A stretch of 64,000 bases of DNA, taken from a virus. Lineage: Duplodnaviria > Caudoviricetes. The translations under genes were made by a program, and so were the position numbers. Below are positions 1 to 64,000 of the stretch, piece by piece (positions within the stretch are counted from its first letter, which is position 1; each line of letters starts with the position of its first letter). The notes beneath the pieces are model-generated. The model had not been told where the DNA came from. It saw only the letters and a program-made list of their open reading frames with translations, and did no database searches. The stretch lies in IMG/VR virus record IMGVR_UViG_3300020371_000002, one strand, 5' to 3'.

Positions 1-869
1 GACTAACTAGATCTACTCCACTTAAGTATAAAGTTGGTGGGGGTATCATTCTACCAATGCCAAACACTGTTAAAGATGCATCGAGTGTTTCTTGGGAGAC
101 TGACAAATTAAACAATCTAGCGGCCGCGGCAGCAGGTCTGGTATCTCAGAACTTTGCAGCGAAAGGTATTGCCCAGGTCTTTGGACTAGGTGGAATGGAC
201 AAACTGTTGACCCAACTAAAACTACTCTCTGAGAGTGGTACAGGTGGTGGTCAGAGTGCCATGTCAGCAAGTCTAATGAGTGGTATGCTCAATAAACTCG
301 GATACGATGTAAGTCCAGAGACTATCCTTGCAAGAGGTGCTGGTATTGTTCCAAACTCAAACATGGAACTCATGTTCCGTGGTCCTCAGATGAGGCAGTT
401 TAACTATACTTACCAGTTGACAGCAAGAGATCCAGACGAAGCATCAGAGATTAGACAAATTATTAGACATTTCAAAGAAATGTCCTCAGCAAAGAAAAAT
501 GTATCCGATACAGCAGGTGTTTCTGCTGCTGGAGATCCATCTTTCTTCCTTGGAACACCAAACATCTGGACAATCAGATACTGTACTGCTAATTTCAGAG
601 ATATTCCTGGGGTAAATATTATTAAGCCTTGCGCTCTAACTAGATTTGAAACTGATTATGCACCACATGGAAGTTGGCAGGCATTTGATAAAGGTCAACC
701 AGTTTCGTATAAGATCCAAATGGATTTTGCTGAACTAGAACCCGTATATAACACCGACTATAACAATAGAGTCGGTTCAGATAGAGTTGCAGAGTTTAAT
801 GATGCAGGTCAACAAATTAATAAGGGCGACCTCAGAAGAATTGACAAAAAAGACATGATCGGTTACTAA
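1..869 (+). CDS. gp48: Baseplate tail-tube cap/initiator (T4 gp48-like), 5'-truncated
   Basis: PNSNMELMFRGPQMRQFNYTY motif. The frame is open from base 3 (LTRSTPLKYKVGGGIILPM), so the gene starts before the window. Sits next to gp53. Confidence 0.75.
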   Translation, partial: LTRSTPLKYKVGGGIILPMPNTVKDASSVSWETDKLNNLAAAAAGLVSQNFAAKGIAQVFGLGGMDKLLTQLKLLSESGTGGGQSAMSASLMSGMLNKLGYDVSPETILARGAGIVPNSNMELMFRGPQMRQFNYTYQLTARDPDEASEIRQIIRHFKEMSSAKKNVSDTAGVSAAGDPSFFLGTPNIWTIRYCTANFRDIPGVNIIKPCALTRFETDYAPHGSWQAFDKGQPVSYKIQMDFAELEPVYNTDYNNRVGSDRVAEFNDAGQQINKGDLRRIDKKDMIGY

Positions 870-870
870 A

Positions 871-1629
871 ATGTCAAATAGAAGTTATTTCCGCTATTTT
901 CCAAATATGGAATATGTCTCCAGAACTCTGGAGAGAAGTTCCAATGACGAATTTATTACAGTCAAGAATATCTTCAAAAGAGCCAGACTCAGAGAAGATA
1001 TTGCAGGATCAGCGACTGTATATAACTATTTCAGTGTTCCTGGCAATTTTAGACCCGATCAATGTGCAGATCGTGTATATGGAGACCCACATTTAGACTG
1101 GGTTATTCTAATTACAAATAATATTCAGAATATCCATGAGGATTGGCCCATGGATGATCTAACTTTTAGAAAATACTTATTAGACAAATATGGTAGTGAA
1201 GAAGCATTAGAAGATATTCACCACTATGAAACTACTGCCTTTGAGGATGGATATTTAAGAACTATCGTTCCCGATGGGTTAGTTGTTGATTCCGCTTTCA
1301 ATGTATCAGCATTAGATCAAAGATTGCAACAAGAAGTGAAATATAACGATAATATCGCACTTAAAACAGAAAACAGCACTATTGATCAAGCAGGTACAGT
1401 AAAAGATGCCAATGGTGACATTGTTTTAGGCAAAGGAATCCGCCCTGTCACCAACTATAAGTATGAATTTGACGCAAATGAAATGAAGAAGAATATCATC
1501 ATTTTAAAACCAGAATTCTTAGGCGTATTCGTTGACGACATGAAGAAGATCATGGCATACTCTCCATCTTCTCAGTACATCAATAAAAATACTAAGAGAA
1601 CTTATAATCCAAGATTAACTGGTATTTAA
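871..1629 (+). CDS. gp53: Baseplate wedge subunit (T4 gp53-like)
   Basis: MSNRSYFRYFPNMEY start, RPDQCADRVYGDPHLDWVILITNNI, IHHYET. Confidence 0.85.
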   Translation: MSNRSYFRYFPNMEYVSRTLERSSNDEFITVKNIFKRARLREDIAGSATVYNYFSVPGNFRPDQCADRVYGDPHLDWVILITNNIQNIHEDWPMDDLTFRKYLLDKYGSEEALEDIHHYETTAFEDGYLRTIVPDGLVVDSAFNVSALDQRLQQEVKYNDNIALKTENSTIDQAGTVKDANGDIVLGKGIRPVTNYKYEFDANEMKKNIIILKPEFLGVFVDDMKKIMAYSPSSQYINKNTKRTYNPRLTGI

Positions 1630-2342
1630 AGGAAGAATATTTGATTGATTCGATCATGAGAATCAAACATGCCTATTTCCATGTTCTGAGAATGTAGGAT
1701 ATCCGCTTCATAGAATATGCAACGATTATATCTCATTTTCGCTTCATATTCCACCTTCCATTCTCTATCACCATAGAGCCATCTTCTAATATAAGGATAT
1801 ACATCCTCCTGAGATTTTATTTCCTCATCAAATCCTTCTGGTTTATCCATATACTTGAATATGTTGTAAGGAACACTCATTTTACCTTTATATGAGTAAA
1901 AGTTTGTTCCTCCAGCACACTCTTCTGGTTTATTCAAGTAAATGACAACACCAAACTGTAAGAAGTCATTACTATAAGGATATGCATCTTGGTGCGGAAT
2001 ACTAAACCAAGGATCACGCAATATGCTTGCGTCATTCATGATATTACACATGAATCCACAATCATCCCATTGCATTTCATATGTGTATGGGTCAATATGT
2101 CTTGACCACATGCCACTTAAACAATACTTGTCAAATACAGATTTGAGGTTTTCTTTCACCTCATCTGTCTTAACAAATAATCTTGTTCCAGGCAGATTAT
2201 TCTTAACTGCATTTCGTTCTCTTGAATTTAATGCAAGGTTTCTAATCTCATCTGGGTTTTTGTAGAAATCATCGATAATGATAATTCTGCGGTCATTTAC
2301 ATGCCTTATCCTTAATCGAGCATTTTCATTAATTTCGAACAT
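1626..2342 (-). CDS. Fe(II)/2OG oxygenase-like protein (DUF6445-like)
   Basis: IIIIDDFYKNPD start, PHQD...IYLN...GGTNFY...NR..LH facial-triad pattern. Confidence 0.7.
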   Translation of the reverse strand: MFEINENARLRIRHVNDRRIIIIDDFYKNPDEIRNLALNSRERNAVKNNLPGTRLFVKTDEVKENLKSVFDKYCLSGMWSRHIDPYTYEMQWDDCGFMCNIMNDASILRDPWFSIPHQDAYPYSNDFLQFGVVIYLNKPEECAGGTNFYSYKGKMSVPYNIFKYMDKPEGFDEEIKSQEDVYPYIRRWLYGDREWKVEYEAKMRYNRCIFYEADILHSQNMEIGMFDSHDRINQIFFL

Positions 2343-2345
2343 AAT

Positions 2346-2413
2346 CCTGGCCTACAAAAAAAAGCCCAGAATTTTTTTCCGAGCTTTTTTGAAATTAAAA
2401 GTTGATTTTGGTA
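2346..2413. repeat. Dispersed ~65 bp repeat, copy 1, containing a bidirectional terminator-like hairpin
   Basis: cctggcc..aaaaaaagcccagaatttttttccgagctttttt..ttttggta, nearly identical to 21263-21330. Confidence 0.85.
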
Positions 2414-3328
2414 TCACTCCTCAGCAAGTTTCTGGAAGTAACTCATCGCATCATCCTCATCTTCATCCGTAATGTCAGCAGACTTTGGAGTTGCAGATGC
2501 ACGAGAAGCAATGGTCGCTAGTTCTTCTTCAAGACCACGATCATTGTCCTCATCAGAAACTTCTTCCTCAACAGGTTTACGAAGTTGTTGTTTGTTACCA
2601 AGAACAGCATCAAGACGCTTCTTGAGATCATCATAAGACTTGAACTGATCTGCAGCAGTAAATGCATTCAGATCATGCAAGTTGTTGTAGATCTCTTCAA
2701 GTTGATTATCATCATCAAGAAGTGCAGAAGGTTTGGCAAACTCAGAAGAGTCATAGTTCCAGAACCCAGCAACGTTTTTGATCTTCAGTTTGAAGTTTGC
2801 ACCCTGCCAAAAATCAAATGGGTTGATAGGATCCTCATCCTCAAACTCAGGTTGCATTGCTGCAGTGATCTTATCAAAGATCTTCTTACCAAACTTGTAG
2901 AGGAAGGTTTTACCTTCATTCTCAGGATTAGCAGAGTCCTTCACAACATAGATGTTGGAATAGTAAGACAGTTTGCGTTTCTGTTTACGAGCAATCTCTT
3001 TGTCTGCATCCAACCCACTGTTCCAAAGAACACGATTGTGTTCAGAGACAGGATCCTGTTTACCCAGAGTGGTAAGGGAATTCTCAATGTACCATCCGCC
3101 AGGACCTTGGAAAGCGTGACTCCACAGTTGTGCCCATGGAAGATCACATCCCTCAGGTGCAGGGAGGAATCGAATAACTGCATAACCGTTTCCTGCTTTA
3201 TCTACCGCAGGTTTCCAGAAACGTTCGTCAGCACTACCACCTTTCTCATTAAGTTTCTCCACCTTCTTCATCAGTTTATCGGTGAGAGAACCAGCCTTAG
3301 ATTGTTTCTTCAGATTAGCAAAAGACAT
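2414..3328 (-). CDS. gp32: Single-stranded DNA-binding protein (T4 gp32)
   Basis: DERFWKP, GNGYAVIRFLP, YIENSLTTLG, FDFWQGANFKLK, acidic tail ending YFQKLAEE. Confidence 0.97.
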   Translation of the reverse strand: MSFANLKKQSKAGSLTDKLMKKVEKLNEKGGSADERFWKPAVDKAGNGYAVIRFLPAPEGCDLPWAQLWSHAFQGPGGWYIENSLTTLGKQDPVSEHNRVLWNSGLDADKEIARKQKRKLSYYSNIYVVKDSANPENEGKTFLYKFGKKIFDKITAAMQPEFEDEDPINPFDFWQGANFKLKIKNVAGFWNYDSSEFAKPSALLDDDNQLEEIYNNLHDLNAFTAADQFKSYDDLKKRLDAVLGNKQQLRKPVEEEVSDEDNDRGLEEELATIASRASATPKSADITDEDEDDAMSYFQKLAEE

Positions 3329-3369
3329 TTGTATTTTCTCCGTATTTGTTCGTATTGTGTGTATTGAAC

Positions 3370-3762
3370 TTATTGATTATACATCCAATCCCCATCTTCG
3401 TCAACGTCTTCATCGACCCAAGATGCAGGATCTTCGAGTCTCTCTTCGAGACTGTCCAACACTGACATCAGGCCATCAAAGAATTGTTCGATGGGTTGAT
3501 CCTTTTTCAAACCAAGGAACTTCGCGGATTCCATGATGTTCTCTTTCATTTCAATCGCCTTAGGATCATCGGACAGTTTCAGGCGAGTATAAAAGAGTTT
3601 CTGTTTTTCTAGGAGAGACTTCATCATTTCAAGATGATTTTCACGATCTTCCTTAGTCATTGCCGCAGGATGTTTAAACATCTCCTTGGTCATTGCCTCT
3701 TGAAGTTCATTGATCTCAGTAACAGCGGCACGAACCACTGGTGATTCAAAAAATTTGCTCAC
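3370..3762 (-). CDS. Conserved cyanophage protein (DUF1825-like)
   Basis: MSKFFESPVVR...LLEKQKLFYTRLKLSDDPKA; position between gp59 and gp32. Confidence 0.7.
   Translation of the reverse strand: MSKFFESPVVRAAVTEINELQEAMTKEMFKHPAAMTKEDRENHLEMMKSLLEKQKLFYTRLKLSDDPKAIEMKENIMESAKFLGLKKDQPIEQFFDGLMSVLDSLEERLEDPASWVDEDVDEDGDWMYNQ
3376..3404 (-). promoter_or_regulatory. Sigma70-type promoter for gp32, embedded in the upstream CDS
   Basis: TTGACG-17nt-TATAAT on the minus strand. Confidence 0.7.
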
Positions 3763-4349
3763 ACTACAATCTCCCGTAGAATCCTTTTATATCCTTGGAT
3801 GTCAGTATTTAGGAAGGGTTTATACTTCCTGATTTTAAAACTGACGGTTTCCCACACTGGGTCAAACAGCATGGTATCAAAGTTCTTAGCAAAACCAAGA
3901 ACCATATCTAAGAGTACCATAGTTTCTATAGAAATGGCACTCTGTAAATGTTTTTTTAATATGGTAGGATGGTTACCATTCTTACTTGCAAATATAGAAT
4001 CAAAATCCTGACCTGCAAGAAAAATAGACGCCTCTGTCTTAAACATAAACGGAAGCGTCTTCATTTTATCTGACCATTCTTGATATCTTTTATCACCATT
4101 GTCTATAATCTGTCCGATCCACACTGTACGGGGATCCTCCGCCTGACTAAAACTGGCAGTAAAATAATCGTAAATTTCTTGGTCGGTTTTCTTTCTAGAC
4201 ATTCTTTCAAAGAAGTACCGATCCTTTCTCTTCTTGAAAGTAGATTCGTTTGCTCTAGTCTTTCCCTTATACTTAAAAAAATCGTAACTCTCTTTCGTAA
4301 AGTGATTCTTGAAAGAGAGATACGTTTTATACACATCAAAAGGAGTCAT
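3759..4349 (-). CDS. gp59: Helicase loader (T4 gp59)
   Basis: MTPFDVYKTYLSFKNHFTKESYDFFKYKGK...FKKRKDRYFFERMSR. Confidence 0.9.
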   Translation of the reverse strand: MTPFDVYKTYLSFKNHFTKESYDFFKYKGKTRANESTFKKRKDRYFFERMSRKKTDQEIYDYFTASFSQAEDPRTVWIGQIIDNGDKRYQEWSDKMKTLPFMFKTEASIFLAGQDFDSIFASKNGNHPTILKKHLQSAISIETMVLLDMVLGFAKNFDTMLFDPVWETVSFKIRKYKPFLNTDIQGYKRILREIVV

Positions 4350-4636
4350 TCATCCTCTTCTTCATCAATATCAAATTGCCCCTGAAAATCGGGGAATTGT
4401 TTCTGTAAATTATATTCAGTTACAATACCAAATAATTTAGCCTTCAATAATTTAAGGTACTCCTGTTCTGCCCTAGGTCTCCTAGGGTATCCAGGCCACA
4501 TCTTCAGATATTCTTCAGCGATGCCCAATAAGGCCTTGACTTCCCAGATACCAAGTCGCATTTCCAATCTCCAGCCGTCATCCTCCTCGGGATACTCTTC
4601 GGGGAAATGATTGAACAGATCGTCTGGGTATCCCAT
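4346..4636 (-). CDS. Hypothetical protein
   Basis: 96 aa ORF abutting both neighbours in the operon. Confidence 0.55.
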   Translation of the reverse strand: MGYPDDLFNHFPEEYPEEDDGWRLEMRLGIWEVKALLGIAEEYLKMWPGYPRRPRAEQEYLKLLKAKLFGIVTEYNLQKQFPDFQGQFDIDEEEDE

Positions 4637-4639
4637 GGG

Positions 4640-4894
4640 TTACAAAGGCAGTTTTGCTTTCGACGTTTTCTTCAAAAAGTTGAGTTCCATTGCTTCACTC
4701 TTGAGTTTTTCCTTAAGAGGCTTTGAGATAAGTTTTGACACAGAATCCAATTCAATATTGTTTTCTTCGCAATAACTTACGATTGCCTCGATGTAATTTA
4801 ACTCCGAGTTCAAAACAAGTTGTTCAATATCTTGACTGAACTTGCCTTGGCACAGAAACTTCTCCTTGAGTAGGTCGTTAACTTCTTTCTCCAT
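4640..4894 (-). CDS. gp33: Late-transcription coactivator (T4 gp33)
   Basis: YIEAIVSYCEENNIELDSVSKLISKPLKEKL..EAMELNFLK; start re-assigned to MEKEVND at 4894. Confidence 0.9.
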   Translation of the reverse strand: MEKEVNDLLKEKFLCQGKFSQDIEQLVLNSELNYIEAIVSYCEENNIELDSVSKLISKPLKEKLKSEAMELNFLKKTSKAKLPL

Positions 4895-5564
4895 ACTCTC
4901 CGAGTTTGTGAGTGACGAATTCTTTAATGTACCTGGTAAGAAGTTTAATATAGTCACTTTTGTTGGTTTTTTCATAAACAACACATTCTCCATTTTCAGC
5001 CACCATAATGGTGACAATCTTTTTCACGATTTCGCCTGTCATCTCATAATACATGCAGGCATAAGCGGTCTCTTGAACGAAATATTGTTCAATCCACTTT
5101 TCTGGTTTGATTTTCGTTGAAGTCTTAAAGTCGATGACTGCCAGTTCACCGTTGTACTCGGCAATACAATCAACACGTCCTGCAATTCCAAAGTAGTCAC
5201 TATAGAGTGACTTCTCTAGTGCATGTATGTTATTTATATTGTCTAACTTATCCTTCGCGGCAACAAATAATGCCATCGTAGAAGGAAGTGGTTTAGCAGC
5301 CTTTACATCTTCATTCTTCAGATAAACCTCAACCAATTCATGAAACAAGGATCCTCTTCGAGTGGATACTCTGGAAACTTTATTAGCTTCTTCTTCACCA
5401 ACACGAGCTCTCCAGTCCTGAAAAACTTTTCGGTTATAAAAACTAGTGACCGATGTGATAGAAGGCATTGGTTTACCCGATGGGGTATCATAATACCTAA
5501 CACCATCAATAGTTTTAGCCGTCAGATCAAAATCTTTAAGCTTATCAAGATGAACAAACGTCAT
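4878..5564 (-). CDS. PD-(D/E)XK exonuclease (Cas4/AddB-like phage exonuclease)
   Basis: PSITSV, RG..FH, AGRVDCIAEY, VIDFKTS, YFVQETAYA. Confidence 0.85.
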   Translation of the reverse strand: MTFVHLDKLKDFDLTAKTIDGVRYYDTPSGKPMPSITSVTSFYNRKVFQDWRARVGEEEANKVSRVSTRRGSLFHELVEVYLKNEDVKAAKPLPSTMALFVAAKDKLDNINNIHALEKSLYSDYFGIAGRVDCIAEYNGELAVIDFKTSTKIKPEKWIEQYFVQETAYACMYYEMTGEIVKKIVTIMVAENGECVVYEKTNKSDYIKLLTRYIKEFVTHKLGEYGERS

Positions 5565-6319
5565 AAAGCGAGAGCAAGTTTTGTAACCAAATAGTTTCTA
5601 ACCAGTCCCGAACGAACAATATCATCAAGTCCAAATTCAATTACACCAAAGTCTTCTTCCATTACTTCAATGATCTTTTTGAAATCAATGATCCCATCCT
5701 TTTCATATGACTTGGTGAGATCTGTTTGAGTGGCGTCACCGCAGAAAATAATCTTACAGTTATCACCAACTCTAGTAATTATACTATCTAATTCATGAAA
5801 ATTCAAGTTCTGCATCTCATCCACTAACACAATGCAATTATCCATGGTTGTGCCACGAATAAAAGATGTACTCCAGAATGAAATAGTTTCTTGAGTCTTC
5901 AAGTTACCGTACAACATTTCGAAATCAGCATCAGTTGCCATCTCGAACATGTACTTCACCATATTTTTATATGGAATCTGATACAAGGCAGACTTATCAT
6001 CATGATCGCCAGGAAGGAATCCAATCTCTCTAGTGGAGACTAGAGAACGAACAATGTATAACTTTTCGTAAGGAGTTTCATCGTTCAGAACATCTTGCAA
6101 TGCCTTGTACAAACTGATGAATGTTTTACCAGTACCAGCAGCACCATATGCAAAAATGTTTTTACCTTCATCATATGCATCAAAAAGAACTTTCTGATTA
6201 TCAGTCAGAGGTTCAATGTCAACCAACATATCAGTGTTGATTGGTTTCTTACGACGCATTTGTTTTGCTGTCATCCCCACTCCAATGGGATCGTCAGACT
6301 TTCTTTTCCTTCTTGGCAT
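5561..6319 (-). CDS. phoH: PhoH-like ATPase
   Basis: GAAGTGKT Walker A, STREIGFLPG, FIRGTT, DEMQN, FCGDATQTDL. Confidence 0.97.
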   Translation of the reverse strand: MPRRKRKSDDPIGVGMTAKQMRRKKPINTDMLVDIEPLTDNQKVLFDAYDEGKNIFAYGAAGTGKTFISLYKALQDVLNDETPYEKLYIVRSLVSTREIGFLPGDHDDKSALYQIPYKNMVKYMFEMATDADFEMLYGNLKTQETISFWSTSFIRGTTMDNCIVLVDEMQNLNFHELDSIITRVGDNCKIIFCGDATQTDLTKSYEKDGIIDFKKIIEVMEEDFGVIEFGLDDIVRSGLVRNYLVTKLALAL

Positions 6320-6321
6320 AA

Positions 6322-6588
6322 TTATCGTGACAATTTGTTCATTCGACCTCGGATACCTGCAGACTTCTCAGCCTTCTTGAGGACCTGATTCCAACTCGGG
6401 TGTGTCTTAGACATCTTGTCTCTCCACTCACCCACTTCTCCCACGCCTGGGGTATTTTCTGGTGTGTAGTATCTTTCCCAATCAGGATTGTCTTCTTTCC
6501 ACTGATCCCATTCATGAATGCTCATTCTGACATCCTTTGTTTCGCCAGTTTCTTTGTGTTTTACAGGATATGTTGCCATCAAATCCAC
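6322..6588 (-). CDS. Conserved T4-like hypothetical protein
   Basis: MATYPVKHKETGE...EWDQWKEDNPDWER; usual position between thymidylate synthase and phoH. Confidence 0.7.
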   Translation of the reverse strand: MDLMATYPVKHKETGETKDVRMSIHEWDQWKEDNPDWERYYTPENTPGVGEVGEWRDKMSKTHPSWNQVLKKAEKSAGIRGRMNKLSR

Positions 6589-7211
6589 TCCAATGCTTCA
6601 GCAACAGTAGGGAACTGTTCACAGAAGATTGCCTTGCACGCCTCAGCGATCTTCATATGTTCCTTCTGGGTTCCATGTGCGGAACGTAATTCTATATAGT
6701 GGATCCATGAACGGCATGATCCCGTCATGTAGATTTTTGTTGGCGTGCATAATGGCAATACCATTCGAGCACACTCCTTAGCAACGCCTGCACCAAGCAT
6801 CTGTTCATACAATGCCTCTGCACTACTGAAGAGAGTCTTCATCTGACGTTGCAGTTTATCTACCAGTTCAGGATCAAGATCATCGATACTATTCTGGCGA
6901 TTCTTATCGTCTTGACGGCGGAGTTCTGGGATAGGAATCTCACCTAACTTTGTACTCTCTGCATACCGTTGTGAAAATTCCTGGAAGCAGAACGAGCGAT
7001 GGCGTAGCACTTGAGCCGCTATCGCTCTGGTAGTCTCAATCTCAAGAGTCATTGTGGATTGTTCGAACACAGACCAATGATTGTGTTTGATACAGTACCT
7101 CAATAATCCTGCAAATTTTTCATTGTCCTGATTGTCTGGATTGCTCACCCTAGCAATGTATGCCATGGTTTGCTCCGCATCAGGAGTAACACTAACTAAT
7201 TTTGCACTCAT
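6579..7211 (-). CDS. thyX: FAD-dependent thymidylate synthase
   Basis: HWSVFEQ, RHRSFCFQEFSQRY ThyX motif, ECARMVLP, GTQKEH. Confidence 0.97.
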   Translation of the reverse strand: MSAKLVSVTPDAEQTMAYIARVSNPDNQDNEKFAGLLRYCIKHNHWSVFEQSTMTLEIETTRAIAAQVLRHRSFCFQEFSQRYAESTKLGEIPIPELRRQDDKNRQNSIDDLDPELVDKLQRQMKTLFSSAEALYEQMLGAGVAKECARMVLPLCTPTKIYMTGSCRSWIHYIELRSAHGTQKEHMKIAEACKAIFCEQFPTVAEALEWI

Positions 7212-7213
7212 AA

Positions 7214-7375
7214 TCAATCTGCGTAACCGTCGTCGTCATCTCTACCGTAGTATCGGAATCCAAATTCAGGATCCTTTGGAAGGTATGCATCTTTATCAGC
7301 ATACACTTCTGTTTTAATCTCCTCTAGTAAAACTTCAAGGTTTTTTATCAGGAGTTTGAGTTTGTCTCGTTTCAT
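7214..7375 (-). CDS. Small hypothetical protein (53 aa)
   Basis: Hand-translated MKRDKLKLLIKNLEVLLEEIKTEVYADKDAY...DDDDGYAD; fills the gap exactly. Confidence 0.65.
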   Translation of the reverse strand: MKRDKLKLLIKNLEVLLEEIKTEVYADKDAYLPKDPEFGFRYYGRDDDDGYAD

Positions 7376-7869
7376 TGTGGTACACCCTCAAATATATTGA
7401 AGTTAAAGTTGATAACCACTCGTCGATTTACATCAGTACAAGTGACACCAGCATGTTGTAAATTAGAATCAAAGACTACAAGTCTATTTGATTTACTATG
7501 TATCTTAGTACCATCACGAAAGATTGTACAGCCATTATTTGTATTCATGTACAAGATGGCAGTAATACAATTAGGAAAATCTGTATGGTAATCATTAACT
7601 ACGGGTTCAGTAGTCTTTGTTGTCAGATTTGCCTTGCATCTAATAATTGAAGATGCATTCAAGTCTTTGAACACAGGTTGAACCAGAGACCAATACTGAC
7701 TTCTAGGTTCATACTCCTGATAAAAACAATGAGTGAACTGATACTTACCATCATCTGGCAGTACAATTCCCTCATTGTAGTTCCATGGGAAAAACATTCC
7801 CATCATTTGTTCTTCTAGTTGATCAAAAAGTTTCTGATCCAAGAAGTCATCAAGTACCTGAGTCTTCAT
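7372..7869 (-). CDS. Fe(II)/2OG oxygenase
   Basis: YHTD...ILYMNTNNGCT...NRLVVFD...QHAG...RVVINFN. Confidence 0.85.
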   Translation of the reverse strand: MKTQVLDDFLDQKLFDQLEEQMMGMFFPWNYNEGIVLPDDGKYQFTHCFYQEYEPRSQYWSLVQPVFKDLNASSIIRCKANLTTKTTEPVVNDYHTDFPNCITAILYMNTNNGCTIFRDGTKIHSKSNRLVVFDSNLQHAGVTCTDVNRRVVINFNFNIFEGVPQ

Positions 7870-8053
7870 AGTTTGCTGGATTATACTTCAGGTACTCAAA
7901 GAATGTCAACTTCATTTCTTTGTGTGTCATACCACAGTGATCAGCAGCATTAGGAAGATTCATCTTCGCATAGAAGAGGGCTTCATTCGCCTCCTGCACA
8001 TTCTGCGGAGTCGTCTTCACTCTTTTCTTGGGTGAAACTCTTGTCTGGTCCAT
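7850..8053 (-). CDS. Hypothetical protein
   Basis: ORF in a tightly packed operon. Confidence 0.55.
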   Translation of the reverse strand: MDQTRVSPKKRVKTTPQNVQEANEALFYAKMNLPNAADHCGMTHKEMKLTFFEYLKYNPANYEDSGT

Positions 8054-8213
8054 AATCTTTTAGTAGTTTACTAATAGTATCATCAGTTCCATTCAGGTTA
8101 CGAATCTCGTAAAGATTGGACTTCATATACTTCTTTAGTTTTTTGTACGTTTTCAATACCTTAGCCATCTCGTCAACATTGACGTTGACTTTGGCTTTGC
8201 CATCATCTGTCAT
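7983..8213 (-). CDS. Hypothetical protein
   Basis: ATGA-coupled to the upstream ORF. Confidence 0.55.
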   Translation of the reverse strand: MTDDGKAKVNVNVDEMAKVLKTYKKLKKYMKSNLYEIRNLNGTDDTISKLLKDYGPDKSFTQEKSEDDSAECAGGE

Positions 8214-8470
8214 TTTTTCTTAGACTTTTTCTCACTGTTACCCCATAGTTTAGGGTTGACTCGTCCTTGTGTCTGAGTCATATTCATTACAGAGCGAAAC
8301 TTATCCCAGTAGTAATCAAAGATATCTACTCGTTTTGCTGCTGTAGAAATGTCAAATTTTACTTTATCGTTATCCTTGTATTGTACAAGGTATGCAGTGT
8401 AAGGTAGTGATCTATCCTCAGCAACTGTAGGATCACAGTCTTCATGAAGAATTCTAATACCTTTACCCAT
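8210..8470 (-). CDS. Conserved cyanophage hypothetical protein
   Basis: MGKGIRILHEDCDP...LPYTAYLV...FDYYWD...GRVNPKLWG. Confidence 0.65.
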   Translation of the reverse strand: MGKGIRILHEDCDPTVAEDRSLPYTAYLVQYKDNDKVKFDISTAAKRVDIFDYYWDKFRSVMNMTQTQGRVNPKLWGNSEKKSKKK

Positions 8471-9045
8471 TAACTTCGTCCTCCCCATTGAATGTCTGGA
8501 TATGCCTCAGAGACAATCTCCTTCTTGATAGCGTATACACTCTCAAGGTTCTTGTCTTTAACCAAACAAAGGATCTTTGCCTCTTCGGGATGCAAAGACT
8601 CAAGCATGTTGATAAACATAGTCTCTCGTTTGATTTTATTGAGAGCATCGTTTCCGCCTTTAACAAAATTGTAAAGACGTTTCCACTCATTCCTCAAAGT
8701 TGATCGTTGTGGAATACCTCGCTGTGGATCAGGTGCAGCCTCTTCAGTTAAGGGTTGGTATGGTACATCCCCTGCAGGGATCATCGACAATACAGTTTCA
8801 TCGAAGTTCCAAATGAAGAGAGCTTTGAGAAAGTCACCACCATGCTGTTGGAGGATTTGAACTTTCTTTGCCTTTGTTCTCTCTTGAACAACAGCCCCTA
8901 GAATTTCATGGACCAAAGAGTTTGGTCGCAGTTCAATCTTTTGAACTTTGATAGTCTTTGGTCCCGTTTTTTTCTTTGCAGTCGTAGACGTGGTTCTAGT
9001 TTTCCGCGTCGTCGATCTCTTCGTAGTCGTCATAATTGTTTTCAA
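8470..9045 (-). CDS. Conserved T4-like hypothetical protein
   Basis: LKALFIWNFD...LRNEWKRLYNFVKGG...KRETMFINMLESLHPEEA. Confidence 0.7.
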   Translation of the reverse strand: MKTIMTTTKRSTTRKTRTTSTTAKKKTGPKTIKVQKIELRPNSLVHEILGAVVQERTKAKKVQILQQHGGDFLKALFIWNFDETVLSMIPAGDVPYQPLTEEAAPDPQRGIPQRSTLRNEWKRLYNFVKGGNDALNKIKRETMFINMLESLHPEEAKILCLVKDKNLESVYAIKKEIVSEAYPDIQWGGRS

Positions 9046-9223
9046 ACCTCACGGCTAAAATTTCATCAGGAATAACATTACCATTTACATCAAACATCTC
9101 AGGATGGAGGGCGGGTGTCGCGGTATAAAACTGATGTTGCTGATATAGCCAACCAATTATACCACCAATCATTAAAAACATCACGCTAATCAGAACAAAA
9201 ATTGCAACTAATGTAATTTCCAT
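8996..9223 (-). CDS. Small membrane protein
   Basis: N-terminal TM helix, then HPEMFDVNGNVIPDEILAVRFEN. Confidence 0.65.
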   Translation of the reverse strand: MEITLVAIFVLISVMFLMIGGIIGWLYQQHQFYTATPALHPEMFDVNGNVIPDEILAVRFENNYDDYEEIDDAEN

Positions 9224-9244
9224 GTCCTTTTCCTCCCACGGGCG

Positions 9245-9469
9245 TTACTTCTTTTTTATATCTAGGGAGATCTGTATAAAAAAATCAAACTCACGGTGGA
9301 AAAGTGAGAGTAACTTTCCGAATCGGACCTCCCAAGTCTTCGATTCTTGTATTTCTGGTGGGTTGCCTCCTGATAACATAAGATCCACACCTCTATTTAT
9401 GTGGAGGTCCGCATCGTTTTTCATGTAAGGATGCGGTGTTCTTTCAGGTACTCGATTGCCTCTTGACAA
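9245..9469 (-). CDS. Hypothetical protein
   Basis: INRGVDLML...FGKLLSLFHREF; the true start may be downstream of the track start. Confidence 0.5.
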   Translation of the reverse strand: MSRGNRVPERTPHPYMKNDADLHINRGVDLMLSGGNPPEIQESKTWEVRFGKLLSLFHREFDFFIQISLDIKKK

Positions 9470-9657
9470 TCCCCAAGATGTTTACCATTTAATTCCACTT
9501 GAGGAAATTGATTCTTTCCAGGGAACTTAGTTGTAAATTCGTCTTCAGTAAAATCAGCGTCAAGTTCTAGGTAATCATATTCTTTCCCGAGCAATTCGAG
9601 AACCATAACAATTTTCTTACACAACCCACACTTGGCTTTACCCCAGATTACATACAT
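9421..9657 (-). CDS. Glutaredoxin-like protein
   Basis: CGLC active site, FPQV, GKHLGDC. Confidence 0.85.
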   Translation of the reverse strand: MYVIWGKAKCGLCKKIVMVLELLGKEYDYLELDADFTEDEFTTKFPGKNQFPQVELNGKHLGDCQEAIEYLKEHRILT

Positions 9658-9658
9658 A

Positions 9659-9859
9659 CTACTCCTCTCCGTGTTTAAATAAATCTTCCATATTTTCGAA
9701 CATCTTATCCATTTTCTTCAGTTGGTCGATACCCATAATCATCTTAGAGATGGTATGACTAACGTAAGGTTCTTCGTGTCTCGCAGCAAATGCGAGTGCA
9801 TTACGCAGAGATTGTTCCGCTTCTGTGAGAGAACTCTCTACTCTTTCAGACAGTGCCAT
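9659..9859 (-). CDS. Hypothetical protein
   Basis: SLRNALAFAARHEEPYV; packed operon. Confidence 0.6.
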   Translation of the reverse strand: MALSERVESSLTEAEQSLRNALAFAARHEEPYVSHTISKMIMGIDQLKKMDKMFENMEDLFKHGEE

Positions 9860-10499
9860 TGATAGAATCCCAATCTTTTTGGAAACGTTCCAGTCCGCTA
9901 TCAGTCAACACATGGTTGAACATCTTATTAAACACCCCGACTGGTAGGGTACATACTTCAGACCCATAGGCGAAACACCTAGAGACGTGATGAACATCAC
10001 GCAAGGATGCAGAAAGAATATTGGTACGAACCATATGTTCTCTATAACACATAGAGATGGAGCGTACAAGTTCTACACCACTAAAAGAATTATCGTTGAG
10101 TCTTCCGACAAATGGAGAAACATACGTTGCATCAGCTTTCGCAGCCAAAATTGCCTGAGCAACAGAGAATACAAGAGTCACATTGGTAGTGAATCCTTCA
10201 CCTCTCAGTGCCTTACATGCTTTAAGTCCTTCGACTGTGCATGGCACTTTGATAGTAACGTTCTTCATCTCTTTGAATACCTGTGCCTGATCGATCATGT
10301 CAGGTGCAGTATCAGCAACAACCTCAGCAGAGATAGACTCAAAATGAGGGAACTCCTCAGAGATCTCTCTGATCGTCTCTACGGGGTCTTTACCAGCCTT
10401 AAGGATAAGGGTTGGATTTGTGGTCACACCGTCTACAAGACCCGTGGCATTCCCCTTACGGATCTCTTCAATATCGGCAGTGTCAAGAAAGATTCGCAT
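9846..10499 (-). CDS. talC: Transaldolase (TalC/FSA type)
   Basis: IFLDTAD, GVTTNPTLI, TIKVP Schiff-base Lys, YVSPFVGR, ILSASLR. Confidence 0.96.
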   Translation of the reverse strand: MRIFLDTADIEEIRKGNATGLVDGVTTNPTLILKAGKDPVETIREISEEFPHFESISAEVVADTAPDMIDQAQVFKEMKNVTIKVPCTVEGLKACKALRGEGFTTNVTLVFSVAQAILAAKADATYVSPFVGRLNDNSFSGVELVRSISMCYREHMVRTNILSASLRDVHHVSRCFAYGSEVCTLPVGVFNKMFNHVLTDSGLERFQKDWDSINGTV

Positions 10500-10501
10500 T
10501 A

Positions 10502-10693
10502 CTAATCATCTCCATCTAGTCTGTGTTTTTTTCGAATTTTTTTAAGTTGTTTTAGTTCTTCTTTGATTTGTTGATATGCAGTTTCCACTTCAATCTTATT
10601 CGCTATTTCCATAGCGCATACCATGGAAACCTTGTCTCCGAAACGAGCAAGAGCCCGTTCAAAGTCATTATCGTGCGAGTAAAATGGAACCAT
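10502..10693 (-). CDS. Hypothetical protein
   Basis: FERALARFGDKV...AYQQIK..LKQLKK. Confidence 0.6.
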   Translation of the reverse strand: MVPFYSHDNDFERALARFGDKVSMVCAMEIANKIEVETAYQQIKEELKQLKKIRKKHRLDGDD

Positions 10694-10839
10694 TACTTTT
10701 TAACTGTGTCGAGGAACAAATAATTGGGGTGTTCCGCTTTATATCTCTCAACCTCTTGTTCATTTTTTAGAAAAACTGAAAGGGTAGGTTGATGTTCTTT
10801 GAAACAATAGCGCAATTGGATAAAATCTTGTTGAGCCAT
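10693..10839 (-). CDS. Hypothetical protein
   Basis: Start re-assigned to MAQQDFIQLRYCFK, downstream of the sigma70 promoter. Confidence 0.55.
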   Translation of the reverse strand: MAQQDFIQLRYCFKEHQPTLSVFLKNEQEVERYKAEHPNYLFLDTVKK

Positions 10840-10863
10840 TTTGGTTCTCCCAATGATAGTGGC

Positions 10864-10892
10864 ATTATATCCCCTTATATAGGGCAAGTCAA
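10864..10892 (-). promoter_or_regulatory. Sigma70-type promoter upstream of the talC operon
   Basis: TTGACT-17nt-TATAAT. Confidence 0.75.
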
Positions 10893-11168
10893 CTAGAGTT
10901 TTCCTCCTACAACTCCATCATACGACGTAGACGTTTCTGGGAATCCGTGTTTGACCCCATGTAAGTGGAATACAGTTCCATCGTAACAAGCCCCCTTGGT
11001 AAGTGCGGTGATGATTCCCTTACCTTCCTTATCATAGCTAGTCCAAAGTCCAAATCTCGACTGCTTGAGTTCAAAGATTCCTGTTCCATGGTCATACCAA
11101 TTTCCTTCTTGAATCAAATCGTTGTATGGATGTTCATAAATGTCAGAACTCTTCGTTTCTTCTTTCAT
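10893..11168 (-). CDS. Hypothetical protein
   Basis: FGLWTSYDKEGKGIIT...YDGVVGGKL C-terminus typical of T4-like small proteins. Confidence 0.6.
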   Translation of the reverse strand: MKEETKSSDIYEHPYNDLIQEGNWYDHGTGIFELKQSRFGLWTSYDKEGKGIITALTKGACYDGTVFHLHGVKHGFPETSTSYDGVVGGKL

Positions 11169-11304
11169 CTAAGTACCTAATTACTTCCTCTCTCCATTCC
11201 ATAAGTTCATGGTAACATTTTTCATCATGAGCATACTGACGAAGTTCATGATCTGGTTTTAAAACACTCTCATAGAAAATAAAAAACGCATCTTTGCGTT
11301 TCAA
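11143..11304 (-). CDS. Small hypothetical protein (53 aa, TTG start)
   Basis: Hand-translated MKRKDAFFIFYESVLKPDHELRQYAHDEKCYHELMEWREEVIRYLDERRNEEF. Confidence 0.55.
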   Translation of the reverse strand: MKRKDAFFIFYESVLKPDHELRQYAHDEKCYHELMEWREEVIRYLDERRNEEF

Positions 11305-11308
11305 TTTT

Positions 11309-11584
11309 TTAGAATCCATTTGGTTTATCCTCCATCTTGAGGGTATCTTTTACAAGCTCGATAGCATCCCACTGACTTGCCATTTCATCAGTCAGATACA
11401 TGACTCGTTTCTCATGAATCTGATCTCTCTCCAAAAGATAAGACAAAGTATCAGACAGTCGTTGCCGTCTACCTTCCTTGTCAATCAGAAAGATACTATA
11501 TGTGTTTTGAAATTTCTTTTCTAGTCTAAACTTTATGTACAAGAAGAGTACAAAATTCAGAATTAAAACATACAAGTAGATCAT
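11309..11584 (-). CDS. Membrane-anchored hypothetical protein
   Basis: N-terminal TM helix; ATGA coupling. Confidence 0.55.
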   Translation of the reverse strand: MIYLYVLILNFVLFLYIKFRLEKKFQNTYSIFLIDKEGRRQRLSDTLSYLLERDQIHEKRVMYLTDEMASQWDAIELVKDTLKMEDKPNGF

Positions 11585-11859
11585 GAAACCTTGGAAAGGT
11601 CCTCAAATGTTAACATGCCATTGTCCTTTTGTCCAGCTGGAACAAATTTATACTCGTTGTTCCATTTGAACGACGTGTTATTCAATTCATGTTTTACCAC
11701 TTCTGCGACTGTTTCTGGTTCGTTCTCTAATTTTGCAAGAACCTGAGCAAGGAGGAGTTTAACCTCATGAATCTCAGCGTGGATGTCTTGATGGTGGAAC
11801 CTCAAAGACTTCTCAATCAACTTCTGAATTTTTTTCTTCATAGCGGTGAGCATTCGCAA
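11581..11859 (-). CDS. Hypothetical coiled-coil protein
   Basis: ORF track; packed operon. Confidence 0.5.
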   Translation of the reverse strand: MRMLTAMKKKIQKLIEKSLRFHHQDIHAEIHEVKLLLAQVLAKLENEPETVAEVVKHELNNTSFKWNNEYKFVPAGQKDNGMLTFEDLSKVS

Positions 11860-11862
11860 TAT

Positions 11863-11973
11863 TTAGGAGTCACTAAAAATACTGAGCAGGAATAACATTA
11901 CACCAAACCCAAGGAACCAGGCAAGGATAATGAGAAACCCAATGTCACCGTCAGTGAGCGGTGCCGTTTCCAT
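11863..11973 (-). CDS. Single-TM microprotein (36 aa)
   Basis: METAPLTDGDIGFLIILAWFLGFGVMLFLLSIFSDS. Confidence 0.5.
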   Translation of the reverse strand: METAPLTDGDIGFLIILAWFLGFGVMLFLLSIFSDS

Positions 11974-12082
11974 TATAGTCGTCTGAATCATAGTAATCGT
12001 TCTCTCCTTTAAGGAATCCGAACAAGAATGTGGTCAGTACAAAAGGTACGGAAATCCACATTAGAAAGTGTGCAAATGTCAT
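11951..12082 (-). CDS. ndhP: NDH-1 complex small subunit NdhP homolog (43 aa; missed by the ORF track)
   Basis: MTFAHFLMWISVPFVLTTFLFGFLKGENDYYDSDDYNGNGTAH: one TM helix plus the NdhP-type C-terminus YDxDxYxGNG(S/T)AH. Confidence 0.85.
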   Translation of the reverse strand: MTFAHFLMWISVPFVLTTFLFGFLKGENDYYDSDDYNGNGTAH

Positions 12083-12246
12083 GGGTTACTTGGATCAATT
12101 CCTAGGTCAATTAAATAATCTGTCCACCACTCTGGGTTTTTTCTCTGTCGCCATTGTGGGACTGGTATCCCCCTTTCAATAACATAATACTCGTGGAGGC
12201 TATCCTCTATAATCTGTACGATCTCCATATTCCTCTTCCTCTTCAT
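12079..12246 (-). CDS. Hypothetical protein (55 aa), paralog of 61692-61841
   Basis: MKRKRNMEIVQIIEDSL...PVPQWR...PEWW.DYL. Confidence 0.6.
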   Translation of the reverse strand: MKRKRNMEIVQIIEDSLHEYYVIERGIPVPQWRQRKNPEWWTDYLIDLGIDPSNP

Positions 12247-12415
12247 CAACGTCTTCATACGGGTTGACCACATAGGGTCCTCGTTTTCGAAAAGGTTCTC
12301 TTCGAACATAAGCAGACTCGGCATTGACGGCAGATAACCATACGGCAATTTTCATCACTATGTAGATGATTGCTATCGGTGATAGACAGGCTAGTAGAAT
12401 GAGGTTTTGTCTCAT
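12200..12415 (-). CDS. Membrane microprotein, paralog of 61798-62010
   Basis: 49/70 identical residues with the 61798 ORF (hand alignment). Confidence 0.7.
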   Translation of the reverse strand: MRQNLILLACLSPIAIIYIVMKIAVWLSAVNAESAYVRREPFRKRGPYVVNPYEDVDEEEEEYGDRTDYRG

Positions 12416-12882
12416 GTGTAGTAGTTTCCTGCAAGGATTACTCTCCCCTTACATTTATTTTCAGGGACAGCGTGTTTGTAGTTGGACTTGAAAATGACAC
12501 ACATGCCTGGAACAGGATCAACTCTACGATCTTCAAAGATTAAAGGAGAAGATCCACTGGGGGCACTGACATAATACACGAAAGAATGGGTACATGGGGT
12601 ATGTGTATGGGGATCCGCATAATCACCTTCATTATATACGGCACTCCATAGTTCTGTGCCTGTAGGTTTTATATCAAATGATGTATTATCTAGTACCCAA
12701 TCACTTAATTGTACAAAAATTTTTGGATAAGTGTGAAATCCAGTATGCTTTGAGACAATTAAACTACTCTCTTCTGGCAAATCATCGTCTAAAAATTCAA
12801 TAAACTTTAGTATCTTAGGGTTAATGACCTCATACTCAGGATGATGTAATATTTCTAACCGTAAGCGTGTGTCAATCCCCAT
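12412..12882 (-). CDS. Putative Fe(II)/2OG oxygenase (TIGR02466-like)
   Basis: WSAVYNEGDYADPHTH...SFVYYV...G..VIF.S..KHAV...RVILAGN. Confidence 0.8.
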   Translation of the reverse strand: MGIDTRLRLEILHHPEYEVINPKILKFIEFLDDDLPEESSLIVSKHTGFHTYPKIFVQLSDWVLDNTSFDIKPTGTELWSAVYNEGDYADPHTHTPCTHSFVYYVSAPSGSSPLIFEDRRVDPVPGMCVIFKSNYKHAVPENKCKGRVILAGNYYT

Positions 12883-12944
12883 AATACAAAGAGAGAAATG
12901 AATCCAAAAATAATAAACGCATACAAATAGGCGGTACTTGGCAT
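12855..12944 (-). CDS. 29 aa single-TM microprotein, possibly NdhQ-like
   Basis: AGGAG SD upstream; MPSTAYLYAFIIFGFISLFVLWGLTHAYG. The NdhQ similarity is from recollection only. Confidence 0.55.
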   Translation of the reverse strand: MPSTAYLYAFIIFGFISLFVLWGLTHAYG

Positions 12945-12948
12945 TTTG

Positions 12949-13068
12949 TTAGTCTCCTCTACGAATTCCTATCAAAAATCCAAGGTATAAACCTGACAAC
13001 CAAGCAGTAAACAACCATAACAAATAACTCAAGAAATTAGCGAATTCCAGCCATTCCGTTGTCGTCAT
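12949..13068 (-). CDS. Single-TM microprotein (39 aa)
   Basis: MTTTEWLEFANFLSYLLWLFTAWLSGLYLGFLIGIRRGD. Confidence 0.55.
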   Translation of the reverse strand: MTTTEWLEFANFLSYLLWLFTAWLSGLYLGFLIGIRRGD

Positions 13069-13381
13069 CGTCTTCATCCTCGTAAGGTGATGGTTCATCC
13101 CAGAGAGATTCTTTTTTCTCTCTGATACGTTGGTGAAGCAACTTGTAAGGATCTTCATCCTCAAGTTCAGGCAGTTCAGGTTTAGGACCAGTAAAAGTTA
13201 CTCCAAGAAGAACCCCAGTGCCTTGTACCTCTTCCATTTCAGGATGAGACTTGACCTTGGGGTTCTTTCTGTAACCATGCGATTCCGCTACAACAAGCAA
13301 ACCATGCCCTATCAAAGATAGTGCAATGAGTGCCAATACAATCCATGTAATTAAAAACATGTACTGTGGGATCTCTGTCAT
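13037..13381 (-). CDS. Membrane protein with acidic tail
   Basis: TM helix, HPEMEEV..G..LLGVTF, EDEDDDD. Confidence 0.6.
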   Translation of the reverse strand: MTEIPQYMFLITWIVLALIALSLIGHGLLVVAESHGYRKNPKVKSHPEMEEVQGTGVLLGVTFTGPKPELPELEDEDPYKLLHQRIREKKESLWDEPSPYEDEDDDDNGMAGIR

Positions 13382-13641
13382 TGAAGAGCTTGAAACAACT
13401 GTTCTTTAACTTTTTCCACAACCTCGTGAATGATACTAACATCAATTCCAAGGAAAGGTGGGATCATTCCTATTACTCTGAAGAAACCTTCAGCGAATAG
13501 TGCAAGGAAAATAAGTCCAAGACACATACTGAGAATAGAAGCATTCCTATTATGTTGACGGATAGCTTCATCAATCATCTCTTTGCACTGTTTTTCAGTG
13601 ACATAATGGTCGGGCTTAAGTTCCTCCATTCTATGCGACAT
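13378..13641 (-). CDS. Membrane hypothetical protein
   Basis: CKEMIDEAIRQHNRNASILS...LALFAEGFFRVIG.IPPF.GID. Confidence 0.65.
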   Translation of the reverse strand: MSHRMEELKPDHYVTEKQCKEMIDEAIRQHNRNASILSMCLGLIFLALFAEGFFRVIGMIPPFLGIDVSIIHEVVEKVKEQLFQALQ

Positions 13642-13669
13642 ATACCTACGGTATTTAGCGTTATGATAC

Positions 13670-13694
13670 AAAAAAAGGGTTGCCAAGGCAACCC
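13670..13694 (-). terminator. Intrinsic terminator
   Basis: GGGTTGCC-TT-GGCAACCC followed by T7 on the minus strand. Confidence 0.85.
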
Positions 13695-13717
13695 AAACTC
13701 ATCCTTTTTTAAGGATT

Positions 13718-13876
13718 TCAACAAGTTATTTTCCAGTTTTGTATACCAAACGACTTTAAATTAACCCATTTGGCATAATGTACACCACGATACGTCAAAA
13801 ATGCGAACGTTTTATCTGGATCGTGTTTGTCTGGATCAAAGGCTGGAAGATCATAATCAAATCTGATCTTCAGCAT
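13718..13876 (-). CDS. Small hypothetical protein with a YRGV motif (52 aa)
   Basis: AGGAGG SD; MLKIRFDYDLPAFDPDKHDPDKTFAFLTYRGVHYAKWV... Confidence 0.7.
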   Translation of the reverse strand: MLKIRFDYDLPAFDPDKHDPDKTFAFLTYRGVHYAKWVNLKSFGIQNWKITC

Positions 13877-13885
13877 CTTCTCCTC

Positions 13886-13984
13886 CTAACTTAATTTGTG
13901 TAAGAGGAGGATCTCACCGTAAAGTAATCCAATGAATGCTGCACAACCAAGGGACGTTAGTCCGACTACTTGTAGTGCTTCCAT
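13886..13984 (-). CDS. Single-TM microprotein (32 aa)
   Basis: MEALQVVGLTSLGCAAFIGLLYGEILLLHKLS. Confidence 0.55.
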   Translation of the reverse strand: MEALQVVGLTSLGCAAFIGLLYGEILLLHKLS

Positions 13985-13989
13985 GGCGA

Positions 13990-14157
13990 TCACTTAGTAT
14001 AGGTGCGACCACGATAGCAGTAGGTCCCGTGAGACTCTTTGCTTTCTACACAACGCTGATCATACTCAACACCACGATAGGCAGTGTGAGAAATCTGGGC
14101 ATCATGCAGAGCAGCCTGCTTCTCGATTTGCTTTTTGATTAGAGTAAGTGTGTTCAT
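13990..14157 (-). CDS. DUF4278-like small protein (55 aa)
   Basis: AGGAG SD; MNTLTLIKKQIEKQAALHDAQISHTAYRGVEY...CYRGRTYTK; this family typically follows Downstream-peptide RNAs. Confidence 0.75.
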   Translation of the reverse strand: MNTLTLIKKQIEKQAALHDAQISHTAYRGVEYDQRCVESKESHGTYCYRGRTYTK

Positions 14158-14189
14158 GATTGACTCCTGAAATACTAGGGATTTACGCC

Positions 14190-14378
14190 CCGTTCCTTCA
14201 GTCGTTTGCGTCCCAGTAGTAATTACATTCGGGTACAGATTCCTTTACGGTCTCTACTAGTTCTACCACAATTTCTTTAGGTAGTTCTGATCTGTTTGCA
14301 TTGATTCTGATGATTAATGCATCAGCATCAGCGCACATCATACCAGAGTACAAAAGTAATTCAAACATGGGATGAACG
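14190..14378 (-). ncRNA. Glutamine-II (Downstream-peptide)-type riboswitch, unit 2, with an ORF in the P2 loop
   Basis: 5' half CGUUCAUCCC (14378-14369); 3' half GGGACGCAAACGACUGAAGGAACGG (14214-14190); P1 CGUUC/GGAACG, P2 UCCCA/UGGGA. Confidence 0.7.
14198..14368 (-). CDS. 56 aa protein nested in riboswitch unit 2
   Basis: MFELLLYSGMMCADADALIIRINANRSELPKEIVVELVETVKESVPECNYYWDAND; the C-terminal WDAND* is encoded by the riboswitch 3' half. Confidence 0.7.
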   Translation of the reverse strand: MFELLLYSGMMCADADALIIRINANRSELPKEIVVELVETVKESVPECNYYWDAND

Positions 14379-14380
14379 CT

Positions 14381-14614
14381 CCGTTCCGCGACTTACTTGC
14401 GTCCTATGTAAATGTCCCCTCGCATTGACCTTCTACTTTTGACTTAAGATATCCTATGAGATTCCACTTAGATCGTTGATCTAAGTTGGGATCCATTTGG
14501 ATCTCTACTCGTCGCTGTAAGAACCTTTCACAACTCATGTGCCACCCATAGGGTGACCCGTCATTATGATGGGCTAAGGTCATCGCCAGTAAGAAACTTA
14601 GCATGGGATGAACG
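14381..14614 (-). ncRNA. Glutamine-II (Downstream-peptide)-type riboswitch, unit 1, with an ORF in the P2 loop
   Basis: 5' half CGUUCAUCCC (14614-14605); 3' half GGACGCAAGUAAGUCGCGGAACGG (14404-14381). Confidence 0.7.
14404..14604 (-). CDS. 66 aa protein nested in riboswitch unit 1
   Basis: MLSFLLAMTLAHHNDGSPYGWHMSCERFLQRR...CEGTFT; AUG directly follows CGUUCAUCCC; stop UAG overlaps GGAC. Confidence 0.7.
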   Translation of the reverse strand: MLSFLLAMTLAHHNDGSPYGWHMSCERFLQRRVEIQMDPNLDQRSKWNLIGYLKSKVEGQCEGTFT

Positions 14615-14640
14615 ACAGTCCTACTATAGGACTCATGCCT

Positions 14641-14647
14641 TATTTAG
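14641..14647 (-). promoter_or_regulatory. T4-type late promoter upstream of the riboswitch chain
   Basis: CTAAATA about 27 nt upstream of unit 1. Confidence 0.55.
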
Positions 14648-14706
14648 TCAAGTAAATCATTAAATCGTAACATTAGATACCATTTTGGTATCTCAGCGAT
14701 ACCATT

Positions 14707-15120
14707 TTAGGATTTCTTTAACTTTTTATAGACAAAATTATTGCGGGTCAAGATCATTCCTGCCCGCTTCGTCTCGATATAGTTCGAGAAGTTTGATGTA
14801 TTCTGTTTTTGCCACTCTATAATGCGTGCTTCCTTATAAGGATCATAGAATCCCTGTCGTGTGTACCACGAGCGCCAGTCCTCATGGGACTTGTCTCTAT
14901 TGCACTCAGCACACGCACAAATGAGATTTTTTGTCTCATCAGTCCCCCCGTGAAAACGGGGAACAACGTGGTCTAGAGTAAGATTTTCTCTAGATCCACA
15001 ATACGCACACTTATAGTTGAATGATTCTTTAATCGAGTCTTTCCATATACGTCTAGCTTCTCCTGGGGAACAAGTATGAAGATTATAAAGATAATCTTCG
15101 GGTGAGCTAAAGACTTCCAT
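14707..15120 (-). CDS. HNH endonuclease
   Basis: CAYCG...LTLDHVVPRFHGG...NLICACAECNRDK. Confidence 0.9.
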   Translation of the reverse strand: MEVFSSPEDYLYNLHTCSPGEARRIWKDSIKESFNYKCAYCGSRENLTLDHVVPRFHGGTDETKNLICACAECNRDKSHEDWRSWYTRQGFYDPYKEARIIEWQKQNTSNFSNYIETKRAGMILTRNNFVYKKLKKS

Positions 15121-15145
15121 GCAATACTGCTAGGGTCTTAAGTAT

Positions 15146-15382
15146 TTAGATTATATTGTTCTCTTTGAGGTAGCTAACTGTTTCGGTACAACCCCCAATA
15201 AGCTCTTCGCCCAACTTGACTTTGGGGAATGTAGAGTCCTTTCCGAACATTTCATAAAAATCTAAAAGAGTATAATCCGTACCCAATTTGTAAACAATAT
15301 GTTTCTGTTCTGATAACTCAAGTACCTTTTGTACCTTAGTACAGTAGGGACATCCTTTCTTGCTATAAACGATGAAGGTCAT
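15146..15382 (-). CDS. Glutaredoxin
   Basis: CPYC active site, TFPKV, IGGCTE. Confidence 0.92.
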   Translation of the reverse strand: MTFIVYSKKGCPYCTKVQKVLELSEQKHIVYKLGTDYTLLDFYEMFGKDSTFPKVKLGEELIGGCTETVSYLKENNII

Positions 15383-15384
15383 AA

Positions 15385-15663
15385 TTACTGAATGTTAATG
15401 GGTTGTAAGTCGGATTCGGATAGAATTTTTTGTTCTGGAAGTTGTAAGTCTGGTTCCAGTTCAACATGCGTCACGTCTACCGTTTTTGGTGGATGTGGCA
15501 AAAGAATTTTAGCATAGATTGCATCTGGATAGATGCTCAACATACACTCAACATCTTTGAGTGTTCCACAATGTCGTTTCGTACCATTCGGTAAAGTCAA
15601 TTCATAATAGTGAGGCATTTCTGCCTTTATAATTTGATTTGACGTTTCTTTACTCAGTGTCAT
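15385..15663 (-). CDS. Conserved cyanophage hypothetical protein
   Basis: GTKRHCGTLKDV...TVDVTHVELEPD.QLPEQ..L. Confidence 0.6.
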   Translation of the reverse strand: MTLSKETSNQIIKAEMPHYYELTLPNGTKRHCGTLKDVECMLSIYPDAIYAKILLPHPPKTVDVTHVELEPDLQLPEQKILSESDLQPINIQ

Positions 15664-16255
15664 TGGGACTATATCCTGTGTTAAAACTAACAACCATTCT
15701 GTTACCGATCTCAGTATCAGTCTTATGTTCCAACCAACTAGGAAATAAAACTAACAATCCATGTGAAGGCCAAACTGTGTTGTATCCAAAAGCATTAGGA
15801 TTCAACTTGTTCTCAGAAGGAGGACGGTACAGTTCATTCATCTTGTATGGCCAAATAGGACTCCTAAAGAGTAACGGAGCGATCTCACCTTCGACTCTAG
15901 GATATAGAGCACCACTGATTGCACTTCCTTCATGACGATGAAGTTCTAAATGTCCCCCAGGCGGAGTCATATTAAACCAACTCTCAACAATCTCCACATT
16001 AAAAATACCTAGACGATCCTGATAGTCTTCAAGACACACTTTGATATGTTGCTTGAGATCTGTTAGATCAGGATGGTCTAGGAGATTTGCTTGTGGACTA
16101 AATGTACTCTCTCCACCCACAACTAAAGGAAAATTATTCCTTTCGGATTGTTCTATTACTTTTAGTAGGGGTTGGAAATCATAATAAGATAGATCATATA
16201 CAGAGACTGGAGTTGGAAACAAATCCAACTCAGCCTTCTTCAATTCTTCAGACAT
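15650..16255 (-). CDS. Putative Fe(II)/2OG oxygenase (TIGR02466-like)
   Basis: LFPTPV, ESWFN..PPGG..ELHRH, ISGALY, LVLFPSWLEH, RMVVSFN. Confidence 0.85.
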   Translation of the reverse strand: MSEELKKAELDLFPTPVSVYDLSYYDFQPLLKVIEQSERNNFPLVVGGESTFSPQANLLDHPDLTDLKQHIKVCLEDYQDRLGIFNVEIVESWFNMTPPGGHLELHRHEGSAISGALYPRVEGEIAPLLFRSPIWPYKMNELYRPPSENKLNPNAFGYNTVWPSHGLLVLFPSWLEHKTDTEIGNRMVVSFNTGYSPNDTE

Positions 16256-16467
16256 TATTTAAAACCTTTTTGTTTCTTGGGTTTATCTAGTACCTCGATA
16301 TGAGATAACCAAATACCTTTCTCAAACCATGCTGCTTGAGCTTGCATGTAATCATCCGTTATGAAAGATTCGCCAGATTTGGCAACAACTTTATATTCGT
16401 GACGATCATAAGGTTCATCAGAAGTCTGAGTGAAATAACGAGGATCACTGGGGGCAATTAGATTCAT
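16255..16467 (-). CDS. Conserved hypothetical protein
   Basis: DPRYFTQTSDEPYDRHEYKVV...SHIEVLD. Confidence 0.65.
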   Translation of the reverse strand: MNLIAPSDPRYFTQTSDEPYDRHEYKVVAKSGESFITDDYMQAQAAWFEKGIWLSHIEVLDKPKKQKGFK

Positions 16468-16787
16468 GATACATGTAGATGTCCAATCATTCCAGCACCT
16501 TTATGTGGATCACACCAGAAGGTATAGTCGCCTGGTTCTGGAAAAGTGAGGTCGAATGACTCTCCCGAAGCGAAAGCAAGTCCGTCATGGGAGAGTTCGG
16601 GATGATCCTCCACGATTACATTGTGTGGAGGAAGCATTCCATTTACAAAATGCACTGTGTCGCCTGCGTTAATTGTAACATCGGAAGGTTCAAAAATCAA
16701 ATTGCCTTCTGAACCCATAACGATGTCCAATGCATGTACAGGGAGTGCGAAAAAAAGTGTAGCAAGTAGTGCGAAGAAAAACTTCAT
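16464..16787 (-). CDS. petE: Plastocyanin
   Basis: Signal peptide, PHNV, C-x2-H-x4-M (CDPHKGAGM) type-1 copper ligands. Confidence 0.95.
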   Translation of the reverse strand: MKFFFALLATLFFALPVHALDIVMGSEGNLIFEPSDVTINAGDTVHFVNGMLPPHNVIVEDHPELSHDGLAFASGESFDLTFPEPGDYTFWCDPHKGAGMIGHLHVS

Positions 16788-16821
16788 GTAGTATACGCAA
16801 CTACCTTTATGTAGGTAGTTA

Positions 16822-17067
16822 TTACTCCTGATGATGTGCTTTTAGGTCAGGATTTGGTGACGATTTTTCTTTGGCCGACAGGGTTTTGTTTTGAAGGACA
16901 ATAAACTTATCCTTCTTAAACGTCCCCGCAGTTTTGACCTCAATATCGTGACCATTCCAACCTAACTCAGAAATCTGGAGGGCTAGTTGACCTAGCCATC
17001 CACCTTCAGATTGAATAGTATTACTACCCAGAACTTTTTCGTCTGGATCAAGTGAACCGTGTTTCAA
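16822..17067 (-). CDS. Hypothetical protein downstream of psbD
   Basis: ATGA-coupled to the psbD stop. Confidence 0.55.
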
Positions 17068-18119
17068 AGTGCGTTGCCTCGTGGTAAAACTTCTTCTGGG
17101 AATACGAAGTTCTCATGTGGTTGGTCAGCAGGTGCCATCCAAGCACGAAGACCTTCATTCAGAAGGATATTTTTGGTGTAGAAGGTCTCAAATTCAGGAT
17201 CTTCTGATGCTCTCAGTTCCTGGGATACAAAGTCATAAGCCCTAAGGTTGAGAGCAAGACCAATAATACCGATGGAACTTGTCCACAGACCCATAACAGG
17301 AACAAACAACATAAAGAAATGCAGCCACCTCTTATTGCTAAACGCAATACCAAAGATCTGAGACCAGAAGCGGTTTGCAGTAACCATTGAATAGGTTTCT
17401 TCTTCCTGAGTTGAGTCGAAGGCTTTAAATGTGTTTGCCTGTTCACCGTCTTCATAGAGAGTATTCTCTACTGTAACACCGTGGATTGCAGAAAGCAATG
17501 CACCACCAAGGATACCTGCAACACCCATCATATGAAATGGATTCAGGGTCCAATTATGAAATCCTTGGAGGAAGAGTAGGAATCGGAAGATTGCTGATAC
17601 ACCGAAGGATGGAGCAAAGAACCAACTGCTTTGCCCCAAAGGATAGATGAGGAAAACAGAGACGAAGACAGCAATAGGACCAGAGAAAGCAATTGCATTA
17701 TAGGGACGAATACCAACGAGTCTAGAAATTTCAAACTGTCGTAACATAAATCCAATCAGAGCGAAGGCCCCGTGGAGGGCAGTGAACGCCCAGAGTCCTC
17801 CTAACTGAACCCATCGAACGAAGTCTCCTTGCGCCTCAGGACCCCACAGGAGGAGTAGAGAGTGTCCCATGGCGTCTGCAGGTGTAGAGACTGCAGCAGT
17901 AAGGAAATTACAACCTTCGAGATAAGATGAAGCAAGACCATGCGTGTACCAACTAGTTACAAATGTAGTACCAGTCAACCACGCACCAATAGCAAGATAT
18001 GCCGTGGGGAATAGTAAGATTCCTGACCAACCAACAAAAACAAATCGATCTCGTTTAAGCCAGTCGTCAAGAACATCAAACCAACCGATCCTCGGCTGAA
18101 CCAGAGTTGATGCGGTCAT
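17064..18119 (-). CDS. psbD: Photosystem II D2 protein
   Basis: [16 protein letters not shown]...[18 protein letters not shown]...[10 protein letters not shown]. Confidence 0.99.
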
Positions 18120-18228
18120 TTTTATTCTTTCCTTTTTTTAAATAAAATAATTGTGGCCAAGTATCTTGAATGATCTCAGCAAGTTTATATGATGTCTCCG
18201 AAGTTATCATAACTTTACATATGAAGAG

Positions 18229-18253
18229 AAAAAGAAAGGGACCCTAAGGTCCC
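18229..18253 (-). terminator. psbA terminator hairpin
   Basis: GGGACC-TTAG-GGTCCC followed by a T-rich tract. Confidence 0.75.
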
Positions 18254-18277
18254 ATGTAAAATTATATGTAACTTCTA

Positions 18278-19357
18278 TCAACCGATAGCAGGTGCGGTGA
18301 GTGCCACAGGAGTGGACTCAGCAGCAGCAAGGTCAAGAGGGAAGTTGTGAGCGTTACGCTCGTGCATTACTTCCATACCAAGACCAGCACGGTTGAGAAC
18401 ATCAGCCCAAGTAGGGATGATTTTGTTCTGACTATCAACAATAGACTGGTTGAAGTTGAAACCGTTCAAGTTGAACGCCATCGTAGACACACCCAGTGCG
18501 GTGAACCAAATACCAACTACAGGCCATGCAGCAAGGAAGAAGTGCAAGGAACGGGAGTTGTTAAAAGATGCGTACTGGAAGATCAGGCGACCGAAGTAGC
18601 CGTGAGCAGCGACGATGTTATAAGTCTCTTCTTCCTGACCAAACTTGTAACCATAGTTCTGCGACTCAGTTTCGGTAGTCTCGCGAACCAACGAAGAAGT
18701 AACCAGACTTCCATGCATAGCAGAGAAAAGAGATCCACCGAATACCCCAGCAACACCGAGCATGTGGAACGGATGCATAAGGATATTGTGTTCTGCTTGG
18801 AATACAAGCATGTAGTTAAAAGTACCAGAGATACCAAGAGGCATACCATCGGAGAAAGAACCCTGACCAAAGGGGTAGACGAGGAAAACAGCAGTTGCAG
18901 CAGCAACGGGTGCGCTATAAGCAACACAGATCCAGGGACGCATACCCAGGCGATAGGAGAGTTCCCACTCACGACCCATATAAGCGAAGACGCCAATAAG
19001 GAAGTGGAAGACTACGAGTTGGTAAGGACCACCGTTATACAACCACTCATCAAGAGAGGCAGCTTCCCAAATGGGATAGAAGTGGAGTCCAATTGCGTTT
19101 GAAGAAGGGACAACAGCACCAGAGATGATGTTGTTACCGTACATGAGTGAACCAGCGACGGGTTCACGGATACCGTCGATATCGACGGGGGGTGCTGCGA
19201 TGAACGCAACAATGAAACAAATAGTAGCAGCCAGCAGGGTAGGGATCATCAGAGTACCGAACCAACCCACATAGAGGCGGTTCTCGGTAGAAGTTACCCA
19301 CTGACAAAACGATTCCCAGTTAGATTGGGACTGGGGGCGTGAAAGTGTTTGAGCCAT
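18278..19357 (-). CDS. psbA: Photosystem II D1 protein, no intron
   Basis: [10 protein letters not shown]...[13 protein letters not shown]. Confidence 0.99.
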
Positions 19358-19475
19358 TTTAAATAAGAATAAGTAAGACCATCAGGGAAATGGTGGAGTT
19401 ACTATTCCTCTGCGCCCTAGGCAGAGGTATGAGAGACTGTTCTTTAGACACGCTGTTTAGTCTCGGTCAGGCGTG
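19358..19475 (-). ncRNA. Structured psbA 5' leader (PhotoRC-II-like motif)
   Basis: Hairpins ACACGCCTG/CAGCGTGT, CCTCTGC/GCAGAGG and ACCAT/ATGGT directly upstream of psbA. Confidence 0.55.
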
Positions 19476-19519
19476 TTTACAACCAGTTAAAGAACTTTAC
19501 ATTCCGTAACGTGTTGATG

Positions 19520-19553
19520 TATTTATAATACTCTGGTTCGGTTTTCCTGTCAA
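19520..19553 (-). promoter_or_regulatory. Composite psbA promoter (sigma70 plus T4 late)
   Basis: TTGACA-17nt-TATTAT, with the -10 box overlapping TATAAATA. Confidence 0.8.
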
Positions 19554-19578
19554 TAGGAAAAGATGAGTATTTTTACCG

Positions 19579-19608
19579 AAAAAAAGGACCCGTTGACTAG
19601 ACGGGCCC
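19579..19608 (-). terminator. Intrinsic terminator
   Basis: GGGCCCGT-7nt-ACGGGTCC-T7. Confidence 0.8.
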
Positions 19609-19637
19609 TGAAAGCTTATGATCTTTTATGTCATCGG

Positions 19638-19823
19638 TTATCGGTCGTGATGGGAGGATAAAATCGACCTGCAGATGCGTTTGCATGTGTTGTGTTCTTC
19701 GTCACACTCAACTAAGCAGTCAAAATAATCGTTGATCCTATCGGTTTCATCCTGGGCATCTGAAAAAACAGGACTGTGTAATTTCCACTCTGCTAGTTGG
19801 TTATACGAAAGTAAATTGTGCAT
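19638..19823 (-). CDS. Small Cys-rich hypothetical protein
   Basis: GGAG SD; C-x3-C-x6-C-x3-C motif. Confidence 0.7.
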   Translation of the reverse strand: MHNLLSYNQLAEWKLHSPVFSDAQDETDRINDYFDCLVECDEEHNTCKRICRSILSSHHDR

Positions 19824-19987
19824 AATTGATTCTCCACTTACACATTCAGAAGGTATGACAAAGAAGGGGCTTTCATTTCATAGTCTTCTTCTCAATTCTA
19901 TCACTACTTATAAGAGAAAGTGTCGATATTACAACAAAAAATGGTATATTTAACAACAATTATTTTTTAGTAACATAATCGATTAAG

Positions 19988-21256
19988 TTACTTTACGCAA
20001 GAGGTACATACATGTGCCAGTTCTGGAAGATGTTCAAAGTACCCAAAGTCAAACACGGCATCGAGTTCCCAGATAAACATTGGGTGAGCAATGGGAGATG
20101 TAGTCCAAGGGTCATCCATCTGCACCGCGCCCTCTAAAGTAAAGTCTTGGGACATACAGATCTTCATAAACTCAGATCCTTGAACTTGATTCAGGGATAC
20201 CTCAGAAGCCCAATCCCAGAAAGGAGTCTTATGAATACTTCCTCTATGGTAATGAAAAGCAATGAAGTCTCGGAATGAACTCAGATATGTAGTGTACTGA
20301 TTATTCAATTCATCTTCCGACATATCATATGTGAAATACTCAACCGCCAAAGTGGCAAGGGTTGTGTAGAGAGGAACTCCATATCCGTGAAGAGGTTCAT
20401 ATGTATAGAGAGCATTTCCATTTCTTAGAATTCTTCCATCAACAAACTTCTTTGAGTGATAATGGGGCCAACTAAAAGACTTTACGTTATCTCTAAGTTT
20501 ATCGTAATCAATATGTTGTCTGGGAATCCTATGTTCTCTAAGGAATCTATGTGAGTCCTCAATGGCCTCTTCTTTGGTAGTAACCTTATTATTGTATAGG
20601 TATCCCCAACTACTCCTGTTACTAACTGGTATACCAAACATCCAACCATTTGGATGGGCAATGTGATAGGTCCATTCCCAGTCTCCTGGTTTATCACAGA
20701 CGTTTATGATAGCAGAATTAATTACAATCGATTCTGGGCTCTCATATGTATCATCAAATTCCTGTGGTATACCTCTACAGTCAATAATATAATGATATTC
20801 GTGCGTCTCTCCATTCATAGAGAGATATGCCCTTTTAGAGTCCTGCCAAAACCTATCTACAGTACCATGAACTTCTTTAAACTTGTGTCCCCAATAATGT
20901 TTGAGTCTTGGCAGTACAAATGATCTCCAAGAATATGTGTCAGCGTGTACTCCTTGACAAGACAAAGACAGATACCCGTTGAGACTCTCAGGAAAGTTCT
21001 GAGACTCGCACCAGTCCACAAGGGCAACACCATGTTTGATTGTGGCATTTACTTCCTTCATATCAAAGGGAAACTGGAACTGCAACGCTCCCCTTAGTAA
21101 CTGAACGAAGTCATGCGAAAGACTTTCTCCCACGCCAATAATAGGAGAATTAGGATCGTGAATAAGATCTATTTTTAAATTCTCTGGAGATCTGGAACAC
21201 ATCACCATAGCCGTGACTAGCCCTCCAGTTCCTCCACCAATGACAGCAATTTTCAT
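19988..21256 (-). CDS. Flavin-dependent tryptophan-halogenase-like protein (PrnA family)
   Basis: MKIAVIGGGTGG, IGVGES, NATIKHG (conserved Lys), GWMFGIP, EPL. Confidence 0.8.
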   Translation of the reverse strand: MKIAVIGGGTGGLVTAMVMCSRSPENLKIDLIHDPNSPIIGVGESLSHDFVQLLRGALQFQFPFDMKEVNATIKHGVALVDWCESQNFPESLNGYLSLSCQGVHADTYSWRSFVLPRLKHYWGHKFKEVHGTVDRFWQDSKRAYLSMNGETHEYHYIIDCRGIPQEFDDTYESPESIVINSAIINVCDKPGDWEWTYHIAHPNGWMFGIPVSNRSSWGYLYNNKVTTKEEAIEDSHRFLREHRIPRQHIDYDKLRDNVKSFSWPHYHSKKFVDGRILRNGNALYTYEPLHGYGVPLYTTLATLAVEYFTYDMSEDELNNQYTTYLSSFRDFIAFHYHRGSIHKTPFWDWASEVSLNQVQGSEFMKICMSQDFTLEGAVQMDDPWTTSPIAHPMFIWELDAVFDFGYFEHLPELAHVCTSCVK

Positions 21257-21262
21257 AGTGAA

Positions 21263-21330
21263 CCTGGCCAACGAAAAAAAGCCCAGAATTTTTTTCCGAG
21301 CTTTTTTGGAATCAAAGTCCGTTTTTGGTA
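21263..21330. repeat. Dispersed ~65 bp repeat, copy 2
   Basis: Nearly identical to 2346-2413. Confidence 0.85.
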
Positions 21331-21476
21331 CGGCCTCCCTCTTTAGTTTTGTTATACACTATGATCTCATTTCCATCATGGGTGAAGACGAGTTCATCAT
21401 CATGGTCCCAACAAAGTTCTTCGTAGAGAGCATTGAGTTTCTCCATGTCTTCATAGAGAGCGTTAGGGTTAGGCAT
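21312..21476 (-). CDS. Small acidic hypothetical protein (54 aa)
   Basis: MPNPNALYEDMEKLNALYEELCWDHDDELVFTHDG... Confidence 0.65.
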   Translation of the reverse strand: MPNPNALYEDMEKLNALYEELCWDHDDELVFTHDGNEIIVYNKTKEGGRTKNGL

Positions 21477-21510
21477 AATGTATACTACTTAATGCTTGAA
21501 TCTAACATAT

Positions 21511-21636
21511 TTAGATGGGGTTGTAAACGGGTTGCATCAACCCACCACCTTGATCATCATCGTCGTCAGTTTTATCAGCAAAGACGACTGACCATAATAT
21601 GAATGATCCAATCAGCGATGCTGCTAAAACTAACAT
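21511..21636 (-). CDS. Single-TM microprotein (41 aa)
   Basis: MLVLAASLIGSFILWSVVFADKTDDDDDQGGGLMQPVYNPI. Confidence 0.6.
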   Translation of the reverse strand: MLVLAASLIGSFILWSVVFADKTDDDDDQGGGLMQPVYNPI

Positions 21637-21743
21637 TACCAAACTCCTGGGATGAGTTGTCCTGTGGTTGCATAAGAACCAAATGCTGCAACGATACCGA
21701 TCATTGCTGCCCAACCGTTAAACTTTTCTGCTTCTGGTGTCAT
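21636..21743 (-). CDS. hli: High-light-inducible protein (35 aa; missed by the ORF track)
   Basis: AEKFNGWAAMIG chlorophyll-binding motif, TGQLIPG. Confidence 0.9.
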   Translation of the reverse strand: MTPEAEKFNGWAAMIGIVAAFGSYATTGQLIPGVW

Positions 21744-21762
21744 TGTAAATCTCCTGTGTGGT

Positions 21763-21972
21763 TTAAACTAATCCGAAAAATAGGTTACCAGTGAAGGTAT
21801 ATGAGATTGCTCCGAAGAGAATACCCATCATTGCTGCACGTCCGTTCCAAAGTTCTGCTTTTTCAGCATGAGTTTGGTATCCGTAACGTTCTGCATCTGT
21901 TTTAGAAACCCACATTTGTGGTTCCTTAGCGAACATGTTCTGTTGTCCGTACTCGTTTGTTGTAACAGTCAT
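21763..21972 (-). CDS. hli: High-light-inducible protein
   Basis: NMFAKEP, AELWNGRAAMMG. Confidence 0.92.
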   Translation of the reverse strand: MTVTTNEYGQQNMFAKEPQMWVSKTDAERYGYQTHAEKAELWNGRAAMMGILFGAISYTFTGNLFFGLV

Positions 21973-22010
21973 GATACAAATGTGTCCCTTATGTAACGAA
22001 TTACTACATA

Positions 22011-22039
22011 ATTATATAGGAAACGTAAAGTTTTGTCAA
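22011..22039 (-). promoter_or_regulatory. Consensus sigma70 promoter for the hli genes
   Basis: TTGACA-17nt-TATAAT. Confidence 0.85.
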
Positions 22040-22044
22040 CAAAG

Positions 22045-24453
22045 TTAACAATCGATTTTCCAGATTCTCTGACAATAATCCTTGATAGATCTGTCTGAAG
22101 AGAAGAACCCAGATCTGGCAATGTTTTTCAGTGATTTCTTATACCAATCTTTTCTGTCAACCCAGTTCTCACTAACTTGATCTTGTACAGAAACATAGTG
22201 TTCTAGGTCAGCCAAAACAAAGAATGGATCGTGATTAATAATGTTGTCTAATAGGTCCGAGAAAAGATTCTGATCACCGTGACTAAAATGTCCAACTCTA
22301 ATCAGATTTAATGCCTCTTCAATCTCATGGTTGAGGAAATTCCTTGGATAGTATCCATTGGATTGTAACTGACCAATCTCTTCCTCATTCTTACCAAACA
22401 AGAAGAAGTTTTCTTCACCTACAAGGTCACGGATCTCTACGTTAGCACCATCAAGTGTACCAATAGTCAAAGCACCGTTCATCTGGAACTTCATATTACC
22501 TGTACCAGATGCTTCCTTACCTGCGGTAGAGATCTGTTCTGATAGATCTGCGGCAGGGTAAACCAACTCACCCAACTTGACACTATAGTTTGGAAGGAAT
22601 ACAACTTTGAGTTTACCCTCCATGTCTGGGTCAGAATTAATTACCTCAGCAAGACAATTAATAAAGTGGATGATCTGTTTGGCCATGTAATATCCAGGTG
22701 CAGCTTTACCACCAAAGATTACGGTTCTGGGAACATAACTGGCACCATTCTTAATGCGAAGGTATTGAATAACAACTTCAAGAGCCTTCAGGTGTTGTCT
22801 CTTGTACTCATGAATCCTCTTCACATGAACATCAAACATACTAGAAGGATCTACAAGTACACCAAGATTATTATTGATGTAAGAAGCAAGTTTATGTTTT
22901 CCAATCAGTTTGGTCTCTGCAATCTTCTCTAGAAGATTAGAATCATCCTGTTGTTCTTCCAGTTTCCTAAGGATATCCATGTTGGTTACCCACTCAGGTC
23001 CAACAGCATCATCTAAAACCTCAGCGAGTGGTTGATTACATGACTTCAACCAACGTCGTGGAGTCACACCATTAGTAACGTTCTCGAACTTGTGTGGCCA
23101 CAAATCATAGAACTCTGGCATCAACTGACTCTTAACCAACTCAGAGTGGAGAACTGCAACACCATTCACATGGTGAGATCCAACAGTTGCAAGGTGAGCC
23201 ATTCGTACAGACTTGTTACCATCTTCACAGATGATAGAGAGTTTAGAAAGCATCTCAGAATCGCCAGGATACTTCAATCTAACTACCTGTAGGAACCTCT
23301 CATTGATCTCGTAGATGATCTCTAGGTGACGAGGCAGGAGTTCTTCGAACATACTAACGTCCCACTTCTCTAACGCCTCAGGCAGGAGTGTATGGTTGGT
23401 ATATGCAATCGACTTACTTGTAACACTCCATGCTGTATCCCAGTCCAACTGATGTTCATCAATCAACAGTCTCATCAACTCTGCGACAGCAATAGATGGA
23501 TGAGTATCATTGAGTTGCAGTGTATAGTAATCTGCAAAATCAGTTACAGGAACACCCCTCTTGATAAGAGACATCAACATGTCCTGAATAGAACAACTCA
23601 CAAAGAAGAATTGTTGTTTCAGTCTCAACTGGCGTCCTGCATCTGTTCCATCGTTAGGGTACAGAACCTTAGAGATAGTCTCAGAACGAACACTCTCTTC
23701 TACAGATCCAAGATAGTCTCCCTGATTGAAAGCACCAAAGTCAAATATATCTTTAGCATCGGCTCTCCAGAGTCTTAACTTATTACACCCGTTTTTATAT
23801 CCCACCTGAAGAACGTCATAAGGAACACCCTCAACAATCTGAGAGGGAACCCAACGACTTTTATATGTGCCATCAGTGGATGAAGTATAGTGTTCTACCT
23901 TACCACCGAATCCAACTGTACGAGTGTCATCAGGGTAGGCAAGTTCCCAAGGCCATCCACCATGCAACCAGTTATCAGTAACCTCATACTGTTGATTATC
24001 AGAAATGACCTGTTTAAAGATACCAAATTTATATCTAATACCGTATCCAATAGCAGGTACTTCTAGAGTCGATAGAGACTCCATATAACATGCAGCCAGA
24101 CGACCAAGACCTCCATTACCCAGTCCAGGTTCCTCTGACTTCTCTAGAACCTCCTCAAGGGTAAGATCATACTGTTCTAATGCTTGTCTGGCTTCCTCTT
24201 GAATACCAAGGTTGACAAGATTATTTCCTAACTGTGGTCCAATCAAAAATTCTGCGGACAAGTATGCAACTTGTTTTGTATTCTCAGACTTGGCTAACTG
24301 ATTCAGATGAAGATCCATCATCCGATCCCTTACTGCATAACAGAGTGCCATATAAAAATCATATGCACTTGCAGTATCGACACGTTTTCCTAGAGTATAA
24401 AAGATATGTTGTCCAATACTGTCTAGGAGTTCATTCTTATTAGTTGTGGTCAT
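22045..24453 (-). CDS. glgP: Glycogen/alpha-glucan phosphorylase (GT35), 802 aa
   Basis: GLGNGGLGRLAAC, RLKQQFFFV, QLNDTHP, KRIHEYKRQ, PLP-Lys motif EASGTGNMK, GFFSSDRSI. Confidence 0.97.
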   Translation of the reverse strand: MTTTNKNELLDSIGQHIFYTLGKRVDTASAYDFYMALCYAVRDRMMDLHLNQLAKSENTKQVAYLSAEFLIGPQLGNNLVNLGIQEEARQALEQYDLTLEEVLEKSEEPGLGNGGLGRLAACYMESLSTLEVPAIGYGIRYKFGIFKQVISDNQQYEVTDNWLHGGWPWELAYPDDTRTVGFGGKVEHYTSSTDGTYKSRWVPSQIVEGVPYDVLQVGYKNGCNKLRLWRADAKDIFDFGAFNQGDYLGSVEESVRSETISKVLYPNDGTDAGRQLRLKQQFFFVSCSIQDMLMSLIKRGVPVTDFADYYTLQLNDTHPSIAVAELMRLLIDEHQLDWDTAWSVTSKSIAYTNHTLLPEALEKWDVSMFEELLPRHLEIIYEINERFLQVVRLKYPGDSEMLSKLSIICEDGNKSVRMAHLATVGSHHVNGVAVLHSELVKSQLMPEFYDLWPHKFENVTNGVTPRRWLKSCNQPLAEVLDDAVGPEWVTNMDILRKLEEQQDDSNLLEKIAETKLIGKHKLASYINNNLGVLVDPSSMFDVHVKRIHEYKRQHLKALEVVIQYLRIKNGASYVPRTVIFGGKAAPGYYMAKQIIHFINCLAEVINSDPDMEGKLKVVFLPNYSVKLGELVYPAADLSEQISTAGKEASGTGNMKFQMNGALTIGTLDGANVEIRDLVGEENFFLFGKNEEEIGQLQSNGYYPRNFLNHEIEEALNLIRVGHFSHGDQNLFSDLLDNIINHDPFFVLADLEHYVSVQDQVSENWVDRKDWYKKSLKNIARSGFFSSDRSIKDYCQRIWKIDC

Positions 24454-24455
24454 GG

Positions 24456-25052
24456 TTAGTTAGTGATAGAAGGCAAATCGAATTTGTACCATCCTGTTGC
24501 GATGTACTTCTTCTGTGTTTCGGAAATTTGACTCTTGTGTGTATGAGTCCAGTAGGCAGGCCAAATAACTGCACGTCCTGCAACTGCTTCAATAATAGTT
24601 TCTTGTTCTAAAAACATAGTTCCCCCATCAGGAACGTCATTCAAATAAATCATCCATACCAGAATCCTATTAGTTCCTGATACTGAATCGGGATAATCCT
24701 CCCACCCACCTTGTTCACAATGCCATCCTTTGAATCCACCGCCAGGTTGATACATCTGGATGTTGTACTTATGATCTAGACTCCACTCATCACTAACATT
24801 GGCGACACCAGGGTGTTGTTCAATGTACTCACCTGTAAGTTCGATAAGTTTTTCTTTAAGTATTAGATCACAAGCATCTTCAGTATTGAAAGACTTGCAC
24901 CAATCAGTAGAATCTTTCCATGCCTTGTTAGCATCATAAGACCCCTGAGTTACCCCAGGGGTAAATTCACCATGATTAATGTGAAACAATTTTATTAATC
25001 GTTCACACTCTTTTGGTGTTAAAACATTATCCTTCACATATGTGAACTTCAT
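24456..25052 (-). CDS. Fe(II)/2OG oxygenase (prolyl-4-hydroxylase-like)
   Basis: WHCE...RILVWMIYLNDV..GGT.F...IWPA.WTHTH...KYIATGW. Confidence 0.85.
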   Translation of the reverse strand: MKFTYVKDNVLTPKECERLIKLFHINHGEFTPGVTQGSYDANKAWKDSTDWCKSFNTEDACDLILKEKLIELTGEYIEQHPGVANVSDEWSLDHKYNIQMYQPGGGFKGWHCEQGGWEDYPDSVSGTNRILVWMIYLNDVPDGGTMFLEQETIIEAVAGRAVIWPAYWTHTHKSQISETQKKYIATGWYKFDLPSITN

Positions 25053-25219
25053 GCATTCAGTCTCTCTTCAATCGCGAGCAATGTTTCATATGGAATCCAT
25101 GCAGGTTCCTCATCTTTGAATTGAACCTCCACTTCTTTTACATTTTTCTGTAGCCACTTTGAGTACACAACACGAGTGTTTTGTACATAGGAAATAGGAT
25201 TCATGTAACTATTTTTCAT
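25049..25219 (-). CDS. Small hypothetical protein (56 aa)
   Basis: MNPISYVQNTRVVYSKW...EVEVQFKDEEPAWIPYETL; ATGA overlap. Confidence 0.65.
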   Translation of the reverse strand: MKNSYMNPISYVQNTRVVYSKWLQKNVKEVEVQFKDEEPAWIPYETLLAIEERLNA

Positions 25220-25237
25220 TTGGTTCTATCCTATCAC

Positions 25238-26266
25238 TTATCGGACATCATGTCCACCAAACATGTAACGCATACCATTCAAGATTTTGTTTGCATATCT
25301 TCCTAACTTTCTCGAATTAAATCGTTCAAAGAGAGCAGCAGATATAACAGGAGTGGGCACGCCGAGGTCCACAGCAGCATGAAGAGTCCAACGACCTTCA
25401 CCACTATCGCTGACACCCCCGTCAAACTTGTTGAGATCGTCATTATCGTGGCGTAATACATCAGCGGTAAGGTCAAGTAACCAGCTACCAACAACAGAAC
25501 CACGACGCCAAAGCTCAGCAACCTCAGTAGTATCAATGTCGTACTGATAATCTTCGGGGTGTTCCATGGGAGCGACCTCGGCATCGCCTTCCACCACATA
25601 ACTTCTTCCTGCATTTGCCTCATGAAGTAGGTTAAAACCTTCCGCATAAGCTTGCATGATTCCATATTCAACTCCGTTATGGACCATCTTTACGAAGTGA
25701 CCTGCGCCTGGTGGTCCACAATGTAACCAACCAAATTCTGCACTAGTTGATGTTGTGTATGGATCTGTTCTGGGTGCTGCACCCATGCCAGGTGAAAGAG
25801 CCCTGAAAATGGGGGCACAAACAGATACTGCCACACTTGAACCACCAACCATAAGACAGTATCCACGCTCCAAACCAAACACACCACCGCTAGTACCGCA
25901 GTCAATAAATTGGATACCCAAGTTTTCCAAGAATTTTGCCCTGCGTCTACTGTCTTTAAAATTGGAATTGCCATGATCAATAATAATATCTCCACTGCTA
26001 AGTAATGGTAGTAACTCATTGATTGTCTCCTCTACGTTTTCTGCAGGGACAACCAACTGAAAAATACCATTCTCCAGTCCTCCCTTCTTTACCTCCTGTA
26101 CAAGTAATGGAATGTCAGTGGTAACTCCACTAACATAACCCTTTTCATATGCCTCTTGGGCCTTTTGGTAGTTGCGGCGATAACCCCAAACTTCAATACC
26201 TTCTTTCATCATGCGGCGAGACATGCCCTCGCCCATTCTCCCTAGTCCGATGATACCGACTCTCAT
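25238..26266 (-). CDS. gnd: 6-phosphogluconate dehydrogenase, copy 1
   Basis: GLGRMG, IDHGNS, DCGTSGG, GAGHFVKMVHNGVEYG, SGEGRWT; start re-assigned to MRVGII. Confidence 0.96.
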   Translation of the reverse strand: MRVGIIGLGRMGEGMSRRMMKEGIEVWGYRRNYQKAQEAYEKGYVSGVTTDIPLLVQEVKKGGLENGIFQLVVPAENVEETINELLPLLSSGDIIIDHGNSNFKDSRRRAKFLENLGIQFIDCGTSGGVFGLERGYCLMVGGSSVAVSVCAPIFRALSPGMGAAPRTDPYTTSTSAEFGWLHCGPPGAGHFVKMVHNGVEYGIMQAYAEGFNLLHEANAGRSYVVEGDAEVAPMEHPEDYQYDIDTTEVAELWRRGSVVGSWLLDLTADVLRHDNDDLNKFDGGVSDSGEGRWTLHAAVDLGVPTPVISAALFERFNSRKLGRYANKILNGMRYMFGGHDVR

Positions 26267-26267
26267 T

Positions 26268-27596
26268 TTAAGCTCCTGGATAATCCCATTTTGTAATTGA
26301 CTGATGCCCTTTTGGTCCCCACTCACCTGAGAAGTATGGGGACGGTTTCGTGTCTATTCTACATGCCTCTCCCTGGCATAGAAGATCATCTACAATCCTC
26401 CAAGATTCTAAAACCTCTTCGGAGTGAACAAAGTGTGATTGATCTCCATGGATGGCGTCATATAATAATTTGACATAACCATCACTTGCATTCTCTGTCG
26501 GATACTGATGCGACAGGACTGCCGTTTGTACCTTGTCCTCAAGACCAGGCGATTTAATATCGATGCTAATATTGAGTGAAGGATTTGGTTGAATACGAAT
26601 ATAAATTTTATCTTCGTAATCATGTCCTTGAAATAGATGCAATGGTGGTTGTTTCAATTTAATAACAACCTCAGCACATCTCATAGGCATCTTCTTACCT
26701 GTCAAGAAGTAGAAGGGAACACCCTTCCATCTCCAATTATCTATGTAGATATCGCCAGCACTGTATGTGGCAGTCTGTGACGACTCTTTAACACCTTCTT
26801 CTTCTCTGTACCCAACATACTGACCAGAGGTAAGTTTTTCACCAAGTCTGGCAGCAGCAAGAACTTTAACTTTCTCTCTACGAATTTCTCTTGCACTATT
26901 TCTGCAAGGTGGTTCCATTGCAATCAACGAAAGTATTTGCAGCATATGATTCTGCAACATATCACGGACTGCACCAGCACCTTCATAGTATTGAGATCTA
27001 CCTTCACATCCGATAGTCTCGGTCGCAAAGATCTGCACCTCACTCACATAGTTTCTGTTCCAGAGAGGTTCCAATAATGTATTAGAGAATCTCGTAGCAA
27101 GTATATTATTGACCGTATCTTTGCCAAGATAATGATCAATACGATAGACCTGTTTCTCACGGAGATGTTCAGACACTACCTGCTGAAGATTCTCAGCAGA
27201 TTTCAAGTCATGTCCAAACGGTTTCTCAATAACCACCCTAGACTTATCAATGTCATCTAGACATCCAGCCAACTTCAAATGTTTAATTCCATCTGCATAC
27301 TTTTCTGGTGGTACAGAAAGAAAGTATGTGGTATTGCAATCAAATTTAAGAACACCTAAAGACTCAGGTCTACTGAGATTGACAGGTTTATAGTCCATCA
27401 AGTCTTGAAATGCCTTAGGGTACTCCCCAATCTTCTCAAACCATTCGTATCTCTTGAGAACAGTTCGAGATGCACCAATAATTTTAAAGTTTCTGGGGAG
27501 AAGTTTCCTCAGCCAGAGTTCATACAAAGAAGGTATTAGTTTACGGCGACAGAGATCTCCCGTCGCACCGAAAATTACTATGCAATTATCCATCAA
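26268..27596 (-). CDS. zwf: Glucose-6-phosphate dehydrogenase, copy 1
   Basis: IFGATGDL, IEKPFG.DL, YRIDHYLGK, RDMLQNH, NWRWKGVPFY. Confidence 0.97.
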   Translation of the reverse strand: MMDNCIVIFGATGDLCRRKLIPSLYELWLRKLLPRNFKIIGASRTVLKRYEWFEKIGEYPKAFQDLMDYKPVNLSRPESLGVLKFDCNTTYFLSVPPEKYADGIKHLKLAGCLDDIDKSRVVIEKPFGHDLKSAENLQQVVSEHLREKQVYRIDHYLGKDTVNNILATRFSNTLLEPLWNRNYVSEVQIFATETIGCEGRSQYYEGAGAVRDMLQNHMLQILSLIAMEPPCRNSAREIRREKVKVLAAARLGEKLTSGQYVGYREEEGVKESSQTATYSAGDIYIDNWRWKGVPFYFLTGKKMPMRCAEVVIKLKQPPLHLFQGHDYEDKIYIRIQPNPSLNISIDIKSPGLEDKVQTAVLSHQYPTENASDGYVKLLYDAIHGDQSHFVHSEEVLESWRIVDDLLCQGEACRIDTKPSPYFSGEWGPKGHQSITKWDYPGA

Positions 27597-27877
27597 TTAC
27601 GCCACTGAATACCATCACCACTCAAAGGATCCCATGGAGCCTGTTGAGCAAACATAAGACTCAAAATCGTATAACAGATCAACCATACGATATTGATGAA
27701 CATGTTTTGTTGAAATGCGAACCTTCTAAATCGCATGGCACCAATCTTGGCATTATCTGAGGCAGTCTCAGATCGTAGAACAACTTGTTCAATGACCAGA
27801 GATACAAGAAAGATTCCTGCAAGTGGTAACCACCAAAAATTGGCAAAACTTAGAATGTATAAAAGAATTACTTTCAT
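27593..27877 (-). CDS. Membrane hypothetical protein
   Basis: Two TM segments; ATGA-coupled to zwf. Confidence 0.6.
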   Translation of the reverse strand: MKVILLYILSFANFWWLPLAGIFLVSLVIEQVVLRSETASDNAKIGAMRFRRFAFQQNMFINIVWLICYTILSLMFAQQAPWDPLSGDGIQWRN

Positions 27878-28110
27878 CCTTTGACTTCTCTTTGGAAATA
27901 TTCGGGGAGTGGACACCCCTTAAATCTATTAATCTCGTCCACTGCTAATACAAACATAGTACAAAAACCAAGGCAAAATGCAAATAACATTTGAGGAAAG
28001 TTATAGTTCCCCATATATGCTGTGGGATCAGGTTCGTCATCATGCGGATGCATGTGTCTTGCGATCCTTTCTGTTTCTTTTTTTCTCTCTTCCTCGGTTT
28101 TCTTTGACAT
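27874..28110 (-). CDS. Membrane hypothetical protein, paralog of 63150-63392
   Basis: HPHDDEPDPTAYMGNYNFPQMLFAFCLGF identical in both copies. Confidence 0.7.
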   Translation of the reverse strand: MSKKTEEERKKETERIARHMHPHDDEPDPTAYMGNYNFPQMLFAFCLGFCTMFVLAVDEINRFKGCPLPEYFQREVKG

Positions 28111-28111
28111 G

Positions 28112-28195
28112 TTAACCTCGGTATCTACCTGGCCATGTTAACTGCATTCCAGAAACTAACAATAGAATAAATGCAAATGCAAACAATACACTCAT
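28112..28195 (-). CDS. 27 aa single-TM microprotein
   Basis: MSVLFAFAFILLLVSGMQLTWPGRYRG; ATGA-coupled to PTOX. Confidence 0.55.
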   Translation of the reverse strand: MSVLFAFAFILLLVSGMQLTWPGRYRG

Positions 28196-28695
28196 TTGAT
28201 CATCTCAATTGCTTTATGTAGTTCTCTTGAATGCTCTAGTTCATCATTTAAGATCTCAAGGATCTTATCATCATGACCATTCAAAGCAAGATACTTAGCA
28301 TAAGTCTCTGCTGCATGGATCTCTACTTCGTAGGAGAGATGGTAAGCAGCGCGAGGAGCCACCCAATAATAAACCACATTGACCCAATAGTAGATAAGTA
28401 CAAGGTGTCGGGCGAAAAAGCGATCAATCCAATAAGAATTGCCACCCCGACTTTCCATATACTCCAGATGTTCTGTTTCGTTAAGAGTCTGAGCAAAATG
28501 TTCCTCCATCAAATAGATGTGTTCTGGACCTCGTAAACCCATAGATTCTCTCAAGTGCAACACACTTAAGAATGCAAAGTATGGTGCCCGAGCAATCTCC
28601 TCTAGTACCCAAAAACGTTGATAATCCCTCCCTCTGTATAAGAAATCAATGATTGCGACTGTGATGTTTAATGTGATCTCGTTGAAGCGTTGCAT
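28192..28695 (-). CDS. ptox: Plastoquinol terminal oxidase
   Basis: RFWVLEEIARAPYF, NETEHL, EVEIHAAETY, NDELEH di-iron motifs. Confidence 0.93.
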   Translation of the reverse strand: MQRFNEITLNITVAIIDFLYRGRDYQRFWVLEEIARAPYFAFLSVLHLRESMGLRGPEHIYLMEEHFAQTLNETEHLEYMESRGGNSYWIDRFFARHLVLIYYWVNVVYYWVAPRAAYHLSYEVEIHAAETYAKYLALNGHDDKILEILNDELEHSRELHKAIEMIK

Positions 28696-28754
28696 AAGCA
28701 GGGCCTCTTAGGAATAATCCTATTATATCTAGGTATTTTCACTAGTGTGAATTG

Positions 28755-30311
28755 TTAGTAAATCAACTCATTTCCTAGGACTAAGGCATCAATATCCATA
28801 GACATATAAGCCCTTACAGCATCTTCAGGAGTCTCCACAATTGGCATACCATTATCATTAAATGAAGTGTTTAATAGTACAGGCACTCCACATAGATTCC
28901 ACATCTCCTGTAACAACTGAGCGAGAGGTCCATCACTAACTGTCTGCAGTCTACATGTGCCATCCTCATGCGTAATCGCAGGGATCATACGTCGTCTGTC
29001 ATGTCTAACAAACTGAGAGAATAACATATATGGGTTATCCACACCCTCTTCAACAAAGTCATCCAGATGATCCCGCAAAATGACACCAGCAAAAGGTCTC
29101 CATGGTTCCCTGTGTTTAACTCGTTCGTTTAAAATCTTTTTATTCTTTGCAGCACAAGGACTCATAAGAATAGATCTAGATCCCAATGCTCTAGGACCAA
29201 ACTCCGACCTACCTTGGAACCAGGCAACAATCTTCCCCTGATTCAATAACTCTGCAACTTCTTTGATAGTATCTTCAGCAACAGGTTCCGTATATTCTTT
29301 ACCAAGGAAGGCAAGATTATCTGGGACAGTTACATCATCACATCCCCATGCTGCAGCACCATAACTCAATCCACAATCTCCAGGGAAAGGAGTAAATGTA
29401 AATGTATGATTGGGGAATTCTTTTTTGATGCGTGTGTTCAAACAGATATTGAGAAAGATACCTCCACTAAGGCACACATGTTTAGTCAAGTATCCTTTTG
29501 TTTCCAATGCACTCAGGTAGTCCACCACAGAGTTTTCAAAGTTATACTGCAACCATGCAGCTCTATCTTGTGGGTTAAAGTAACGATACCTTCCTATAGG
29601 TGGTGTCTTAAATTCTAATCGAGGAAATCCTCTGGTACAAATCTCATAGTCATCAGAAAGATCATGTACCATTCCATATGCGGCAAGTCCCATTACTTTG
29701 CCTGCCCAGGACTCACAATGTTTATGATCTATAGGAGAAAGATCCTTCTTAGTTTTATCACAATAAATTCGATGAGCCCAACTTTGATAATACAATCCAA
29801 ACTTACCACCAATATCAAACTGGCGATACATTCTTTCCTTCTTATTAAAGTATCCGAAAGTTACTGTCTCGGTATAGAGTTGTTGACCACCAATAACACC
29901 ATAACTTCCTCCGCCATCAATAATTAAAAAAGATCCATCGTTCACATCAGTAGAGTACATTGCAGAGTATGCATGTGCCTGATGATGTGAGATGAATTTT
30001 ATATCGGACTTAGGAAAACTATGTTTAACTGTGTTCATTGAACCATCAAGGTCCATGAAGTATCGTTTGTTGCCTGGTTCTGGTACAACTACAACATCAA
30101 TATCATCTGATGTCAGGCCTGCTGCAGACAAACAATACTCAATAGATTTGTATGGAAAATTTCCATCATACTTATATCCAGTTAAGCGTTCTTCTTGGAT
30201 ACTGCATACATGATTGCCGTTACAGAAAAGAGTGACTCCTGAGTCATGAACCCAGTCTTCATCACAATGACTGTCCCAACCTAATGCTCCGTATAATCCA
30301 ATTACATTCAT
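28755..30311 (-). CDS. O-carbamoyltransferase (NodU/CmcH family)
   Basis: IQEERL, SHHQAHA, IDGGG, GKVMGLAAYG, GRSEFGPRALGSRSIL, KHREPWRPFA, LLNTSFN. Confidence 0.92.
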   Translation of the reverse strand: MNVIGLYGALGWDSHCDEDWVHDSGVTLFCNGNHVCSIQEERLTGYKYDGNFPYKSIEYCLSAAGLTSDDIDVVVVPEPGNKRYFMDLDGSMNTVKHSFPKSDIKFISHHQAHAYSAMYSTDVNDGSFLIIDGGGSYGVIGGQQLYTETVTFGYFNKKERMYRQFDIGGKFGLYYQSWAHRIYCDKTKKDLSPIDHKHCESWAGKVMGLAAYGMVHDLSDDYEICTRGFPRLEFKTPPIGRYRYFNPQDRAAWLQYNFENSVVDYLSALETKGYLTKHVCLSGGIFLNICLNTRIKKEFPNHTFTFTPFPGDCGLSYGAAAWGCDDVTVPDNLAFLGKEYTEPVAEDTIKEVAELLNQGKIVAWFQGRSEFGPRALGSRSILMSPCAAKNKKILNERVKHREPWRPFAGVILRDHLDDFVEEGVDNPYMLFSQFVRHDRRRMIPAITHEDGTCRLQTVSDGPLAQLLQEMWNLCGVPVLLNTSFNDNGMPIVETPEDAVRAYMSMDIDALVLGNELIY

Positions 30312-30509
30312 TCAATAATCATCCTCAGAAATATATCCCTCACAAGTATCTGCATTCTTTTTACAGAACTGACGAACATGTGAATGGACATCCATATCCA
30401 TTTTGTGATGGGCATGAATATGTATAAGTTCAATCACACCAAGGGATCCGAAAAGACACAAGTTCAATACCGTCAATGGATGACAAATTACACCAAGAAT
30501 TTTGGGCAT
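30312..30509 (-). CDS. Membrane-anchored hypothetical protein
   Basis: TM helix followed by a His-rich segment. Confidence 0.6.
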   Translation of the reverse strand: MPKILGVICHPLTVLNLCLFGSLGVIELIHIHAHHKMDMDVHSHVRQFCKKNADTCEGYISEDDY

Positions 30510-30510
30510 G

Positions 30511-30535
30511 AAAAAAGGGGTGCCGTCGCACCCCC
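30511..30535 (-). terminator. Intrinsic terminator after the porin-like gene
   Basis: GGGGTGC-GACG-GCACCCC-T6. Confidence 0.85.
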
Positions 30536-30572
30536 ATCATAACACCTAGATGTTTATGTGTCTATTATTAAA

Positions 30573-30950
30573 TCAGAAATTATACTTAACGCCCAACTTA
30601 CCACCAAGGGCAAGATCGTCCATGAACTCGTCTTCAGCAGTCAGGAAAGAAAGCTCACCGTAGACTCCAACTGCCTCAGAGACAGGGATTCCAAGACCAG
30701 CCTTACCAGAGAAGCGACCACTGTTTTCTGCACCGTCAGCAGCGACGATAGCAGGGCCACCCTGAACATACCAAGAAGTCGCACCGAGTTCTCCCTCGTA
30801 GCCAACGTGGAAATCTGTAGTTGCGCCTGTATAATTATCCCCAGTCCAGGATGCATTGGCTTCTACGTTGACGTAAGGGCCAGCAAGGGCAGCAGACGGG
30901 GCAGCTACAGCAGCAGCTGCGGCGAGAGTTGCGATTGCAGTTTTGAACAT
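30573..30950 (-). CDS. Small outer-membrane beta-barrel/porin-like protein (picocyanobacterial type)
   Basis: Ala-rich signal peptide, AGPYVNVEAN, amphipathic strands, terminal KYNF. Confidence 0.75.
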   Translation of the reverse strand: MFKTAIATLAAAAAVAAPSAALAGPYVNVEANASWTGDNYTGATTDFHVGYEGELGATSWYVQGGPAIVAADGAENSGRFSGKAGLGIPVSEAVGVYGELSFLTAEDEFMDDLALGGKLGVKYNF

Positions 30951-31055
30951 TTGAAAATACCTCTTTTTTTACTTGTGGAGTTTTATACCCACAGATGATA
31001 GCGACTCGACATGTCGCGTTTGTTGTAAACTGTTACATGTAGTAACAGTTCAGAA

Positions 31056-31063
31056 TATTTATA
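31056..31063 (-). promoter_or_regulatory. T4 late promoter
   Basis: TATAAATA. Confidence 0.7.
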
Positions 31064-31085
31064 CTACCTTAATCTTGGTCTTTTG

Positions 31086-31955
31086 TCAACCCACAGCTGG
31101 AGAAGAGAGTTCTTCGACACCTGCCCTTTGTTGACTAGACTGTTGATTAGGGTTATCCCTACCAGCAACTCGACCCAGATAAGGATCAAACTCACTAATC
31201 ATATCGATTGTGATGTCAGATCCCCGAGTCTCCCAAAGATTACGAAGTCCATTATGGCTTCCTCTGTGGAAGATTTCGATATGTTCTGGATGAATTGACG
31301 ATCCCAATTCTATCTTGTACAAGAAAATGGGGCAAGCGTATGAGGCACCTGAGTTATAGATGAGATCATCCGCAACTGGTCGGGGTTTGACACCGTTGTC
31401 AAGTTTGTACTGGTCTCCTCGGCAGTGCAAGTCAATCAGTTTCTTGGCGTGGTGACGGGTAATAACATAACATGCCGTGGAGAAATCGTTAATAAATCTG
31501 CGATGAATGTTTACATGCAGTTCTCCTGGGCAAATAATGGCGACCTGAACTGTGTCCCAATCATAAGGAACTCTAGAGATGAACTGTCTCCAAGTAAAGG
31601 TCCAGTATTTGGCAATACTAATATCACAATCATCTTCCATGATGATTGCATATGGTTCATCAGTTTCATAATAAAACTGTTTAATGGCTTTGAGGTGACT
31701 GGTAACGCATCCAATCTCTCCTGCTGACATATCGGCAGGGTAACGTCCCTTCACGATCTCACTCAAATCTTCACCAGTTTCGGGTCTACCATCATAAGCA
31801 GAGACGCGAGTATAGTTTTCAACTTGCCAATAATCAAGTTGTTCCTGCATCCATTGCCAACGTTCTGGTTGACCATCAAGGTTGATCACATAGACAGGAC
31901 CAAAACCTTTTAGTTTATATGCTGATTTGTTTTTATCCATTAGATTGTAATCCAT
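31086..31955 (-). CDS. Glycosyltransferase family 25-like
   Basis: YVINLD..PER, RVSAYDG, EIGCVTSHL, IMEDD, STACYVIT...A. Confidence 0.85.
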   Translation of the reverse strand: MDYNLMDKNKSAYKLKGFGPVYVINLDGQPERWQWMQEQLDYWQVENYTRVSAYDGRPETGEDLSEIVKGRYPADMSAGEIGCVTSHLKAIKQFYYETDEPYAIIMEDDCDISIAKYWTFTWRQFISRVPYDWDTVQVAIICPGELHVNIHRRFINDFSTACYVITRHHAKKLIDLHCRGDQYKLDNGVKPRPVADDLIYNSGASYACPIFLYKIELGSSIHPEHIEIFHRGSHNGLRNLWETRGSDITIDMISEFDPYLGRVAGRDNPNQQSSQQRAGVEELSSPAVG

Positions 31956-32797
31956 CCTTCACAATATAAGTCTTTGGTGTCCTTGTCCTTATAATCAGGA
32001 CCAAACCACATCTTAGGAGCGACGACTTTACCGCGTCCTCTCTGCAACCAGGCACCCCACCAAGAGAGGGAAGAGTTAGCAATGATAGCACCGCTGCACA
32101 TACTCATGATACAGAGGTCTACAAAGGGTTCCCATGAACCATCAGAATACTTATCTGTTGGTTCTGATACAAGGAACCTATCATCAGCAAAGAACTCTTG
32201 TTCCTTAACCCACTCAGGGGAGTCTGAACAGATGATTACTGGTTGATCCTCAGGAAACTCCTTCAGAGCTTCCTCGTAATAGGCCAACGGTTGTGGTGGA
32301 TGTTGCGACGAGCATTGCGTGTACGACCACTTAAATCCCCTAGCATCGACGAGGTTAGGATCACCGCGACGAACGTGAAGAAAGATAGGTGGCGAATCCA
32401 TCGAATCCATAAGCTCCTTGACAGGAGCACTGATGGAATCATGGAACGTAAAGTCTCTAGCAATCTCGTCTTTGATGTTTGCAAAATACTTTTCGGTCTG
32501 GAAGAAACCAAACAGACTTACATCGTTGGGACACATTCTATGTAGTTCTTCATCGAAATGGAAATGTTTTTCCATTACTACAGGGGCATGGCCACGATCC
32601 AGAACGAATTGATTTCTTTGTCCTACTGATTCTAACGTGAAGGCACGATACAAACTGTAGTTATCAACACGTTTAACATCATCAGGTGGAATACAAAACT
32701 CATACCCACGCATTGCAGCGATACCTCTAACCGCTGCATATTGGAACATCTGGTTACCGAGTCGGCCCAAGTTCCCGATTTGATTAAAGGCTAGCAT
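31940..32797 (-). CDS. Alpha-1,2-fucosyltransferase family (GT11), paralog 1
   Basis: GRLGNQMFQYA, FLHVRRGD, DLCIMS.C...IIANSSLSWWGAWL. Confidence 0.92.
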   Translation of the reverse strand: MLAFNQIGNLGRLGNQMFQYAAVRGIAAMRGYEFCIPPDDVKRVDNYSLYRAFTLESVGQRNQFVLDRGHAPVVMEKHFHFDEELHRMCPNDVSLFGFFQTEKYFANIKDEIARDFTFHDSISAPVKELMDSMDSPPIFLHVRRGDPNLVDARGFKWSYTQCSSQHPPQPLAYYEEALKEFPEDQPVIICSDSPEWVKEQEFFADDRFLVSEPTDKYSDGSWEPFVDLCIMSMCSGAIIANSSLSWWGAWLQRGRGKVVAPKMWFGPDYKDKDTKDLYCEGWITI

Positions 32798-33620
32798 TTA
32801 ACTGTTCTCCCCTGACTTTAAGATAATGCAAATTCGAATAATAACCAGCGAGTGTATCACGGTCTTGATTTCTAATCCACTGCCAAAGTTTATCATTATC
32901 TTGGAACTTTGGATTGTGGTAATGAGAGTTAAATGTTCTACCATGTTCGAAGTGGTAGATATCATCAACAACCCTTCCAACTTTAAAGCCAAAAAGATTC
33001 AATCGATAATAAAACTCACAGTCTTCAGCACCCCAAGATAGGAACTCTTCGTTCCACATTCCCATGGATACTTCTACAGCCTTTTGAATCATTTGTCCCC
33101 ACCCAATAGAGGATGGGATGCGTTGTTTACTATCTTTGAGAACTCCTAGATCAAAATCATTTCCATCGTGAGATGAAAGAAATTTATCTAAGAGTTCATC
33201 AGAATATGTAACAGCCCATTGATAGATACCACATCCAAAAGGATACACAGCATGTGATCCTTCTTTAACAATAGAGTGGTGTGCAAGTTCGTAACTATTC
33301 TTAGGCAAAACAACATCCACATCATGATTATAGATGATAGGAGTCTCTGCTGCACAACAAAGATCATTCAAGATCCTAGTCTTGTGGAATAGTTTTTCAT
33401 CACTCTCCTCAAAGATATGAATCAGATTGTCAGTGTCACCGACATACTTTTCAATTCTAGGGAAAGCATATTCTTTGAAGACGGATTTAGTATCCTCTTC
33501 TTGAATCATTACTTTCGATTCAGGAAAGTTCTTCAGTAGATATGATACAGAAGTAATGACATTGCGAAGTCTATCTTCAGTTTCAATTCTACATGGCAGT
33601 AGAAATGTTACGTCTTTCAT
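32784..33620 (-). CDS. Galactosyltransferase-like (GT7/GT2)
   Basis: FHKTRILN, HDVD, WNEEFLSWGAEDCEFYYRL, YHFEH. Confidence 0.8.
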   Translation of the reverse strand: MKDVTFLLPCRIETEDRLRNVITSVSYLLKNFPESKVMIQEEDTKSVFKEYAFPRIEKYVGDTDNLIHIFEESDEKLFHKTRILNDLCCAAETPIIYNHDVDVVLPKNSYELAHHSIVKEGSHAVYPFGCGIYQWAVTYSDELLDKFLSSHDGNDFDLGVLKDSKQRIPSSIGWGQMIQKAVEVSMGMWNEEFLSWGAEDCEFYYRLNLFGFKVGRVVDDIYHFEHGRTFNSHYHNPKFQDNDKLWQWIRNQDRDTLAGYYSNLHYLKVRGEQLNASL

Positions 33621-34522
33621 TGTTCAGGTGTTACAGGCGATGGGTCATTGTGCAGTTTCACCCATCTAGAAGGAATCATATCCTTCATATCATAATGAGC
33701 GTAGGCAGGACCAAACCAAGGATCGGGTGCAATGATAGGATTTTTTGGATCACGAATGAGCCATGCACCCCACCAAGACAGCGAACTATTAGCAATTATA
33801 CCACCACTACAGAGAGACATCAAACATAAGTCGATGTAAGGTACAGACGCGCCATCTCCAAATACTTCATAAGAAGAATCGGAGAAGTGGAAGTTATCGC
33901 CTTGAAGCCAATCTTGTTTTTTGCACCAGTCGATCAAGTCAGAAACCACAATCACATTTAGATCCGCAAGTGGGAAATGCGTCAAGGCTTCTTTGTAGTA
34001 TTCAGCCTTACACAGAGGATGATACTCTTGTACCATCTGGTAAGACCACTTTTCACCACGGCGACCTGTCAAACCAGGGCTTCCACGGCGAACATGGAGG
34101 AAGATGCACTTATCACGTCCTCCAAGACTATCAATAAACTCTTTACAGGGTTCAAGATAGCAGTTACGAAAAGTGAAATCATCTCTAATACTATCAGAGA
34201 TGGCTTCAAAGTATTTTTCTGTTTGAAAATTACCTGAGAAGTTCGTATTATCCTCACATTCATTGAAGATCTTCTCATTGAAATGCATGTCACGATACTC
34301 AACTCTATTGGGAAGAAACTTCTCACTAGTGTTCTGACCGATCTTACAATTCGTTAGGTTAAATGCCTCAAACAAACCATAGTTATCAAGTCTGTCAGCA
34401 TCAGGCCCAGGAATGTACCAATCAAACTTGCGGTTATGTGCAAGTCCTCTTAAGAAAGCATACTGGAACATTTGGTTACCGAGTCTACCCTCGTTACCAA
34501 GTCCTTGAAATGAAATAGCCAT
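33617..34522 (-). CDS. GT11 fucosyltransferase-like, paralog 2
   Basis: GRLGNQMFQYA, FLHVRRG, IANSSLSWWGAWL. Confidence 0.9.
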   Translation of the reverse strand: MAISFQGLGNEGRLGNQMFQYAFLRGLAHNRKFDWYIPGPDADRLDNYGLFEAFNLTNCKIGQNTSEKFLPNRVEYRDMHFNEKIFNECEDNTNFSGNFQTEKYFEAISDSIRDDFTFRNCYLEPCKEFIDSLGGRDKCIFLHVRRGSPGLTGRRGEKWSYQMVQEYHPLCKAEYYKEALTHFPLADLNVIVVSDLIDWCKKQDWLQGDNFHFSDSSYEVFGDGASVPYIDLCLMSLCSGGIIANSSLSWWGAWLIRDPKNPIIAPDPWFGPAYAHYDMKDMIPSRWVKLHNDPSPVTPEQ

Positions 34523-35382
34523 TATTTACTCCAATCTTGAATTACCCATCTCTCGGGCACAATGTCAGATGTGTCTAGATTTGACATTGCAGTACCAAAC
34601 CATTTCTTAGGATCAGGTGCAATAATCTTTCCACGATCTTTCTGCAACCAAGCACCCCACCATGAGAATGAAGAGTTGGCGATAATGCCACCAGAACATA
34701 GAGACATCAAACACAGATCTACCTGAGGTAGAAGTGTGTTCTGCATCTTTCCAGTACCATCAATAGTTTTATATGTGTATCTCTCGTTCCCTTCGTTAAA
34801 CATGAAGCGATCATCATCAAAGAAGGGTTCATTCTTACACCACTCAATGTCATCAGTGAATACAAAGCAAGGTGTATCTACTGGGAAGTGTGAGAGCGAA
34901 TCCTGAAAATATCGTATCGGGAGGATGGGATGGTACTCTTCCCTTCCGATGTTGTCAGATTGGCGAATATGCAAGAAAATAGGAGGCCTATCCAGGCTAC
35001 TAATAATATCTTTACAAGGATCGAGAAAATCTGATCTGAAGGTGAAGTCTTCACGGATCTGATCGGCGATGTGTCTGAAGTATTTCTCCGTTTGGAGATA
35101 CGCATCAATATTAACACCATCCTTGGTGTTGAACAACGCTTCGTCAAAGTTATGGTTGGATTCCGTAACACTTCTAGCGTTACAAATACCAAGGTTATCT
35201 GGTTTACAGTTAACCATTTCAAAGGTCTCAAAAAGACCGTAGTTGTCCTTATGATCTACATCATCGGATGGAATTTGCCAATGGTAACCATTGTAGGCAG
35301 CAATACCCCTGAGGGAGGCATACTGGAACATTTGATTACCCAGTCTGCCATTACTACCAAGTCTATTATAGCTAATAGTCAA
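34522..35382 (-). CDS. GT11 fucosyltransferase-like, paralog 3
   Basis: GRLGNQMFQYA, FLHIRQSD, IANSSFSWWGAWL. Confidence 0.9.
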   Translation of the reverse strand: MTISYNRLGSNGRLGNQMFQYASLRGIAAYNGYHWQIPSDDVDHKDNYGLFETFEMVNCKPDNLGICNARSVTESNHNFDEALFNTKDGVNIDAYLQTEKYFRHIADQIREDFTFRSDFLDPCKDIISSLDRPPIFLHIRQSDNIGREEYHPILPIRYFQDSLSHFPVDTPCFVFTDDIEWCKNEPFFDDDRFMFNEGNERYTYKTIDGTGKMQNTLLPQVDLCLMSLCSGGIIANSSFSWWGAWLQKDRGKIIAPDPKKWFGTAMSNLDTSDIVPERWVIQDWSK

Positions 35383-36545
35383 AGATCAATCCTCCACACG
35401 GTTTCATAAACTTCAGATGGATTGTTTACAAAGATAAGATTGTCATCACCATACTTATCACACAACTCATCTTCATATCGTTGTTTCACATCGTCGATTT
35501 CTTGAACATAAACCTTATATCCCTTTTCAAGGAGGTCGGTTACCAGTCGGAATCTAGGACTCTCAACTACCATATCAGTGCCAATCTTATAAGAGATACT
35601 TTCGATGAAGAAAGGCAGATTGTCTACGTTCTTTTCGATACAATAATTGCAGATAAAATCTGCGTGTGCATCATTGAAATCGTCTGTTACTTGAGGAAGA
35701 CTATACTTAAGACCAACTTGATCAGCATAGTGTCCTAATGCCCTATTGTCACGAGGCAAACATGGACCACCGAAGCCCAATCCGTAACGCAAGTATTTAG
35801 AACCGACTCTAGAGTCATCTCCTACAGCTTGAAGGATACTATCAATCTCTGAACCACATCCAGAATTGTACAAAATCTGACCCATCATATTGGCATAACT
35901 GATCTTGTAAGTAAGGAAACAGTTGACTCCAATTTTAGTAATCTCAGCAGCAGTGCGAGACATTCTATGAAACTTAACAGGAGTATCTTGAATGTCGTCA
36001 AAGATCCCTTCGATTAATTCAAATCCACGTCGATAGTTTTCTCCATACTCACCGCCGCAGAGAATCATATCTGCGGTTCTCATGTCTTTGATAATAGATC
36101 CCTGAGCAATAAACTCTGGATTGTAATATACATTAATTCCACGACCTTCAAGACGTTTTTCTACTTCATCTGAATATCCTGGATTTGTAGTACATCCAAT
36201 AACAAAGATCTTATTATCAAGAGATGGTGCTTTAATTAGATCTTCAACAACTTGATCCACATATGTAGAATCATAACTACCATCCTCAAGAGATGGCGTA
36301 GGAACAAATGTGAAGATGATATCAGAGTTTCTGATTACATCTTGATTGTTAGTTGTAGCACGAAGATTTTCAGAACGCATCAGAAGTTCTTCTACCTCTG
36401 GTTCGTTGCTGAAAATCTCCTTGTTATTGATCTGTTCAACATACTTAGATACCACATCGGATACCAATAGACTGTGACCAGACTCTTCACACAGTAGTGC
36501 AAAACAGATGCCAAGTCTACCCGCACCGATTACGCCGATACGCAT
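35379..36545 (-). CDS. ugd: UDP-glucose 6-dehydrogenase family
   Basis: GAGRLG, FVPTP, YNPEFIAQG, AEITK...N, GFGGPCLPRD. Confidence 0.9.
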   Translation of the reverse strand: MRIGVIGAGRLGICFALLCEESGHSLLVSDVVSKYVEQINNKEIFSNEPEVEELLMRSENLRATTNNQDVIRNSDIIFTFVPTPSLEDGSYDSTYVDQVVEDLIKAPSLDNKIFVIGCTTNPGYSDEVEKRLEGRGINVYYNPEFIAQGSIIKDMRTADMILCGGEYGENYRRGFELIEGIFDDIQDTPVKFHRMSRTAAEITKIGVNCFLTYKISYANMMGQILYNSGCGSEIDSILQAVGDDSRVGSKYLRYGLGFGGPCLPRDNRALGHYADQVGLKYSLPQVTDDFNDAHADFICNYCIEKNVDNLPFFIESISYKIGTDMVVESPRFRLVTDLLEKGYKVYVQEIDDVKQRYEDELCDKYGDDNLIFVNNPSEVYETVWRIDL

Positions 36546-37312
36546 TCTTTTTTTACCTCAAGTTTGTATGTAGGGATAGGATTCATTTTATGTTTGTTCT
36601 TGCAGTGGAAGTCATGAAGGACCCTAACTGCAGGACCAGTACCATGTTCCATGGCATATTCTAAATCTTCATAGGATGCACCGATCTGGTCCTCGTCAGT
36701 ACGTCCATCATCCCACAGACCATCCGTGGGTTTTGCATCAATAATCTCAGGGATTACTCCAAAGGTTCTTCCCAGTTCTCGGACCTCTGTTTTGTAAAGA
36801 TCGGCAATCGGAGCAATGTCAACGCCACCGTCACCGTACTTAGTATAAAAACCGACTCCATAATCTTCTACCTTATTACCAGTACCAACTACAATGCCAT
36901 TTACAGATGCAGCAATCTGATAGAGAGTTACCATACGAAGTCTAGAACGAGTGTTTGCACATGCCATCTTATTGATAACATATTCCATACCACATTCCTT
37001 ACCAATGGTCTCAGTAAACTTACCAAAAACATCAGACAAGTCTGCTTTCAGAACTGTCACATTTTTATAGTTCTTTTCTAACCAATACATGTGTGCATCA
37101 GAAAGAGTTTCTTGTGCATCATTCTGTTTGATAGGCATACCCACAACATAAGTTGGTAGACCAGTCTTTGCTGCAAGAGTTGATGATACAGCAGAATCAA
37201 TTCCACCAGACACACCAACTACAAGTGATTCAATTTTATTGTCATTACAATATTTGCACATCCACGCAACGATATCGCAGGTGAGTGTAATGTAATCAGG
37301 AATTCGATTCAT
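36530..37312 (-). CDS. nadE: NH3-dependent NAD+ synthetase
   Basis: VGVSGGIDSAV, NTRSRLRM..LY, GTGNKVEDYGVGFYTKYGDG, KPTDGLWDDGRTDEDQIG. Confidence 0.92.
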   Translation of the reverse strand: MNRIPDYITLTCDIVAWMCKYCNDNKIESLVVGVSGGIDSAVSSTLAAKTGLPTYVVGMPIKQNDAQETLSDAHMYWLEKNYKNVTVLKADLSDVFGKFTETIGKECGMEYVINKMACANTRSRLRMVTLYQIAASVNGIVVGTGNKVEDYGVGFYTKYGDGGVDIAPIADLYKTEVRELGRTFGVIPEIIDAKPTDGLWDDGRTDEDQIGASYEDLEYAMEHGTGPAVRVLHDFHCKNKHKMNPIPTYKLEVKKECVSA

Positions 37313-38132
37313 TGGGGAACTTTTTTGTTGCTAGAATAACAGTGTTTTCATAATCTTTGCCAACATCAAAGGTGTATTCTTCTTTGATCTTGTCTATGAA
37401 GTCATTATAGTGGAAATCATTAAAGTTGACAAGGTTGTAGATAATGTAAGCAAAATTAGCATTTGCAACCAACTTATCATAGTAATCCATTTGTACAGGT
37501 AAACTACACTCGGACAACGCATAGTTGCTGATGAAAAGATCGATGTCTTTGATCTCTTCATACTCAGTGCATGGAATACATTTTACCTTATCTTTGATAT
37601 CTGGGAACTGATCGATGTACTTTCTTTGCAAAGCACTGACCTCTGGAAGGTCAATCAGAATGTACTCATCAAACTCACATACAGAACTAATAACTTTGCA
37701 CAGTCCACCGTATCCGCCACCAACTTCTACAATTCTTTTAAGAGGAATATCCCCTACAAGGAATGCAATCTCAAAGGTGTTCTTAATGTATCTGGCAGTG
37801 GTAGGAGAGATCCAACCAATCTCAGAATACAGTTGTAGATTTGGTTCACCTACACTATCATTCTCCTTAAACTTTTCGATGTTATCGAACAAGTCTTTCT
37901 CACTCATATCAGCAGCCATACTGAGATAGTTGGCTCCCTGTTCCTTCAGAACATGTTCAAGGATAGTAGTGTACTTGGGATTAGCTTTAAACTTTCTAAA
38001 TGCCTCATCAGATTCTACTGCTTCAACACATGCAGCAAGATACTCCTCAGCGATTTGATCTTCTGCTTCCCAACCACTACGATCATTCTTTACTGCCTGT
38101 GCAGTCACATCAATAAATTCAGTGTTACTCAT
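37296..38132 (-). CDS. Putative sugar O-methyltransferase
   Basis: RIVEVGGGYGG SAM motif, LIDLPEV..LQ, FISNYALSEC. Confidence 0.8.
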   Translation of the reverse strand: MSNTEFIDVTAQAVKNDRSGWEAEDQIAEEYLAACVEAVESDEAFRKFKANPKYTTILEHVLKEQGANYLSMAADMSEKDLFDNIEKFKENDSVGEPNLQLYSEIGWISPTTARYIKNTFEIAFLVGDIPLKRIVEVGGGYGGLCKVISSVCEFDEYILIDLPEVSALQRKYIDQFPDIKDKVKCIPCTEYEEIKDIDLFISNYALSECSLPVQMDYYDKLVANANFAYIIYNLVNFNDFHYNDFIDKIKEEYTFDVGKDYENTVILATKKFPNESNS

Positions 38133-38133
38133 T

Positions 38134-39099
38134 TTAAGCTCCTAGTGGATCGATTCTCTGGTTTCTAAGTGGGTCTAGTTGTACAAAATAATTTTTGTAC
38201 ATATAATCTTCTGCAACTCTCATGTTAAGAGCAATCATAAAGTTCTCTTGAATCACATCTTTCTTGGATTCATAGTATTCTGGAGTTAACTTATCCCAAG
38301 GAATATTTTCCCAAGGTTGTTTCTGATCAAGAAAGATAATACCTTCATGATTAAAATATTGTGCAACCCCCGCAGTGCCATAATACACTGGAATGGTTCC
38401 ACACGCAAAACAATCTGTCAACTTCTCAGTAAAGTAAGTTGGATAGTTTGCGTTCTCTACTGCAAAGGAGAACATATAATCTTTTAATGCATCGACCTTA
38501 CTATCGAGAGGCAATTCATTGGGGAGTCCCCAACCAAACAGATCATCACCGCCACGTTCTTGGTAGAATTTTTCCACCACTCTAAGTCTACGGCGATGAC
38601 CTTCAGTATATCCTTTGTTAGAGGCAACCATTGAGACGAGTTTACTCTTTGTGTAAACATCTCTTTCCTTTACCCAAGGAGCAGCATTACTCATGCAGTA
38701 AAGAAACTTACCATCCTCACCTACTTCTTCCGTAAGTCTTTGGTCACAGGTAAAAATACCATCAACCTTTGAAGCAACATAATCATAGTTATCTTCAATA
38801 AACTTATACTGATCAGGAATAATTTCCCTAGACTCTAGAAGCCAAATAAACTTAGGAAGATCTGTAGGATCCCTAAGTGCTTCAAGTGCCATATGATTTA
38901 CATAGAGATTGACCAAACCAGATCCATCTCTTGTCCATCGAGTATAAACAGATCTATTACCAACTGAAGTAGATGGTTCTAGATCGTCATTACAAATCAG
39001 ATTAATTGGAAACTTTTTATCAGGTCCGAGGAAGGGAATATCAACTCCCTGAGGTGACCTCTTGGCCGCCTCAATGACCTGCCTCATTACGTCAGACAT
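38134..39099 (-). CDS. Glycosyltransferase family 10 (alpha-1,3-fucosyltransferase-like)
   Basis: YMFSFAVEN...YFTEKL.DCF..GTIPVYYG. Confidence 0.85.
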   Translation of the reverse strand: MSDVMRQVIEAAKRSPQGVDIPFLGPDKKFPINLICNDDLEPSTSVGNRSVYTRWTRDGSGLVNLYVNHMALEALRDPTDLPKFIWLLESREIIPDQYKFIEDNYDYVASKVDGIFTCDQRLTEEVGEDGKFLYCMSNAAPWVKERDVYTKSKLVSMVASNKGYTEGHRRRLRVVEKFYQERGGDDLFGWGLPNELPLDSKVDALKDYMFSFAVENANYPTYFTEKLTDCFACGTIPVYYGTAGVAQYFNHEGIIFLDQKQPWENIPWDKLTPEYYESKKDVIQENFMIALNMRVAEDYMYKNYFVQLDPLRNQRIDPLGA

Positions 39100-39940
39100 A
39101 CTCTCCTTTCATGTCATTGAACACATTAGTAATACCATCCTGAATGGAAGTTTTTGCCTTCCAGAATCGGTTAATATATGTATCAGCTTCGTTCCTCTTA
39201 TCTTTTTGAACTTCATCCTTAGAATTTGCAGGAGAGATCTTCACATCATGTCCTAATTTAGAGAACAGGAACTGAATAATCTCAGCAATTTCTAGGATAG
39301 TTGTCTGTTGGAATGAAGTGATATGGAGATTGTCATCAGGTCCAATCTCTTCATAGTTTTCCATGACTGCTTCAAGTGCTTCACAACAGTCTTCCGCATA
39401 CAGAAACTCACGTTGTTCTGTACCATCAGTCAGCATAGAGATATCACCCTCTTCAAATCCTTTCTTGATGAAGTCGGTAATGACATGGGCTTTATCCATG
39501 TCTTTCTCAATGCCATAAACGTTCCAGAAGTGAACAATCTTACCACCAAGAGACTTGGTATAAAGTTCACCAACACGTTTCATCACACCATAAGGAGAGT
39601 AACTCATGTTACTCATCTGAGATGATGCGAATACAAATTTCTTTTTGTACTTCGAAAGCAAACCAAAAGTGTTTGCCATCAAACGAGCATTGTTATCAAT
39701 AAAATTAAAAGTATGTTGATACTTTTTCAGATACCGAGAACCACCAACATCAAAGGCAAGAAAGAAACAAAAGTCGCAATCCATAATACACTTTTCGAGA
39801 AAAGGATTAGGAATCTTACCTAGATCTTCATGCTCACCATTGTTCTTATCGAACTCTTTCACCATATGTCCCTTACCACGAAGGTATTCGGTCAGGTAAG
39901 CACCTACCTGACCCGAGGAACCAAGAACTAAAATATTCAT
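39092..39940 (-). CDS. NAD-dependent epimerase/dehydratase
   Basis: LGSSGQVG, LAFDVGG, YGVMK (YxxxK), NVYG, REFLYAED. Confidence 0.88.
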   Translation of the reverse strand: MNILVLGSSGQVGAYLTEYLRGKGHMVKEFDKNNGEHEDLGKIPNPFLEKCIMDCDFCFFLAFDVGGSRYLKKYQHTFNFIDNNARLMANTFGLLSKYKKKFVFASSQMSNMSYSPYGVMKRVGELYTKSLGGKIVHFWNVYGIEKDMDKAHVITDFIKKGFEEGDISMLTDGTEQREFLYAEDCCEALEAVMENYEEIGPDDNLHITSFQQTTILEIAEIIQFLFSKLGHDVKISPANSKDEVQKDKRNEADTYINRFWKAKTSIQDGITNVFNDMKGEYV

Positions 39941-40536
39941 TCTTTCCAAGTAATGTTATGCTTACCACCAAAGTTTACCAGACCAGTGCCACTCATGTGA
40001 CCGATCTCAGTAACATCGAGTTTCTCTTCGGGAATCTCATCCCACATGTCCTGAACCTCAGGCCAACCAGGACCAATATCATCCAGAAGCATGATACCTT
40101 TCCATCCCACTTCGTTGAGGAATTCCATCATCTCAACTTCCTGAACGCCATCATGAGGATCAACGTCAATCATAATGATTGAGATGTTCTTCCAATCCAG
40201 AGTATCATCCGAACGGAAGTCTTGAATCTTCCAAGTGATGTTATCTTTCTGAATCTGACTTGCACCCTGTTCCATCAGGTCATAACTAATGACTTGATTC
40301 TTTTCATTGTAGGAAAGGGCAAGTGCAGAACCACCAGTACGAGTACCTACATCAAGGATAGTGGTGTTATTAAATTGTTTAGACAACCAAGCATACAAAC
40401 GATACTCACTCTGACCAGCAGAGAGCCAATCATTTGAATTGATAGAAATAGATTCCAGAGCAGAAACATCAAGTTTCCGAACTGCATCCTTATCAATTTT
40501 AATAGTTTTCTTTCTTACAGTTGTAGCACTAGACAT
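39937..40536 (-). CDS. Class I SAM-dependent methyltransferase
   Basis: ILDVGTRTGGS, IDVDPH, LLDDI. Confidence 0.8.
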   Translation of the reverse strand: MSSATTVRKKTIKIDKDAVRKLDVSALESISINSNDWLSAGQSEYRLYAWLSKQFNNTTILDVGTRTGGSALALSYNEKNQVISYDLMEQGASQIQKDNITWKIQDFRSDDTLDWKNISIIMIDVDPHDGVQEVEMMEFLNEVGWKGIMLLDDIGPGWPEVQDMWDEIPEEKLDVTEIGHMSGTGLVNFGGKHNITWKE

Positions 40537-41608
40537 TTACAAGTTCCTTTTCAGTTGTTTTACGAGATTCAATTTGAGCAGAGATCCACTCATAGGTTTT
40601 ACGGATACCTTCCTCAAGGGTTTGAGAATAATCCCAACCAAGTTTCTCACGAACAAGGTCGTTGTTGGAATTACGTCCACGGACACCAAGTGGTGCGTCG
40701 AGTTTATGTCTCTTCTGTACCACTTTACCAGAGACTTTTGCAGCAGTCTCTACAAGCTGATTGATGGTTACCATCTCTTCCGATCCAATGTTTACTGGAC
40801 CTTGGAACTCAGACTGCATCAACCTCCAAGTCGCTTCGATGCATTCATCAATGAACAGGAAGGAACGAGTCTGTAAGCCATCTCCCCACACCTCGATTGA
40901 TCCACCTGTGATCGGGAGGAGAGCGACTTTGCGGCAGATTGCAGCTGGTGCTTTCTCTCTTCCACCGTCCCAGGTTCCCTCAGGACCAAAGATGTTGTGA
41001 TAGCGAGCGACCCTAACAGGAATACCGTAATTACGGGAGTAAGTAAGATAGAGTCTCTCGGAGAATAATTTTTCCCACCCGTATTCAGAGTCGGGATTGG
41101 CGGGATATGCGGAGGATTCACGGCAATCAGGGTTGTCAGGATCTAATTGATTATGTTCTGGGTACATACAAGCAGAAGAACTATAGAAGATCTTCGTAGT
41201 ATTCTTACCCATTCTATCATTATATTTCTGCACACAATCGAGAAGATTCAAATTGATAGATGCAGAGTTGTGCATGATGTCAGCATCATTTTCACCAGTA
41301 AAGATGAAACCTGCGCCTCCCATATCAGCAGCAAACTGATAGATCTCATCAAAAGGTTCGGTAAACTTCTCTTCAATACTATTATAGTAATTGCCAAGAA
41401 CTCCTGCGAAGCGGATGCACCTCCTTACAGTTCCATAGTCTCTAAGATCAGCGACGATAAACTCGTCTGCTTCAGTCTTAGAAAACTCAGGTTCTTTGAG
41501 GTCTACACCACGCACCCAGTAACCTTCGGTCTTAAGTCTCTTAACCATGTGACTTCCAATAAAGCCACCCGCACCGAGAACCAGTGCAGTTTTTTGTCTT
41601 TCAGCCAT
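40529..41608 (-). CDS. GDP-mannose 3',5'-epimerase-like SDR
   Basis: GAGGFIG, AADMGGAGFI, SSSACMYPE, YGWEK, RYHNIFGPEG.W.GGREKAPAA.CRK, RGRNSNN. Confidence 0.88.
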   Translation of the reverse strand: MAERQKTALVLGAGGFIGSHMVKRLKTEGYWVRGVDLKEPEFSKTEADEFIVADLRDYGTVRRCIRFAGVLGNYYNSIEEKFTEPFDEIYQFAADMGGAGFIFTGENDADIMHNSASINLNLLDCVQKYNDRMGKNTTKIFYSSSACMYPEHNQLDPDNPDCRESSAYPANPDSEYGWEKLFSERLYLTYSRNYGIPVRVARYHNIFGPEGTWDGGREKAPAAICRKVALLPITGGSIEVWGDGLQTRSFLFIDECIEATWRLMQSEFQGPVNIGSEEMVTINQLVETAAKVSGKVVQKRHKLDAPLGVRGRNSNNDLVREKLGWDYSQTLEEGIRKTYEWISAQIESRKTTEKELVNV

Positions 41609-41643
41609 AAGTGTTTGGATAGTGTAGCAGTTTATTTAGTATA

Positions 41644-42381
41644 TCATTTAGATTGAATTTTGTCTAAAAATGGTGTGGGATTCCACCCCATTTCCCTTAG
41701 TACAACTGGGTTTGCTTTCAGAATATCTGGTTCTTTAGGAGTCCACTCTTGAATAGGAAGTTCGTTCTCACCAATCAAAGCATTTGCGAATTCCAACACA
41801 GATGTAGCTACTCCCGTACCCACGTCTACTACACCAGTATAGTCTGAATAGATTAATTTTTCAATAGCACTACAAACATCTTCAACGTGAACCCAGTCTC
41901 TTTTGTGTCGTGTTAGATATCTTGCCGTTCCTTCTTGCAACATTCTATAGAGCATATCATCTCTACTTCCTTCCTCTGCCCATACGTTAAAGAACCTCAT
42001 ACCCACACTGTTAGGTGGTGCCATGACTTCATTGACCTTCTTGGTCATTACATATGGATTCCTCCACCACTCATAAACTCCTGCAGAACTGGCATACAAT
42101 AGCCTGATTTCGTTCCTTCTACAGTAATCAAAGATAGGTTTAGTTTTTTCTACATTATTTTTCCAGAAAACTTCTGGTTTATCAATACTTTCTCTAAGTG
42201 CAGCAAATGCAGCAAGATGAACAACACAATCAAATGGTGGTGAGAATACTTTCTCGTACCTATCCCATTCACCAATGTCATCAGGAAAATCAAGCCCGTA
42301 AGTTTCGTGTCCTTTACGAGTCAAGGTTTCATAGACATGAGATCCAATAAAACCTTTATGTCCTGTGATTAAAATTTTCAC
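41644..42381 (-). CDS. NAD-dependent epimerase/dehydratase
   Basis: ITGHKGFIG, VHLAA, YASSA, YVMTK, RFFNV. Confidence 0.88.
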   Translation of the reverse strand: MKILITGHKGFIGSHVYETLTRKGHETYGLDFPDDIGEWDRYEKVFSPPFDCVVHLAAFAALRESIDKPEVFWKNNVEKTKPIFDYCRRNEIRLLYASSAGVYEWWRNPYVMTKKVNEVMAPPNSVGMRFFNVWAEEGSRDDMLYRMLQEGTARYLTRHKRDWVHVEDVCSAIEKLIYSDYTGVVDVGTGVATSVLEFANALIGENELPIQEWTPKEPDILKANPVVLREMGWNPTPFLDKIQSK

Positions 42382-43019
42382 TGACCAACCCCAGTTACCT
42401 TAGGATCTTCCTGAGAACCAGCAGTATTAGTGACTCGAAGTCCATTAACACCCTGCCACCATCCAGTGATGATGTATTTTCTACTCGCAGGAGGATTACC
42501 TCTATGTAGATGAGTAAAACTTGCAGGCCATATAACTACTCTACCTGCCTTGGGTTTTACTCTGATACCCTGATACAAATATTCTGTTTCCCCTGCATCA
42601 ACATCGTTCAAATAAATCATCCACGCAAGAACTCTATCATGGACATTCCAATCAGTGTTCTCAGCGTGGAACATATGATAACCGCCACCTCTAGGTTCGG
42701 TAATTTGTAGAAGGGCAGCACTACTAACGTAGTTAAAACTAGAAAGATATGGAAAGGCAGAAATATAATTCAAAAGGCATGGTTCGAGTGCATTTGCATA
42801 CAATGCACCCACAGCCGCATTATGAGAACTATCCAAAACAAGTTGTCTATCTTGGATACCAAAAGTATGTCTAGGAGAAACAAGGTGACTAGTGTCACCA
42901 ATCTCCATCATTTTCTGACAAAAATCTTCAGGAACTACATTGTCGTAGATGCCAATGAAATCTGAGATTGTCACATTTAGATCGGAATCAGGTTCCAGAT
43001 CCATTATTTCTTTGTCCAT
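42378..43019 (-). CDS. Fe(II)/2OG oxygenase (P4H-like)
   Basis: FHAE...RVLAWMIYLNDV..GET...IWPASFTHLH...KYIITGW. Confidence 0.85.
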   Translation of the reverse strand: MDKEIMDLEPDSDLNVTISDFIGIYDNVVPEDFCQKMMEIGDTSHLVSPRHTFGIQDRQLVLDSSHNAAVGALYANALEPCLLNYISAFPYLSSFNYVSSAALLQITEPRGGGYHMFHAENTDWNVHDRVLAWMIYLNDVDAGETEYLYQGIRVKPKAGRVVIWPASFTHLHRGNPPASRKYIITGWWQGVNGLRVTNTAGSQEDPKVTGVGQ

Positions 43020-43031
43020 AAAATCCTTTTG

Positions 43032-43116
43032 CTCGCCACCTTATTTTAGGAATAAGGAAACCCGAGGGGTCGTAAGACCATCCCGACCAGGGCTGTTAGA
43101 GTCCTTCCGTGACTAA
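43032..43116 (-). ncRNA. Structured leader RNA, wcaG-motif-like
   Basis: Stems AGTC/GACT, GGTC/GACC and CCTTATT/AATAAGG, ending in GUGGCG; upstream of the glycosylation cluster. Confidence 0.45.
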
Positions 43117-43808
43117 AATTTCAGGTGTAGATAATTGGTCCCGTAACCATATCTATCAGCGTATTGTTTAGTAGAATGTTTTTCACCAAATTCACCATCT
43201 AACATAAAGTTAAATGCAATACTATATCTTACAGGTCCATCTGATTTTGTGTTAATCGGATTGACCATGTGGCTCAGATGTGAAGGGAAAAGATACAACG
43301 TTCCTTCGTCAGGTGCGAATTGTTTCACACAAGTATTGATGTCAGTAACATCTTCAACGTTTATTTCCCAATCATCTGTGCTCCAAGTGGGTCCACTTCT
43401 GAAGAATTGAATTTCCCCACCCTCATTTGGGTCATTTACACGGGGATAAAATACCCCACTAAACAAAGCATTAGAATGCCAATGCTTAACAGCATAACAC
43501 TGATCCTGATACCTATTACACCAAGAGGTGACACAATGTATCTTATGAATATTTCGGTCGATACTCAATACATTGTATAGGTAGACTTCTACTTCCTTCA
43601 TAATCATGTCTCGGACTTTTTCCATGCCTGGAACATCCAAAACACTTTTAATTTGTGTCACAGATCCATTGGATCTGCCCAACTGATCAACATCCTGTCT
43701 CCATTCAAGTTCTTCTAAGATGTTAACCATCTCAAAGAACTCTTTTGGCCTGAAAGGAAGTTGTGCCTCGTATAGAGGGGTAGGAAATAGTAAATGTAAT
43801 TGCGCCAT
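43113..43808 (-). CDS. Putative Fe(II)/2OG oxygenase (TIGR02466-like)
   Basis: LFPTPL, SWCN, HWHSNALFSGVFY, LFPSHL.H, RYSIAFN. Confidence 0.85.
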   Translation of the reverse strand: MAQLHLLFPTPLYEAQLPFRPKEFFEMVNILEELEWRQDVDQLGRSNGSVTQIKSVLDVPGMEKVRDMIMKEVEVYLYNVLSIDRNIHKIHCVTSWCNRYQDQCYAVKHWHSNALFSGVFYPRVNDPNEGGEIQFFRSGPTWSTDDWEINVEDVTDINTCVKQFAPDEGTLYLFPSHLSHMVNPINTKSDGPVRYSIAFNFMLDGEFGEKHSTKQYADRYGYGTNYLHLKF

Positions 43809-43824
43809 AGCTCCACCAGGGTTT

Positions 43825-44073
43825 TTAACGACTCTCCATGTCGTACACGTCACCCTTCACATAACAAGGAACGCCAGCTGGATCAAGCCATTTTGTGTAC
43901 TCGAAGTCTTCAATAGCATAGTCCAGTTGAATACCATTGTCAAGAAGATACATGTCTTTGTACCTCCTAGTCCACTCATCGAACTTTTGAATTCGATAAT
44001 CTGGCATTCCGTTGATTTCAAGAGTACCGCATTGAACGTAACGGTACGGATAACGTTCGAGAATTACATCCAT
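43825..44073 (-). CDS. Conserved cyanophage hypothetical protein
   Basis: MDVILERYPYRYVQCG...RYKDMYLLDN..QL.YA.EDFEYTKWLDP. Confidence 0.7.
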   Translation of the reverse strand: MDVILERYPYRYVQCGTLEINGMPDYRIQKFDEWTRRYKDMYLLDNGIQLDYAIEDFEYTKWLDPAGVPCYVKGDVYDMESR

Positions 44074-44084
44074 TGTATTCAGTT

Positions 44085-44300
44085 TTAGGCTACTTCCACG
44101 CCTTCGAGATCGCGAACAAGGCAATCAAGAAGGATCTCATAATCATCTAGAGGTTCTCCTGAAAATTCATAACCTTCGTTTTGATAATAGCGAACTACTT
44201 TTTTATACAATTTAGGGTTCTTTACATCCAAATAAATTTCCCCAGTAGCAGCAAGACGAAGAGTTTCGATTTCTTTCTTGAACTTAGTAGTGACGGACAT
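44085..44300 (-). CDS. Conserved cyanophage hypothetical protein
   Basis: LDVKNPKLYKKVVRYYQNEG...DDYEIL. Confidence 0.7.
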   Translation of the reverse strand: MSVTTKFKKEIETLRLAATGEIYLDVKNPKLYKKVVRYYQNEGYEFSGEPLDDYEILLDCLVRDLEGVEVA

Positions 44301-44324
44301 TTTCCCGTGAATGTTTACTGTTGA

Positions 44325-44353
44325 ATTATAGGGGATAACCCTTATGAAGTCAA
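44325..44353 (-). promoter_or_regulatory. Sigma70-type promoter
   Basis: TTGACT-17nt-TATAAT. Confidence 0.75.
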
Positions 44354-44604
44354 CTCCCCTCTGAGTGATTGGTGTAGAGTTCTTCCCAATCGGCTTGGTC
44401 ATCGTGGTCTAATTTTTCATCTTCCGCAACAGCAGAATAAGGTTCAATCACTCCTCTCCTTTGAAGAGGATCAACAAGTTCAGTTGGTGCAAGAATCACA
44501 TCTCGTCCATCAGGACACATAATATGAAAGGTCTCTCCTTTTTCAGCCCTTTCAAAAATTTCATCGAAGTTCTTATCGAGTTCTTCTAAAGTAATCTGTT
44601 GCAT
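44350..44604 (-). CDS. Phd/YefM-like orphan antitoxin-domain protein
   Basis: MQQITLEELDKNFDEIFERAEKGETFHI...G..VIL.P plus acidic tail. Confidence 0.55.
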   Translation of the reverse strand: MQQITLEELDKNFDEIFERAEKGETFHIMCPDGRDVILAPTELVDPLQRRGVIEPYSAVAEDEKLDHDDQADWEELYTNHSEGS

Positions 44605-44620
44605 AGAATTTAATAAAGAG

Positions 44621-44694
44621 TCGGGGTGATAGGATTCGAACCTACGGCCACTCGCTCCCAAAGCGAGTGCTCTACCAAGCTGAGCTACACCCCG
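44621..44694 (-). tRNA. tRNA-Pro(UGG)
   Basis: Cloverleaf, anticodon arm CTCGC-TTTGGGA-GCGAG, GGTTCGAATCC; no encoded CCA. Confidence 0.95.
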
Positions 44695-44841
44695 TCAGTG
44701 TTCTTTGTATTTCTCTGGGTGTTTTTTAGAGTCGTGAATATAATACGCAAAAGGTATTAGAAGAGAGGTCCCCGCAATAGAACCAACTAGAGCGGGGTAG
44801 TGATGAACCACATTCATTGCAAAGTGTAAGATGTGGACCAT
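44695..44841 (-). CDS. Single-TM microprotein (48 aa)
   Basis: GGAG SD; MVHILHFAMNVVHHYPALVGSIAGTSLLIPFAYYIHDSKKHPEKYKEH. Confidence 0.55.
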   Translation of the reverse strand: MVHILHFAMNVVHHYPALVGSIAGTSLLIPFAYYIHDSKKHPEKYKEH

Positions 44842-44854
44842 TATGGAATTCTCC

Positions 44855-45370
44855 TTAACTTGAGAGGTACTCTAACATTCTTTCGGCAGATGATTCTTTG
44901 AAAGGATCATCCGACGCACCAGAAGGTTCTTTAAACCATGCAGTTGTAATCATATCGTCAATTACTACAGAATATCTCCAGCTTCTATCACCGAAGCCAA
45001 TGTAGTTCTTATTGATACGCATGTCGGCCCAGTTAGTAAATTCTAGGGCTCCATCTGGGATGTGTTTAATCTTCTTAATCTTCAAGTCCTTAAACCATGC
45101 ATCCATTACAAATGCATCGTTTACGCTGAGACAATAGATTTCATCTAGTTTACCAGCCTTTTTCAACTTTGCAAAAAGTTTTTCATATCCAGGCAAATGC
45201 TTGGAGGTACAGGTTGGTGTGAAGGCTCCTGGGATTGCAAAGACTACAACTCGCTTTCCTGCAAAAAGATCTTCAGCAGTCTTAGTTACAAATTCTCCAT
45301 CCTCACGATACTGCCACGAAAGGGTTTTCGGAACAGTACGAATATCTGATCTGGGTGGTGCGTAATCCAT
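44855..45370 (-). CDS. Peroxiredoxin (Prx5/redoxin type)
   Basis: VVVFAIPGAFTPTC..KHLPGY, CLSVNDAFVM.AW, RSWRYS. Confidence 0.92.
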   Translation of the reverse strand: MDYAPPRSDIRTVPKTLSWQYREDGEFVTKTAEDLFAGKRVVVFAIPGAFTPTCTSKHLPGYEKLFAKLKKAGKLDEIYCLSVNDAFVMDAWFKDLKIKKIKHIPDGALEFTNWADMRINKNYIGFGDRSWRYSVVIDDMITTAWFKEPSGASDDPFKESSAERMLEYLSS

Positions 45371-45410
45371 TAGTAATCTAAAATTAACTTCAAACTATCT
45401 TATATATGCT

Positions 45411-45629
45411 CTATGCGGCACATTTATCTTCGACGCGATCCTCAATAGATTTGAGTTCGCCCTTAGTAGTATACAACAGTCTTTTTGTTTCTGTCAATAC
45501 ATAGAACCCTGTGATGGACTTTCCATCATCGGTCCAACCATAGGCTATAATCCTTTCATTTACATCATGGTCATTCAAGAGTTTTGATGTGTGAAGGTAA
45601 TGGTTGTACCTTTGGTGGAGATTGATCAT
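45411..45629 (-). CDS. Conserved hypothetical protein
   Basis: MINLHQRYNHYLHT...ERIIAYGW. Confidence 0.65.
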   Translation of the reverse strand: MINLHQRYNHYLHTSKLLNDHDVNERIIAYGWTDDGKSITGFYVLTETKRLLYTTKGELKSIEDRVEDKCAA

Positions 45630-45877
45630 CAGCGTACCTCAAAGTTTAATTTTCGAACTTTCCTTTTACGGCGTTCGTCTTGGTATTTTAGGTCACTTTG
45701 TGTGAGGATTCCATCACTTTTAACATTATCTTTAGATTTTCGAAACACAACTTTTCCTAAGTCTACAGCAGAAACCCTGTCGCCATTTACGGTTACCATG
45801 TTTGGGCAACCACAACAAGAGAATCTACCATTCATTTCTAATTCGGTGTTACAATCTTTACACCTTACATATTCCAT
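45629..45877 (-). CDS. Zn-binding hypothetical protein
   Basis: CKDC...CCGCPN...AVDL...RKVRKLNFEVR. Confidence 0.7.
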   Translation of the reverse strand: MEYVRCKDCNTELEMNGRFSCCGCPNMVTVNGDRVSAVDLGKVVFRKSKDNVKSDGILTQSDLKYQDERRKRKVRKLNFEVR

Positions 45878-45881
45878 ATGT

Positions 45882-46463
45882 TTATCCCGTTAGGTTGACT
45901 GTTAGAGACAGTCGAGGTTCTTTAGATTCATGTACACAATGCACTGTTCCATAGGGAACCATAATCAAATCGCCAGGTCCATACTCTTTTGTTTCTTCAC
46001 CGACCTGCCATAAACAAGATCCGTACAATGGTTTCACAATTACATGATAGTCGTGGTTGTGTGGAGGGAAACTAACCCTTCGACTGGTGCTACCCTTTGT
46101 GAAATACAAGTTAGCAACTGTCCGACTACCTTTCAAATCAAAGAGTCTACGATCAAGTTCTCTAAGTTCTTCAGTTAAATCAAGAATATCTGTGATGTGA
46201 GTAGTGAATCCCAAATCATAGATCTGTTTCCATTTATAAAAATCTAAGCAACCATCTCCGTCATAATAAGAATCAGAAACTCTTCCACAATGATTGATGC
46301 TTTCTAAAGATCCTCTTCCCCACCGTTTCTTGATCTGCAATAGATCAAACATTCTCTCCTCGGTGAAAGGAATATCTATATTGTGAATTATTTCTGCACA
46401 GGCGTTGAGGTACTCCTCATCGTCAGGAGAAGTTACGAAAAACTGTTCATTCATATTTATCAA
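45882..46463 (-). CDS. JmjC/cupin-4 oxygenase-like protein
   Basis: ANLYFT...SFPPHNHDYHVIV..LYG...W...GD...VP.GT.H. Confidence 0.8.
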   Translation of the reverse strand: MINMNEQFFVTSPDDEEYLNACAEIIHNIDIPFTEERMFDLLQIKKRWGRGSLESINHCGRVSDSYYDGDGCLDFYKWKQIYDLGFTTHITDILDLTEELRELDRRLFDLKGSRTVANLYFTKGSTSRRVSFPPHNHDYHVIVKPLYGSCLWQVGEETKEYGPGDLIMVPYGTVHCVHESKEPRLSLTVNLTG

Positions 46464-46468
46464 AATGA

Positions 46469-46540
46469 TGGGAAATACTGGATTCGAACCAGTGACTTAT
46501 TGCTTGTAAGGCAACCACTCTACCGCTGAGTTAATCTCCC
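46469..46540 (-). tRNA. tRNA-Val(UAC)
   Basis: Cloverleaf, anticodon loop CTTACAA. Confidence 0.93.
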
Positions 46541-46544
46541 AAGG

Positions 46545-46616
46545 CTCCCCCGCCAGGATTCGAACCTGGGACCAGACGATTAACAGTCGTCGGCTCTACC
46601 GCTGAGCTACAGAGGA
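46545..46616 (-). tRNA. tRNA-Asn(GUU)
   Basis: Cloverleaf, GACGA-CTGTTAA-TCGTC. Confidence 0.95.
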
Positions 46617-46646
46617 ATATGTGTTAATTATATGAGGAAACCCCTG

Positions 46647-46934
46647 TCATGGCAAGGGTGTCCACTCATATCCATAAGTCTTGGGATCTTCTTTGATCAT
46701 ATCTTCAACAGTAAATTCAACATTACTATCAGGATGTGACCATGGTTCGGTGTGACCATTCATCATGTTCAAAAGACTTTTTGCCTTGTCACATTCGGTT
46801 TTATGATACTGTTCATGTTCGCGAAGTGACTTAATCAATACACTGTAGATGTCTTCTGCAGTGACTTCTTCTAAATTTAGAGCATCTAAAAGAAATTCTT
46901 CAAGTCTATTCAGAGAATAAGATGAATACTTCAT
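46647..46934 (-). CDS. Hypothetical protein
   Basis: ORF track; packed operon. Confidence 0.6.
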   Translation of the reverse strand: MKYSSYSLNRLEEFLLDALNLEEVTAEDIYSVLIKSLREHEQYHKTECDKAKSLLNMMNGHTEPWSHPDSNVEFTVEDMIKEDPKTYGYEWTPLP

Positions 46935-47176
46935 TGATTTTCTTGTTTTTCAAGTTGATCAAATTCGTTAGCAATGTGCCATAGAGTATCTATAACACAA
47001 TGATAACCTTGTTCCCACTCGTTTGGTTTAGCGGCAGTACGAAAAGGGGGGAAGTCCTTTACGATTGCACGGATGAGTCCGCCAGGAGTGTCATCATTGT
47101 ACTGACTCTCCAAGATCCTCTTCGGTCTCTCCAGAGAAAATTCGTTTAGCATCTTTTGTAGAAAGCATAAAAGCAA
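46931..47176 (-). CDS. Hypothetical protein
   Basis: ORF track; start uncertain. Confidence 0.5.
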   Translation of the reverse strand: MLLCFLQKMLNEFSLERPKRILESQYNDDTPGGLIRAIVKDFPPFRTAAKPNEWEQGYHCVIDTLWHIANEFDQLEKQENQ

Positions 47177-47723
47177 AAACCCAAAGGATTCTATTCTTTT
47201 TCCCTACAACTTCATCCACCTCATGTTCAGCGTCAGAAACAATGTAGGAAAGTAGATCGGTATCTTCAACATCCCATGGTTCACCATCTATGATAGTGAC
47301 TCCGCCACCTTTTGGTTTACGGCTGATGATGTTGAAATGTACTGTAACTGTATCTTCCATCCATACAGGATCTATATGTCGGTGTACAGTTCCTCCTTCA
47401 AAGCTTATCTCCGTAATTATACCATCCAAACCAACGGGTGCAAAGCCATACTCTTCAATATCAAAAGTTCTTAAGATTCTATCTTGAATCCAGTATGCCT
47501 CTGCAGGATAATCAAAATCAGAAGGTGAACTAATGACCTGTCCTGTTTGAGGAATTACTAGAGGGGTAGCAAAACGAGTTGTGAGTTTAGTTCTTTCTTT
47601 TTTATTGGTATCCATTTTTGGATCCATAAAAATATCCCTCTCATAATTTGAAAGGGTCCATTCGTTAAGTTCGTCTCGCTCAGATTCAGTAATAAAATCT
47701 TTGTATGCTTTGACCTTATCCAA
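47094..47723 (-). CDS. Fe(II)/2OG oxygenase-like protein
   Basis: GGTVHRHIDP...NII..KPKGGG...HEV..V.G...R..WVF. Confidence 0.75.
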   Translation of the reverse strand: MDKVKAYKDFITESERDELNEWTLSNYERDIFMDPKMDTNKKERTKLTTRFATPLVIPQTGQVISSPSDFDYPAEAYWIQDRILRTFDIEEYGFAPVGLDGIITEISFEGGTVHRHIDPVWMEDTVTVHFNIISRKPKGGGVTIIDGEPWDVEDTDLLSYIVSDAEHEVDEVVGKKNRILWVFAFMLSTKDAKRIFSGETEEDLGESVQ

Positions 47724-47724
47724 A

Positions 47725-48198
47725 CTAGTCTCCTAAAGTATGCACCACAGGTTTTTCGTGTAGCAAAACCTCATAGAGTCGAGGTTCCTGTGCAGCAGAT
47801 ACAGGTTGAAACTCAGATTCTGGGTCAAAACCTTCTGTACGAATTGCCTGATTGATAACAATAGATCCCTTTTCACCCGAGATAGAACGGTGATACGTCT
47901 GAGGTGGTATGACTAAGGCACCAGATGTTCTGGTGAGGGATACAATATGATATGGATACTTCCATTCAAAGTTTACCAACTCGAAAGTTCGTTCACCTTG
48001 AAGGACACGATTGTTATCAGTTTGATGATAGTGTATATAGAATTGTTTGGCACCTACCAAATCATTTGGAGGTGAAATCGCAGGGCCCTCGTGACATACA
48101 AGATCAGAAGCGTTTGAATCTTCTACAGAGATATCATAAAAAATAACATCAGGAGTCTCGCGGAACACCCGATGTTTTTTGTATTGAACGTCACTCAT
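47725..48198 (-). CDS. Cupin-like conserved cyanobacterial protein
   Basis: FRETPDV.FYDI, GAKQFYIHYHQTD.NRV..GER.FELVN, YHRS.SGE.GS. Confidence 0.7.
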   Translation of the reverse strand: MSDVQYKKHRVFRETPDVIFYDISVEDSNASDLVCHEGPAISPPNDLVGAKQFYIHYHQTDNNRVLQGERTFELVNFEWKYPYHIVSLTRTSGALVIPPQTYHRSISGEKGSIVINQAIRTEGFDPESEFQPVSAAQEPRLYEVLLHEKPVVHTLGD

Positions 48199-48482
48199 TT
48201 ATCTATGTCTAGTGGTAGATCTTGGGGGTTTTCCAATTCTACATCAAAGAGACAGGGATGGCACTCTTCTGCAATAAGATAATCAGAGCACTGATACAAC
48301 CATTTCTCTGGTACGTCTTCACGTTTTTCTGCTTCTTCAATTACTAACGGATCATTTACCTCTAATTCAGTCAGTTGATCAAAAGTGAATGGCATATGAT
48401 TTACGAAGTACATTTTCACAGCCATTTTCCTACCATCGACAGAATAATATCTGTACTGTTGTTCGATCTTAAGCTTATCCAT
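48195..48482 (-). CDS. Hypothetical protein
   Basis: PFTFD...LIAEECHP.LF..ELENP. Confidence 0.6.
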   Translation of the reverse strand: MDKLKIEQQYRYYSVDGRKMAVKMYFVNHMPFTFDQLTELEVNDPLVIEEAEKREDVPEKWLYQCSDYLIAEECHPCLFDVELENPQDLPLDIDK

Positions 48483-48504
48483 GTGTTACCGATCACACAC
48501 ATTA

Positions 48505-48950
48505 CTATTTACACAATAATTTGTAGGCAACAGTAACTCTTAGTTCCTCAAAGGATTCTGGAGGACCAATTGAGTGATGCGGAATGTATCCAGGGAACAT
48601 AAGAGCAGAATTTTCTTCTGGTGTATGGATACCATAACCTTCGAAGTATGTCCCACTGACAGCATTCATGTAGATTAAAAATGTTCTGTCGTCTGGGTTC
48701 AGACTATCTTGATGAAGCGACCCATGTTGCCCGTAGGTCGTTCCATTAGCGTATATTCTATCAACTGTATACTTTTTTGTAAGTAACGGTCGTATCTTTT
48801 GTAGGAAGATGTCATAAAAGAATTCATCTTCTAATTCCATAACCCAAAAGGGTTTAGAATCCATCGTACTTCTATGTCCAAACTCCCATCTAGGAAGCAT
48901 CAACAAAGATTTAGCTGTGTCCAACTCTTCCTCAGAAAAGAAGGCACTAA
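48505..48950 (-). CDS. Fe(II)/2OG oxygenase (start codon unresolved)
   Basis: RIYANG.TYGQHGSLHQD...FLIY...PG.IPH...RVTVAYK. Confidence 0.75.
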
Positions 48951-48953
48951 AAG

Positions 48954-49025
48954 AGCGGAATAGCGGATTCGAACCGCTGACATTCAACTTGGAAGGATGA
49001 CGTTCTACCACTGAACTAATTCCGC
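48954..49025 (-). tRNA. tRNA-Gly(UCC)
   Basis: Cloverleaf, anticodon loop CTTCCAA. Confidence 0.93.
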
Positions 49026-49029
49026 AAGG

Positions 49030-49103
49030 CGTCTCAGGTAGGATTCGAACCTACGACCGACTGCTTAGAAGGCAGTTGCTCTAATCCACTGAGCTACTGA
49101 GAC
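49030..49103 (-). tRNA. tRNA-Arg(UCU)
   Basis: Cloverleaf, CTGC-CTTCTAA-GCAG. Confidence 0.95.
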
Positions 49104-49110
49104 ATGAGAG

Positions 49111-49126
49111 GAGGCCCGAAGGCCTC
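49111..49126. terminator. GC hairpin between ORF and tRNA-Arg
   Basis: GAGGCC-CGAA-GGCCTC. Confidence 0.55.
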
Positions 49127-49129
49127 ATT

Positions 49130-49297
49130 TTAATCTACTTCTACCAATATATCCTCTTCTTCTTCAATAAACTCTTTGAATTGACTATAGAACACACTCG
49201 CGTCCTCTAGACGATCTTCTTCAGCAAGTTGGTGTAGTTTGTCAATGAGTTGTTCAACGAAGTCACGATTCGGTGTTGTCGTCGCTGCATGTTCCAT
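49130..49297 (-). CDS. Acidic hypothetical protein (55 aa)
   Basis: MEHAATTTPNRDFVEQLIDKLHQLAEEDR... Confidence 0.55.
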   Translation of the reverse strand: MEHAATTTPNRDFVEQLIDKLHQLAEEDRLEDASVFYSQFKEFIEEEEDILVEVD

Positions 49298-49796
49298 TGA
49301 AGTAATCCTTCCTGAAGTAACGGCTGAGAACATTAGAATTATAGTACGCGGGGGTCCCGTCGTCAAGCGCTTCGGTAAGCACATTATTTAGAAACAGTTG
49401 TCGTGTTTCTTCATAATTCACTTTACCAGGGGTCTCGTGAAGGGAAATGATCTCTCTTAGAAAAGAGGATTTGCCTCGTAAGTCAATAGCCTCTGTAAGC
49501 TCTGGACAACTGCCGTAGTATTTCTTCCAGTTACTTTCACTTGTAACTCTCCTCCGTCTTTTACCGTCCACCTTAGGTCTAGGCTTTCGTTTTTGCCAGA
49601 AATACTTTCTCCCAATATATTTACGTCCACTTGCGGTGTCCGTGATCCTGTAGACAAAACCGTAGTTGTCGCCAATGTGGCAAGACTCAAAGATGTCACC
49701 ATTGTACAACCAAGGATTATCGTAGGTTGGTTCTTCAGGGCACTTTTCCACACCCTCCGAATTCCCAGATTCGGAATTTTGATTCTTCTCATTCAA
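49263..49796 (-). CDS. GIY-YIG nuclease-family protein
   Basis: GFVYRIT....G.KYIGRK, W..YYGS, YEE, YN. Confidence 0.75.
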   Translation of the reverse strand: MNEKNQNSESGNSEGVEKCPEEPTYDNPWLYNGDIFESCHIGDNYGFVYRITDTASGRKYIGRKYFWQKRKPRPKVDGKRRRRVTSESNWKKYYGSCPELTEAIDLRGKSSFLREIISLHETPGKVNYEETRQLFLNNVLTEALDDGTPAYYNSNVLSRYFRKDYFNGTCSDDNTES

Positions 49797-49853
49797 GTCA
49801 TATCAAAGTAACTCTAGAGTATATAGGAGCGTCCCATGAACCCTAGCAGAGTT

Positions 49854-49882
49854 AGTTTAACCGCCAAACCGCGGCGTGTCAA
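49854..49882 (-). promoter_or_regulatory. Sigma70-type promoter with a GC hairpin in the spacer
   Basis: TTGACA-17nt-TAAACT. Confidence 0.55.
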
Positions 49883-50937
49883 TCTTTTTTCTTTTTCTTC
49901 ACGTCCATGATGGCACCCTTGCCATACTTCTTCTCGATCTCACCCTTTACGATGTCCAGAGCGGAAGGACCATCCTTCTTCTTGGGCATTGGTTTGGGTT
50001 GAGTACCACCAGACCTTGCAATACCACGACGGCTACCTGCGGATCTATATCCAGAACCATACATCTCAAGTTTGCGATCACGCATACGATCGTACCCTTC
50101 CTCTGAGAGAATGTCCTTTCTCCAATCAGAGAGTTCTTCTTTCTTCAGGTTTGCCTTACGATACTGGAGATCGGCACGGGTGCCACGATCCATCTTACCC
50201 TGAGACTTGGGCTTGGTCTTGCCACCTACATCAGGTTGCATACCAGGATTTGCTGCCTTGACTCTGCGACCGTGGGTGTATTCAGCACCACTCATCTTGG
50301 AGTCACCAGAGATCATCTTGCCACCTTGGGAGCGGGAGTCTGCATACTCTTTGTCAGACTGACCGTGCTTACCCTTGTAACCTTCCAGTTCTAATTCTTC
50401 TTTGTTAGTCTTTTCTTTCTCGATACGAGCAGACATCTTTCTGATCGCATCGATACTCATGTTACCAATACCTGTGAATCCATCCTTAGAAGGATCAGGT
50501 TGTTTCTTGGTGTCATCCTTGGAAGCACCAGCGGCGCGAGCAGCACGACGGTTCTCGTCTAACTCAAAAGACTCAACTGCTTCAAAAACAATCTCTCTAG
50601 ATTCCCAGAGATTATTTTCTTTAATATATGTCTCAATTAATTCTTCTTTTTCCCATCTCGTGATATCATAACCACCTTCGGAGATGGTTTCCATCCACTT
50701 GGTAAATTTTTCGAGGTGATGATCTCTCAGATCATCCTTATACTCCTCATAAGCAGCACGATATCGTCCCCTTACCATAGATTCGGGCGCGTTCGCGTGA
50801 TCTCCACCCTGGGCAGCCTTCGGTTCCCCTTGTGGATTCATTTTACCAGTCATACCTTCAGCATCCTTTGGAGGGGATGTGAGGTCCTTTCTCTGATAGA
50901 TCGACTTATATGCTTCGGAGAGATGGTCGGTCATCAT
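49879..50937 (-). CDS. Charged low-complexity late protein (probable virion-associated)
   Basis: Lys/Glu-rich repeated KEEL modules; late promoter upstream. Confidence 0.65.
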   Translation of the reverse strand: MMTDHLSEAYKSIYQRKDLTSPPKDAEGMTGKMNPQGEPKAAQGGDHANAPESMVRGRYRAAYEEYKDDLRDHHLEKFTKWMETISEGGYDITRWEKEELIETYIKENNLWESREIVFEAVESFELDENRRAARAAGASKDDTKKQPDPSKDGFTGIGNMSIDAIRKMSARIEKEKTNKEELELEGYKGKHGQSDKEYADSRSQGGKMISGDSKMSGAEYTHGRRVKAANPGMQPDVGGKTKPKSQGKMDRGTRADLQYRKANLKKEELSDWRKDILSEEGYDRMRDRKLEMYGSGYRSAGSRRGIARSGGTQPKPMPKKKDGPSALDIVKGEIEKKYGKGAIMDVKKKKKD

Positions 50938-50960
50938 GTAAAACATAGAGATTTCATACC

Positions 50961-50981
50961 TATTTATTAGATCAATAAATA
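50961..50981. promoter_or_regulatory. Back-to-back T4-type late promoters
   Basis: AATAAATA on the minus strand (50961-68) and plus strand (50974-81), between divergent genes. Confidence 0.6.
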
Positions 50982-51011
50982 GAAGCGAAGGGCCCTTATA
51001 CTGAATAATAA

Positions 51012-53777
51012 ATGGCTAGACAGGGAATATTCACTGGATTTACGCCGAATGATGGTCTGGGAGATTCCCTCGCATCTGGTGCAGTAAAAGTAAACGCCAA
51101 TTTCCAAGAGATCTATGACACTTTTGGAGACGGTACAAACCTAGATGCCAACGCGGGTGCAGGCGGTACTTGGTCAAAGGCTGGTATTAATGGTATTACC
51201 ACTAACAAGTACGTCGGCATCGGAACGGATGCTCCTAGATCCGCATTGGACATTGAAGGTGATGTAAATATCGTCGGTGTTGCAACTGGTACATTCAAAG
51301 GAGATGGATCAGGTCTTACAGGTGTTACTGCAATCGGTCAAGGTGTTGTCTTAAAAGATGACGGCGTATTGATCGGTGTTGCACAAAGTATTAACTTTAC
51401 AAATAGAATTAAGGTAGGTAATGTCTTCGGTGGAAACGCAGAGGTTTTCGCAGAAGACTTTGTTTCTTATGCAAACGTTGCAGGTTTCGCAACTTACTCA
51501 CCTGTTGCTGGTTACTCTACAATCACAGACTATGCAACTAATGCAGGAGTCGCAACCTACGCTGTCTCTGCGGGGATTGTAACCTTCGCCACACGCGCTG
51601 GCATCGTTACCTATTCAGGTGCTTCAGGAGTCGCCACCTACGCAGGAGAGGCGTCCTACGCACCTCTGGCAGGTCTCTCCTCATACACACCACTTGCGGG
51701 TCTCTCGACCATGGCAGGGTACGCCCACACCGCAGGCATTGCGACCGTGGCGTCTAACCTGACAGGTACTCCTTCAATTGTAATTGATAACATCAACTCT
51801 GCGATTGGTATCGTAACGATGCCAGGTCAAGGCAGTAAGATGCGTTTTGACTTTGACTCTACTCTTGATATGCCAGCTGCGGCATCATGGAGAGGGATGT
51901 TTGCCTTCGCAAACAACTCACAACAAGCATACGTCTCTTATGGTACTACCGTTGGTGGATACCAAGGTTGGAGAAGAATGCTCGTTGAGGACCAATACGG
52001 TAACTATCAGACCTCAGGTATCTTAACTGCATCCACATTCTTCGGTGATGGTTCTGGTCTTACGAATCTCCCTGCTGCGAGTAACATTTGGACACAGAAT
52101 GGAACTGGTATTCATACCATGTCCAATGTTGGTATTGGAACAACCAATGCTGAGGAGAAACTGACTGTCCGTGGCAACCTCAAGATGTACGGGCAGATCG
52201 ATGCGACTGCAACCAACAACAAAATCCCATTCCTTTATACAACATATAATCAACTTCAAGTAACCAGTCCAACTGATTACCATGGTGCGATTGGTCATGT
52301 ACATGAGTATGGAAATCTATACTTTGCTCATGCAGGTGCATGGGTAGAACTCGTACACAGAGCAGCAGATAGAACTGTAGGTACATCCACAGACAACTAT
52401 GTCGTTGGTGTTCTTACTGCAACCACACTGTATGGTGATGGTTCTAACCTGACTGGAGTAAGTGGTGGAATCGGATCAAACGGCAGTATCAATACAACTG
52501 GTATCATTACTGCTGGTCAATTCGTTGGTGATGGTTCTGGACTAACTGGTGTCACTGCAACAGGTTCTGGTGTTGTCATTCAAGAAGAAGGTTCGAATGT
52601 CGGCACAGCAGCAACACTTAATTTCGTTGGCGCTGCAGTAACAGCGACTCTCTCTGGTGGTGTTGCAACAATCGCAATCACAGACACTCAAGGTAGTGGC
52701 GGTGGTGCATCAACATCATTTGCAGATGACGTTGGACTGAACTTCGGTGATGGTAACGACTTAGAAATCAAACATAATGGTGATAGTTTCATTACCGATA
52801 AAGGTAGTGGTCAACTTTACATCACAGGTAACTCCGTAGTTCTCAGATATGGAGATAACGTTTCCGCTTCTACCTGTTTAGAAACTAAAGCAAACGGAAG
52901 CGTTCAAGTTGCTGGTATTCTTTCTGCAACTGGTGGTTATCGAGGTGACCTTTGGATTGAAGAATCTGTTGATGATAATACAACATACAATGTTATGTTG
53001 CTTGGTGAAGGTGGAGGCGGTAATGCCTACAGACCAGCAATGGTTGACAATAGTGGTTTGACCTTTAATCCAGGCACAAACACTCTTGCTTGTTCCATCT
53101 TCCAAGGTCAGACAAATGCATCTCAGTTATACACAGGTACAATTCCTGATGCAAGATTCCCTTCCGTCCTTCCTGCCGTTGATGGTTCTCAGTTAACCAA
53201 CTTACCTAGTAGTGGTGGAGGCGGCACTGTAGGACTCGGAAGTACCACTCAAAACATCAATACTACTGGTATCATCACCGCTTCAAGTTTTGTTGGTGAT
53301 GGTTCTGGACTGACTGGAGTTACTGCAGTTGGATCTGGTATTGAGATTAAAGATGATAATGTTCTGGTTGGTGTTGCAGCAACAGTTAACTTCGGAGAAG
53401 GCATTGATGTATCGCCAGTATCTGCAGGTGTTGTTACTGTTACCAATGCAGGAGCTCTTGCAGGAGTTACAACGTTCACTGCGATTGCAGGAACAGCACA
53501 AGTGATTGATTCTTTCTCGGCGTCTTCTTACTCTGGTGGTGAATACACATTCACTGTTGGATTAGGAACATACAGACAAATGCAGAAACTTATGATTATG
53601 CATGATGGAACAACAGCGTTCTATCAAGAGTTTGCGATTATGTCTTCACCAACATTGATTGGTGAGTTCTCGGCTACTAATAACTCGGGAACTATTGAAG
53701 TAAAACTCACTCCAGAAACAGGAATATCTGGAACTACTACATGTCGTTACACTAAAAACTTACTGGCGGGGATCTGA
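51012..53777 (+). CDS. Tail fiber-like structural protein
   Basis: NDGLGDSL..GA.KVNANF.EIY N-terminus, repeated GDGSGLTGV, NVGIGTT, Gly/Thr-rich. Confidence 0.85.
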   Translation: MARQGIFTGFTPNDGLGDSLASGAVKVNANFQEIYDTFGDGTNLDANAGAGGTWSKAGINGITTNKYVGIGTDAPRSALDIEGDVNIVGVATGTFKGDGSGLTGVTAIGQGVVLKDDGVLIGVAQSINFTNRIKVGNVFGGNAEVFAEDFVSYANVAGFATYSPVAGYSTITDYATNAGVATYAVSAGIVTFATRAGIVTYSGASGVATYAGEASYAPLAGLSSYTPLAGLSTMAGYAHTAGIATVASNLTGTPSIVIDNINSAIGIVTMPGQGSKMRFDFDSTLDMPAAASWRGMFAFANNSQQAYVSYGTTVGGYQGWRRMLVEDQYGNYQTSGILTASTFFGDGSGLTNLPAASNIWTQNGTGIHTMSNVGIGTTNAEEKLTVRGNLKMYGQIDATATNNKIPFLYTTYNQLQVTSPTDYHGAIGHVHEYGNLYFAHAGAWVELVHRAADRTVGTSTDNYVVGVLTATTLYGDGSNLTGVSGGIGSNGSINTTGIITAGQFVGDGSGLTGVTATGSGVVIQEEGSNVGTAATLNFVGAAVTATLSGGVATIAITDTQGSGGGASTSFADDVGLNFGDGNDLEIKHNGDSFITDKGSGQLYITGNSVVLRYGDNVSASTCLETKANGSVQVAGILSATGGYRGDLWIEESVDDNTTYNVMLLGEGGGGNAYRPAMVDNSGLTFNPGTNTLACSIFQGQTNASQLYTGTIPDARFPSVLPAVDGSQLTNLPSSGGGGTVGLGSTTQNINTTGIITASSFVGDGSGLTGVTAVGSGIEIKDDNVLVGVAATVNFGEGIDVSPVSAGVVTVTNAGALAGVTTFTAIAGTAQVIDSFSASSYSGGEYTFTVGLGTYRQMQKLMIMHDGTTAFYQEFAIMSSPTLIGEFSATNNSGTIEVKLTPETGISGTTTCRYTKNLLAGI

Positions 53778-53780
53778 TCA

Positions 53781-56003
53781 ATGAGTATTAGCACAGAAAA
53801 AACTAACGTTCTCGATAGGACTAACCTTACAGTCGTTCCAGAAGGAACAGGTGAAAAGGAATACTTTGTTGGGTGCTATACTAAGGAAGACTGGGAACAC
53901 ATCCATAAAGTTTTACTGGAAGATGGGACACTGGAAGACAATATTCCACCTGGCGCTAAAGTATGTGAGTATGAATGTGGACATAGTGATACGAGAGCAT
54001 CCTACATGCTTGATGATGCAGAGGCAGCTGCACTGCGTAATCATCCCAAAGTAAAATATGTGAATCTAAATTATGATACTTATGCAGGAACCTTCCATCC
54101 CGACCCAGATGATCTTAACTGTAACGTACAGAGACTACCTAGGTTCGGAAAAAATGTTTTAAATTACAGAGCCTTTAATACAGCTCCAGCAACACCTAGT
54201 CGCAACAGAGTCAGTTTAGGTTCTAGTGATCTTAATAGAACTGGGTATCAACTCCTAAGACATACTCAAAAAGAAAATCCATGGGATGCAACAGGTGCCG
54301 AGTATGCTGGTGGAACCAGATCGGGAGCTGATCACCAAATTCTTGAAAGAGATATCTATCAACTCGGTGATGGAACTGGTGTAGACGCCATTGTAAATGA
54401 TGATGGTTTCTTTATTGCACACCCAGAATTTGTTAATTGTTCAACAGATCCAGTAGGATACCAAACAGGAAATGTATTGACATGGAGTGGTATATCTACA
54501 ACACCAGGCACATGTGGTGTTCTAGACTTGGTTCTGGATGCACCTTATTATATCGACCCAGACTTTTTCAATGCATCTCCAAGCACTAGACTGACACAAC
54601 GTTGGGATGGAACAACAGTTCCTGTTGAGTCAGCAGCGAGATCATGGTGGTCTGATTCTGCTCAAAGATCTGTAGGATTCTCTACTATTGGTACAGTATC
54701 TGGTATTAGTACCTCTTACACAAGAGCATATTGCAACGGTAGTAATATTGACAGACCAACTAACAACTCCAATCATGGCACACAATGTGCTGGACAAGTA
54801 TTTGGTAAAAACTATGGTGTTGCTTACAACTGCAACAAATGGGTATTGAATGGTATTGGTAATGGAAATGCTGGAATCAATGGTGGAATTTTTGATGTTC
54901 AAAAACTATTCCACTTATACAAACCAAACTACGATAGACACTCTGCAAATAACGGAAACCAACAAAACCCAGATAAGAACCCAACACTCTCAGCTAATAG
55001 TTGGGGGTATAGAAGTGACAGTCATGATAATGGTGGATACTATTGGTATAGACCAGAAACAATAGATGGATCAATTGAAGGTACAGGATACACTGGTGGT
55101 ACTGGCGAACCAGCTTTCTTTGAAATTGTGGGACAAGAAGGTGATGGTGGTAGAATGAAAGGTGAAATGGTAGATAGTTCTGTCACTCAAGCAGGACTAG
55201 AGTTAGCAGAAGCAGGAGTTATTTGGGTTGTTGCTGCAGGAAACTCTGGACAAACTCAAACAAGCCCTGAAGATCCAGACTTTAATAATTACTGGGCCAC
55301 AACTAGTCAAGGTAACGGTCGGTCTTTAGAAACTGCAACTCATACTGAATTTGGATTGACATGTTATAACACTATCAATAGAAGAGGATGGCCACAGTCA
55401 TTAGGTAAAACTACATCTGGTTTATCTACTGCTGGAACTGAATATCCAGCAATCAATGTAGGTGCATTGGACGATCAAATATCCTTAGGTGGAAGAAGTT
55501 CAAATAATATCAATCCAACAATCAACAATACAGATTATAAAGAATGTATCGTATCCTATTCTGACAGGGGAACTGGTATTGATGTTTATGGTGCTGCTGA
55601 TGATACTATCACAGCAGATGGTTATCAATTCCGCACTACAACCAGTGCTTGGGAACACCCAGAACAATACGATGGTCTTACTGAACCAGCTCTTGATATA
55701 GATTTTGGAGGAACTAGTTCTGCATGTCCTACTGTATCTGGATGGTTGACAACTAAATTACAGTATAATAGAGGTTGGACTTGGAGAGATATTAAAGCAT
55801 GGTTGCAGAATTCTTGTGGAACACAAGACCCATCAAGATTCTACTATGGTCCAGATGTTACTGGAATCTCAAGCACAAGCACTCAATGGGATGACTTCCA
55901 CTCCCTCAACATGTATGGTCAAGGCCCAGTTGTTATCTGGGATGCACCAACAGGTTCACCCACAGAACCACAAAGACCCGAATTGACCTTCGGTTCTGAA
56001 TAA
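53781..56003 (+). CDS. Subtilisin-like (S8) serine protease, probably virion-associated
   Basis: Triad motifs VDAIVNDDG, HGTQCAG, FGGTSSACP; oxyanion AAGN; propeptide-like N-terminus. Confidence 0.85.
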   Translation: MSISTEKTNVLDRTNLTVVPEGTGEKEYFVGCYTKEDWEHIHKVLLEDGTLEDNIPPGAKVCEYECGHSDTRASYMLDDAEAAALRNHPKVKYVNLNYDTYAGTFHPDPDDLNCNVQRLPRFGKNVLNYRAFNTAPATPSRNRVSLGSSDLNRTGYQLLRHTQKENPWDATGAEYAGGTRSGADHQILERDIYQLGDGTGVDAIVNDDGFFIAHPEFVNCSTDPVGYQTGNVLTWSGISTTPGTCGVLDLVLDAPYYIDPDFFNASPSTRLTQRWDGTTVPVESAARSWWSDSAQRSVGFSTIGTVSGISTSYTRAYCNGSNIDRPTNNSNHGTQCAGQVFGKNYGVAYNCNKWVLNGIGNGNAGINGGIFDVQKLFHLYKPNYDRHSANNGNQQNPDKNPTLSANSWGYRSDSHDNGGYYWYRPETIDGSIEGTGYTGGTGEPAFFEIVGQEGDGGRMKGEMVDSSVTQAGLELAEAGVIWVVAAGNSGQTQTSPEDPDFNNYWATTSQGNGRSLETATHTEFGLTCYNTINRRGWPQSLGKTTSGLSTAGTEYPAINVGALDDQISLGGRSSNNINPTINNTDYKECIVSYSDRGTGIDVYGAADDTITADGYQFRTTTSAWEHPEQYDGLTEPALDIDFGGTSSACPTVSGWLTTKLQYNRGWTWRDIKAWLQNSCGTQDPSRFYYGPDVTGISSTSTQWDDFHSLNMYGQGPVVIWDAPTGSPTEPQRPELTFGSE

Positions 56004-56031
56004 TAAATAATAGTAAAAGGCGTCATTAAAA

Positions 56032-56778
56032 ATGGGATCTAAGTCTTTCGGAATAAAACAGATGGGTATTGTCGGAGCAGGCAATACCTCTGTCCTCGGA
56101 TCTAATGCTGATCTAAAACTGAACGCTACTGGACAGGTTGCAATCACCACCAACACTACTGTTTCTGGTGTAGTAACTGCAACAGCCTTTGTAGGTGATG
56201 GATCTGCATTAACCAATCTCCCAGGCGGAGGAGGCGGAGGTAGTTATGGTAACTCTGATGTTGATACACATCTCAATACCAGCAGTGCTTCTTCTGGGGA
56301 GATCCTAAGTTGGAATGGAAGTGACTATGACTGGGTTGCTGATCAGACTGGAGGTGGCAGTGTACCTGAAAACCTTACTGCAACAACTTTAAACGTTTCT
56401 GGAATTACAACTTCTGGTAGTTTTGTTACTGATCTCATTACAGCAGATGGAACTGGTAGAGGATTCTGTACCAGATATTATGTGACTGCAAACGGTGCTT
56501 CTGCATATCGTTTTGCTGGTCCTGGCCAAAGAAATAGTGTAGACAATCCAACTCTCTATTTGATGAGAGGATTTACATACATGTTTGAGAACTCTACTGG
56601 TGCTTCACACCCATTCCGTATTCAATTCACAGGAACAAGTACAGGTGTTGGAACATATGTCAGTGGAGATCAGAACGGAATACAGATATTCACAATCCCC
56701 CATGACGCACCAGCAAGTTATGAATATGTGTGTACCATCCATGGTGGTATGAAAGGTTCTTTCGTAATCCCTAGTTAA
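56032..56778 (+). CDS. Fiber-associated protein with a C-terminal cupredoxin-like domain
   Basis: GDGSALTNL; NPTLYL.RG..Y.F, HPF.I, YVCTIHGGM.G. Confidence 0.7.
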   Translation: MGSKSFGIKQMGIVGAGNTSVLGSNADLKLNATGQVAITTNTTVSGVVTATAFVGDGSALTNLPGGGGGGSYGNSDVDTHLNTSSASSGEILSWNGSDYDWVADQTGGGSVPENLTATTLNVSGITTSGSFVTDLITADGTGRGFCTRYYVTANGASAYRFAGPGQRNSVDNPTLYLMRGFTYMFENSTGASHPFRIQFTGTSTGVGTYVSGDQNGIQIFTIPHDAPASYEYVCTIHGGMKGSFVIPS

Positions 56779-56782
56779 TAAT

Positions 56783-57379
56783 ATGTCACCACTAGCATTT
56801 GGAATGGGAAAATCAAGGGGAACTCCCTTTGATGAGGCTATATTCTATAGTAATCACCTAGTCTTTAACTTCAATTGGACCAATGGTCGTGACCTTGACA
56901 TCATTGTCGAGTTCTTAGAACCCACTTTCTCTGGTCAATTGGGAGAAAGAAAGGGAGATACTATCGGTATTGGGACAACAGCCACTTTCATAGAATTTGG
57001 CGGAGATACATCTGATGATGAAAATTGTATGTCTCAATCCATTGTTGTGAACTTGGACACAATTAGAAACAACTTAACATTACCCAACAATAGAATCATT
57101 ATTGATCTTCGAGCAACGTGGTTCTCTGAGATTGGTACTGACCCAATCATCATTGATTGTGATGGATATGTGGGTGGCACAATGCTTTTGGATGGTGAAA
57201 CACCAAATGTGGATTGTAAGGGATTCTCTAACCCAACTGCTACCGATACATATATGGGATTCCGATCAACGACAGGTAAAAGTATAAACTATACTAATAG
57301 GGAAGACTCGGGTGCCAGACTAGCGAGAGCGATCGTTGACTTCTCTACATATAACCTAACGTTCATTGAAGACAGCTAA
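56783..57379 (+). CDS. Hypothetical structural protein
   Basis: W..GRDLDI...FGGD; late block. Confidence 0.6.
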   Translation: MSPLAFGMGKSRGTPFDEAIFYSNHLVFNFNWTNGRDLDIIVEFLEPTFSGQLGERKGDTIGIGTTATFIEFGGDTSDDENCMSQSIVVNLDTIRNNLTLPNNRIIIDLRATWFSEIGTDPIIIDCDGYVGGTMLLDGETPNVDCKGFSNPTATDTYMGFRSTTGKSINYTNREDSGARLARAIVDFSTYNLTFIEDS

Positions 57380-57430
57380 ATAATATGTCAACTTACTAAA
57401 TAAGCGCAGAGGTCCCCCTAGGAAATCTGT

Positions 57431-57928
57431 ATGAAAAAATTATTGCCTCTCGTTATGCTTCTGATGGCGGCACCAGCAAATGCCGATATTGTACATAGAT
57501 TGTCAACATCAACACAATTAACTGTTGATGCGGCAGCGTCCCAAGCCACAAGACTTGGATCAACTTATTCGGTATCTGGTAACAATATTTCAGTGACCAG
57601 TAATGGAACTTTTGGTGGTCTGACTGCACCTTCCAGTGCAACTGCAGCGGCTACACAAATTCAGGGTGCTTACGAACAGACCACTGCTGGCTCGGCATTC
57701 AGTTTCACAGAATCATTCACTTACGGCGATGCAATTCCTACTGGTACTACCGTAACTTCAGGCGTTGTACCTAGTTTGCCTGCATTTGGTTCAGTTACTA
57801 CTTCCTCTGGCGGCGTAGCTGGATCATTGGCTGGCACAATTACATCAGCAGGAGCAATCACACTAACAGCTGGCGGCGCAGGTACTAGTGCCACTGGCCA
57901 ATTCGTTTCTGAAGTTACCGTAAAATAG
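57431..57928 (+). CDS. Signal-peptide Ser/Thr/Gly-rich protein
   Basis: MKKLLPLVMLLMAAPANA signal; TAAATA late promoters at about 57377-57402. Confidence 0.75.
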   Translation: MKKLLPLVMLLMAAPANADIVHRLSTSTQLTVDAAASQATRLGSTYSVSGNNISVTSNGTFGGLTAPSSATAAATQIQGAYEQTTAGSAFSFTESFTYGDAIPTGTTVTSGVVPSLPAFGSVTTSSGGVAGSLAGTITSAGAITLTAGGAGTSATGQFVSEVTVK

Positions 57929-57957
57929 GTAATTGAAGAATCAACACGAGGTTCGAA

Positions 57958-58455
57958 ATGATCCGTTTTGGAAGGACAATTTGGTATACTGCAATGAGTG
58001 TGGTGGCAATCCTAAGTACAGGTGCCACCGCCCTGGCAGTCCCCGTTGTGCCAAACTTCACACAGGGCTCGATGACGAGCCGCACGGAAACTAACTCAAC
58101 CGTGACTGAGACTATTAATTCTATTGACTATAGGACAGGATGGGAATACACAGTGACAGGCGTGGGAGTGGACAACAATGGTTCACCCCTAAATCCGCCA
58201 GTGAATACATCAACAGTGACGGTAACAGCCGCACCAACAACAGCGTCGGACGGAGGAACAGTAACAGGTTCCGTAACAAGTTCGTTCGACTCATTAGATC
58301 TATCGAACAACGGTTCGTTTACAATAACAAATCCTGGTGGCCACTTCCAGTTCACTCAGAGCTACATGGGGCCAGGCATGACGAACCAAACAATAATCCA
58401 GCGCGTTACCACCATCGAGAGCGTAACAGACACAACGTCAACGTTCACACAATAG
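57958..58455 (+). CDS. Signal-peptide Thr-rich protein
   Basis: ALAVPVVPNFTQGSMTS...FQFTQSY.GPG. Confidence 0.75.
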   Translation: MIRFGRTIWYTAMSVVAILSTGATALAVPVVPNFTQGSMTSRTETNSTVTETINSIDYRTGWEYTVTGVGVDNNGSPLNPPVNTSTVTVTAAPTTASDGGTVTGSVTSSFDSLDLSNNGSFTITNPGGHFQFTQSYMGPGMTNQTIIQRVTTIESVTDTTSTFTQ

Positions 58456-59300
58456 GTAATGCAACAAAAAGAACGGCCGCTATTATCCTGGGTGGTGTTA
58501 CTATCTTTGGTAGCACTCCTGTTTTGGCTGAATCGGTAGGTGGCGTATCTGCAACAGCCAATCCAATCGCTAATAGTTCTGGCTCGGTGACCAACCAAGC
58601 TATTCAGGTTTTACAGGGCCCATATATTACTAACACATATGGCGGTGGAGTTCAGTGTCAAGGAAGCACATTGAACATCACCCCATATATCCAGTATGCT
58701 GATTCATGGAAGGATCCATGGGAGGACTTCTATATGGAGCCTCAATACGACATGAGAGACTTCGGTGGTAGAACGATTACTATAGAAAAACAAGTAGTCA
58801 ATCAACCATGGGAAAGTTGGTATGATACAAACTATGCTGATGGAGAAACAATAACTATTGAAGTGGAAGAGGATGTTGCGGATGGCGTGCCTGATAATCC
58901 TGGCGACATTATCTGGCATAAGCCAGTTCGCACAGATATGAAGTCAAACAATAGTTTGAACCTTGGTCTTTCTGCAACATGGAGTATTCCCATGAATAGG
59001 AAGTTCCAGAAACAATGCCACGAAGCAGCGGCAGCACAAATCTCTCAGGTGAAACAATTGACTGCCAATAAACGCCTTGATTTTGAGATAGCCAGGTTGA
59101 AAAATTGTGGCGAATTGATGAAGGCTGGCATCATGTTCCATCCCAAGAGCCCCTATGCGGTCATATGTGCTGACGTGGTAGTCACAACTCCTGCAGGACA
59201 ACTGATTCCACATACACACAATATTCCTAGACCAAATCCTCTCGATAAACCAGTTATCTCTGGAGATGCTACTTCTTTAGGGTCTTTCTCAATTCCCTAA
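58452..59300 (+). CDS. Signal-peptide protein (start codon unresolved)
   Basis: GGVSATANPIANSSGSVTNQAIQ...RLDFEIARLKNCGEL...FHPKSPY..ICADV; no canonical in-frame start near the signal peptide. Confidence 0.65.
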   Translation: MGNATKRTAAIILGGVTIFGSTPVLAESVGGVSATANPIANSSGSVTNQAIQVLQGPYITNTYGGGVQCQGSTLNITPYIQYADSWKDPWEDFYMEPQYDMRDFGGRTITIEKQVVNQPWESWYDTNYADGETITIEVEEDVADGVPDNPGDIIWHKPVRTDMKSNNSLNLGLSATWSIPMNRKFQKQCHEAAAAQISQVKQLTANKRLDFEIARLKNCGELMKAGIMFHPKSPYAVICADVVVTTPAGQLIPHTHNIPRPNPLDKPVISGDATSLGSFSIP

Positions 59301-60123
59301 TGGCTCTATTGCGATCTCTCTGAGCCATTTGTCTTTCGAATAGACTTAGTTTTTTATCTTCTTTACCTAATTTCTTCTTCACAGCACCAATTACCTTCTT
59401 CACAGTCGGTTTGACAACCTTTAGAAGAAGATCAGCAAGAGGTTTTGCAAGCAGTGCAGATGTAGTAGCGACCACGGCAATCGTTGCTGTTGTAGATACA
59501 ACGTTTGCGGCAGGCAGAAATTTCTCCACTACTGTTACAGGTTCCCATAAGGTAATACATTCAGTTTTACCTACGTTCCATTCATATCCTGCAACCTTTT
59601 CGTCACCACTCTGACTTAAATCACCAACCCTTCTGGCATTGTCAGGAGGGCATTTTTTTTCTGCGGTCTCTGCCCCTCCTGCATTAGGTGGTTTAGGAGG
59701 TTCAGGTACTGGAGGGGGATCCATATTGAGAGCCTCTGCCTCAGGTGCCTCAGGAGTAGGATATGTATATATCATCTCATATGGATTGTAATCAGGTGGA
59801 TTATAATAAGGAGCTCCACCATCACACAAAGTGATTGTGCCTTCAGGATCGTCTTGAGGAAGGACTTTATTCTTACTACGTTGTCTAGCGTTCTCTTTAT
59901 GTACGTTTACACAACCAGGAATATTTACAACAGGCGTTCCTATTGTAGTAACAACTGGAACTACAGGTGGAATTGCCTGAGGAGGTTGGTTCAAAACTGT
60001 CCCAATAGAATCTACATCCAGACTCTTAGAATCTAGATCTCTTGGAATGTTCCAAAGATGTGGACCATATATTTTAATGTCACGAATACCCGACGAGGGT
60101 AAAGATATATCAGGGATTTCCAT
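59269..60123 (-). CDS. Pro-rich conserved cyanophage membrane protein
   Basis: PVVNIPGCV..H, LCDGG.P.YNP, KPLADLLLKVVKP. Confidence 0.7.
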   Translation of the reverse strand: MEIPDISLPSSGIRDIKIYGPHLWNIPRDLDSKSLDVDSIGTVLNQPPQAIPPVVPVVTTIGTPVVNIPGCVNVHKENARQRSKNKVLPQDDPEGTITLCDGGAPYYNPPDYNPYEMIYTYPTPEAPEAEALNMDPPPVPEPPKPPNAGGAETAEKKCPPDNARRVGDLSQSGDEKVAGYEWNVGKTECITLWEPVTVVEKFLPAANVVSTTATIAVVATTSALLAKPLADLLLKVVKPTVKKVIGAVKKKLGKEDKKLSLFERQMAQRDRNRAIRELRKTLKK

Positions 60124-60358
60124 TTGGATTGGTTTTCAACTGTGGAGTCACCGTAGTCTGAGTTGGCATCTGATAATACAGTTGTCTATAGACTTCTTGT
60201 TTAACCAGTTCTCTTATCTCTTCTACTCTCTGCACTTCTCTTTTTTCTGGTCCACCAGTTACATTATCAATCACAGCGTTACCACCAACAGTGGCCCCAC
60301 CTGCAACTGCAACCACTGCTCCAGCTGTAGTAATTTGTTTTTGAAATGGAAAACTCAT
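60110..60358 (-). CDS. Hypothetical protein
   Basis: MSFPFQKQITTAGAVVAVAGG...; GGAG-like SD. Confidence 0.55.
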   Translation of the reverse strand: MSFPFQKQITTAGAVVAVAGGATVGGNAVIDNVTGGPEKREVQRVEEIRELVKQEVYRQLYYQMPTQTTVTPQLKTNPNGNP

Positions 60359-60600
60359 TTGTCTTTCCAACCTCCAGCCTTCAACCAATCTTCATAGTAA
60401 GGATTTTTCCATCCATCACTAATGTTATAAGACGGCATCACGACTTCTTTGATGTACCTACGATTTTCTTTTGCGATGTTGAGACTCTGAGTCTCTAAAT
60501 TTTTCACTCTACCATCCACTTGAGATGCCCACCATACGGCACCAGCACCCTGAACAAGTAGAAAAGATACAATAGCAAATGGAATTTTAAGGTCTTTCAT
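60355..60600 (-). CDS. Membrane-anchored hypothetical protein
   Basis: IPFAIVSFLLVQGAGAVWWASQVDGRV. Confidence 0.65.
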   Translation of the reverse strand: MKDLKIPFAIVSFLLVQGAGAVWWASQVDGRVKNLETQSLNIAKENRRYIKEVVMPSYNISDGWKNPYYEDWLKAGGWKDK

Positions 60601-60803
60601 TTTTCTTCAAAGTATTTGTTAATAACTTCTAGTCGTTCTTCTTCCTTTGCAATCAAATCAATTTGATCTTGAATTGCACCAAGAACATCTGGATGTTCAC
60701 CAATACCAACAGGATTGGCAAGGTAAACCTCAACATTCATCTTTGCTTTTTTAATGTTCCCAATGGCAAGTGCCTTGAGAGCTTCTAACATTTCTCTTCT
60801 CAT
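60597..60803 (-). CDS. Conserved T4-like hypothetical protein
   Basis: NVEVYLANPVGIGEHPD. Confidence 0.7.
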   Translation of the reverse strand: MRREMLEALKALAIGNIKKAKMNVEVYLANPVGIGEHPDVLGAIQDQIDLIAKEEERLEVINKYFEEK

Positions 60804-61258
60804 AATAGTGTTCCTTTTGCTCTACGAATTTCACGGAGTTCTTCAAAGTTTTTCTGCTTGGTTCCTCCGTCATATGCCCAGGCGTAACCTTCAGTAATCA
60901 TGTCTTCGTTGAGTGATACTGCGGCGTCTCCGATATATAACCAACCGAGGAGACGACCATACTTGCCGACACCACCAACAAGCTCAGTACGAATAATAAG
61001 ATCATCATCCCCAGAAACGGCGCTATTAAGTTTTTCCTTAAGCCAATTCGTCGCATCGATTCCTAATGCTTTTTCTTCCTTGTCCCTCGTCCTCTTCTCT
61101 GGCGTATCAACTCCTGCAACTCTAACTCTTTCTTTCTTGTATAGATCAAACCCGAGATCAATAGTAACGTCAATAGTATCGCCATCAACTACCCTGTTGA
61201 TCTCGATCACTCGGAAGTTGTAGCAACTCTTCCTGCTTGGCGGGGTCATCGCTCCCAT
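60800..61258 (-). CDS. Thermonuclease (SNase)-like endonuclease
   Basis: RVVDGDTIDV, RVRVAGVDTPE, GKYGRLLG. Confidence 0.88.
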   Translation of the reverse strand: MGAMTPPSRKSCYNFRVIEINRVVDGDTIDVTIDLGFDLYKKERVRVAGVDTPEKRTRDKEEKALGIDATNWLKEKLNSAVSGDDDLIIRTELVGGVGKYGRLLGWLYIGDAAVSLNEDMITEGYAWAYDGGTKQKNFEELREIRRAKGTLL

Positions 61259-61394
61259 CTTCTAACTCCTTGAATGCTAGTGTCATTATTGTATATATGT
61301 AATAACCCACTCCCATCAATAGGAGAATAAGACACCAGATGATACTCCAAGTAACATCGTTAACATCATTCAGTGGTCTCAGTATCAGATTCAT
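61185..61394 (-). CDS. Membrane hypothetical protein
   Basis: LRPL...VTWSIIWCL TM segment. Confidence 0.55.
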   Translation of the reverse strand: MNLILRPLNDVNDVTWSIIWCLILLLMGVGYYIYTIMTLAFKELEDGSDDPAKQEELLQLPSDRDQQGS

Positions 61395-61695
61395 AGGGTT
61401 TGAATGATATACTTATGTTATCTAGTCCTTCTACTTCGCTAGGGGTGGATGTAGTAACCCATGGATCAGGGATTTGTTCATCCCATTCTTTATGGATCTC
61501 ACGTACCTGGTTATCAACGCTATCCATTTCCTGTTCGACCTTAGCATCGACCCAGACTTTCCACAACCATTCAATAATTGCTTTGTATATTTGATTCCAA
61601 GGGTACTTCTGATTCCTTGCCCATAGTTTGGATTTGGTATACCAGGTTTCTTCCCCTCCCCAAGTTTTTTCAAATTTGAATAAATTAAATTTCAT
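61366..61695 (-). CDS. Hypothetical protein
   Basis: Trp-rich ORF; ATGA coupling. Confidence 0.55.
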   Translation of the reverse strand: MKFNLFKFEKTWGGEETWYTKSKLWARNQKYPWNQIYKAIIEWLWKVWVDAKVEQEMDSVDNQVREIHKEWDEQIPDPWVTTSTPSEVEGLDNISISFKPYESDTETTE

Positions 61696-61841
61696 TGTTC
61701 TAGACTATCTAAGTAGTCTATCCACCACTGTGGATCCCTTCGGACTTTCCAATTCGGAACAGGTTTACCCTGCTCCGAATAATGCTCTAACAATGCATCA
61801 TCGATAATCTGTGCGATCTCCAAATTCCTCTTCTTCTTCAT
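61692..61841 (-). CDS. Hypothetical protein (49 aa), paralog of 12079-12246
   Basis: MKKKRNLEIAQIIDDAL...PVPNW...PQWWIDYL. Confidence 0.6.
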   Translation of the reverse strand: MKKKRNLEIAQIIDDALLEHYSEQGKPVPNWKVRRDPQWWIDYLDSLEQ

Positions 61842-62010
61842 CAACATCTGCATACGGGTTCTCCAAATAGGGTCCTCGTTTTCGTAGAGGTTCTTTTCTG
61901 ACATAATCCGACTCAGCATTGATGGCAGACATCCAGACCGCAACCTTCATTACTATATAGATGACTGCGAGGGGTAAAAAGCACAGGATCAATGTGTATT
62001 GTGATTTCAT
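61798..62010 (-). CDS. Membrane microprotein, paralog of 12200-12415
   Basis: IYIVMKVAVW...RKRGPY..NPY.DVDEEEEE.GDRTDYR. Confidence 0.7.
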   Translation of the reverse strand: MKSQYTLILCFLPLAVIYIVMKVAVWMSAINAESDYVRKEPLRKRGPYLENPYADVDEEEEEFGDRTDYR

Positions 62011-63020
62011 CTAACGTTGTGTCCTCCAAACATGTATCTCATACCGTTCAGAATCTTGGATCCGAAAGCCGACAGACCGCGACTACTAAATCTTTGATAA
62101 AGAGCAGTGGATAGAACAGGAGCGGGTACACCCAGATCCACAGCGGTATGAACAGTCCAACGACCCTCACCGCTATCGGATACTCCGCCAACGAATTTAT
62201 TAAGCTCTGGATCGCTGCGAAGTACATCAGCAGTAAGATCGAGTAACCAAGACCCAACCACACTACCGCGACGCCAACACTCAGCGACCTCAGCAACGTC
62301 AATGTCGTAGCAGTAATCTTCTGGGCATTCCATAGGGGCAACCTCTGCGTCTCCCTCCTTGACATATTTAGATCCTGCATTGGCATTTTTTAGTATATTG
62401 AAACCTTCGGCATATGCCTGCATCATTCCATACTCAACACCATTGTGGACCATCTTCACAAAGTGACCCGCTCCTGGTGCTCCGCAATGCAACCAACCTG
62501 ATTCAGCAGGTGAGACCCAGCTGTTGTCGTGGGTTCTGGGGGCAGCATCAATGCCTGGTGCGAGGGAGTCAAAGATAGGACGGCAAGCAGCGACTGCTTG
62601 ATTTCCGCCACCAACCATAAGACAGTATCCACGCTCCAAACCATAAACACCCCCGCTAGTACCACAGTCAATATACTGGATACCCAGTTTTGAAAGGTAC
62701 GATGCCCTTTTCCTACTGTCCTTAAAATTGCTATTGCCATGATCAATAACAATAGCTCCTTCACTACAAAATTGTAGTAACTCATCGAGTGTCTCCTGTA
62801 CGAGTTCTGCTGGGATTACCATTTGGTAAACACCAGAAGGTCCAACTTGTTGAACCAATTCTTCAAGAGAAGGTGCTACCTCAGTAACATATCCTTTCTC
62901 TTTTGCTTCCTCTGCCTTAGCAAAGTTCCGTCTGTATCCATGGACTTCAATACCAGCGGACATCATTCGACGAGACATACCCTCGCCCATCCGCCCAAGT
63001 CCGATCAATCCTACTTTCAT
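62007..63020 (-). CDS. gnd: 6-phosphogluconate dehydrogenase, copy 2
   Basis: GLGRMG, IDHGNS, DCGTSGG, GAGHFVKMVHNGVEYG. Confidence 0.96.
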   Translation of the reverse strand: MKVGLIGLGRMGEGMSRRMMSAGIEVHGYRRNFAKAEEAKEKGYVTEVAPSLEELVQQVGPSGVYQMVIPAELVQETLDELLQFCSEGAIVIDHGNSNFKDSRKRASYLSKLGIQYIDCGTSGGVYGLERGYCLMVGGGNQAVAACRPIFDSLAPGIDAAPRTHDNSWVSPAESGWLHCGAPGAGHFVKMVHNGVEYGMMQAYAEGFNILKNANAGSKYVKEGDAEVAPMECPEDYCYDIDVAEVAECWRRGSVVGSWLLDLTADVLRSDPELNKFVGGVSDSGEGRWTVHTAVDLGVPAPVLSTALYQRFSSRGLSAFGSKILNGMRYMFGGHNVR

Positions 63021-63142
63021 TTGTGTTTCTTAGTAAACGGTTCCCAGTGTTCCCATCCATATTTGTGGACCAGGTGCATTCCTATGATGGGTACAAAAAC
63101 TAAACAGAATCCCATGACACCTAAGCACCAGGGAGTCTGCAT
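63017..63142 (-). CDS. Single-TM microprotein (41 aa)
   Basis: MQTPWCLGVMGFCLVFVPIIGMHLVHKYGWEHWEPFTKKHK; ATGA overlap with gnd. Confidence 0.6.
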   Translation of the reverse strand: MQTPWCLGVMGFCLVFVPIIGMHLVHKYGWEHWEPFTKKHK

Positions 63143-63149
63143 TACCTGT

Positions 63150-63392
63150 CTAACCAGGAGCTGAACGTGATTCATTTTGGAAATACTCTGGAAAAGGACA
63201 TCCTTTGAATTCGTTTATCTCATTAACAGATAGAACAAACATGGTTACAAACCCTAGACAGAACGCAAAGAGCATTTGTGGGAAGTTATAGTTCCCCATA
63301 TATGCAGTAGGATCTGGTTCATCATCATGAGGATGAAGATGTTTAGAGATCTGTTCTACTCTTTTCTTGCGTTCTTCGTCAGATTTTTTCAT
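63150..63392 (-). CDS. Membrane hypothetical protein, paralog of 27874-28110
   Basis: HPHDDEPDPTAYMGNYNFPQMLFAFCLGF. Confidence 0.7.
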   Translation of the reverse strand: MKKSDEERKKRVEQISKHLHPHDDEPDPTAYMGNYNFPQMLFAFCLGFVTMFVLSVNEINEFKGCPFPEYFQNESRSAPG

Positions 63393-64000
63393 GCTGGATA
63401 GTCCCAATCTGTGATAAACTCTGTTTTATGTAAGGGACCCCACAGACCTTCATGATAAAGGAATGGTGTGGTTCTCACCTTACAAGTCTGTCCAGTACAA
63501 AGCAGATCGTCAACAATACGCCAGGATTCCAACACCTCTTCCGCATGGACGAAGTGAGACTGGTCTCCATGGATAGCATCATAAAGTAACTTCTCATACC
63601 CATCGATAGCATTATCAGGGTAGTTGTGAGTTAGTGTTGCTGCTTCGACCTCATCCTTAAACCCAGGGGTCTTCATCTCGATACGAATATCTAGATGTGG
63701 ATTAGGTTGCAATCGCATAACAATGCGATCATTAGTTGCGTGGTTAGAAAATAGTTGTCTAACGGGTGCTTTCAGTTTAACAACAACTTCAACACAACCG
63801 TGAGGCATCTTCTTCCCTGTTAGGAAATAGAAAGGAACTTGATCCCAACGCCAGTTATCAATGTAGATATCACCAGCAGCAAAGGTAGGTGTTTCTGTAT
63901 TATCTTCAACACCTTCCTCTTCTCTATACCCAACGTATTGACCTGCAACATACTTGGTGCCGAGTCTTGTAGCAGCGAGAACTTTAACTTTCTCTCTGCG
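63389..64000 (-). CDS. zwf: Glucose-6-phosphate dehydrogenase, copy 2 (5' part outside the window)
   Basis: Frame open to the window end: RREKVKVL...GQYVGY...DNWRWDQVPFYFLTGKKM...GYEKLLYDAI.GDQS.FV. Confidence 0.95.
   Translation of the reverse strand, partial: RREKVKVLAATRLGTKYVAGQYVGYREEEGVEDNTETPTFAAGDIYIDNWRWDQVPFYFLTGKKMPHGCVEVVVKLKAPVRQLFSNHATNDRIVMRLQPNPHLDIRIEMKTPGFKDEVEAATLTHNYPDNAIDGYEKLLYDAIHGDQSHFVHAEEVLESWRIVDDLLCTGQTCKVRTTPFLYHEGLWGPLHKTEFITDWDYPA

Follow-up and report, generated by a model that had tools for sequence, protein, structure and literature searches.

Group I and group II introns carry the ORFs of homing endonucleases or maturases in peripheral loops of a structured RNA. 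The mgtA riboswitch leader contains a leader ORF, mgtL, and in phage MS2 a long-distance RNA pairing masks the start site of the maturation gene. Among glutamine riboswitches, the Glutamine-II class (Downstream-peptide motif, RF01704) occurs upstream of DUF4278 genes in marine picocyanobacteria and in the phages that infect them (PMC6212724, PMC6698751). DUF4278/IF17 genes are switched on by the known glutamine riboswitches, for which a strand masking the ribosome-binding site has been proposed (PMC6212724; PMC6698751), and the nucleotides C1, G2, G18, C39, G40 and the C19:G41 pair have been named as the pocket of glutamine aptamers (PMC6698751). The published match of S-CREM1 to glnA RNA, the Glutamine-I class (RF01739), extends over 99 nt with 44.0 bits (PMC9964418). 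From tandem riboswitches a more switch-like response is expected (PMC2864571).

In a 64,000-nucleotide stretch of DNA from a marine cyanophage (IMGVR_UViG_3300020371_000002, hereafter the window), we found a locus in which a small phage operon probably begins with one composite riboswitch of the glnA (Glutamine-I) type, two small genes occupying its tolerant hairpin loops. The element shares with Glutamine-I the P1 helix CGUUC/GAACG, A6, a P2 that starts straight after CGUUCA, the succession of groove strand, AAGUA, P3 and GAAG before the P1 3' strand, and a position upstream of a DUF4278/IF17-like gene. Unlike Glutamine-I, it has CGCA instead of CGGA, its P2 loop is a 66-aa gene rather than 4–6 nt, and its P3 loop would be formed by a second, circularly permuted core together with a 56-aa gene, so that P1 would close over about 420 nt. 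The CGUUCA-hairpin-CGCA signature and the GGAACGG within a CUGAAG/CUUCAG hairpin, in a pseudoknot-like topology, are as in Glutamine-II, but the hairpin around GGAACGG bears here an SD sequence, and we read it as the ligand-free state and not as a part of the aptamer.

As in tandem glnA RNAs and tandem glycine aptamers, one leader is predicted to hold two ligand pockets; unlike in those systems, the cores would share P3, would apparently swap their P1 partners, and one of them would be circularly permuted. With intron ORFs the locus has in common that a peripheral loop of the RNA holds an entire ORF, whose presence is polymorphic and around which the RNA fold closes, but introns are ribozymes, whereas this RNA would be a ligand sensor with start and stop codons within its own stems. 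The sequestration of a start codon by a distant segment, with translation and RNA folding proposed to be mutually exclusive, resembles the MS2 maturation gene and mgtA/mgtL, and implies that translation would occur mainly on nascent or unfolded RNA. In those two systems, however, the ORF lies outside any aptamer hairpin loop, and in contrast to mgtL-type leader peptides, which are short sensors, the ORFs found here are conserved proteins of 56–66 aa.

Two genes lie between split half-sites

On the minus strand, two copies of CGUUCAUCCC-AUG and two GACGCA...GGAACGG half-sites bracket a 66-aa ORF (ORF1) and a 56-aa ORF (ORF2), 5' of a DUF4278-like gene (Table 1). Unit 1 reads CGTTCA (14614-14609)-TCCC-ATG, ORF1 and CATAGGA-CGCAAGTAAGTCGC-GGAACGG (to 14381), followed by AG; unit 2 reads CGTTCA (14378-14373)-TCCC-ATG, ORF2 and TGGGA-CGCAAACGACTGAAG-GAACGG (to 14190), followed by the 55-aa DUF4278-like ORF. 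Within the 64 kb window there are exactly two matches to the pattern GACGCA-N(4-30)-GGAACGG, both at the locus (0.00 expected from shuffles), and a search for CGTTCAYCC also returned exactly two occurrences, both of them here. The window sequence and these counts bear out the layout of half-sites around two ORFs that an earlier reading of the letters (the sequence-only reading) had claimed. All of the pocket nucleotides listed above are found in both cores, and the element contains two copies each of the P1 strands, of the A after CGUUC and of the groove strand, which are invariant in homologs. As a complete small gene fills each hairpin loop, the sensor could fold only through the pairing of segments 200–420 bases apart.

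Other details of that reading were also correct: whole protein genes lie in the loop of the hairpin after CGUUCA, with start and stop codons in the closing stem, the UAG of ORF1 overlaps the 3' strand of its stem, and the C-terminus of ORF2 (WDAND-stop) comes from aptamer RNA, its last five codons and UGA being the aptamer 3' part. The statement that neither nested ORF has an SD sequence is right for ORF1 and wrong for ORF2, where a GGAG lies 10 nt before the AUG.

Table 1. Features of the locus, in window coordinates and in order along the minus strand.
Feature	Position	Strand	Basis or remark
GTA-N8-TAC box (NtcA-type consensus; candidate)	14667..14680	-	window sequence; upstream of promoter
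Predicted sigma-70-type promoter TTGACT-17-TATAGT	14623..14651	-	10/12 consensus matches
Outer P1 5' strand CGUUC + A (first 5' half)	14609..14614	-	invariant in all homologs
P2a 5' strand UCCC-AUG, holding the ORF1 start codon	14602..14608	-	pairs with CAUAGGA 14408-14402
ORF1, 66 aa, phrog_6471, syn9 gp196 family	14404..14604	-	nested in P2a loop
P2a 3' strand CAUAGGA, holding the ORF1 UAG stop	14402..14408	-	sequence and covariation
J2/3 CGCAAGUA, groove strand CGC + E-loop 5' half	14394..14401	-	ORF-free relatives align to RF01739 consensus CGGAAGUA
P3 5' strand AGUCG	14389..14393	-	complementary to CGACU 14204-14200
Inner core GGAACGG, AG, CGUUCA; inner P1' hairpin GAACG/CGUUC	14373..14387	-	RNAalifold, ORF-free relatives
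P2b 5' strand UCCCA, including A of the ORF2 AUG	14368..14372	-	covariation
ORF2, 56 aa, phrog_504, syn9 gp197 family	14198..14368	-	nested in P2b loop
P2b 3' strand UGGGA	14211..14215	-	sequence and covariation
Inner-core groove strand CGC + AAA	14205..14210	-	window sequence
P3 3' strand CGACU; last base is U of the ORF2 UGA	14200..14204	-	covariation of homologous linkers
J3/1 GAAG, E-loop 3' half	14196..14199	-	aligns to RF01739 consensus GAAG
Outer P1 3' strand GAACG + G	14190..14195	-	pattern search, L105 alignment, RNAalifold
Variable hairpin GGGG-CGUAAAU-CCCU	14177..14191	-	fold; overlaps last G residues of GGAACGG
H3 (alternative helix) 3' strand UUUCAGGAGU, carrying the SD of the DUF4278-like gene	14163..14172	-	pairs with ACGACUGAAG 14205-14196
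DUF4278-like ORF, 55 aa, syn9 gp198 family, phrog_545	13990..14157	-	presumed regulated gene
Operon remainder	13668..13993	-	two small ORFs and terminator-like hairpin
35-aa ORF	13993-13886	-	ORF list
52-aa ORF, LTYRGVHY motif	13876-13718	-	ORF list
Terminator-like hairpin with T run	13694-13668	-	sequence

The nested genes are under selection and their closing stems covary

ORF1 and ORF2 are real genes under purifying selection, with dN/dS values of 0.17 and 0.28, respectively; searches of Pfam and a protein atlas returned no function for either of them. Among homologs selected by their protein sequence, both halves flank ORF1 in 79/80, and ORF2 is likewise nested in 79/80, the remaining one being lost at a contig end in each case. 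ORF1 is swapped for short hairpins in 79 of 134 loci (49 distinct hairpins), S-SM1 having UCCC-UUCG-GGGA at this site, and both ORFs are missing in L105 and 30 other distinct elements. UUCG stands where ORF2 would be in one metatranscriptome contig, and the element is present in contigs from RNA libraries, which are presence-only data.

Covariation of P1 and P2, named as a check by the sequence-only reading, is seen in the closing stems around the ORFs (P2a and P2b), the P1 strands themselves being invariant. The third pair of P2a in nested forms (column 9-262) is CG in 27, UA in 18, UG in 4 and unpaired in 4 sequences, and the first pair in ORF-free relatives (7-24) takes all four Watson-Crick types (UA 16, AU 8, CG 4, GC 3). 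Across relatives, the identity of the ORF1 stop (UAG, UAA or UGA) tracks the bases that precede the AUG. For P2b, nested forms have UA 114 and CG 5 at pair 1, CG 92, UA 19 and UG 5 at pair 4, and pairing in 85% at pair 5; ORF-free relatives have UA 15, CG 14 and GC 2 at pair 63-78. A tree-aware independent-pairs test of the ORF1 stem was underpowered, as it counted only 3 independent pairs (p about 0.5).

Minimum-free-energy folds of isolated nested units contained P1 in 53/53 and the base of P2 in 52/53, with 24 long-range pairs vs 10 when the interior was codon-shuffled. The extended ORF1 rod showed 111 double-change cells vs 63±6.5 in shuffles, and the ORF2 RNA, as that of ORF1, presented long-range closure exceeding codon-shuffled controls. 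These folds point to nested ORF RNAs that would form long rods, drawing the half-sites together.

ORF-free relatives match the Glutamine-I family

An Rfam scan of the window, at the gathering threshold and at E≤10, matched no glutamine family, the element being missed by the RF01739 model because its inserts are longer than this model can span. Family membership therefore rests on homology to ORF-free relatives, and these natural loop-deleted forms were the ones scored (gathering thresholds of 35 bits for RF01739 and 33 bits for RF01704). Against RF01739, the ORF-free element L105 reached 46.4 bits (E=9e-8) in one alignment across both units, two single-aptamer relatives with identical J2/3-P3-J3/1 letters (L296 and L295) reached 45.1 and 42.7 bits, P-TIM68 35.4 bits, and other ORF-free or partly ORF-free relatives 24.5–34.5 bits. 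Against RF01704, ORF-free relatives scored 21.7–28.8 bits, all under the threshold, and neither the window nor the genome record nearest to it gave a match. The units had been called glutamine-II-type, and these scores do not support that label. The sequence-only reading had suggested scoring after loop deletion; among the natural loop-deleted relatives, the best ones pass the threshold of RF01739, and all stay below that of the Downstream-peptide model it had named. Its recognition of glutamine-riboswitch aptamer halves holds, and the Rfam glutamine models align to ORF-free relatives in which UUCG or a different short hairpin takes the place of the ORF. The position of the leader 5' of a nitrogen-related DUF4278/IF17-type gene fits RF01739, the DUF4278 match being below the Pfam cut-off. 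The ORF-free forms of related cyanophages, the covariation, the selection and the rods together argue for a real split glutamine aptamer.

The two cores appear to share one helix

The independence of the two units implied by the sequence-only reading was not borne out, as the linkers pair together with compensatory changes. In ORF-free relatives the trans P3 pair 41-88 is UA in 16 and AU in 13 sequences and never unpaired, whereas within-unit pairing at the linker positions is broken in 13/29; across 341 distinct elements the homologous P3 pair is U:A in 83 and A:U in 23. RNAalifold, applied de novo to 31 ORF-free relatives, joined the first CGUUC to the last GAACG and the two middle segments, GAACG and CGUUC, to each other, and on the nested alignment A1 it recovered P1 alone, due to register shifts in the alignment. 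The minimum-free-energy fold computed for the window RNA also contains the inner P1' hairpin. Since the linkers would form a shared P3, the first CGUUC most likely partners the last GAACG, and the middle halves most likely constitute a second core that is circularly permuted. The P1 strands are invariant, duplicated and without covariation, and we infer the choice of their partners from the trans P3 and the logic of nesting. The groove strand of the inner core reads CGA in a few variants (L061, L122), and the E-loop GAAG reads AAAG in 25/159 distinct variants, UAA-stop forms altering the conserved G.

A different arrangement would have two glutamine-II-type aptamers in tandem, independent of one another, each with its own CGUUC and GGAACG around its own ORF and each controlling the following gene. 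Every pocket nucleotide is present in each unit, compact single units match RF01739 and RF01704 at 21.7–35.4 bits, isolated-unit folds form the within-unit P1 that the order of transcription also favours, tandem glnA RNAs are known (PMC2864571), and CUGAAG/CUUCAG around GGAACGG is the P2 topology of glutamine-II. We nevertheless consider independent units unlikely, given that the linkers covary with each other, within-unit pairing being broken in 13/29, that the E-loop halves are split (AAGUA only in the first unit, GAAG only in the second), that the spanning alignment scores 46.4 bits vs 22–35 for single units, that RNAalifold chooses the swapped P1 pairs, and that the variants with CGA in the second groove retain all outer-aptamer requirements. 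A kissing arrangement, in which the P1 pairs of the sequence-only reading are combined with the trans P3, may also be considered. A candidate in which the 3' half of unit 1 and the 5' half of unit 2 make the sole functional, permuted aptamer was rejected because covariation links the stem beside the first CGUUCA to the one that precedes the first GACGCA.

By nearest-neighbour energies, the aptamer states of the composite element are 8–10 kcal/mol less stable than the minimum-free-energy fold of the 477-nt RNA, a gap that ligand and tertiary contacts would need to offset. Co-transcriptional order favours the pairing of the first CGUUC with the first GAACG, which counts against the swapped P1. 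The energy gap and the lack of a direct Rfam match in the window would suit a dead nested aptamer whose half-sites are kept as translation-initiation or coupling signals or as RNase sites. Such a relic is highly improbable, however, as the halves are nearly invariant over hundreds of nested loci in which the ORFs diverge to 75–85% identity, the closing stems covary, the coding RNA has an excess of long-range pairing, and nested forms have half-sites identical in every letter to those of the ORF-free relatives above the family-model threshold.

Promoter region and downstream gene

The predicted promoter ends 8 nt before the first CGUUCA, and an equivalent promoter ending 6–10 nt before CGUUCA is found in 109/125 distinct homologs. 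The GTA-N8-TAC box is present in 87/125 distinct homologous upstream regions, starting mostly 52–61 nt before CGUUCA. Both the late promoter CTAAATA and the hairpin reported by the sequence-only reading exist as sequences, the hairpin being an inverted repeat over the -10 box and CTAAATA part of the sigma-70-type promoter spacer, so that a second, late-type transcription start may exist beside the sigma-70-type promoter.

At the 3' side, the 55-aa ORF matched Pfam DUF4278 with E=0.0022 and 18.8 bits, below the cut-off of 25.3 bits, and its RefSeq homolog in S-SSM5 is annotated as a DUF4278 protein. The SD motif of helix H3 lies 5–8 nt before the AUG in 159/163 distinct sequences. H3 covaries, a UAA stop always going with CUUUAG (25/25 distinct) and UGA with C (91) or U (43), with no A-C cells. 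As CUGAAG/CUUCAG, this helix closes a hairpin around the last GGAACGG; because the 5' strand of the hairpin also serves as P3 and E-loop RNA in the glnA fold, which scores better, and the 3' strand is formed by the SD, we take the hairpin as an alternative state. The pairing of the aptamer 3' part, including the ORF2 stop, with the SD suggests a glutamine ON switch. The claim of a degenerate third 5' half was discarded: CGUAAAUCCC belongs to a variable hairpin, of which it makes up the loop and 3' strand, and homologs have unrelated sequences there. A Pfam search with the 52-aa ORF of the operon remainder gave no match.

Proposed mechanism

Ligand binding and regulation by the element are what we infer from the comparison of sequences. 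Judging from ORF-free relatives, the first CGUUC and the last GAACG would form the outer P1, and P2a, the hairpin after the first CGUUCA, would close around ORF1. The linkers AGUCG and CGACU would make the shared P3, with AAGUA and GAAG as the E-loop halves beside it, and at the far end of this helix the middle GGAACGG and CGUUCA would build the second, circularly permuted core, whose hairpin P2b would close around ORF2. Both start codons and the ORF1 stop would then sit in closing stems and the ORF2 stop at the P3/E-loop boundary, and the coding RNAs would have evolved the 5'-3' complementarity (rods) that joins the half-sites. Without glutamine, ACGACUGAAG would pair with CUUCAGGAGU and hide the SD of the DUF4278 (IF17-like) gene; glutamine would stabilise P1, P3 and the E-loop, withdrawing the ACGACUGAAG strand and turning this gene on, as in known glutamine riboswitches. 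With the aptamer folded around ORF1 and ORF2, ribosomes could translate neither of them on the same RNA molecule, a mutual exclusion that we propose from the geometry, and a ribosome terminating at the ORF2 stop would also open the SD-masking helix.

It is conceivable, if somewhat doubtful, that the riboswitch serves the DUF4278 gene only, and that ORF1 and ORF2 are mobile or accessory genes in insertion-tolerant loops, free of glutamine regulation and comparable to homing-endonuclease genes in intron loops. Both ORFs are polymorphic for presence and absence among close relatives, and differing ORF families and lengths (65–75 aa, with a UUG-start variant) occupy the same loops. The rods, which exceed codon-shuffled controls, and the overlaps of codons with stems would then only keep the sensor foldable, and stems beside CGUUCA form without ligand in known aptamers (PMC6698751). 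Against this, the fit of the ORFs in the loops is exact, the AUG being 4–7 nt from the junction and the stop codon lying within the aptamer, so that ligand-dependent stacking on P1 should affect initiation, and the ORF2 stop lies in the SD-masking helix, which would couple it mechanically to the downstream gene. This alternative concerns the meaning of the nesting alone and is compatible with the composite structure proposed here.

On that composite structure, we tentatively propose a two-way nitrogen switch. Glutamine would close a 420-nt, two-pocket aptamer with a shared helix and one permuted pocket, with the IF17-like gene on and nested-gene initiation off, and translating ribosomes would erase the sensor and override it by terminating in the SD-masking helix. 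If true, it would make this RNA the first riboswitch in nature to carry protein genes within its aptamer, as well as the first natural double aptamer that is circularly permuted and shares a helix.

Significance

Literature searches returned glnA annotations in cyanophages and nowhere a description of nested genes, and the layout of genes in aptamer loops does not seem to have been described before. Riboswitch aptamers are regarded as 5'-UTR domains that are compact and contiguous, the only form that family models detect. Pieces of the element occur in about 420 cyanophage records of GenBank and in hundreds of metagenomic contigs; it is widespread, and unannotated because its gene-split form escapes standard RNA-family scans. 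An aptamer split by whole genes can still be kept by selection, and coding sequence can be shaped into an aptamer helix. The forms with no ORF, one ORF and two ORFs offer a natural series for the competition between translation and ligand sensing on one mRNA. The element would also connect intracellular glutamine with phage control over the nitrogen metabolism of the host, by way of IF17-like proteins, which may inhibit glutamine synthetase, and of the conserved NtcA-type box upstream.

Locus layout and upstream signals

Re-reading of the composite element bore out the minus-strand description given by the sequence-only reading, namely two units, each consisting of a CGUUCA 5' half-site and a GGAACGG 3' half-site around one ORF. 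The 3' half-site pattern was found twice in 64 kb (0.00 copies expected), as was the 5' half-site, with no copy outside this element. No glutamine family was detected by Rfam scans of the element, even at E≤10.

Features of the locus and of its genomic setting
Feature	Position	Strand	Evidence or remark
Composite element	14190-14614	minus	sequence, as in the sequence-only reading
First 5' half, CGUUCA-UCCC-AUG	5' start of element 14190-14614	minus	sequence
ORF1, 66 aa, UAG stop within CAUAGGA	14604-14404	minus	sequence
CGCAAGUAAGUCGC-GGAACGG, then AG	between ORF1 and second CGUUCA	minus	sequence
Second CGUUCA-UCCC-AUG	directly before ORF2, after AG	minus	sequence
Linker AGUCG	14393-14389	minus	counterpart of covarying linker
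Linker CGACU	14204-14200	minus	counterpart of covarying linker
ORF2, 56 aa, 3' end UGG-GAC-GCA-AAC-GAC-UGA (W-D-A-N-D-stop)	14368-14198	minus	sequence
AG-GAACGG	directly 3' of ORF2	minus	sequence
DUF4278-like ORF, 55 aa	14157-13990; 33 nt beyond AG-GAACGG	minus	sequence
Sigma-70-type promoter TTGACT-17-TATAGT	3' end 8 nt before first CGUUCA	minus	sequence
52-aa ORF with LTYRGVHY motif, last in operon	13718-13876	minus	DUF4278-like by eye
Terminator-like hairpin closing operon	13694-13668	minus	sequence
HNH endonuclease gene, directly upstream of operon	14707-15120	minus	Pfam HNH, E=7e-11
PhotoRC-II RNA	19394-19489	minus	56.4 bits, above Rfam gathering threshold
wcaG RNA	43025-43117	minus	43.1 bits, above Rfam gathering threshold
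Five tRNA genes	44.6-49.1 kb

The source of the window is a T4-like cyanomyophage, with tRNAs and PhotoRC-II and wcaG RNAs aboard. The locus corresponds to syn9 gp196-gp198, with matches in 415 cyanophage records and an equivalent promoter in 109/125 distinct homologs. Given the promoter before CGUUCA and the terminator-like hairpin, the operon therefore comprises ORF1, ORF2, the DUF4278-like ORF, a 35-aa hydrophobic ORF located after it, and the 52-aa YRG-motif ORF, for which no Pfam match was obtained at E≤0.1. The upstream neighbour of the operon varies among homologous phages (RNR subunit, SpeD, JmjC, PetE).

A perfect NtcA-type box (GTA-N8-TAC; 14667-14680, minus strand) was found just 5' of the -35 element. 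Its presence in 87/125 distinct homologous upstream regions, preferably 52-61 nt before CGUUCA, suggests that host NtcA (2-oxoglutarate) acts on the same operon. An inverted repeat, AGTCCTATAGTAGGACT, spans the -10 box (14617-14634, minus strand), and its arms co-vary among phages (GGTC/GACC, TGGTA/TACCA, GTGC/GCAC). As S-IOM18 and Syn19, which have a late-type promoter (TATAAATA) instead, place a different hairpin immediately 5' of CGUUCA, the repeat may be an RNA 5' hairpin of late transcripts.

Nested genes and the stems that close around them

ORF1 and ORF2 are real genes, with dN/dS values of 0.17 and 0.28, most variation at the third codon position, and open frames in 53/55 and 124/126 loci, respectively. 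They belong to phrog_6471 (ORF1) and phrog_504 (ORF2), neither of which has a function attached, and Pfam and protein atlas searches added nothing on function. When homologs were picked by protein alone, aptamer halves flanked 79/80 copies of each ORF; the two unflanked copies (one ORF1, one ORF2) are cut by contig ends.

The ORF deletions that the sequence-only reading suggested making in silico were found as natural variants among relatives. The locus set, 135 in total, combined the window with 14 loci from isolates and with 120 metagenomic loci fetched by the conserved junction; 134 of them were scored at the ORF1 position, one lacking upstream sequence. A short hairpin occupied this position in 79/134 loci (49 distinct sequences) and an ORF in 55/134. 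The homologous position in S-SM1 reads CGUUCA-UCCC-UUCG-GGGA-CGCAAGUAAGUCGCGGAACGG, a form scoring 28.9 bits with RF01739 (glnA) and 25.5 bits with RF01704 (glutamine-II), E=0.004 each. ORF2 was nearly always present; a short hairpin took its place in L105, a relative with neither ORF, and in 30 further distinct sister-class elements, as did UUCG in one metatranscriptome contig. These replacements make both ORFs optional occupants of two hairpin loops. The sister class (L300-L419; S-PM2/P-TIM68-type, linker AGCCGACUC) is likewise polymorphic at its two hairpin positions, nested at position a in 37/124 and at position b in 71/124. Loci L061 and L122 carry another ORF2 family with a UUG start within the stem (UCCUUG) and CGA, not CGC, as second groove strand, the outer-aptamer elements being retained.

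The ORF1 stem was analysed in 53 distinct nested sequences (alignment A1). Its third pair is CG in 27, UA in 18, UG in 4 and unpaired in 4, while CAU is the pairing partner of the AUG. Because the stop codon sits in a stem strand, it tracks the bases before the AUG (UAG with UCCU/UCC-, UAA with UCUU, UGA with UCUC). Isolated folding of the nested units gave P1 in 53/53 and the stem base in 52/53, compared with a stem base in 48% after codon shuffling of the interior, and a median of 24 long-range pairs joining the ends of ORF1 vs 10 in shuffled sequences. In the extended rod 81% of cells were paired, with 111 double-change cells vs 63±6.5 in shuffles; one such exchange, GACC/GGUC to CACC/GGUG, changes two amino acids. 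A tree-aware test was not significant, with too few independent contrasts. The ORF2 stem (UCCCA/UGGGA) is UA in 114 and CG in 5 at pair 1, CG in 92, UA in 19 and UG in 5 at pair 4, and paired in 85% at pair 5, to which the AUG contributes its A; native ORF2 sequences also showed an excess of long-range closure. Of the covariation looked for in homologs, that of the P2 stems was found; the P1 strands are invariant. These comparative data give strong support to the layout with nested genes.

Topology and family assignment

The glutamine-II identity first proposed gives way to a glnA-type composite, as L105 matched RF01739 at 46.4 bits (GA 35, E=9e-8) in one alignment from the first CGUUCA through the last GAACG. 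In this assignment CGCAAGUA is J2/3, GAAG is J3/1, and AGU...ACU forms P3, into which 41 nt are inserted. The identical letters enclose a P3 loop of 5 nt in single-aptamer phage relatives, with a DUF4278 gene downstream (45.1 and 42.7 bits). The E-loop halves are split: AAGUA is confined to the position following the first stem, and GAAG to the one preceding the last GAACG.

Nor do the units appear to form a chain of separate aptamers. The sister class (S-PM2, P-TIM68, many contigs) has other linkers, which covary between units: pair 41-88 was UA in 16, AU in 13 and unpaired in 0 of 31 distinct ORF-free elements, while the within-unit pairing alternative was broken in 13/29. Over 341 distinct elements this pair was U:A in 83 and A:U in 23. 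De novo RNAalifold analysis of the 31 ORF-free sequences gave a helix between the first CGUUC and the last GAACG, the two middle segments (GAACG and CGUUC) being paired to each other.

The simplest fold that fits these observations would have as its outer part a canonical glnA-type three-way junction of P1, P2a (holding ORF1) and P3. A second junction at the far end of P3 would have the same cyclic order of elements, its P1 closed by the AG linker, and would thus be a circular permutation with ORF2 inside its P2b. Because the P1 strands are invariant duplicates, their partners are ones that we infer, and a kissing arrangement retaining the P1 pairs of the sequence-only reading is possible. Overall, the element appears to be a genuine but unusual glutamine riboswitch, a glnA-type composite.

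Cyanophage glnA RNAs have been annotated via Rfam (PMC9964418), and the 99-nt length of the S-CREM1 match (44.0 bits) is consistent with an ORF-free composite. Tandem arrangements of glnA RNAs are also on record (PMC2864571). Nested genes in an aptamer, a shared P3 and a permuted core were not described in the literature searched, which did not include Ames and Breaker 2011.

Proposed expression platform

The strand ACGACUGAAG, made up of the P3 3' strand, of J3/1 and of the initial G of GGAACGG and including the UGA of ORF2, is complementary to CUUCAGGAGU, whose 3' end precedes the AUG of the DUF4278-like gene by 5-8 nt. The CUUCAGGAGU motif was present in 159/163 distinct sequences, and the middle base of the stop codon covaried with its partner (G-C in 91, G-U in 43, A-U in 25 and A-C in 0). 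As both use the ACGACUGAAG strand, the SD-masking helix and the aptamer fold are mutually exclusive. The 477-nt RNA has the masking helix in its minimum-free-energy fold. Forcing the aptamer P1 pairs cost 2.4 kcal/mol when the first unit was closed by its own P1 and 8.1 for the swapped outer P1, rising to 9-10 kcal/mol when the own P1 of the second unit was added.

AUGAAC (14152-14157), with which the DUF4278-like gene begins, is complementary to GUUCAU of the 5' half-sites (14608-14613, minus strand). The two are paired in the same minimum-free-energy fold of the 477-nt RNA, so that without ligand the start codon would be hidden as well. Most homologs of the gene start with AUGAACAC, which may instead reflect coding constraint.

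Marine metatranscriptome contigs from three studies (X15-X17 and X20; window 14190-14410) span ORF2, the aptamer halves and the DUF4278-like gene. Breaks in the contigs fall at the conserved half-sites, on which the sequences of many phage variants collapse.

Expression of DUF4278/IF17 genes goes up on ammonium upshift via both glutamine riboswitch classes, for which an RBS-masking alternative has been proposed (PMC6212724; PMC6698751). By analogy, the phage element fits this ON-switch logic. The ligand response and its regulatory consequences are what we infer from sequence: judging from the geometry, ribosomes on ORF1 or ORF2 would have to unfold the sensor, and a ribosome terminating at the ORF2 stop would open the SD-masking helix, which would couple translation of ORF2 to that of the DUF4278-like gene.

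Follow-up and report, generated by a model that had tools for sequence, protein, structure and literature searches.

The window, as we call the whole 64,000-nt stretch of phage DNA analysed here, holds on its minus strand two exact copies of CGUUCAUCCCAUG, each starting a small ORF (66 and 56 amino acids), and both ORFs terminate in or at the 3' core of a glutamine riboswitch. The sequence features given for this region in the preliminary description are present. CGTTCATCCCATG occurs exactly twice in the 64 kb (14614-14602 and 14378-14366), and so does the pattern GACGCAA-N9-GGAACGG (14403-14381 and 14212-14190), for which about 0.15 matches are expected by chance with two mismatches allowed. 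The two ORFs are followed by a gene for a DUF4278/IF17-like protein, which scores 18.8 bits against DUF4278 itself (E = 0.0022), under the Pfam cut-off of 25.3 bits; glutamine riboswitches usually control DUF4278 genes (PMC6212724). After two more small ORFs (13993-13886 and 13876-13718), an intrinsic-terminator-like hairpin likely marks the end of the operon. The region matches 415 cyanophage GenBank records, 308 of which contain the ORF2 family, and each of two scans of IMG/VR yielded at least 120 matches. The features of the locus are listed in the table.

Table. Features of the locus in transcript order; paired positions are read along the minus strand.
Feature	Position	Strand	Evidence or remark
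Sigma-70-type promoter	14623..14651	-	TTGACT (14651-14646), N17, TATAGT (14628-14623); 10/12 matches in scan
CGUUCA, core 1 5' strand (P1 in type I, pseudoknot strand in type II)	14609..14614	-	RF01739 consensus positions 3-8
UCCCAUG, hairpin 1 5' strand, with ORF1 start codon	14602..14608	-	pairs with 14408-14402
ORF1, 66 aa, PHROG 6471, two-cysteine (C25, C61), inside hairpin 1 loop	14404..14604	-	ORF list
Long-range helix inside ORF1, 5' strand	14578..14586	-	pairs with 14430-14422
Long-range helix inside ORF1, 3' strand, GGUCAAUGC	14422..14430	-	RNAalifold
CAUAGGA, hairpin 1 3' strand, with ORF1 stop UAG	14402..14408	-	homolog covariation
CGCAAGUA, linking strand CGCA (G18/C19 equivalents) and E-loop AGUA strand	14394..14401	-	invariant
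AGUCG, P3 (inter-unit helix) 5' strand	14389..14393	-	pairs with 14204-14200
GGAACGG, first copy of 3' core strand	14381..14387	-	invariant; either CGUUC copy is a possible partner
CGUUCA, core 2 5' strand, 2 nt past first GGAACGG	14373..14378	-	sequence
UCCCA, hairpin 2 5' strand, and ORF2 start codon (14368-14366)	14366..14372	-	pairs with 14215-14211
ORF2, 56 aa, PHROG 504, two-cysteine (C12, C48)	14198..14368	-	ORF list
UGGGA, hairpin 2 3' strand	14211..14215	-	homolog pairing
CGCAAA, core 2 linking strand	14205..14210	-	sequence
CGACU, P3 3' strand, overlaps ORF2 stop UGA (14200-14198)	14200..14204	-	compensatory changes
CUGAAG, alternative (anti-Shine-Dalgarno) helix 5' strand	14196..14201	-	pairs with UUUCAG 14172-14167
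GAAGGAACGG, E-loop GAAG strand and second copy of 3' core strand	14190..14199	-	matches GAAGGAACG of RF01739; invariant
UUUCAG, alternative helix 3' strand, overlaps downstream Shine-Dalgarno AGGAG (14168-14164)	14164..14172	-	homolog covariation
Downstream gene, 55 aa, PHROG 545, DUF4278/IF17-like, two YRG motifs	13990..14157	-	PHROG E = 1.5e-34
Intrinsic-terminator-like hairpin, then T run	13677..13694	-	sequence scan and ORF list

The predicted transcript start lies 1-3 nt before the aptamer. Among 124 distinct homologous upstream regions, the element TTGANN-N16-18-TANNNT ends 7-10 nt before CGUUCA in 74, whereas CTAAATA, formerly proposed as a late promoter for the locus, occurs in just 37 and is the less conserved of the two. 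A hairpin had also been noted at this point; an inverted repeat does exist there, but it surrounds the -10 hexamer, so that the hairpin is probably absent from sigma-70-driven RNA.

Codon-position bias, length differences and conserved cysteines show that the nested ORFs are real genes under coding selection. Differences among them number 4081 at third codon positions, versus 2179 and 1533, and their lengths differ by multiples of three. ORF1 matches PHROG 6471 with E = 2.9e-39 and ORF2 matches PHROG 504 with E = 4.7e-22, and 123 nested ORFs form one BLAST cluster in which every member (123/123) has exactly two cysteines. The traits of the family, a hydrophobic N-terminus and two invariant cysteines 31-40 residues apart, are found here as well, C12 and C48 of ORF2 being invariant in the family alignment. 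The AlphaFold model of ORF2 is helical (pLDDT 81.6) and matched no solved structure at E <= 0.001; no Pfam family matched the nested protein. A DNA pattern for the ORF-bearing unit 2 was found at six places in cellular genomes, none of them in a named cyanobacterium: four lie on phage-like contigs within metagenome bins assigned to unrelated taxa, and the other two are GC-rich sequences that match by chance.

The reading frames run into the aptamer sequence itself. The UAG of ORF1 (14406-14404) falls within the 3' stem strand CAUAGGA, and the last five codons and the stop of ORF2 (W-D-A-N-D-stop) are read from GGGACGCAAACGACUGA of the aptamer core; both overlaps, reported earlier, are borne out by the sequence. 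In homologs the C-termini encoded by the core are WDAND, WDAKAD or GRK, in two different frames. The start codon lies 3-5 nt after CGUUCA, within the stem, in nearly all of about 120 ORF-bearing units, and none of these units has a Shine-Dalgarno sequence of its own within the loop. In the window, a purine-rich Shine-Dalgarno sequence is absent from the 12 nt before the AUG of either ORF, in agreement with the preliminary description.

Both units contain CGUUC, CGCA and GGAACGG, from which the C1:G pair, the G2:C pair with the G of the linking strand, and the long-range C:G pair could form. When the sequences are mapped onto the published structure (PMC6698751), the pocket residues (C1, G2:C39 with G18, G40, and C19:G41) are present in both cores. 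The CGUUCA of core 1, which holds C1 and G2 of the pocket, is invariant in 20 of 20 aligned homologs, and the counterpart of the strand CGCAAGUA in RF01739 is CGGAAGUA. Twenty phages with ORFs that differ by about 30% have exactly the same two core strands and the same 23-nt non-coding 3' half of unit 1. In the crystallised RNA the hairpin loop was replaceable by UUCG, and a two-piece aptamer still bound glutamine (PMC6698751).

Neither RF01739 nor RF01704 (gathering cut-offs of 35 and 33 bits) matched positions 13900-14900 of the window at E <= 10 or at the gathering threshold, which is the expected effect of a loop of 160-210 nt; the family assignment thus rests on relatives. None of 12 ORF-bearing homologs gave a match to a glutamine family of Rfam, even at E <= 5-10, and the nearest genome record gave none to RF01739. 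In IMG/VR relatives with the same flanks and short loops, in contrast, the merged pair scores 41-43.6 bits on RF01739, and the units taken singly score 32-35.4 bits (unit 2) and 25.7-28.9 bits (unit 1). S-CREM1 has compact versions of both units before a DUF4278-like gene, with RF01739 scores of 33.5 bits for the equivalent of unit 2 and 20.4 bits for that of unit 1; these compact units have been annotated as glnA (PMC9964418). The four combinations of loop states were found among 133 related loci (32 ORF/ORF, 8 ORF/short, 48 short/ORF and 28 short/short), and the ORF-bearing and short-loop forms have identical cores. The scores of these natural relatives support the earlier identification of the cores as those of a glutamine riboswitch. 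The class was called glutamine-II, which is not the best fit: on RF01704 the short-loop relatives (loops of 4-30 nt) attain 23-31.6 bits, below the cut-off and below their type I scores, and the locus has both an E-loop and a P3, as type I does. The glnA motif has been listed with an E-loop (Weinberg 2010).

In the stems that close around the ORFs, compensatory changes preserve the pairing across loops of 138-234 nt, and in relatives these stems close loops of 4-30 nt. Position 4 of hairpin 1 is a C.A mismatch in the window; in homologs the hairpin reads UCUCAUG/CAUGAGA, UCUUAUG/CAUAAGA, UCCAAUG/UAUUGGA or UCCGA/UCGGA, position 4 being C-G, U-A, A-U, G-C or U-G, and the ORF1 stop (UGA, UAA or UAG) covaries with the bases immediately before the AUG. 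Over the first five stem positions, 96.8% are paired across subtypes in unit 2 (79.7 +/- 2.5% in shuffles) and 89.2% in unit 1 (79.3 +/- 2.0%), values that no shuffle out of 2000 attained for either unit. Within ORF1, a further long-range helix (RNAalifold columns 34-42 with 190-198) shows compensation from G-C to C-G in six sequences and to U-G in three, and from C-G to U-A in three. The covarying stem, together with the short-loop relatives sharing its flanks and the occurrence of every short/ORF combination, upholds the proposal that coding sequences fill the variable hairpin loop with the start codon in the stem. Covariation had been suggested as a check for P1 as well as for this stem (P2); it is found for P2, but the P1 strands never vary and give no covariation support for P1 itself, which RNAalifold retains in 20/20 and 31/31 sequences.

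A local, circularly permuted stem, between the 3' strand of unit 1 and the 5' strand of unit 2, was also considered. It is paired at 70% of positions, versus 91% for the long-range stem, and fails at the covarying positions, and was rejected as a general solution. In the window itself the local and long-range partners are equal, with 6/7 each.

The 3' halves of the two units are joined by a helix, P3, which cmscan places at the equivalent of AGUCG in the compact relatives. Its compensatory changes extend over 25 distinct combinations and no shuffle out of 5000 equalled the observed pairing; the terminal pair is solely U-A, G-C, A-U or U-G, and homologs also show AGACAAC with GUUGACU and GGACGG with CCGCCC. 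The type-I E-loop and P3 are present only across units, with AAGUA and AGUCG in the first 3' half and CGACU and GAAG in the second. These covariation patterns show that the two units are interlocked, contrary to the earlier view of them as an independent chain. The nested fold has an energy of -131.7 kcal/mol against an unconstrained minimum of -132.2 kcal/mol. Forcing two independent aptamers on the full length costs about 10 kcal/mol, and in the ensemble of the full-length RNA the favoured partner of the core 1 3' strand is the local CGUUC of core 2.

A further covarying helix, CUGAAG/UUUCAG, encloses the second GGAACGG and reaches the Shine-Dalgarno sequence of the downstream gene. Its 5' G stands opposite C (38), U (38) or A (3), and its 5' A stands opposite U 34 times and never opposite C. 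Since CUGAAG overlaps P3, the E-loop and the core strand, the helix fits better as an alternative, ligand-free structure than as the P2 of type II. A degenerate third 5' half (CGUAAAUCCC) had been described here, between the aptamer GGAACGG and UUUCAG; homologs do not conserve this sequence, which adjoins the anti-Shine-Dalgarno helix. The helix would be opened by any ribosome that terminates on the ORF2 stop codon, and the downstream gene might in that case be coupled to ORF2 translation, not reciprocally switched.

We consider it reasonably probable (about 60%) that a phage transcript has this region as its 5' portion, where a double glutamine aptamer of the glnA (type I) kind precedes the DUF4278/IF17-like gene. 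The transcript would start 1-3 nt upstream of the first CGUUCA. Comparison of homologs shows two ligand-pocket cores, each with one variable hairpin whose loop is enlarged to house one complete gene of the two-cysteine family. The AUG of each nested gene lies within the 5' stem strand, and the ORF1 stop codon, or the last five codons and the stop of ORF2, within the 3' strand or core. The cores are interlocked: the bases that follow AAGUA in the first 3' half pair with those that precede GAAGG in the second, which supplies the type-I E-loop and P3. The most economical fold would have an outer P1 made of the first CGUUC with the last GGAACG, plus a local hairpin of the inner GGAACG with the inner CGUUC.

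With a start codon inside each stem, and with stop or C-terminal codons inside the 3' strand or the core, folding of the sensor has to compete with translation, and the two are likely to be mutually exclusive. The sensor would assemble only on ribosome-cleared RNA, and a ribosome on either nested ORF would unfold it. Closure of a loop of 160-210 nt in vivo competes with ribosomes, which is a point against our preferred reading. Further points against it are the lack of Rfam matches in ORF-bearing loci, the invariance of the P1 strands, the C.A mismatch in hairpin 1, the local preference of the core 1 3' strand together with the cost of forcing two independent aptamers, the possible coupling of the downstream gene to ORF2, and the DUF4278 score below the cut-off. 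As for glutamine binding and the direction of control, we infer that the ligand would hold the RNA in its closed form, with both nested start codons hidden, and would withdraw CUGAAG from its pairing with UUUCAG, so that the downstream Shine-Dalgarno sequence would be freed. Such a release agrees with the ON behaviour reported for both types of glutamine riboswitch, which act on DUF4278 genes. Overall, as glutamine rises, less of the nested proteins and more of the IF17-like protein would be translated. The full proposal, in which one mRNA is a ribosome-gated, interlocked double sensor that is either translated, with the nested proteins made, or sensing, with the AUGs locked and the IF17-like gene on, is put forward tentatively.

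The nested genes might instead be passengers, the aptamer being a plain ON switch for the IF17-like gene, the loops gene sites that tolerate insertion, and the pairing of the AUG a by-product of tight packing. The loop is indeed dispensable for binding, as the UUCG substitution and the two-piece form indicate; all four short/ORF combinations are seen, so that ORFs have been gained and lost; and Sf-CH5 has a homing endonuclease gene between the cores, so the locus evidently tolerates insertions. Yet passengers would hardly place the AUG so uniformly in the stem while lacking a Shine-Dalgarno sequence of their own, take their C-termini from the core in two frames, belong to one protein family alone, or carry a compensated helix inside ORF1 that extends the closure, and we regard this explanation as unlikely. 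Somewhat less likely still, in our view, is a series of two autonomous aptamers, in which each 5' half pairs with the next 3' half through P1 and the hairpin stem. Isolated units fold in this way (P1 forms with a probability of 0.99 in unit 1 and of 0.38 in unit 2), tandem glutamine riboswitches have been treated as independent (PMC9481103), and unit 2 alone attains the RF01739 cut-off in short-loop relatives (35.4 bits). The compensated inter-unit helix, however, would have to form as a pseudoknot with respect to both P1 helices, the E-loop lacks its GAAG strand in unit 1 and its AGUA strand in unit 2, the energy is 2.5 kcal/mol less favourable than that of the nested fold, and in the full-length ensemble the P1 probabilities fall to 0.02 (unit 1) and 0.00 (unit 2).

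It is very improbable that the locus is a relic without a sensor, in which conservation reflects translational coupling signals, repeats for cassette shuffling or targets of homing endonucleases. The repeated 13-mers and GGAACGG could drive the gain and loss of modules, endonuclease genes adjoin or sit inside the locus, and the window has no Rfam match; but covariation preserves the hairpin stems, P3 and the anti-Shine-Dalgarno helix, which is the sign of a working RNA structure, all pocket nucleotides are kept in both cores, and these cores are the same whether the loops bear ORFs or are short.

The double aptamer that we prefer shares with glutamine-I (RF01739) the order CGUUCA, hairpin, ACG(G/C)AAGUA, P3 and GAAGGAACG, including the E-loop, as well as the pocket nucleotides, the position upstream of a DUF4278/IF17-like gene and short-loop phage relatives that exceed the Rfam cut-off. 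It departs from that class in its protein-coding loops of 207 and 162 nt, where the consensus has about 4 nt, in a P3 'loop' that contains a second complete core with its own hairpin, in a linking strand that reads CGCAA, as in type II, instead of CGGAA, and in the lack of a covariance-model match in the window itself. With glutamine-II (Downstream-peptide, RF01704) it has in common CGUUCA, the hairpin, (A/G)CGCA and GGAACGG, a helix flanking GGAACGG that extends to the ribosome binding site, and a small YRG peptide gene downstream; it has no counterpart of the 8-nt pseudoknot loop segment that precedes GGAACGG in that class, and the AGUA/GAAG E-loop and P3 that it does have are absent in type II. 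Group I introns carry homing-endonuclease ORFs in peripheral loops, and there too a protein gene in the loop of a functional structured RNA sets translation against folding; unlike the window, the RNA is a ribozyme, the ORF starts outside the core stem and a mobility enzyme is encoded. The IF3-L35-L20 operon of E. coli is controlled by a long-range pseudoknot whose segments likewise lie hundreds of nucleotides apart across coding sequence, but the effector is the protein L20 and no ORF is wholly enclosed with its AUG in the closing stem.

Two further systems concern glutamine aptamers directly. The two-piece glutamine-II aptamer (Huang et al. 2019, PMC6698751), whose association is driven by glutamine, also builds its pocket from segments without a short loop; it is an artificial split at A20/U21 that acts in trans with no translated ORF between the pieces. 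Tandem glutamine riboswitches, of which 157 doublets have been described as independent, pseudo-cooperative units with an expression platform each (PMC9481103), similarly have two cores in series on one leader, 2-4 nt apart, whereas here a covarying helix joins the 3' halves, one expression platform is visible and genes lie inside the hairpins.

Aptamers are usually pictured as compact non-coding leaders, and here whole genes lie inside the sensor. We found no description of genes inside glutamine aptamers in the literature; an early remark in Ames and Breaker (2011) is possible. The nested-gene structure is widespread among cyanophages. A survey of riboswitch distribution, with just two glutamine aptamers detected in cyanophages, judged riboswitches to be seldom used by phages (PMC5473149), a conclusion that may reflect search models unable to span gene-sized loops. 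If the ribosome-gated reading is true, gene-bearing loops hide riboswitches from covariance-model surveys, and riboswitches in cyanophages would be far commoner than such surveys report. On the same reading, a single mRNA would turn one metabolite into reciprocal outputs, with translation status feeding back on sensing. At least these 'tandem' glutamine riboswitches are physically interlocked, not independent, and during infection of marine Synechococcus the nitrogen status may be linked to a family of uncharacterised small proteins of the phage and to a putative regulator of glutamine synthetase that resembles IF17.

The locus comprises two glutamine-riboswitch-like cores in series, units 1 and 2, each of which holds one small two-cysteine protein gene (ORF1 and ORF2, respectively) within its hairpin loop. 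The preliminary description had listed the repeated elements, both ORFs, a downstream DUF4278-like gene and an ORF1 stop codon lying within a stem strand, and all of these were recovered in the window. With two mismatches permitted, chance would still give only about 0.15 matches to GACGCAA-N9-GGAACGG. CAUAGGA, which holds the ORF1 stop codon, is complementary to UCCCAUG except for one C.A, and GGGACGCAAACGACUGA forms the final five codons and stop of ORF2.

Features on the minus strand of the window
Feature	Position	Remark
HNH endonuclease gene	14707-15120	directly 5' of promoter
Inverted repeat AGTCCTA / TAGGACT	14617-14633	centred on -10 hexamer
Promoter TTGACT-N17-TATAGT		ends 8 nt ahead of CGUUCA
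CGTTCATCCCATG	14614-14602, 14378-14366	exactly two copies in 64 kb
GUUCAU of aptamer 5' strands	14608-14613, 14372-14377	complementary to AUGAAC
ORF1	14604-14404	66 aa; between first pair of repeated elements
Nine-pair helix inside ORF1	14586-14578 with 14430-14422	
GACGCAA-N9-GGAACGG	14403-14381, 14212-14190	exactly two copies
P3 strands AGUCG and CGACU	14393-14389 and 14204-14200	complementary
ORF2	14368-14198	56 aa; between second pair of repeated elements
CUGAAG	14201-14196	
UUUCAG	14172-14167	overlaps AGGAG of downstream gene
Downstream gene	14157-13990	55 aa; 3' of ORF2
AUGAAC	14152-14157	codons 1-2 of downstream gene
Two small ORFs	13718-13993	35 aa and 52 aa (second, PHROG 6192); between DUF4278-like gene and terminator-like site
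Terminator-like site	13694-13677	
PhotoRC-II RNA	19394-19489	56.4 bits
wcaG RNA	43025-43117	43.1 bits, narrowly over cut-off of 42
Five tRNA genes (cluster)	44621-49103	

Both nested ORFs are, on comparative grounds, coding genes. Differences numbered 4081 at third codon positions versus 2179 and 1533 at the others in unit 1, and 2476 versus 1769 and 766 in unit 2; length differences were multiples of three. The 123 nested ORFs listed form a single BLAST cluster, and every one has exactly two cysteines, 31-40 residues apart. ORF1 and ORF2 were assigned to PHROGs 6471 and 504, neither with an annotated function, and AlphaFold predicts ORF2 to be small and helical (pLDDT 81.6), a model for which no match was found among solved structures. 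The AUG lies 3-5 nt 3' of CGUUCA in nearly all units, and reading of the aptamer core in two different frames yields the C-termini WDAND, WDAKAD and, in a subset of first units, GRK. Because the ORF2 stop lies 5-18 nt ahead of the 3' stem strand in a few phages (S-CAM1, L004 656-880; S-TIM54, L010; L103), this overlap is common, not obligatory.

The source of the window is a T4-like cyanomyovirus, its nearest database records being Synechococcus phages, and the two-cysteine family is present in 308 phage records, every one from a cyanophage. The ORF-bearing second-unit pattern was not found in named cyanobacterial genomes; of its six matches, four were in phage-like contigs from metagenome bins and two were due to chance. 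Contigs L134, L135, L136 and L139, binned as Acetobacteraceae, Verrucomicrobiales, uncultured bacterium and Euryarchaeota TMED129, bear double aptamers typical of cyanophages, with a two-cysteine ORF nested inside; one is from a freshwater lake, and all are probably mis-binned phage contigs.

Covariation indicates that the hairpin stems close around the ORFs. In unit 1, the bases preceding the AUG covary with the stop-codon region (UCUCAUG/CAUGAGA, UCUUAUG/CAUAAGA, UCUUAUG/GUGUAAGA, UCCAAUG/UAUUGGA and UCCGA/UCGGA). Measured as the share of the first five positions paired across distinct sequence combinations, pairing was 96.8% in unit 2 and 89.2% in unit 1, against 79.7 +/- 2.5% and 79.3 +/- 2.0% with shuffled partners, and in neither unit did any of 2000 shuffles attain the observed value. 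Stem position 4 was seen as C-G, U-A, A-U, G-C and U-G. A rival local pairing, between the 3' stem strand of unit 1 and the 5' stem strand of unit 2, was rejected for the set as a whole (70% paired versus 91% for the long-range partner). Of the two helices for which the preliminary description sought covariation in homologs, P2, the hairpin stem, shows it; the strands of P1 (CGUUC/GGAACG) are invariant. In the RNAalifold consensus, P1 closes each unit (20/20 and 31/31 sequences) and a further helix is predicted inside ORF1, where compensatory G-C to C-G replacements change the encoded residue on both strands. Across 20 phages with widely differing ORFs, the 23-nt non-coding 3' half of unit 1 does not vary.

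Sequence covariation also indicates that the two units are interlocked via a helix between their 3' halves, P3, which was absent from the preliminary description. In the window it is bordered by AAGUA and GAAG, which make up the two sides of the E-loop, the defining feature of the glnA motif (Weinberg 2010). P3 is kept by compensatory changes over 25 distinct sequence combinations (for example AGACAAC with GUUGACU, and GGACGG with CCGCCC), its terminal pair being U-A, G-C, A-U or U-G with no mismatch seen; pairing was 77.7% versus 69.3 +/- 1.8% with shuffled partners, and none of 5000 shuffles attained the observed value. For compact pairs, the best cmscan alignment comprises the first CGUUCA, hairpin 1 and ACGCAAGUA, then ACU-GAAGGAACG of the second unit, with the intervening 38-39 nt taken as the P3 loop. 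P3 nests cleanly if the first CGUUC and last GGAACG pair, leaving a local hairpin at the inner GGAACG-AG-CGUUC. Folding gave -132.2 kcal/mol for the unconstrained minimum, -131.7 kcal/mol for the nested fold and -129.2 kcal/mol for two independent units; in the ensemble of the full-length RNA, probabilities are 0.8-0.99 for the hairpin stems, and the inner strands favour each other. The P1 strands fit both partner assignments, and with nested or independent pairing alike, both ORFs lie within sensor loops.

Rfam gave no match at this region of the window, even at E <= 10, or in 12 homologous GenBank loci, and the link to the riboswitch class is made because short-loop relatives match the glutamine models. 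These natural variants served as a proxy for in-silico loop deletion. With the window's own flanks, they scored 41-43.6 bits as a merged pair, 32-35.4 bits for the second unit alone and 25.7-28.9 bits for the first unit alone against RF01739 (glutamine-I, glnA; cut-off 35), and lower, 23-31.6 bits, against RF01704 (glutamine-II; cut-off 33). Phage S-CREM1 has two compact elements 5' of a YRG-motif gene, annotated as glnA in the phage's own paper (PMC9964418); these have hairpin loops of 4 and 12 nt and RF01739 scores of 20.4 and 33.5 bits, and in their cores every base aligns with the window halves. Searching IMG/VR for the junction motif yielded at least 120 loci, and adding the GenBank loci gives 133 places. 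Among the matches listed, ORFs occur in both hairpins at 32 of these 133, in the first only at 8, in the second only at 48 and in neither at 28; the other 17 are truncated by a contig end and fall outside these four classes.

The promoter arrangement recurs in 74 of 124 distinct upstream regions, and CTAAATA occurs in 37. The inverted repeat at the -10 hexamer differs in sequence in Sf-CH8 (AGGTCT..AGGCCT) and Syn9 (GGTC..GGCC), with pairing retained; it could be an operator or, if transcription starts further 5' at a late promoter of the TAAATA type that overlaps the -35, a hairpin at the 5' end of the longer RNA. The HNH gene has the same place in S-TIM54 and S-TIM5 (L010 and L012, 1-363). 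An annotated homing endonuclease gene in Sf-CH5 (L005 691-1263) is inserted exactly between GGAACGGAG-CGTT and CGTTCATCCC and is flanked by CGTT on each side. The invariant DNA of the riboswitch may be a homing target.

CUGAAG has bases in common with P3, the E-loop and the core strand, and UUUCAG is its alternative partner. In this anti-Shine-Dalgarno helix, a 5' G lies opposite C (38) or U (38) in relatives, and a 5' A opposite U only (34; opposite C in 0). This helix and the sensor fold exclude each other, the usual arrangement in an expression platform. DUF4278/IF17-like genes are reported to be turned on by both types of glutamine riboswitch (PMC6212724 among the sources); the downstream gene matches DUF4278 weakly (E = 0.0022, under the cut-off). 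AUGAAC is retained in most window-type relatives and not in the S-CREM1 type, and the minimum-energy fold of the full-length RNA pairs the downstream gene's start region with the first CGUUCAU. Syn9 (L002 920-975), L007, L001, L011 and others carry an extra conserved insert of ~45 nt (…AAACGGAUCC-stem-GAGAAGGUUAA…) between the last GGAACGG and the downstream gene's Shine-Dalgarno region. The 35-aa and 52-aa ORFs probably belong to the same transcript.

The architecture, its conservation and three covarying helices (hairpin stems, P3 and anti-Shine-Dalgarno helix) are established by comparison of sequences. Known tandem glutamine riboswitches, counted as 157 doublets, were treated as independent units (PMC9481103), whereas the pair in the window is joined by a helix. 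Cyanophage glutamine aptamers were reported as rare, with two found (PMC5473149), and the original descriptions (including Weinberg 2010) place small ORFs downstream and do not mention genes inside the aptamer. The riboswitch class is known; the genes nested in the aptamer and the inter-unit helix are the new features, for which our literature search, which did not cover Ames and Breaker 2011, found no prior account.

The glutamine pocket consists of CGUUC, GGAACGG and a linking strand, CGCA; glutamine binding does not require the hairpin loop, and a two-piece aptamer assembles upon glutamine addition (PMC6698751). Since a ribosome halting at the ORF2 UGA would likewise open the anti-Shine-Dalgarno helix, an alternative to reciprocal switching is that the downstream gene is translationally coupled to ORF2. 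In the reciprocal switch proposed here, the sensor would fold solely on ribosome-free RNA, and translating either nested ORF would unfold it; glutamine would lock the closed form, hiding both nested start codons and freeing the Shine-Dalgarno sequence of the downstream gene.

Follow-up and report, generated by a model that had tools for sequence, protein, structure and literature searches.

What role might a glycogen phosphorylase play in a cyanophage, and does its gene form a conserved unit with the carbon-metabolism genes beside it? The gene lies in a 64-kb stretch of DNA (hereafter the window) from a T4-like cyanomyovirus. The original prediction described an intact 802-aa GlgP carrying EASGTGNMK, encoded by the last gene of a closely coupled series on the minus strand (PTOX, microproteins, zwf, gnd, a small ORF, a 2OG oxygenase and glgP), with talC elsewhere in the window. 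It read this series as a co-located funnel from glycogen to nucleotides that might sustain replication in the dark, with PTOX serving as an electron valve. Direct reading of the junctions bore out the packed run, and talC was indeed found apart from it. The features are as follows.

9846–10499, minus strand: talC transaldolase, a pentose phosphate gene (PF00923 at 1.1e-52)
22011–22039, minus strand: promoter-like TTGACA-17-TATAAT, perfect 12/12 in a consensus scan, 6 nt past the glgP stop
22045–24453, minus strand: glgP, 802-aa GT35 glycogen/alpha-glucan phosphorylase (PF00343, TIGR02093, motifs)
24456–25052, minus strand: 2OG-Fe(II) oxygenase, upstream of glgP (PF13640, phrog_61)
25049–25219, minus strand: orf56, conserved phage small protein (phrog_15922 at 4.7e-27)
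25238–26266, minus strand: gnd, 6-phosphogluconate dehydrogenase, 342 aa (PF03446, PF00393)
26268–27593, minus strand: zwf, glucose-6-phosphate dehydrogenase, 441 aa (PF02781, PF00479)
27593–27877, minus strand: small ORF with membrane-like features, 94 aa (start ATG at 27877); it overlaps the beginning of zwf (phrog_10609)
27874–28110, minus strand: orf78, conserved cyanophage small protein (phrog_16669 at 4.2e-49)
28112–28195, minus strand: 27-codon hydrophobic candidate micro-ORF read from the sequence, with an ATGA overlap with the PTOX stop
28192–28695, minus strand: PTOX, plastoquinol terminal oxidase (PF01786; same annotation in matching cyanophage records)
28722–28751, minus strand: sigma-70-like promoter TTCACA-18-TATAAT, 11/12 in a consensus scan, in the gap before PTOX
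35379–36545, minus strand: UDP-glucose/GDP-mannose dehydrogenase (Ugd), inside a glycosyltransferase cluster (PF03721, PF00984)

Within the run, gaps of 2 nt separate zwf from gnd and the 2OG oxygenase gene from glgP, and 18 nt lie between gnd and orf56. ATGA overlaps join orf78 to the next small ORF and orf56 to the 2OG oxygenase gene, a TGATG overlap joins the ORF at 27593–27877 to zwf, and the 81-nt space after PTOX is occupied by the candidate 27-codon ORF. Translation of gnd begins with the ATG at 26266 rather than with the GTG (26326) given in the ORF list, and that of zwf with the ATG at 27593; in NCBIfam searches the gnd product exceeded the cut-offs of NF007161 and TIGR00872, and the zwf product scored 453.5 bits with TIGR00871 (cut-off 400.6). 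The promoter-like site at 28722–28751 is a candidate start of a PTOX-to-glgP transcription unit, and a sequence scan detected no strong terminator-like site between it and the glgP stop. The site at 22011–22039 precedes an hli-like gene and is a candidate marker of the downstream boundary of this unit. Contigs of marine metatranscriptome libraries from two studies span parts of glgP at 93-99% likeness; such contigs may hold carried-over DNA, so they do not prove transcription of glgP.

Membership of the glgP product in the GT35 family is confirmed at the sequence level, with the profile match, the PLP lysine and the site residues all present. PF00343 covers the protein end to end (1025 bits, profile positions 1-713 of 713), and TIGR02093 scores 1138 bits (cut-off 552.9); together with the motif alignment, these matches uphold the call of an intact enzyme. 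Alignment to solved phosphorylases revealed that GNGGLGRLAAC, TNHT, TNGVTPRRW, KRIHEYKRQ and EASGTGNMK are all kept. The last of these, the PLP-binding lysine motif, spans residues 647-655 and aligns with the same motif in PDB 9ukq and in PDB 9wvu, which is ~60% identical to the window GlgP over its full length. Across 14 viral homologues K655 is invariant, as are the phosphate/substrate-site residues (KRxHEYK, the His of TNHT, the Asn of TNGV and the GNGGLGRLAAC loop), which we take to be equivalent to those numbered in the rabbit-muscle enzyme.

GlgP is encoded by 149 of 151 sampled host-family genomes. The single GT35 enzyme of marine Synechococcus and Prochlorococcus is the nearest cellular kin of the viral protein, being 63-67% identical over the core and sharing all of its catalytic and PLP-binding motifs. 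This likeness, and the fact that nearly all cultured cyanophages are without the gene, would be expected if assembly had fused host DNA with phage DNA at glgP, or if the gene were a recent functionless passenger. We consider this barely credible, as it is contradicted by several lines of evidence. The genes flanking glgP have matches in cyanophages such as Syn30, S-E7 and Bellamy, and phage genes flank it on both sides in every context seen. The same junctions recur in independent IMG/VR contigs, three of which are identical or near-identical to the window (L128, L129 and G001), and in marine metagenomes; 16 marine runs each contain half or more of the words sampled from the stretch, with the holder runs coming from 8 studies. 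The G+C content is flat across the glgP region (0.40-0.42) and matches that of the phage. The viral copies are furthermore deep, monophyletic and diversified on a long stem, with dN/dS of 0.12-0.15. Thus glgP is a genuine phage-borne gene, and the chimera that had been named as a danger to the original prediction is contradicted.

The GT35 phylogeny suggested alongside that prediction placed 26 viral GlgPs in a single clade (SH-aLRT 100) with a stem branch of 0.57. This clade falls together with marine Synechococcus/Prochlorococcus GlgP, its closest relatives, in one clade (support 99), with Cyanobium paralogues and proteobacteria outside. Nesting of the viral clade within the host clade, as opposed to a sister position, was not significant (AU p = 0.12). 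Three viral glgP pairs gave dN/dS values of 0.118, 0.136 and 0.154, indicating purifying selection, and 25 substitutions fixed in the viral GlgPs relative to the hosts cluster at residues 142-260. By these sequence comparisons, viral glgP qualifies as a host-derived auxiliary metabolic gene with a clade of its own under purifying selection.

We then turn to how widely the gene occurs and where it sits. Relatives of the window GlgP were found on at least 201 IMG/VR contigs, and in the best 120 metagenomic clusters identity to the window protein ranges from 70 to 99%. Among the cultured cyanophages searched, only S-SCSM2R carries glgP, against ~476 records with cyanophage-type regA. The gene is common in uncultured ocean cyanophages and nearly missing from cultured ones, in line with the earlier remark that it does not figure among the usual cyanophage auxiliary genes. 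In a context census of 84 loci (80 viral loci plus 4 others), ~55 of the 80 viral loci have glgP inside the replication module, with regA on one side and hsp20/gp43 (DNA polymerase) on the other. This position, with no terminator found around glgP, gives a hint on timing. Only L128 and L129, which belong to the window's own lineage, have zwf and gnd adjacent to glgP. In L008, from the nearest other lineage (89% identity), the 2OG oxygenase gene adjoins glgP but zwf and gnd are not beside it; the oxygenase gene also neighbours glgP in L148. In S-SCSM2R zwf lies 22 kb away. Since the adjacency is lineage-specific, gene order gives a dedicated funnel no support. The original interpretation stands in that the gene is phage-borne, intact, conserved and host-derived and that host phosphoglucomutase is needed, whereas the funnel as a conserved unit was not borne out.

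The viral and host enzymes differ at their ends. Viral GlgPs are 792-813 aa long, compared with 840-848 aa in marine hosts, and are without both an N-terminal host peptide of ~25 aa (consensus ..P.DLRLPTPGC..DPERAG) and a C-terminal one of ~12 aa (..P.PVEITCD..), each bearing one conserved cysteine. The motif P(T/S)P(G/S)C of the N-terminal peptide is present in 31 of 31 host proteins, and (I/V)(T/S)C of the C-terminal one in the Cyanobium copy L090 as well as in each of the 30 marine hosts; neither peptide occurs in any of 120 metagenomic or 80 IMG/VR viral copies. Likewise, the distance from SSDRSI to the C-terminus is 10-12 residues in viral proteins and 21-27 in hosts. The window GlgP ends in a single Cys (..IDC), a feature shared only with P0002.

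In Synechocystis GlgP1, a member of the same family, the C-terminal peptide is a redox switch (bioRxiv 10.1101/2022.11.21.517384; review PMC12892837) in which Cys837/Cys842 set activity via thioredoxin (bioRxiv 10.1101/2022.11.21.517384). Marine host GlgP differs from GlgP1 in having one Cys in the C-terminal tail and one in the N-terminal peptide rather than a pair in the tail. The viral enzyme has no counterpart of the GlgP1 peptide, the cysteine-bearing C-terminal tail motif being found in 0 of 200 viral copies. With the tails lost and the peptide redox-regulatory in the model cyanobacterium, the viral enzyme is probably free of light/redox control, and the absence of both peptides from every viral copy suggests that the carbon store of the host is probably tapped outside host control. 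It is thus probable that viral GlgP escapes the host redox control of glycogen breakdown. However, GlgP1 without its C-terminal peptide shows low activity and is not constitutively active (bioRxiv 10.1101/2022.11.21.517384), so tail loss alone does not mean an enzyme that is always on. Loss of the tails is at least as compatible with glycogen being broken down under illumination, where activity of the host enzyme is perhaps suppressed, as with use in the dark. E. coli MalP is subject to neither covalent nor allosteric control. It is a compact GT35 enzyme similar in length to viral GlgP (796-797 aa; PDB 1l5v, 1ahp) and matches it at an E-value of 1e-231, with the alignment starting only at query residue 52, compared with about residue 7 for the GlgP structures. 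The natural substrate of MalP is linear maltodextrin, whereas the ancestor of the viral protein was a glycogen phosphorylase.

We propose that glgP was captured once by a T4-like cyanomyovirus ancestor from a marine picocyanobacterial host, and was then kept by purifying selection while shifting among genome positions. Its predicted product, an active PLP-dependent alpha-1,4-glucan phosphorylase, would use phosphate to cleave host glycogen in the infected cell, yielding glucose-1-phosphate. Neither the window nor the overlapping 70-kb record G001 was found to encode a phosphoglucomutase, so the host enzyme would be needed to form glucose-6-phosphate. This would enter the oxidative pentose phosphate pathway through Zwf and Gnd in this phage, which encodes zwf, gnd, talC and PTOX as pathway neighbours, and through host enzymes elsewhere, supplying the synthesis of phage DNA with NADPH and ribose-5-phosphate. 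This joint reading, in which a captured auxiliary gene yields an active phosphorylase that feeds glycogen into the pentose phosphate pathway freed from host control, is in our judgement moderately probable. In a model reportedly put forward by Thompson et al. in PNAS in 2011, cyanophage cp12, talC, zwf and gnd push carbon into this pathway. glgP would follow the same logic of host-derived enzymes driving carbon to that route, but would intervene a step earlier, at the storage polymer; moreover, isolates seldom carry it, and it usually resides in the replication module rather than in the auxiliary-gene island of cyanophages.

The liberated sugar could also serve as general fuel, passing through glycolysis and respiration to ATP when photosynthesis fails (at night, in deep water or late in infection) and bearing no particular relation to the supply of NADPH or ribose. 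In the dark, however, picocyanobacteria break down glucose-6-phosphate mostly by the oxidative pentose phosphate pathway, and this possibility therefore overlaps with the pentose phosphate reading. Glycogen is indeed the night-time energy store of cyanobacteria (review PMC12892837), zwf and gnd are not near glgP on most glgP-bearing contigs, and the window contains PTOX and respiratory-type genes along with it. On the other hand, a place in the DNA-replication module fits a demand for nucleotide precursors, and the lost regulatory tails suggest use beyond the normal night programme. We regard a pure fuel tap as unlikely.

A different fate for glucose-1-phosphate is suggested by the glycosyltransferase cluster at 31086-42381 (GT25, three GT11, GT10 and three epimerases). 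UDP-, ADP- and dTDP-glucose are all made directly from glucose-1-phosphate, which could chiefly be converted by host GalU to UDP-glucose and by phage Ugd, which acts one step past UDP-glucose, to UDP-glucuronate for cell-surface remodelling or virion glycosylation. Consistent with this, glgP is at the edge of, or within ~9 kb of, a GT25/GT11/Ugd cluster in the window, L008, L130, L131, L173, L002, L142 and S-SCSM2R. Nevertheless, the window's cluster yielded no sugar-1-phosphate nucleotidyltransferase, the replication-module loci that make up ~55 of 80 have flanks without glycosyltransferases, and the carbon demand of surface glycans is far below the glycogen pool. Nucleotide sugars as the main destination thus appear improbable.

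Viral glgP is not wholly new to the record. The S-SCSM2R protein (ORF260, PQ898602.1; BMC Biol 2025, PMC12801897), which is 69% identical to the window GlgP, falls within the single viral clade and lacks the tails, is labelled 'carbohydrate phosphorylase' in GenBank; its locus differs from that of the window (petF-peroxiredoxin-glgP-glycosyltransferase), and the main text of PMC12801897 does not discuss the gene. PHROGs v4 includes a matching family with its function unassigned. As recounted in a review (PMC10452541), viral homologues had already been remarked on in a proteomic study of 2019, and cells infected by S-SM1 went on making 12 host proteins, host glycogen phosphorylase among them (Waldbauer et al. 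2019). What is new is the single viral clade and its selection, the occurrence on at least 201 contigs versus one cultured phage, the census of positions and the loss of the terminal peptides.

More speculatively, a GlgP stripped of regulation, and encoded within the replication module by a large set of ocean cyanomyoviruses that are for the most part uncultured, might uncouple glycogen breakdown from day/night redox control, making glycogen a main source of carbon and reductant for viral DNA at any hour and altering host diel carbon storage, with the host peptides as a regulatory module. We put this forward tentatively, as a possibility that we would not bet on. If true, the paired host terminal peptides, with one conserved cysteine each, would be an unrecognised regulatory module of picocyanobacterial GlgP, and infection would measurably shift the diel storage and release of carbon by Prochlorococcus and Synechococcus.

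The 802-aa GlgP of the window is, as the original prediction held, an intact GT35 phosphorylase. It matched Pfam PF00343 across the whole profile (1025 bits) and NCBIfam TIGR02093 at 1138 bits (cut-off 553), and it retains the motifs GNGGLGRLAAC, TNHT, TNGVTPRRW and KRIHEYKRQ together with the PLP-lysine motif EASGTGNMK (residues 647-655). It aligned end to end with PDB 9wvu, a cyanobacterial-type alpha-1,4-glucan phosphorylase (~60% identity), and also with the solved structures of E. coli GlgP and rabbit muscle phosphorylase. The gene closes a run that starts with PTOX and was predicted to be tightly coupled, and along its whole length the junctions that we read are indeed ATGA/TGATG overlaps or 2-18-nt gaps. 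The sole space above 20 nt in this run, an 81-nt stretch after PTOX, is filled by a micro-ORF overlapping the stop of PTOX (ATGA) and reaching to within 1 nt of the next small gene. talC lies elsewhere in the window, as had been noted.

Features of the window around glgP
28755-30311, minus strand, carbamoyltransferase gene, upstream of PTOX
28751-28722, minus strand, promoter-like site between the carbamoyltransferase gene and PTOX (consensus scan)
28192-28695, minus strand, PTOX, upstream of glgP
28112-28195, minus strand, putative 27-codon hydrophobic micro-ORF, read from the sequence
27593-28110, minus strand, two small ORFs, upstream of glgP
26268-27593, minus strand, zwf, upstream of glgP
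25238-26266, minus strand, gnd, upstream of glgP
25049-25219, minus strand, orf56, upstream of glgP
24456-25052, minus strand, 2OG-Fe(II) oxygenase gene, upstream of glgP
22045-24453, minus strand, glgP (802 aa; PF00343, TIGR02093)
22039-22011, minus strand, TTGACA-17-TATAAT, a perfect sigma-70 consensus 6 nt past the glgP stop and ahead of the hli-like gene
21763-21972, minus strand, hli-like gene (69 aa; weak Chloroa_b-bind match)
19988-21271, minus strand, tryptophan-halogenase-like gene
18278-19357, psbA
17064-18119, psbD
9846-10499, talC

Co-transcription from PTOX to glgP is plausible as judged from consensus matches alone, since a promoter-like site precedes PTOX and the scan from there to the glgP stop gave no convincing terminator. 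The 50-aa ORF listed at 21969-22121, which overlaps the perfect promoter-like site, is probably not a gene. A perfect TTGACA-17-TATAAT also follows hsp20 in the common regA-glgP-hsp20 lineage (locus L004, 10946-10974, plus strand), mirroring the site after glgP in the window. The carbon-metabolism run lies between the tryptophan-halogenase-like gene and the carbamoyltransferase gene, and both recur beside glgP in three other viral loci (L008, L130 and L173). The window also carries a SegE-like GIY-YIG homing endonuclease gene at 49263-49796 on the minus strand (PF19835, 1.8e-49).

The original prediction had raised the possibility that the contig is chimeric with host DNA at this locus. This was ruled out by the cyanophage flanks, the flat G+C, independent assemblies and marine sequencing runs. 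The gnd/PTOX surroundings match 161 cyanophage records, among them Syn30, S-E7, Bellamy and S-SM2, and the window holds the cyanophage genes psbA/psbD, talC, thyX and an outer-membrane-protein gene. G+C stays at 0.40-0.42 through glgP; host loci range from ~36-44% (Prochlorococcus-like) to 52-61% (marine Synechococcus-like). The same arrangement was recovered in L128 (100% identical) and L129, two loci of the window's own lineage, and in the overlapping 70-kb viral record G001, which terminates inside glgP. Of the words sampled from 22045-26330, 50% or more were present in each of 16 marine metagenome runs, with holders from 8 studies.

Only one named cyanophage among 50,697 phage records carries glgP, namely the cultured Synechococcus phage S-SCSM2R, whose ORF260 (69% identity) is annotated as 'carbohydrate phosphorylase'; cyanophage-type regA (≥60% identity) occurs in ~476 records. 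In contrast, at least 201 IMG/VR contigs encode a relative, and the best 120 metagenomic protein clusters share 70-99% identity with the window protein and measure 791-813 aa. glgP is thus common in environmental cyanomyovirus contigs and nearly invisible in culture collections, which may be why we found no dedicated analysis of viral glgP in the literature searched. Its presence in viral sequence has been noted in passing, as indicated by the ORF260 annotation, by a matching PHROGs v4 family labelled 'unknown function' and by a review. That review (PMC10452541) describes proteomic work of 2019 on S-SM1 infection, in which host glycogen phosphorylase was among 12 host proteins still synthesised, and adds that phage genomes or viral fragments contain homologues of it. 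The S-SCSM2R paper (PMC12801897) does not discuss glgP in its main text, and the S-SCSM1 paper mentions no such gene. Full-length GT35 phosphorylases (37-44% identity) also occur in unannotated 'Bacteriophage sp.' contigs of human faecal viromes, e.g. MT835536, MT835718 and MT835486, which may be phage or bacterial carry-over.

ORFs were called at 84 loci and matched to named reference proteins. Of the 80 IMG/VR loci, about 55 carry glgP within a T4-type replication module, in the order gp44-methylase-gp62-regA-glgP-hsp20-two small genes-gp43. The one such locus that was scanned has no terminator around glgP, and its only promoter-like site, a weak one, falls within the end of regA. Three loci read GT25-outer-membrane-protein-glgP-Psb34-like-psbA and three others hsp20-glgP-orf105, while L002 and L142 share petF-orf75-glgP ... 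purC-psbA, an order similar to that of S-SCSM2R. The order zwf-gnd-orf56-2OG-glgP is confined to L128 and L129, and L008, the nearest other lineage (89% identity), reads outer-membrane-protein-orf73-2OG-glgP-Psb34-like-tryptophan halogenase; therefore, carbamoyltransferase-PTOX-zwf-gnd-orf56 adjoins 2OG-glgP in the window phage only. In S-SCSM2R, zwf lies 22 kb from glgP, and two 68-69-kb IMG/VR fragments with regA-glgP, which are not whole genomes, gave no match to zwf. Given the lineage-limited adjacency and the 22-kb spacing, the proposed funnel of glgP with zwf, gnd and PTOX is not a conserved operon. It is a local juxtaposition within a variable island upstream of psbA. The breadth of glgP in uncultured cyanomyoviruses and its most common position, the replication module, are new here.

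The phylogeny of GT35 proteins, for which the original prediction had called, groups the viral gene with those of the hosts. GlgP is present in 149 of 151 sampled host-family genomes, and the best host matches in a family-wide search share 63-67% identity with the window protein, among low-GC (Prochlorococcus-like) as well as high-GC (marine Synechococcus-like) genomes; other cyanobacterial paralogues reach 55-59% and proteobacteria 52-55%. An initial genome scan with peptide patterns returned Cyanobium/Vulcanococcus paralogues and proteobacteria (53-58%), missing the marine hosts through pattern bias. Marine genomes of 1.6-2.5 Mb mostly hold one GlgP match, and a Cyanobium-like genome of fresh or brackish water (G002) holds three paralogues, L090, L093 and L096, which are 63, 59 and 55% identical to the phage protein. 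In a maximum-likelihood tree of 82 sequences, all 26 viral or metagenomic sequences formed one clade (SH-aLRT 100, stem length 0.57), inside the marine picocyanobacterial GlgP clade (support 99) and with the Cyanobium copy outside. The window protein and P0002, a viral relative 89% identical to it, form a divergent sub-lineage. The best tree paired the viral clade with the low-GC hosts as sisters (support 88); a tree grouping all marine hosts was not rejected (AU test, p = 0.12), and therefore we do not claim a sister relationship to Prochlorococcus and limit our claim to a single derivation of viral glgP from the marine picocyanobacterial GlgP lineage, as read from these trees. Purifying selection on viral glgP is clear, with dN/dS between viral copies of 0.118 (window vs L008, dS 0.59), 0.136 and 0.154; rows with L004 were left out because the longest ORF of that locus is DNA polymerase, and it was this gene that had been compared.

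Universal loss of the host terminal peptides in viral GlgP is also new here. Host proteins are 840-848 aa long, and all of them start with a conserved peptide of ~25 residues (M..S.P.DLRLPTPGC..DPERAG.D) and end with a conserved tail of ~12 residues (..P.PVEITCD..), as revealed by an alignment of 26 viral and 31 host proteins. Neither motif was found in any of 120 metagenomic or 80 IMG/VR viral copies, which start ~25 residues later than the hosts and stop 10-12 residues past SSDRSI vs 21-27 in hosts. In the window the frame cannot be extended: an in-frame stop precedes the ATG at 24453, no other start lies between the two, and only 2 nt separate this ATG from the end of the upstream gene. The window protein ends in a terminal Cys (..IDC; 22045-22050) that is otherwise found only in P0002 among viral copies. 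Proteobacterial relatives also have a C-terminal tail, ..VP(I/V).L.., so this feature is not restricted to cyanobacteria in our sample. Viral and host proteins differ by 25 fixed substitutions clustered at residues 142-260, 7 of which fall where at least 81% of the remaining bacterial sequences in the sample agree; these changes and the long viral stem branch may reflect compensation. In rabbit-muscle numbering, residues 250-260 would correspond to the tower helix at the subunit interface. AlphaFold2 gave a poor model of a host GlgP, tails included (mean pLDDT 55.8, both tails below 50).

In Synechocystis GlgP1, the C-terminal peptide is a thioredoxin-sensitive redox switch (Cys837/Cys842); the oxidised form of the enzyme is active, and reduced TrxA inhibits it (preprint 10.1101/2022.11.21.517384; review PMC12892837). 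Both Cys of GlgP1 lie in the C-terminal tail, whereas the marine Synechococcus/Prochlorococcus proteins (L098-L127) and L090 have one invariant Cys in each terminal peptide (N-terminal, 31/31 hosts; C-terminal, 30/30 marine hosts and L090). GlgP1 without its C-terminal peptide is weakly active (10.1101/2022.11.21.517384); therefore, tail loss alone is no proof of a constitutively active viral enzyme. The consistent loss of both peptides opens a concrete and inexpensive way to test whether the viral enzyme escapes the redox control of the host.

Several parts of glgP were covered at 93-99% likeness by metatranscriptome contigs from two marine studies (runs X17 and X18; run X19), in which DNA carry-over is possible; uncovered parts were not counted as silence. 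These contigs are compatible with transcription of glgP in the sea. Run X16, labelled RNA with the source 'viral metagenome', was not used because it may be DNA.

Phage-driven glycogen mobilisation is the best reading of the predicted function, and the original interpretation is partly supported. The operon-like funnel proved lineage-specific, and the role in darkness and the PTOX electron valve of that interpretation would be candidate elements. No phosphoglucomutase or sugar-1-phosphate nucleotidyltransferase was found among the window ORFs scanned, and G001, a fragment and not a whole genome, gave no match to phosphoglucomutase PF02878. In both candidate routes, a host step would directly follow glucose-1-phosphate and a phage step would come next. 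Host PGM would feed phage Zwf and Gnd in the pentose phosphate route. Alternatively, host GalU would feed phage Ugd and a glycosyltransferase cluster, and this supply of nucleotide sugars is a real rival for lineages in which glgP borders the glycan cluster; the window phage does encode Ugd (35379-36545) and such a cluster downstream of the GalU step. An NAD synthase gene (NadE-type, PF02540, 2.4e-45; 36530-37312, minus strand) lies beside Ugd within this cluster. We rank the pentose phosphate route first because the usual home of glgP is the replication module, because zwf, gnd and talC are present in the window, and because it agrees with the established view of how cyanophages redirect carbon.

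Viral rewiring of metabolism in the most abundant phototrophs of the ocean is modelled chiefly on cyanophage auxiliary genes. The generally accepted view combines a Calvin-cycle brake (cp12) with pentose phosphate enzymes and is, to our knowledge, silent on the source of glucose-6-phosphate. A viral glycogen phosphorylase would, from its sequence, be the missing first step ahead of it. Experiments are within reach through the cultured carrier S-SCSM2R on Synechococcus WH7803, and the terminal peptides point to an unstudied regulatory feature of host GlgP itself. glgP thus joins a known kind, the host-derived auxiliary genes of carbon metabolism, with a testable regulatory twist.
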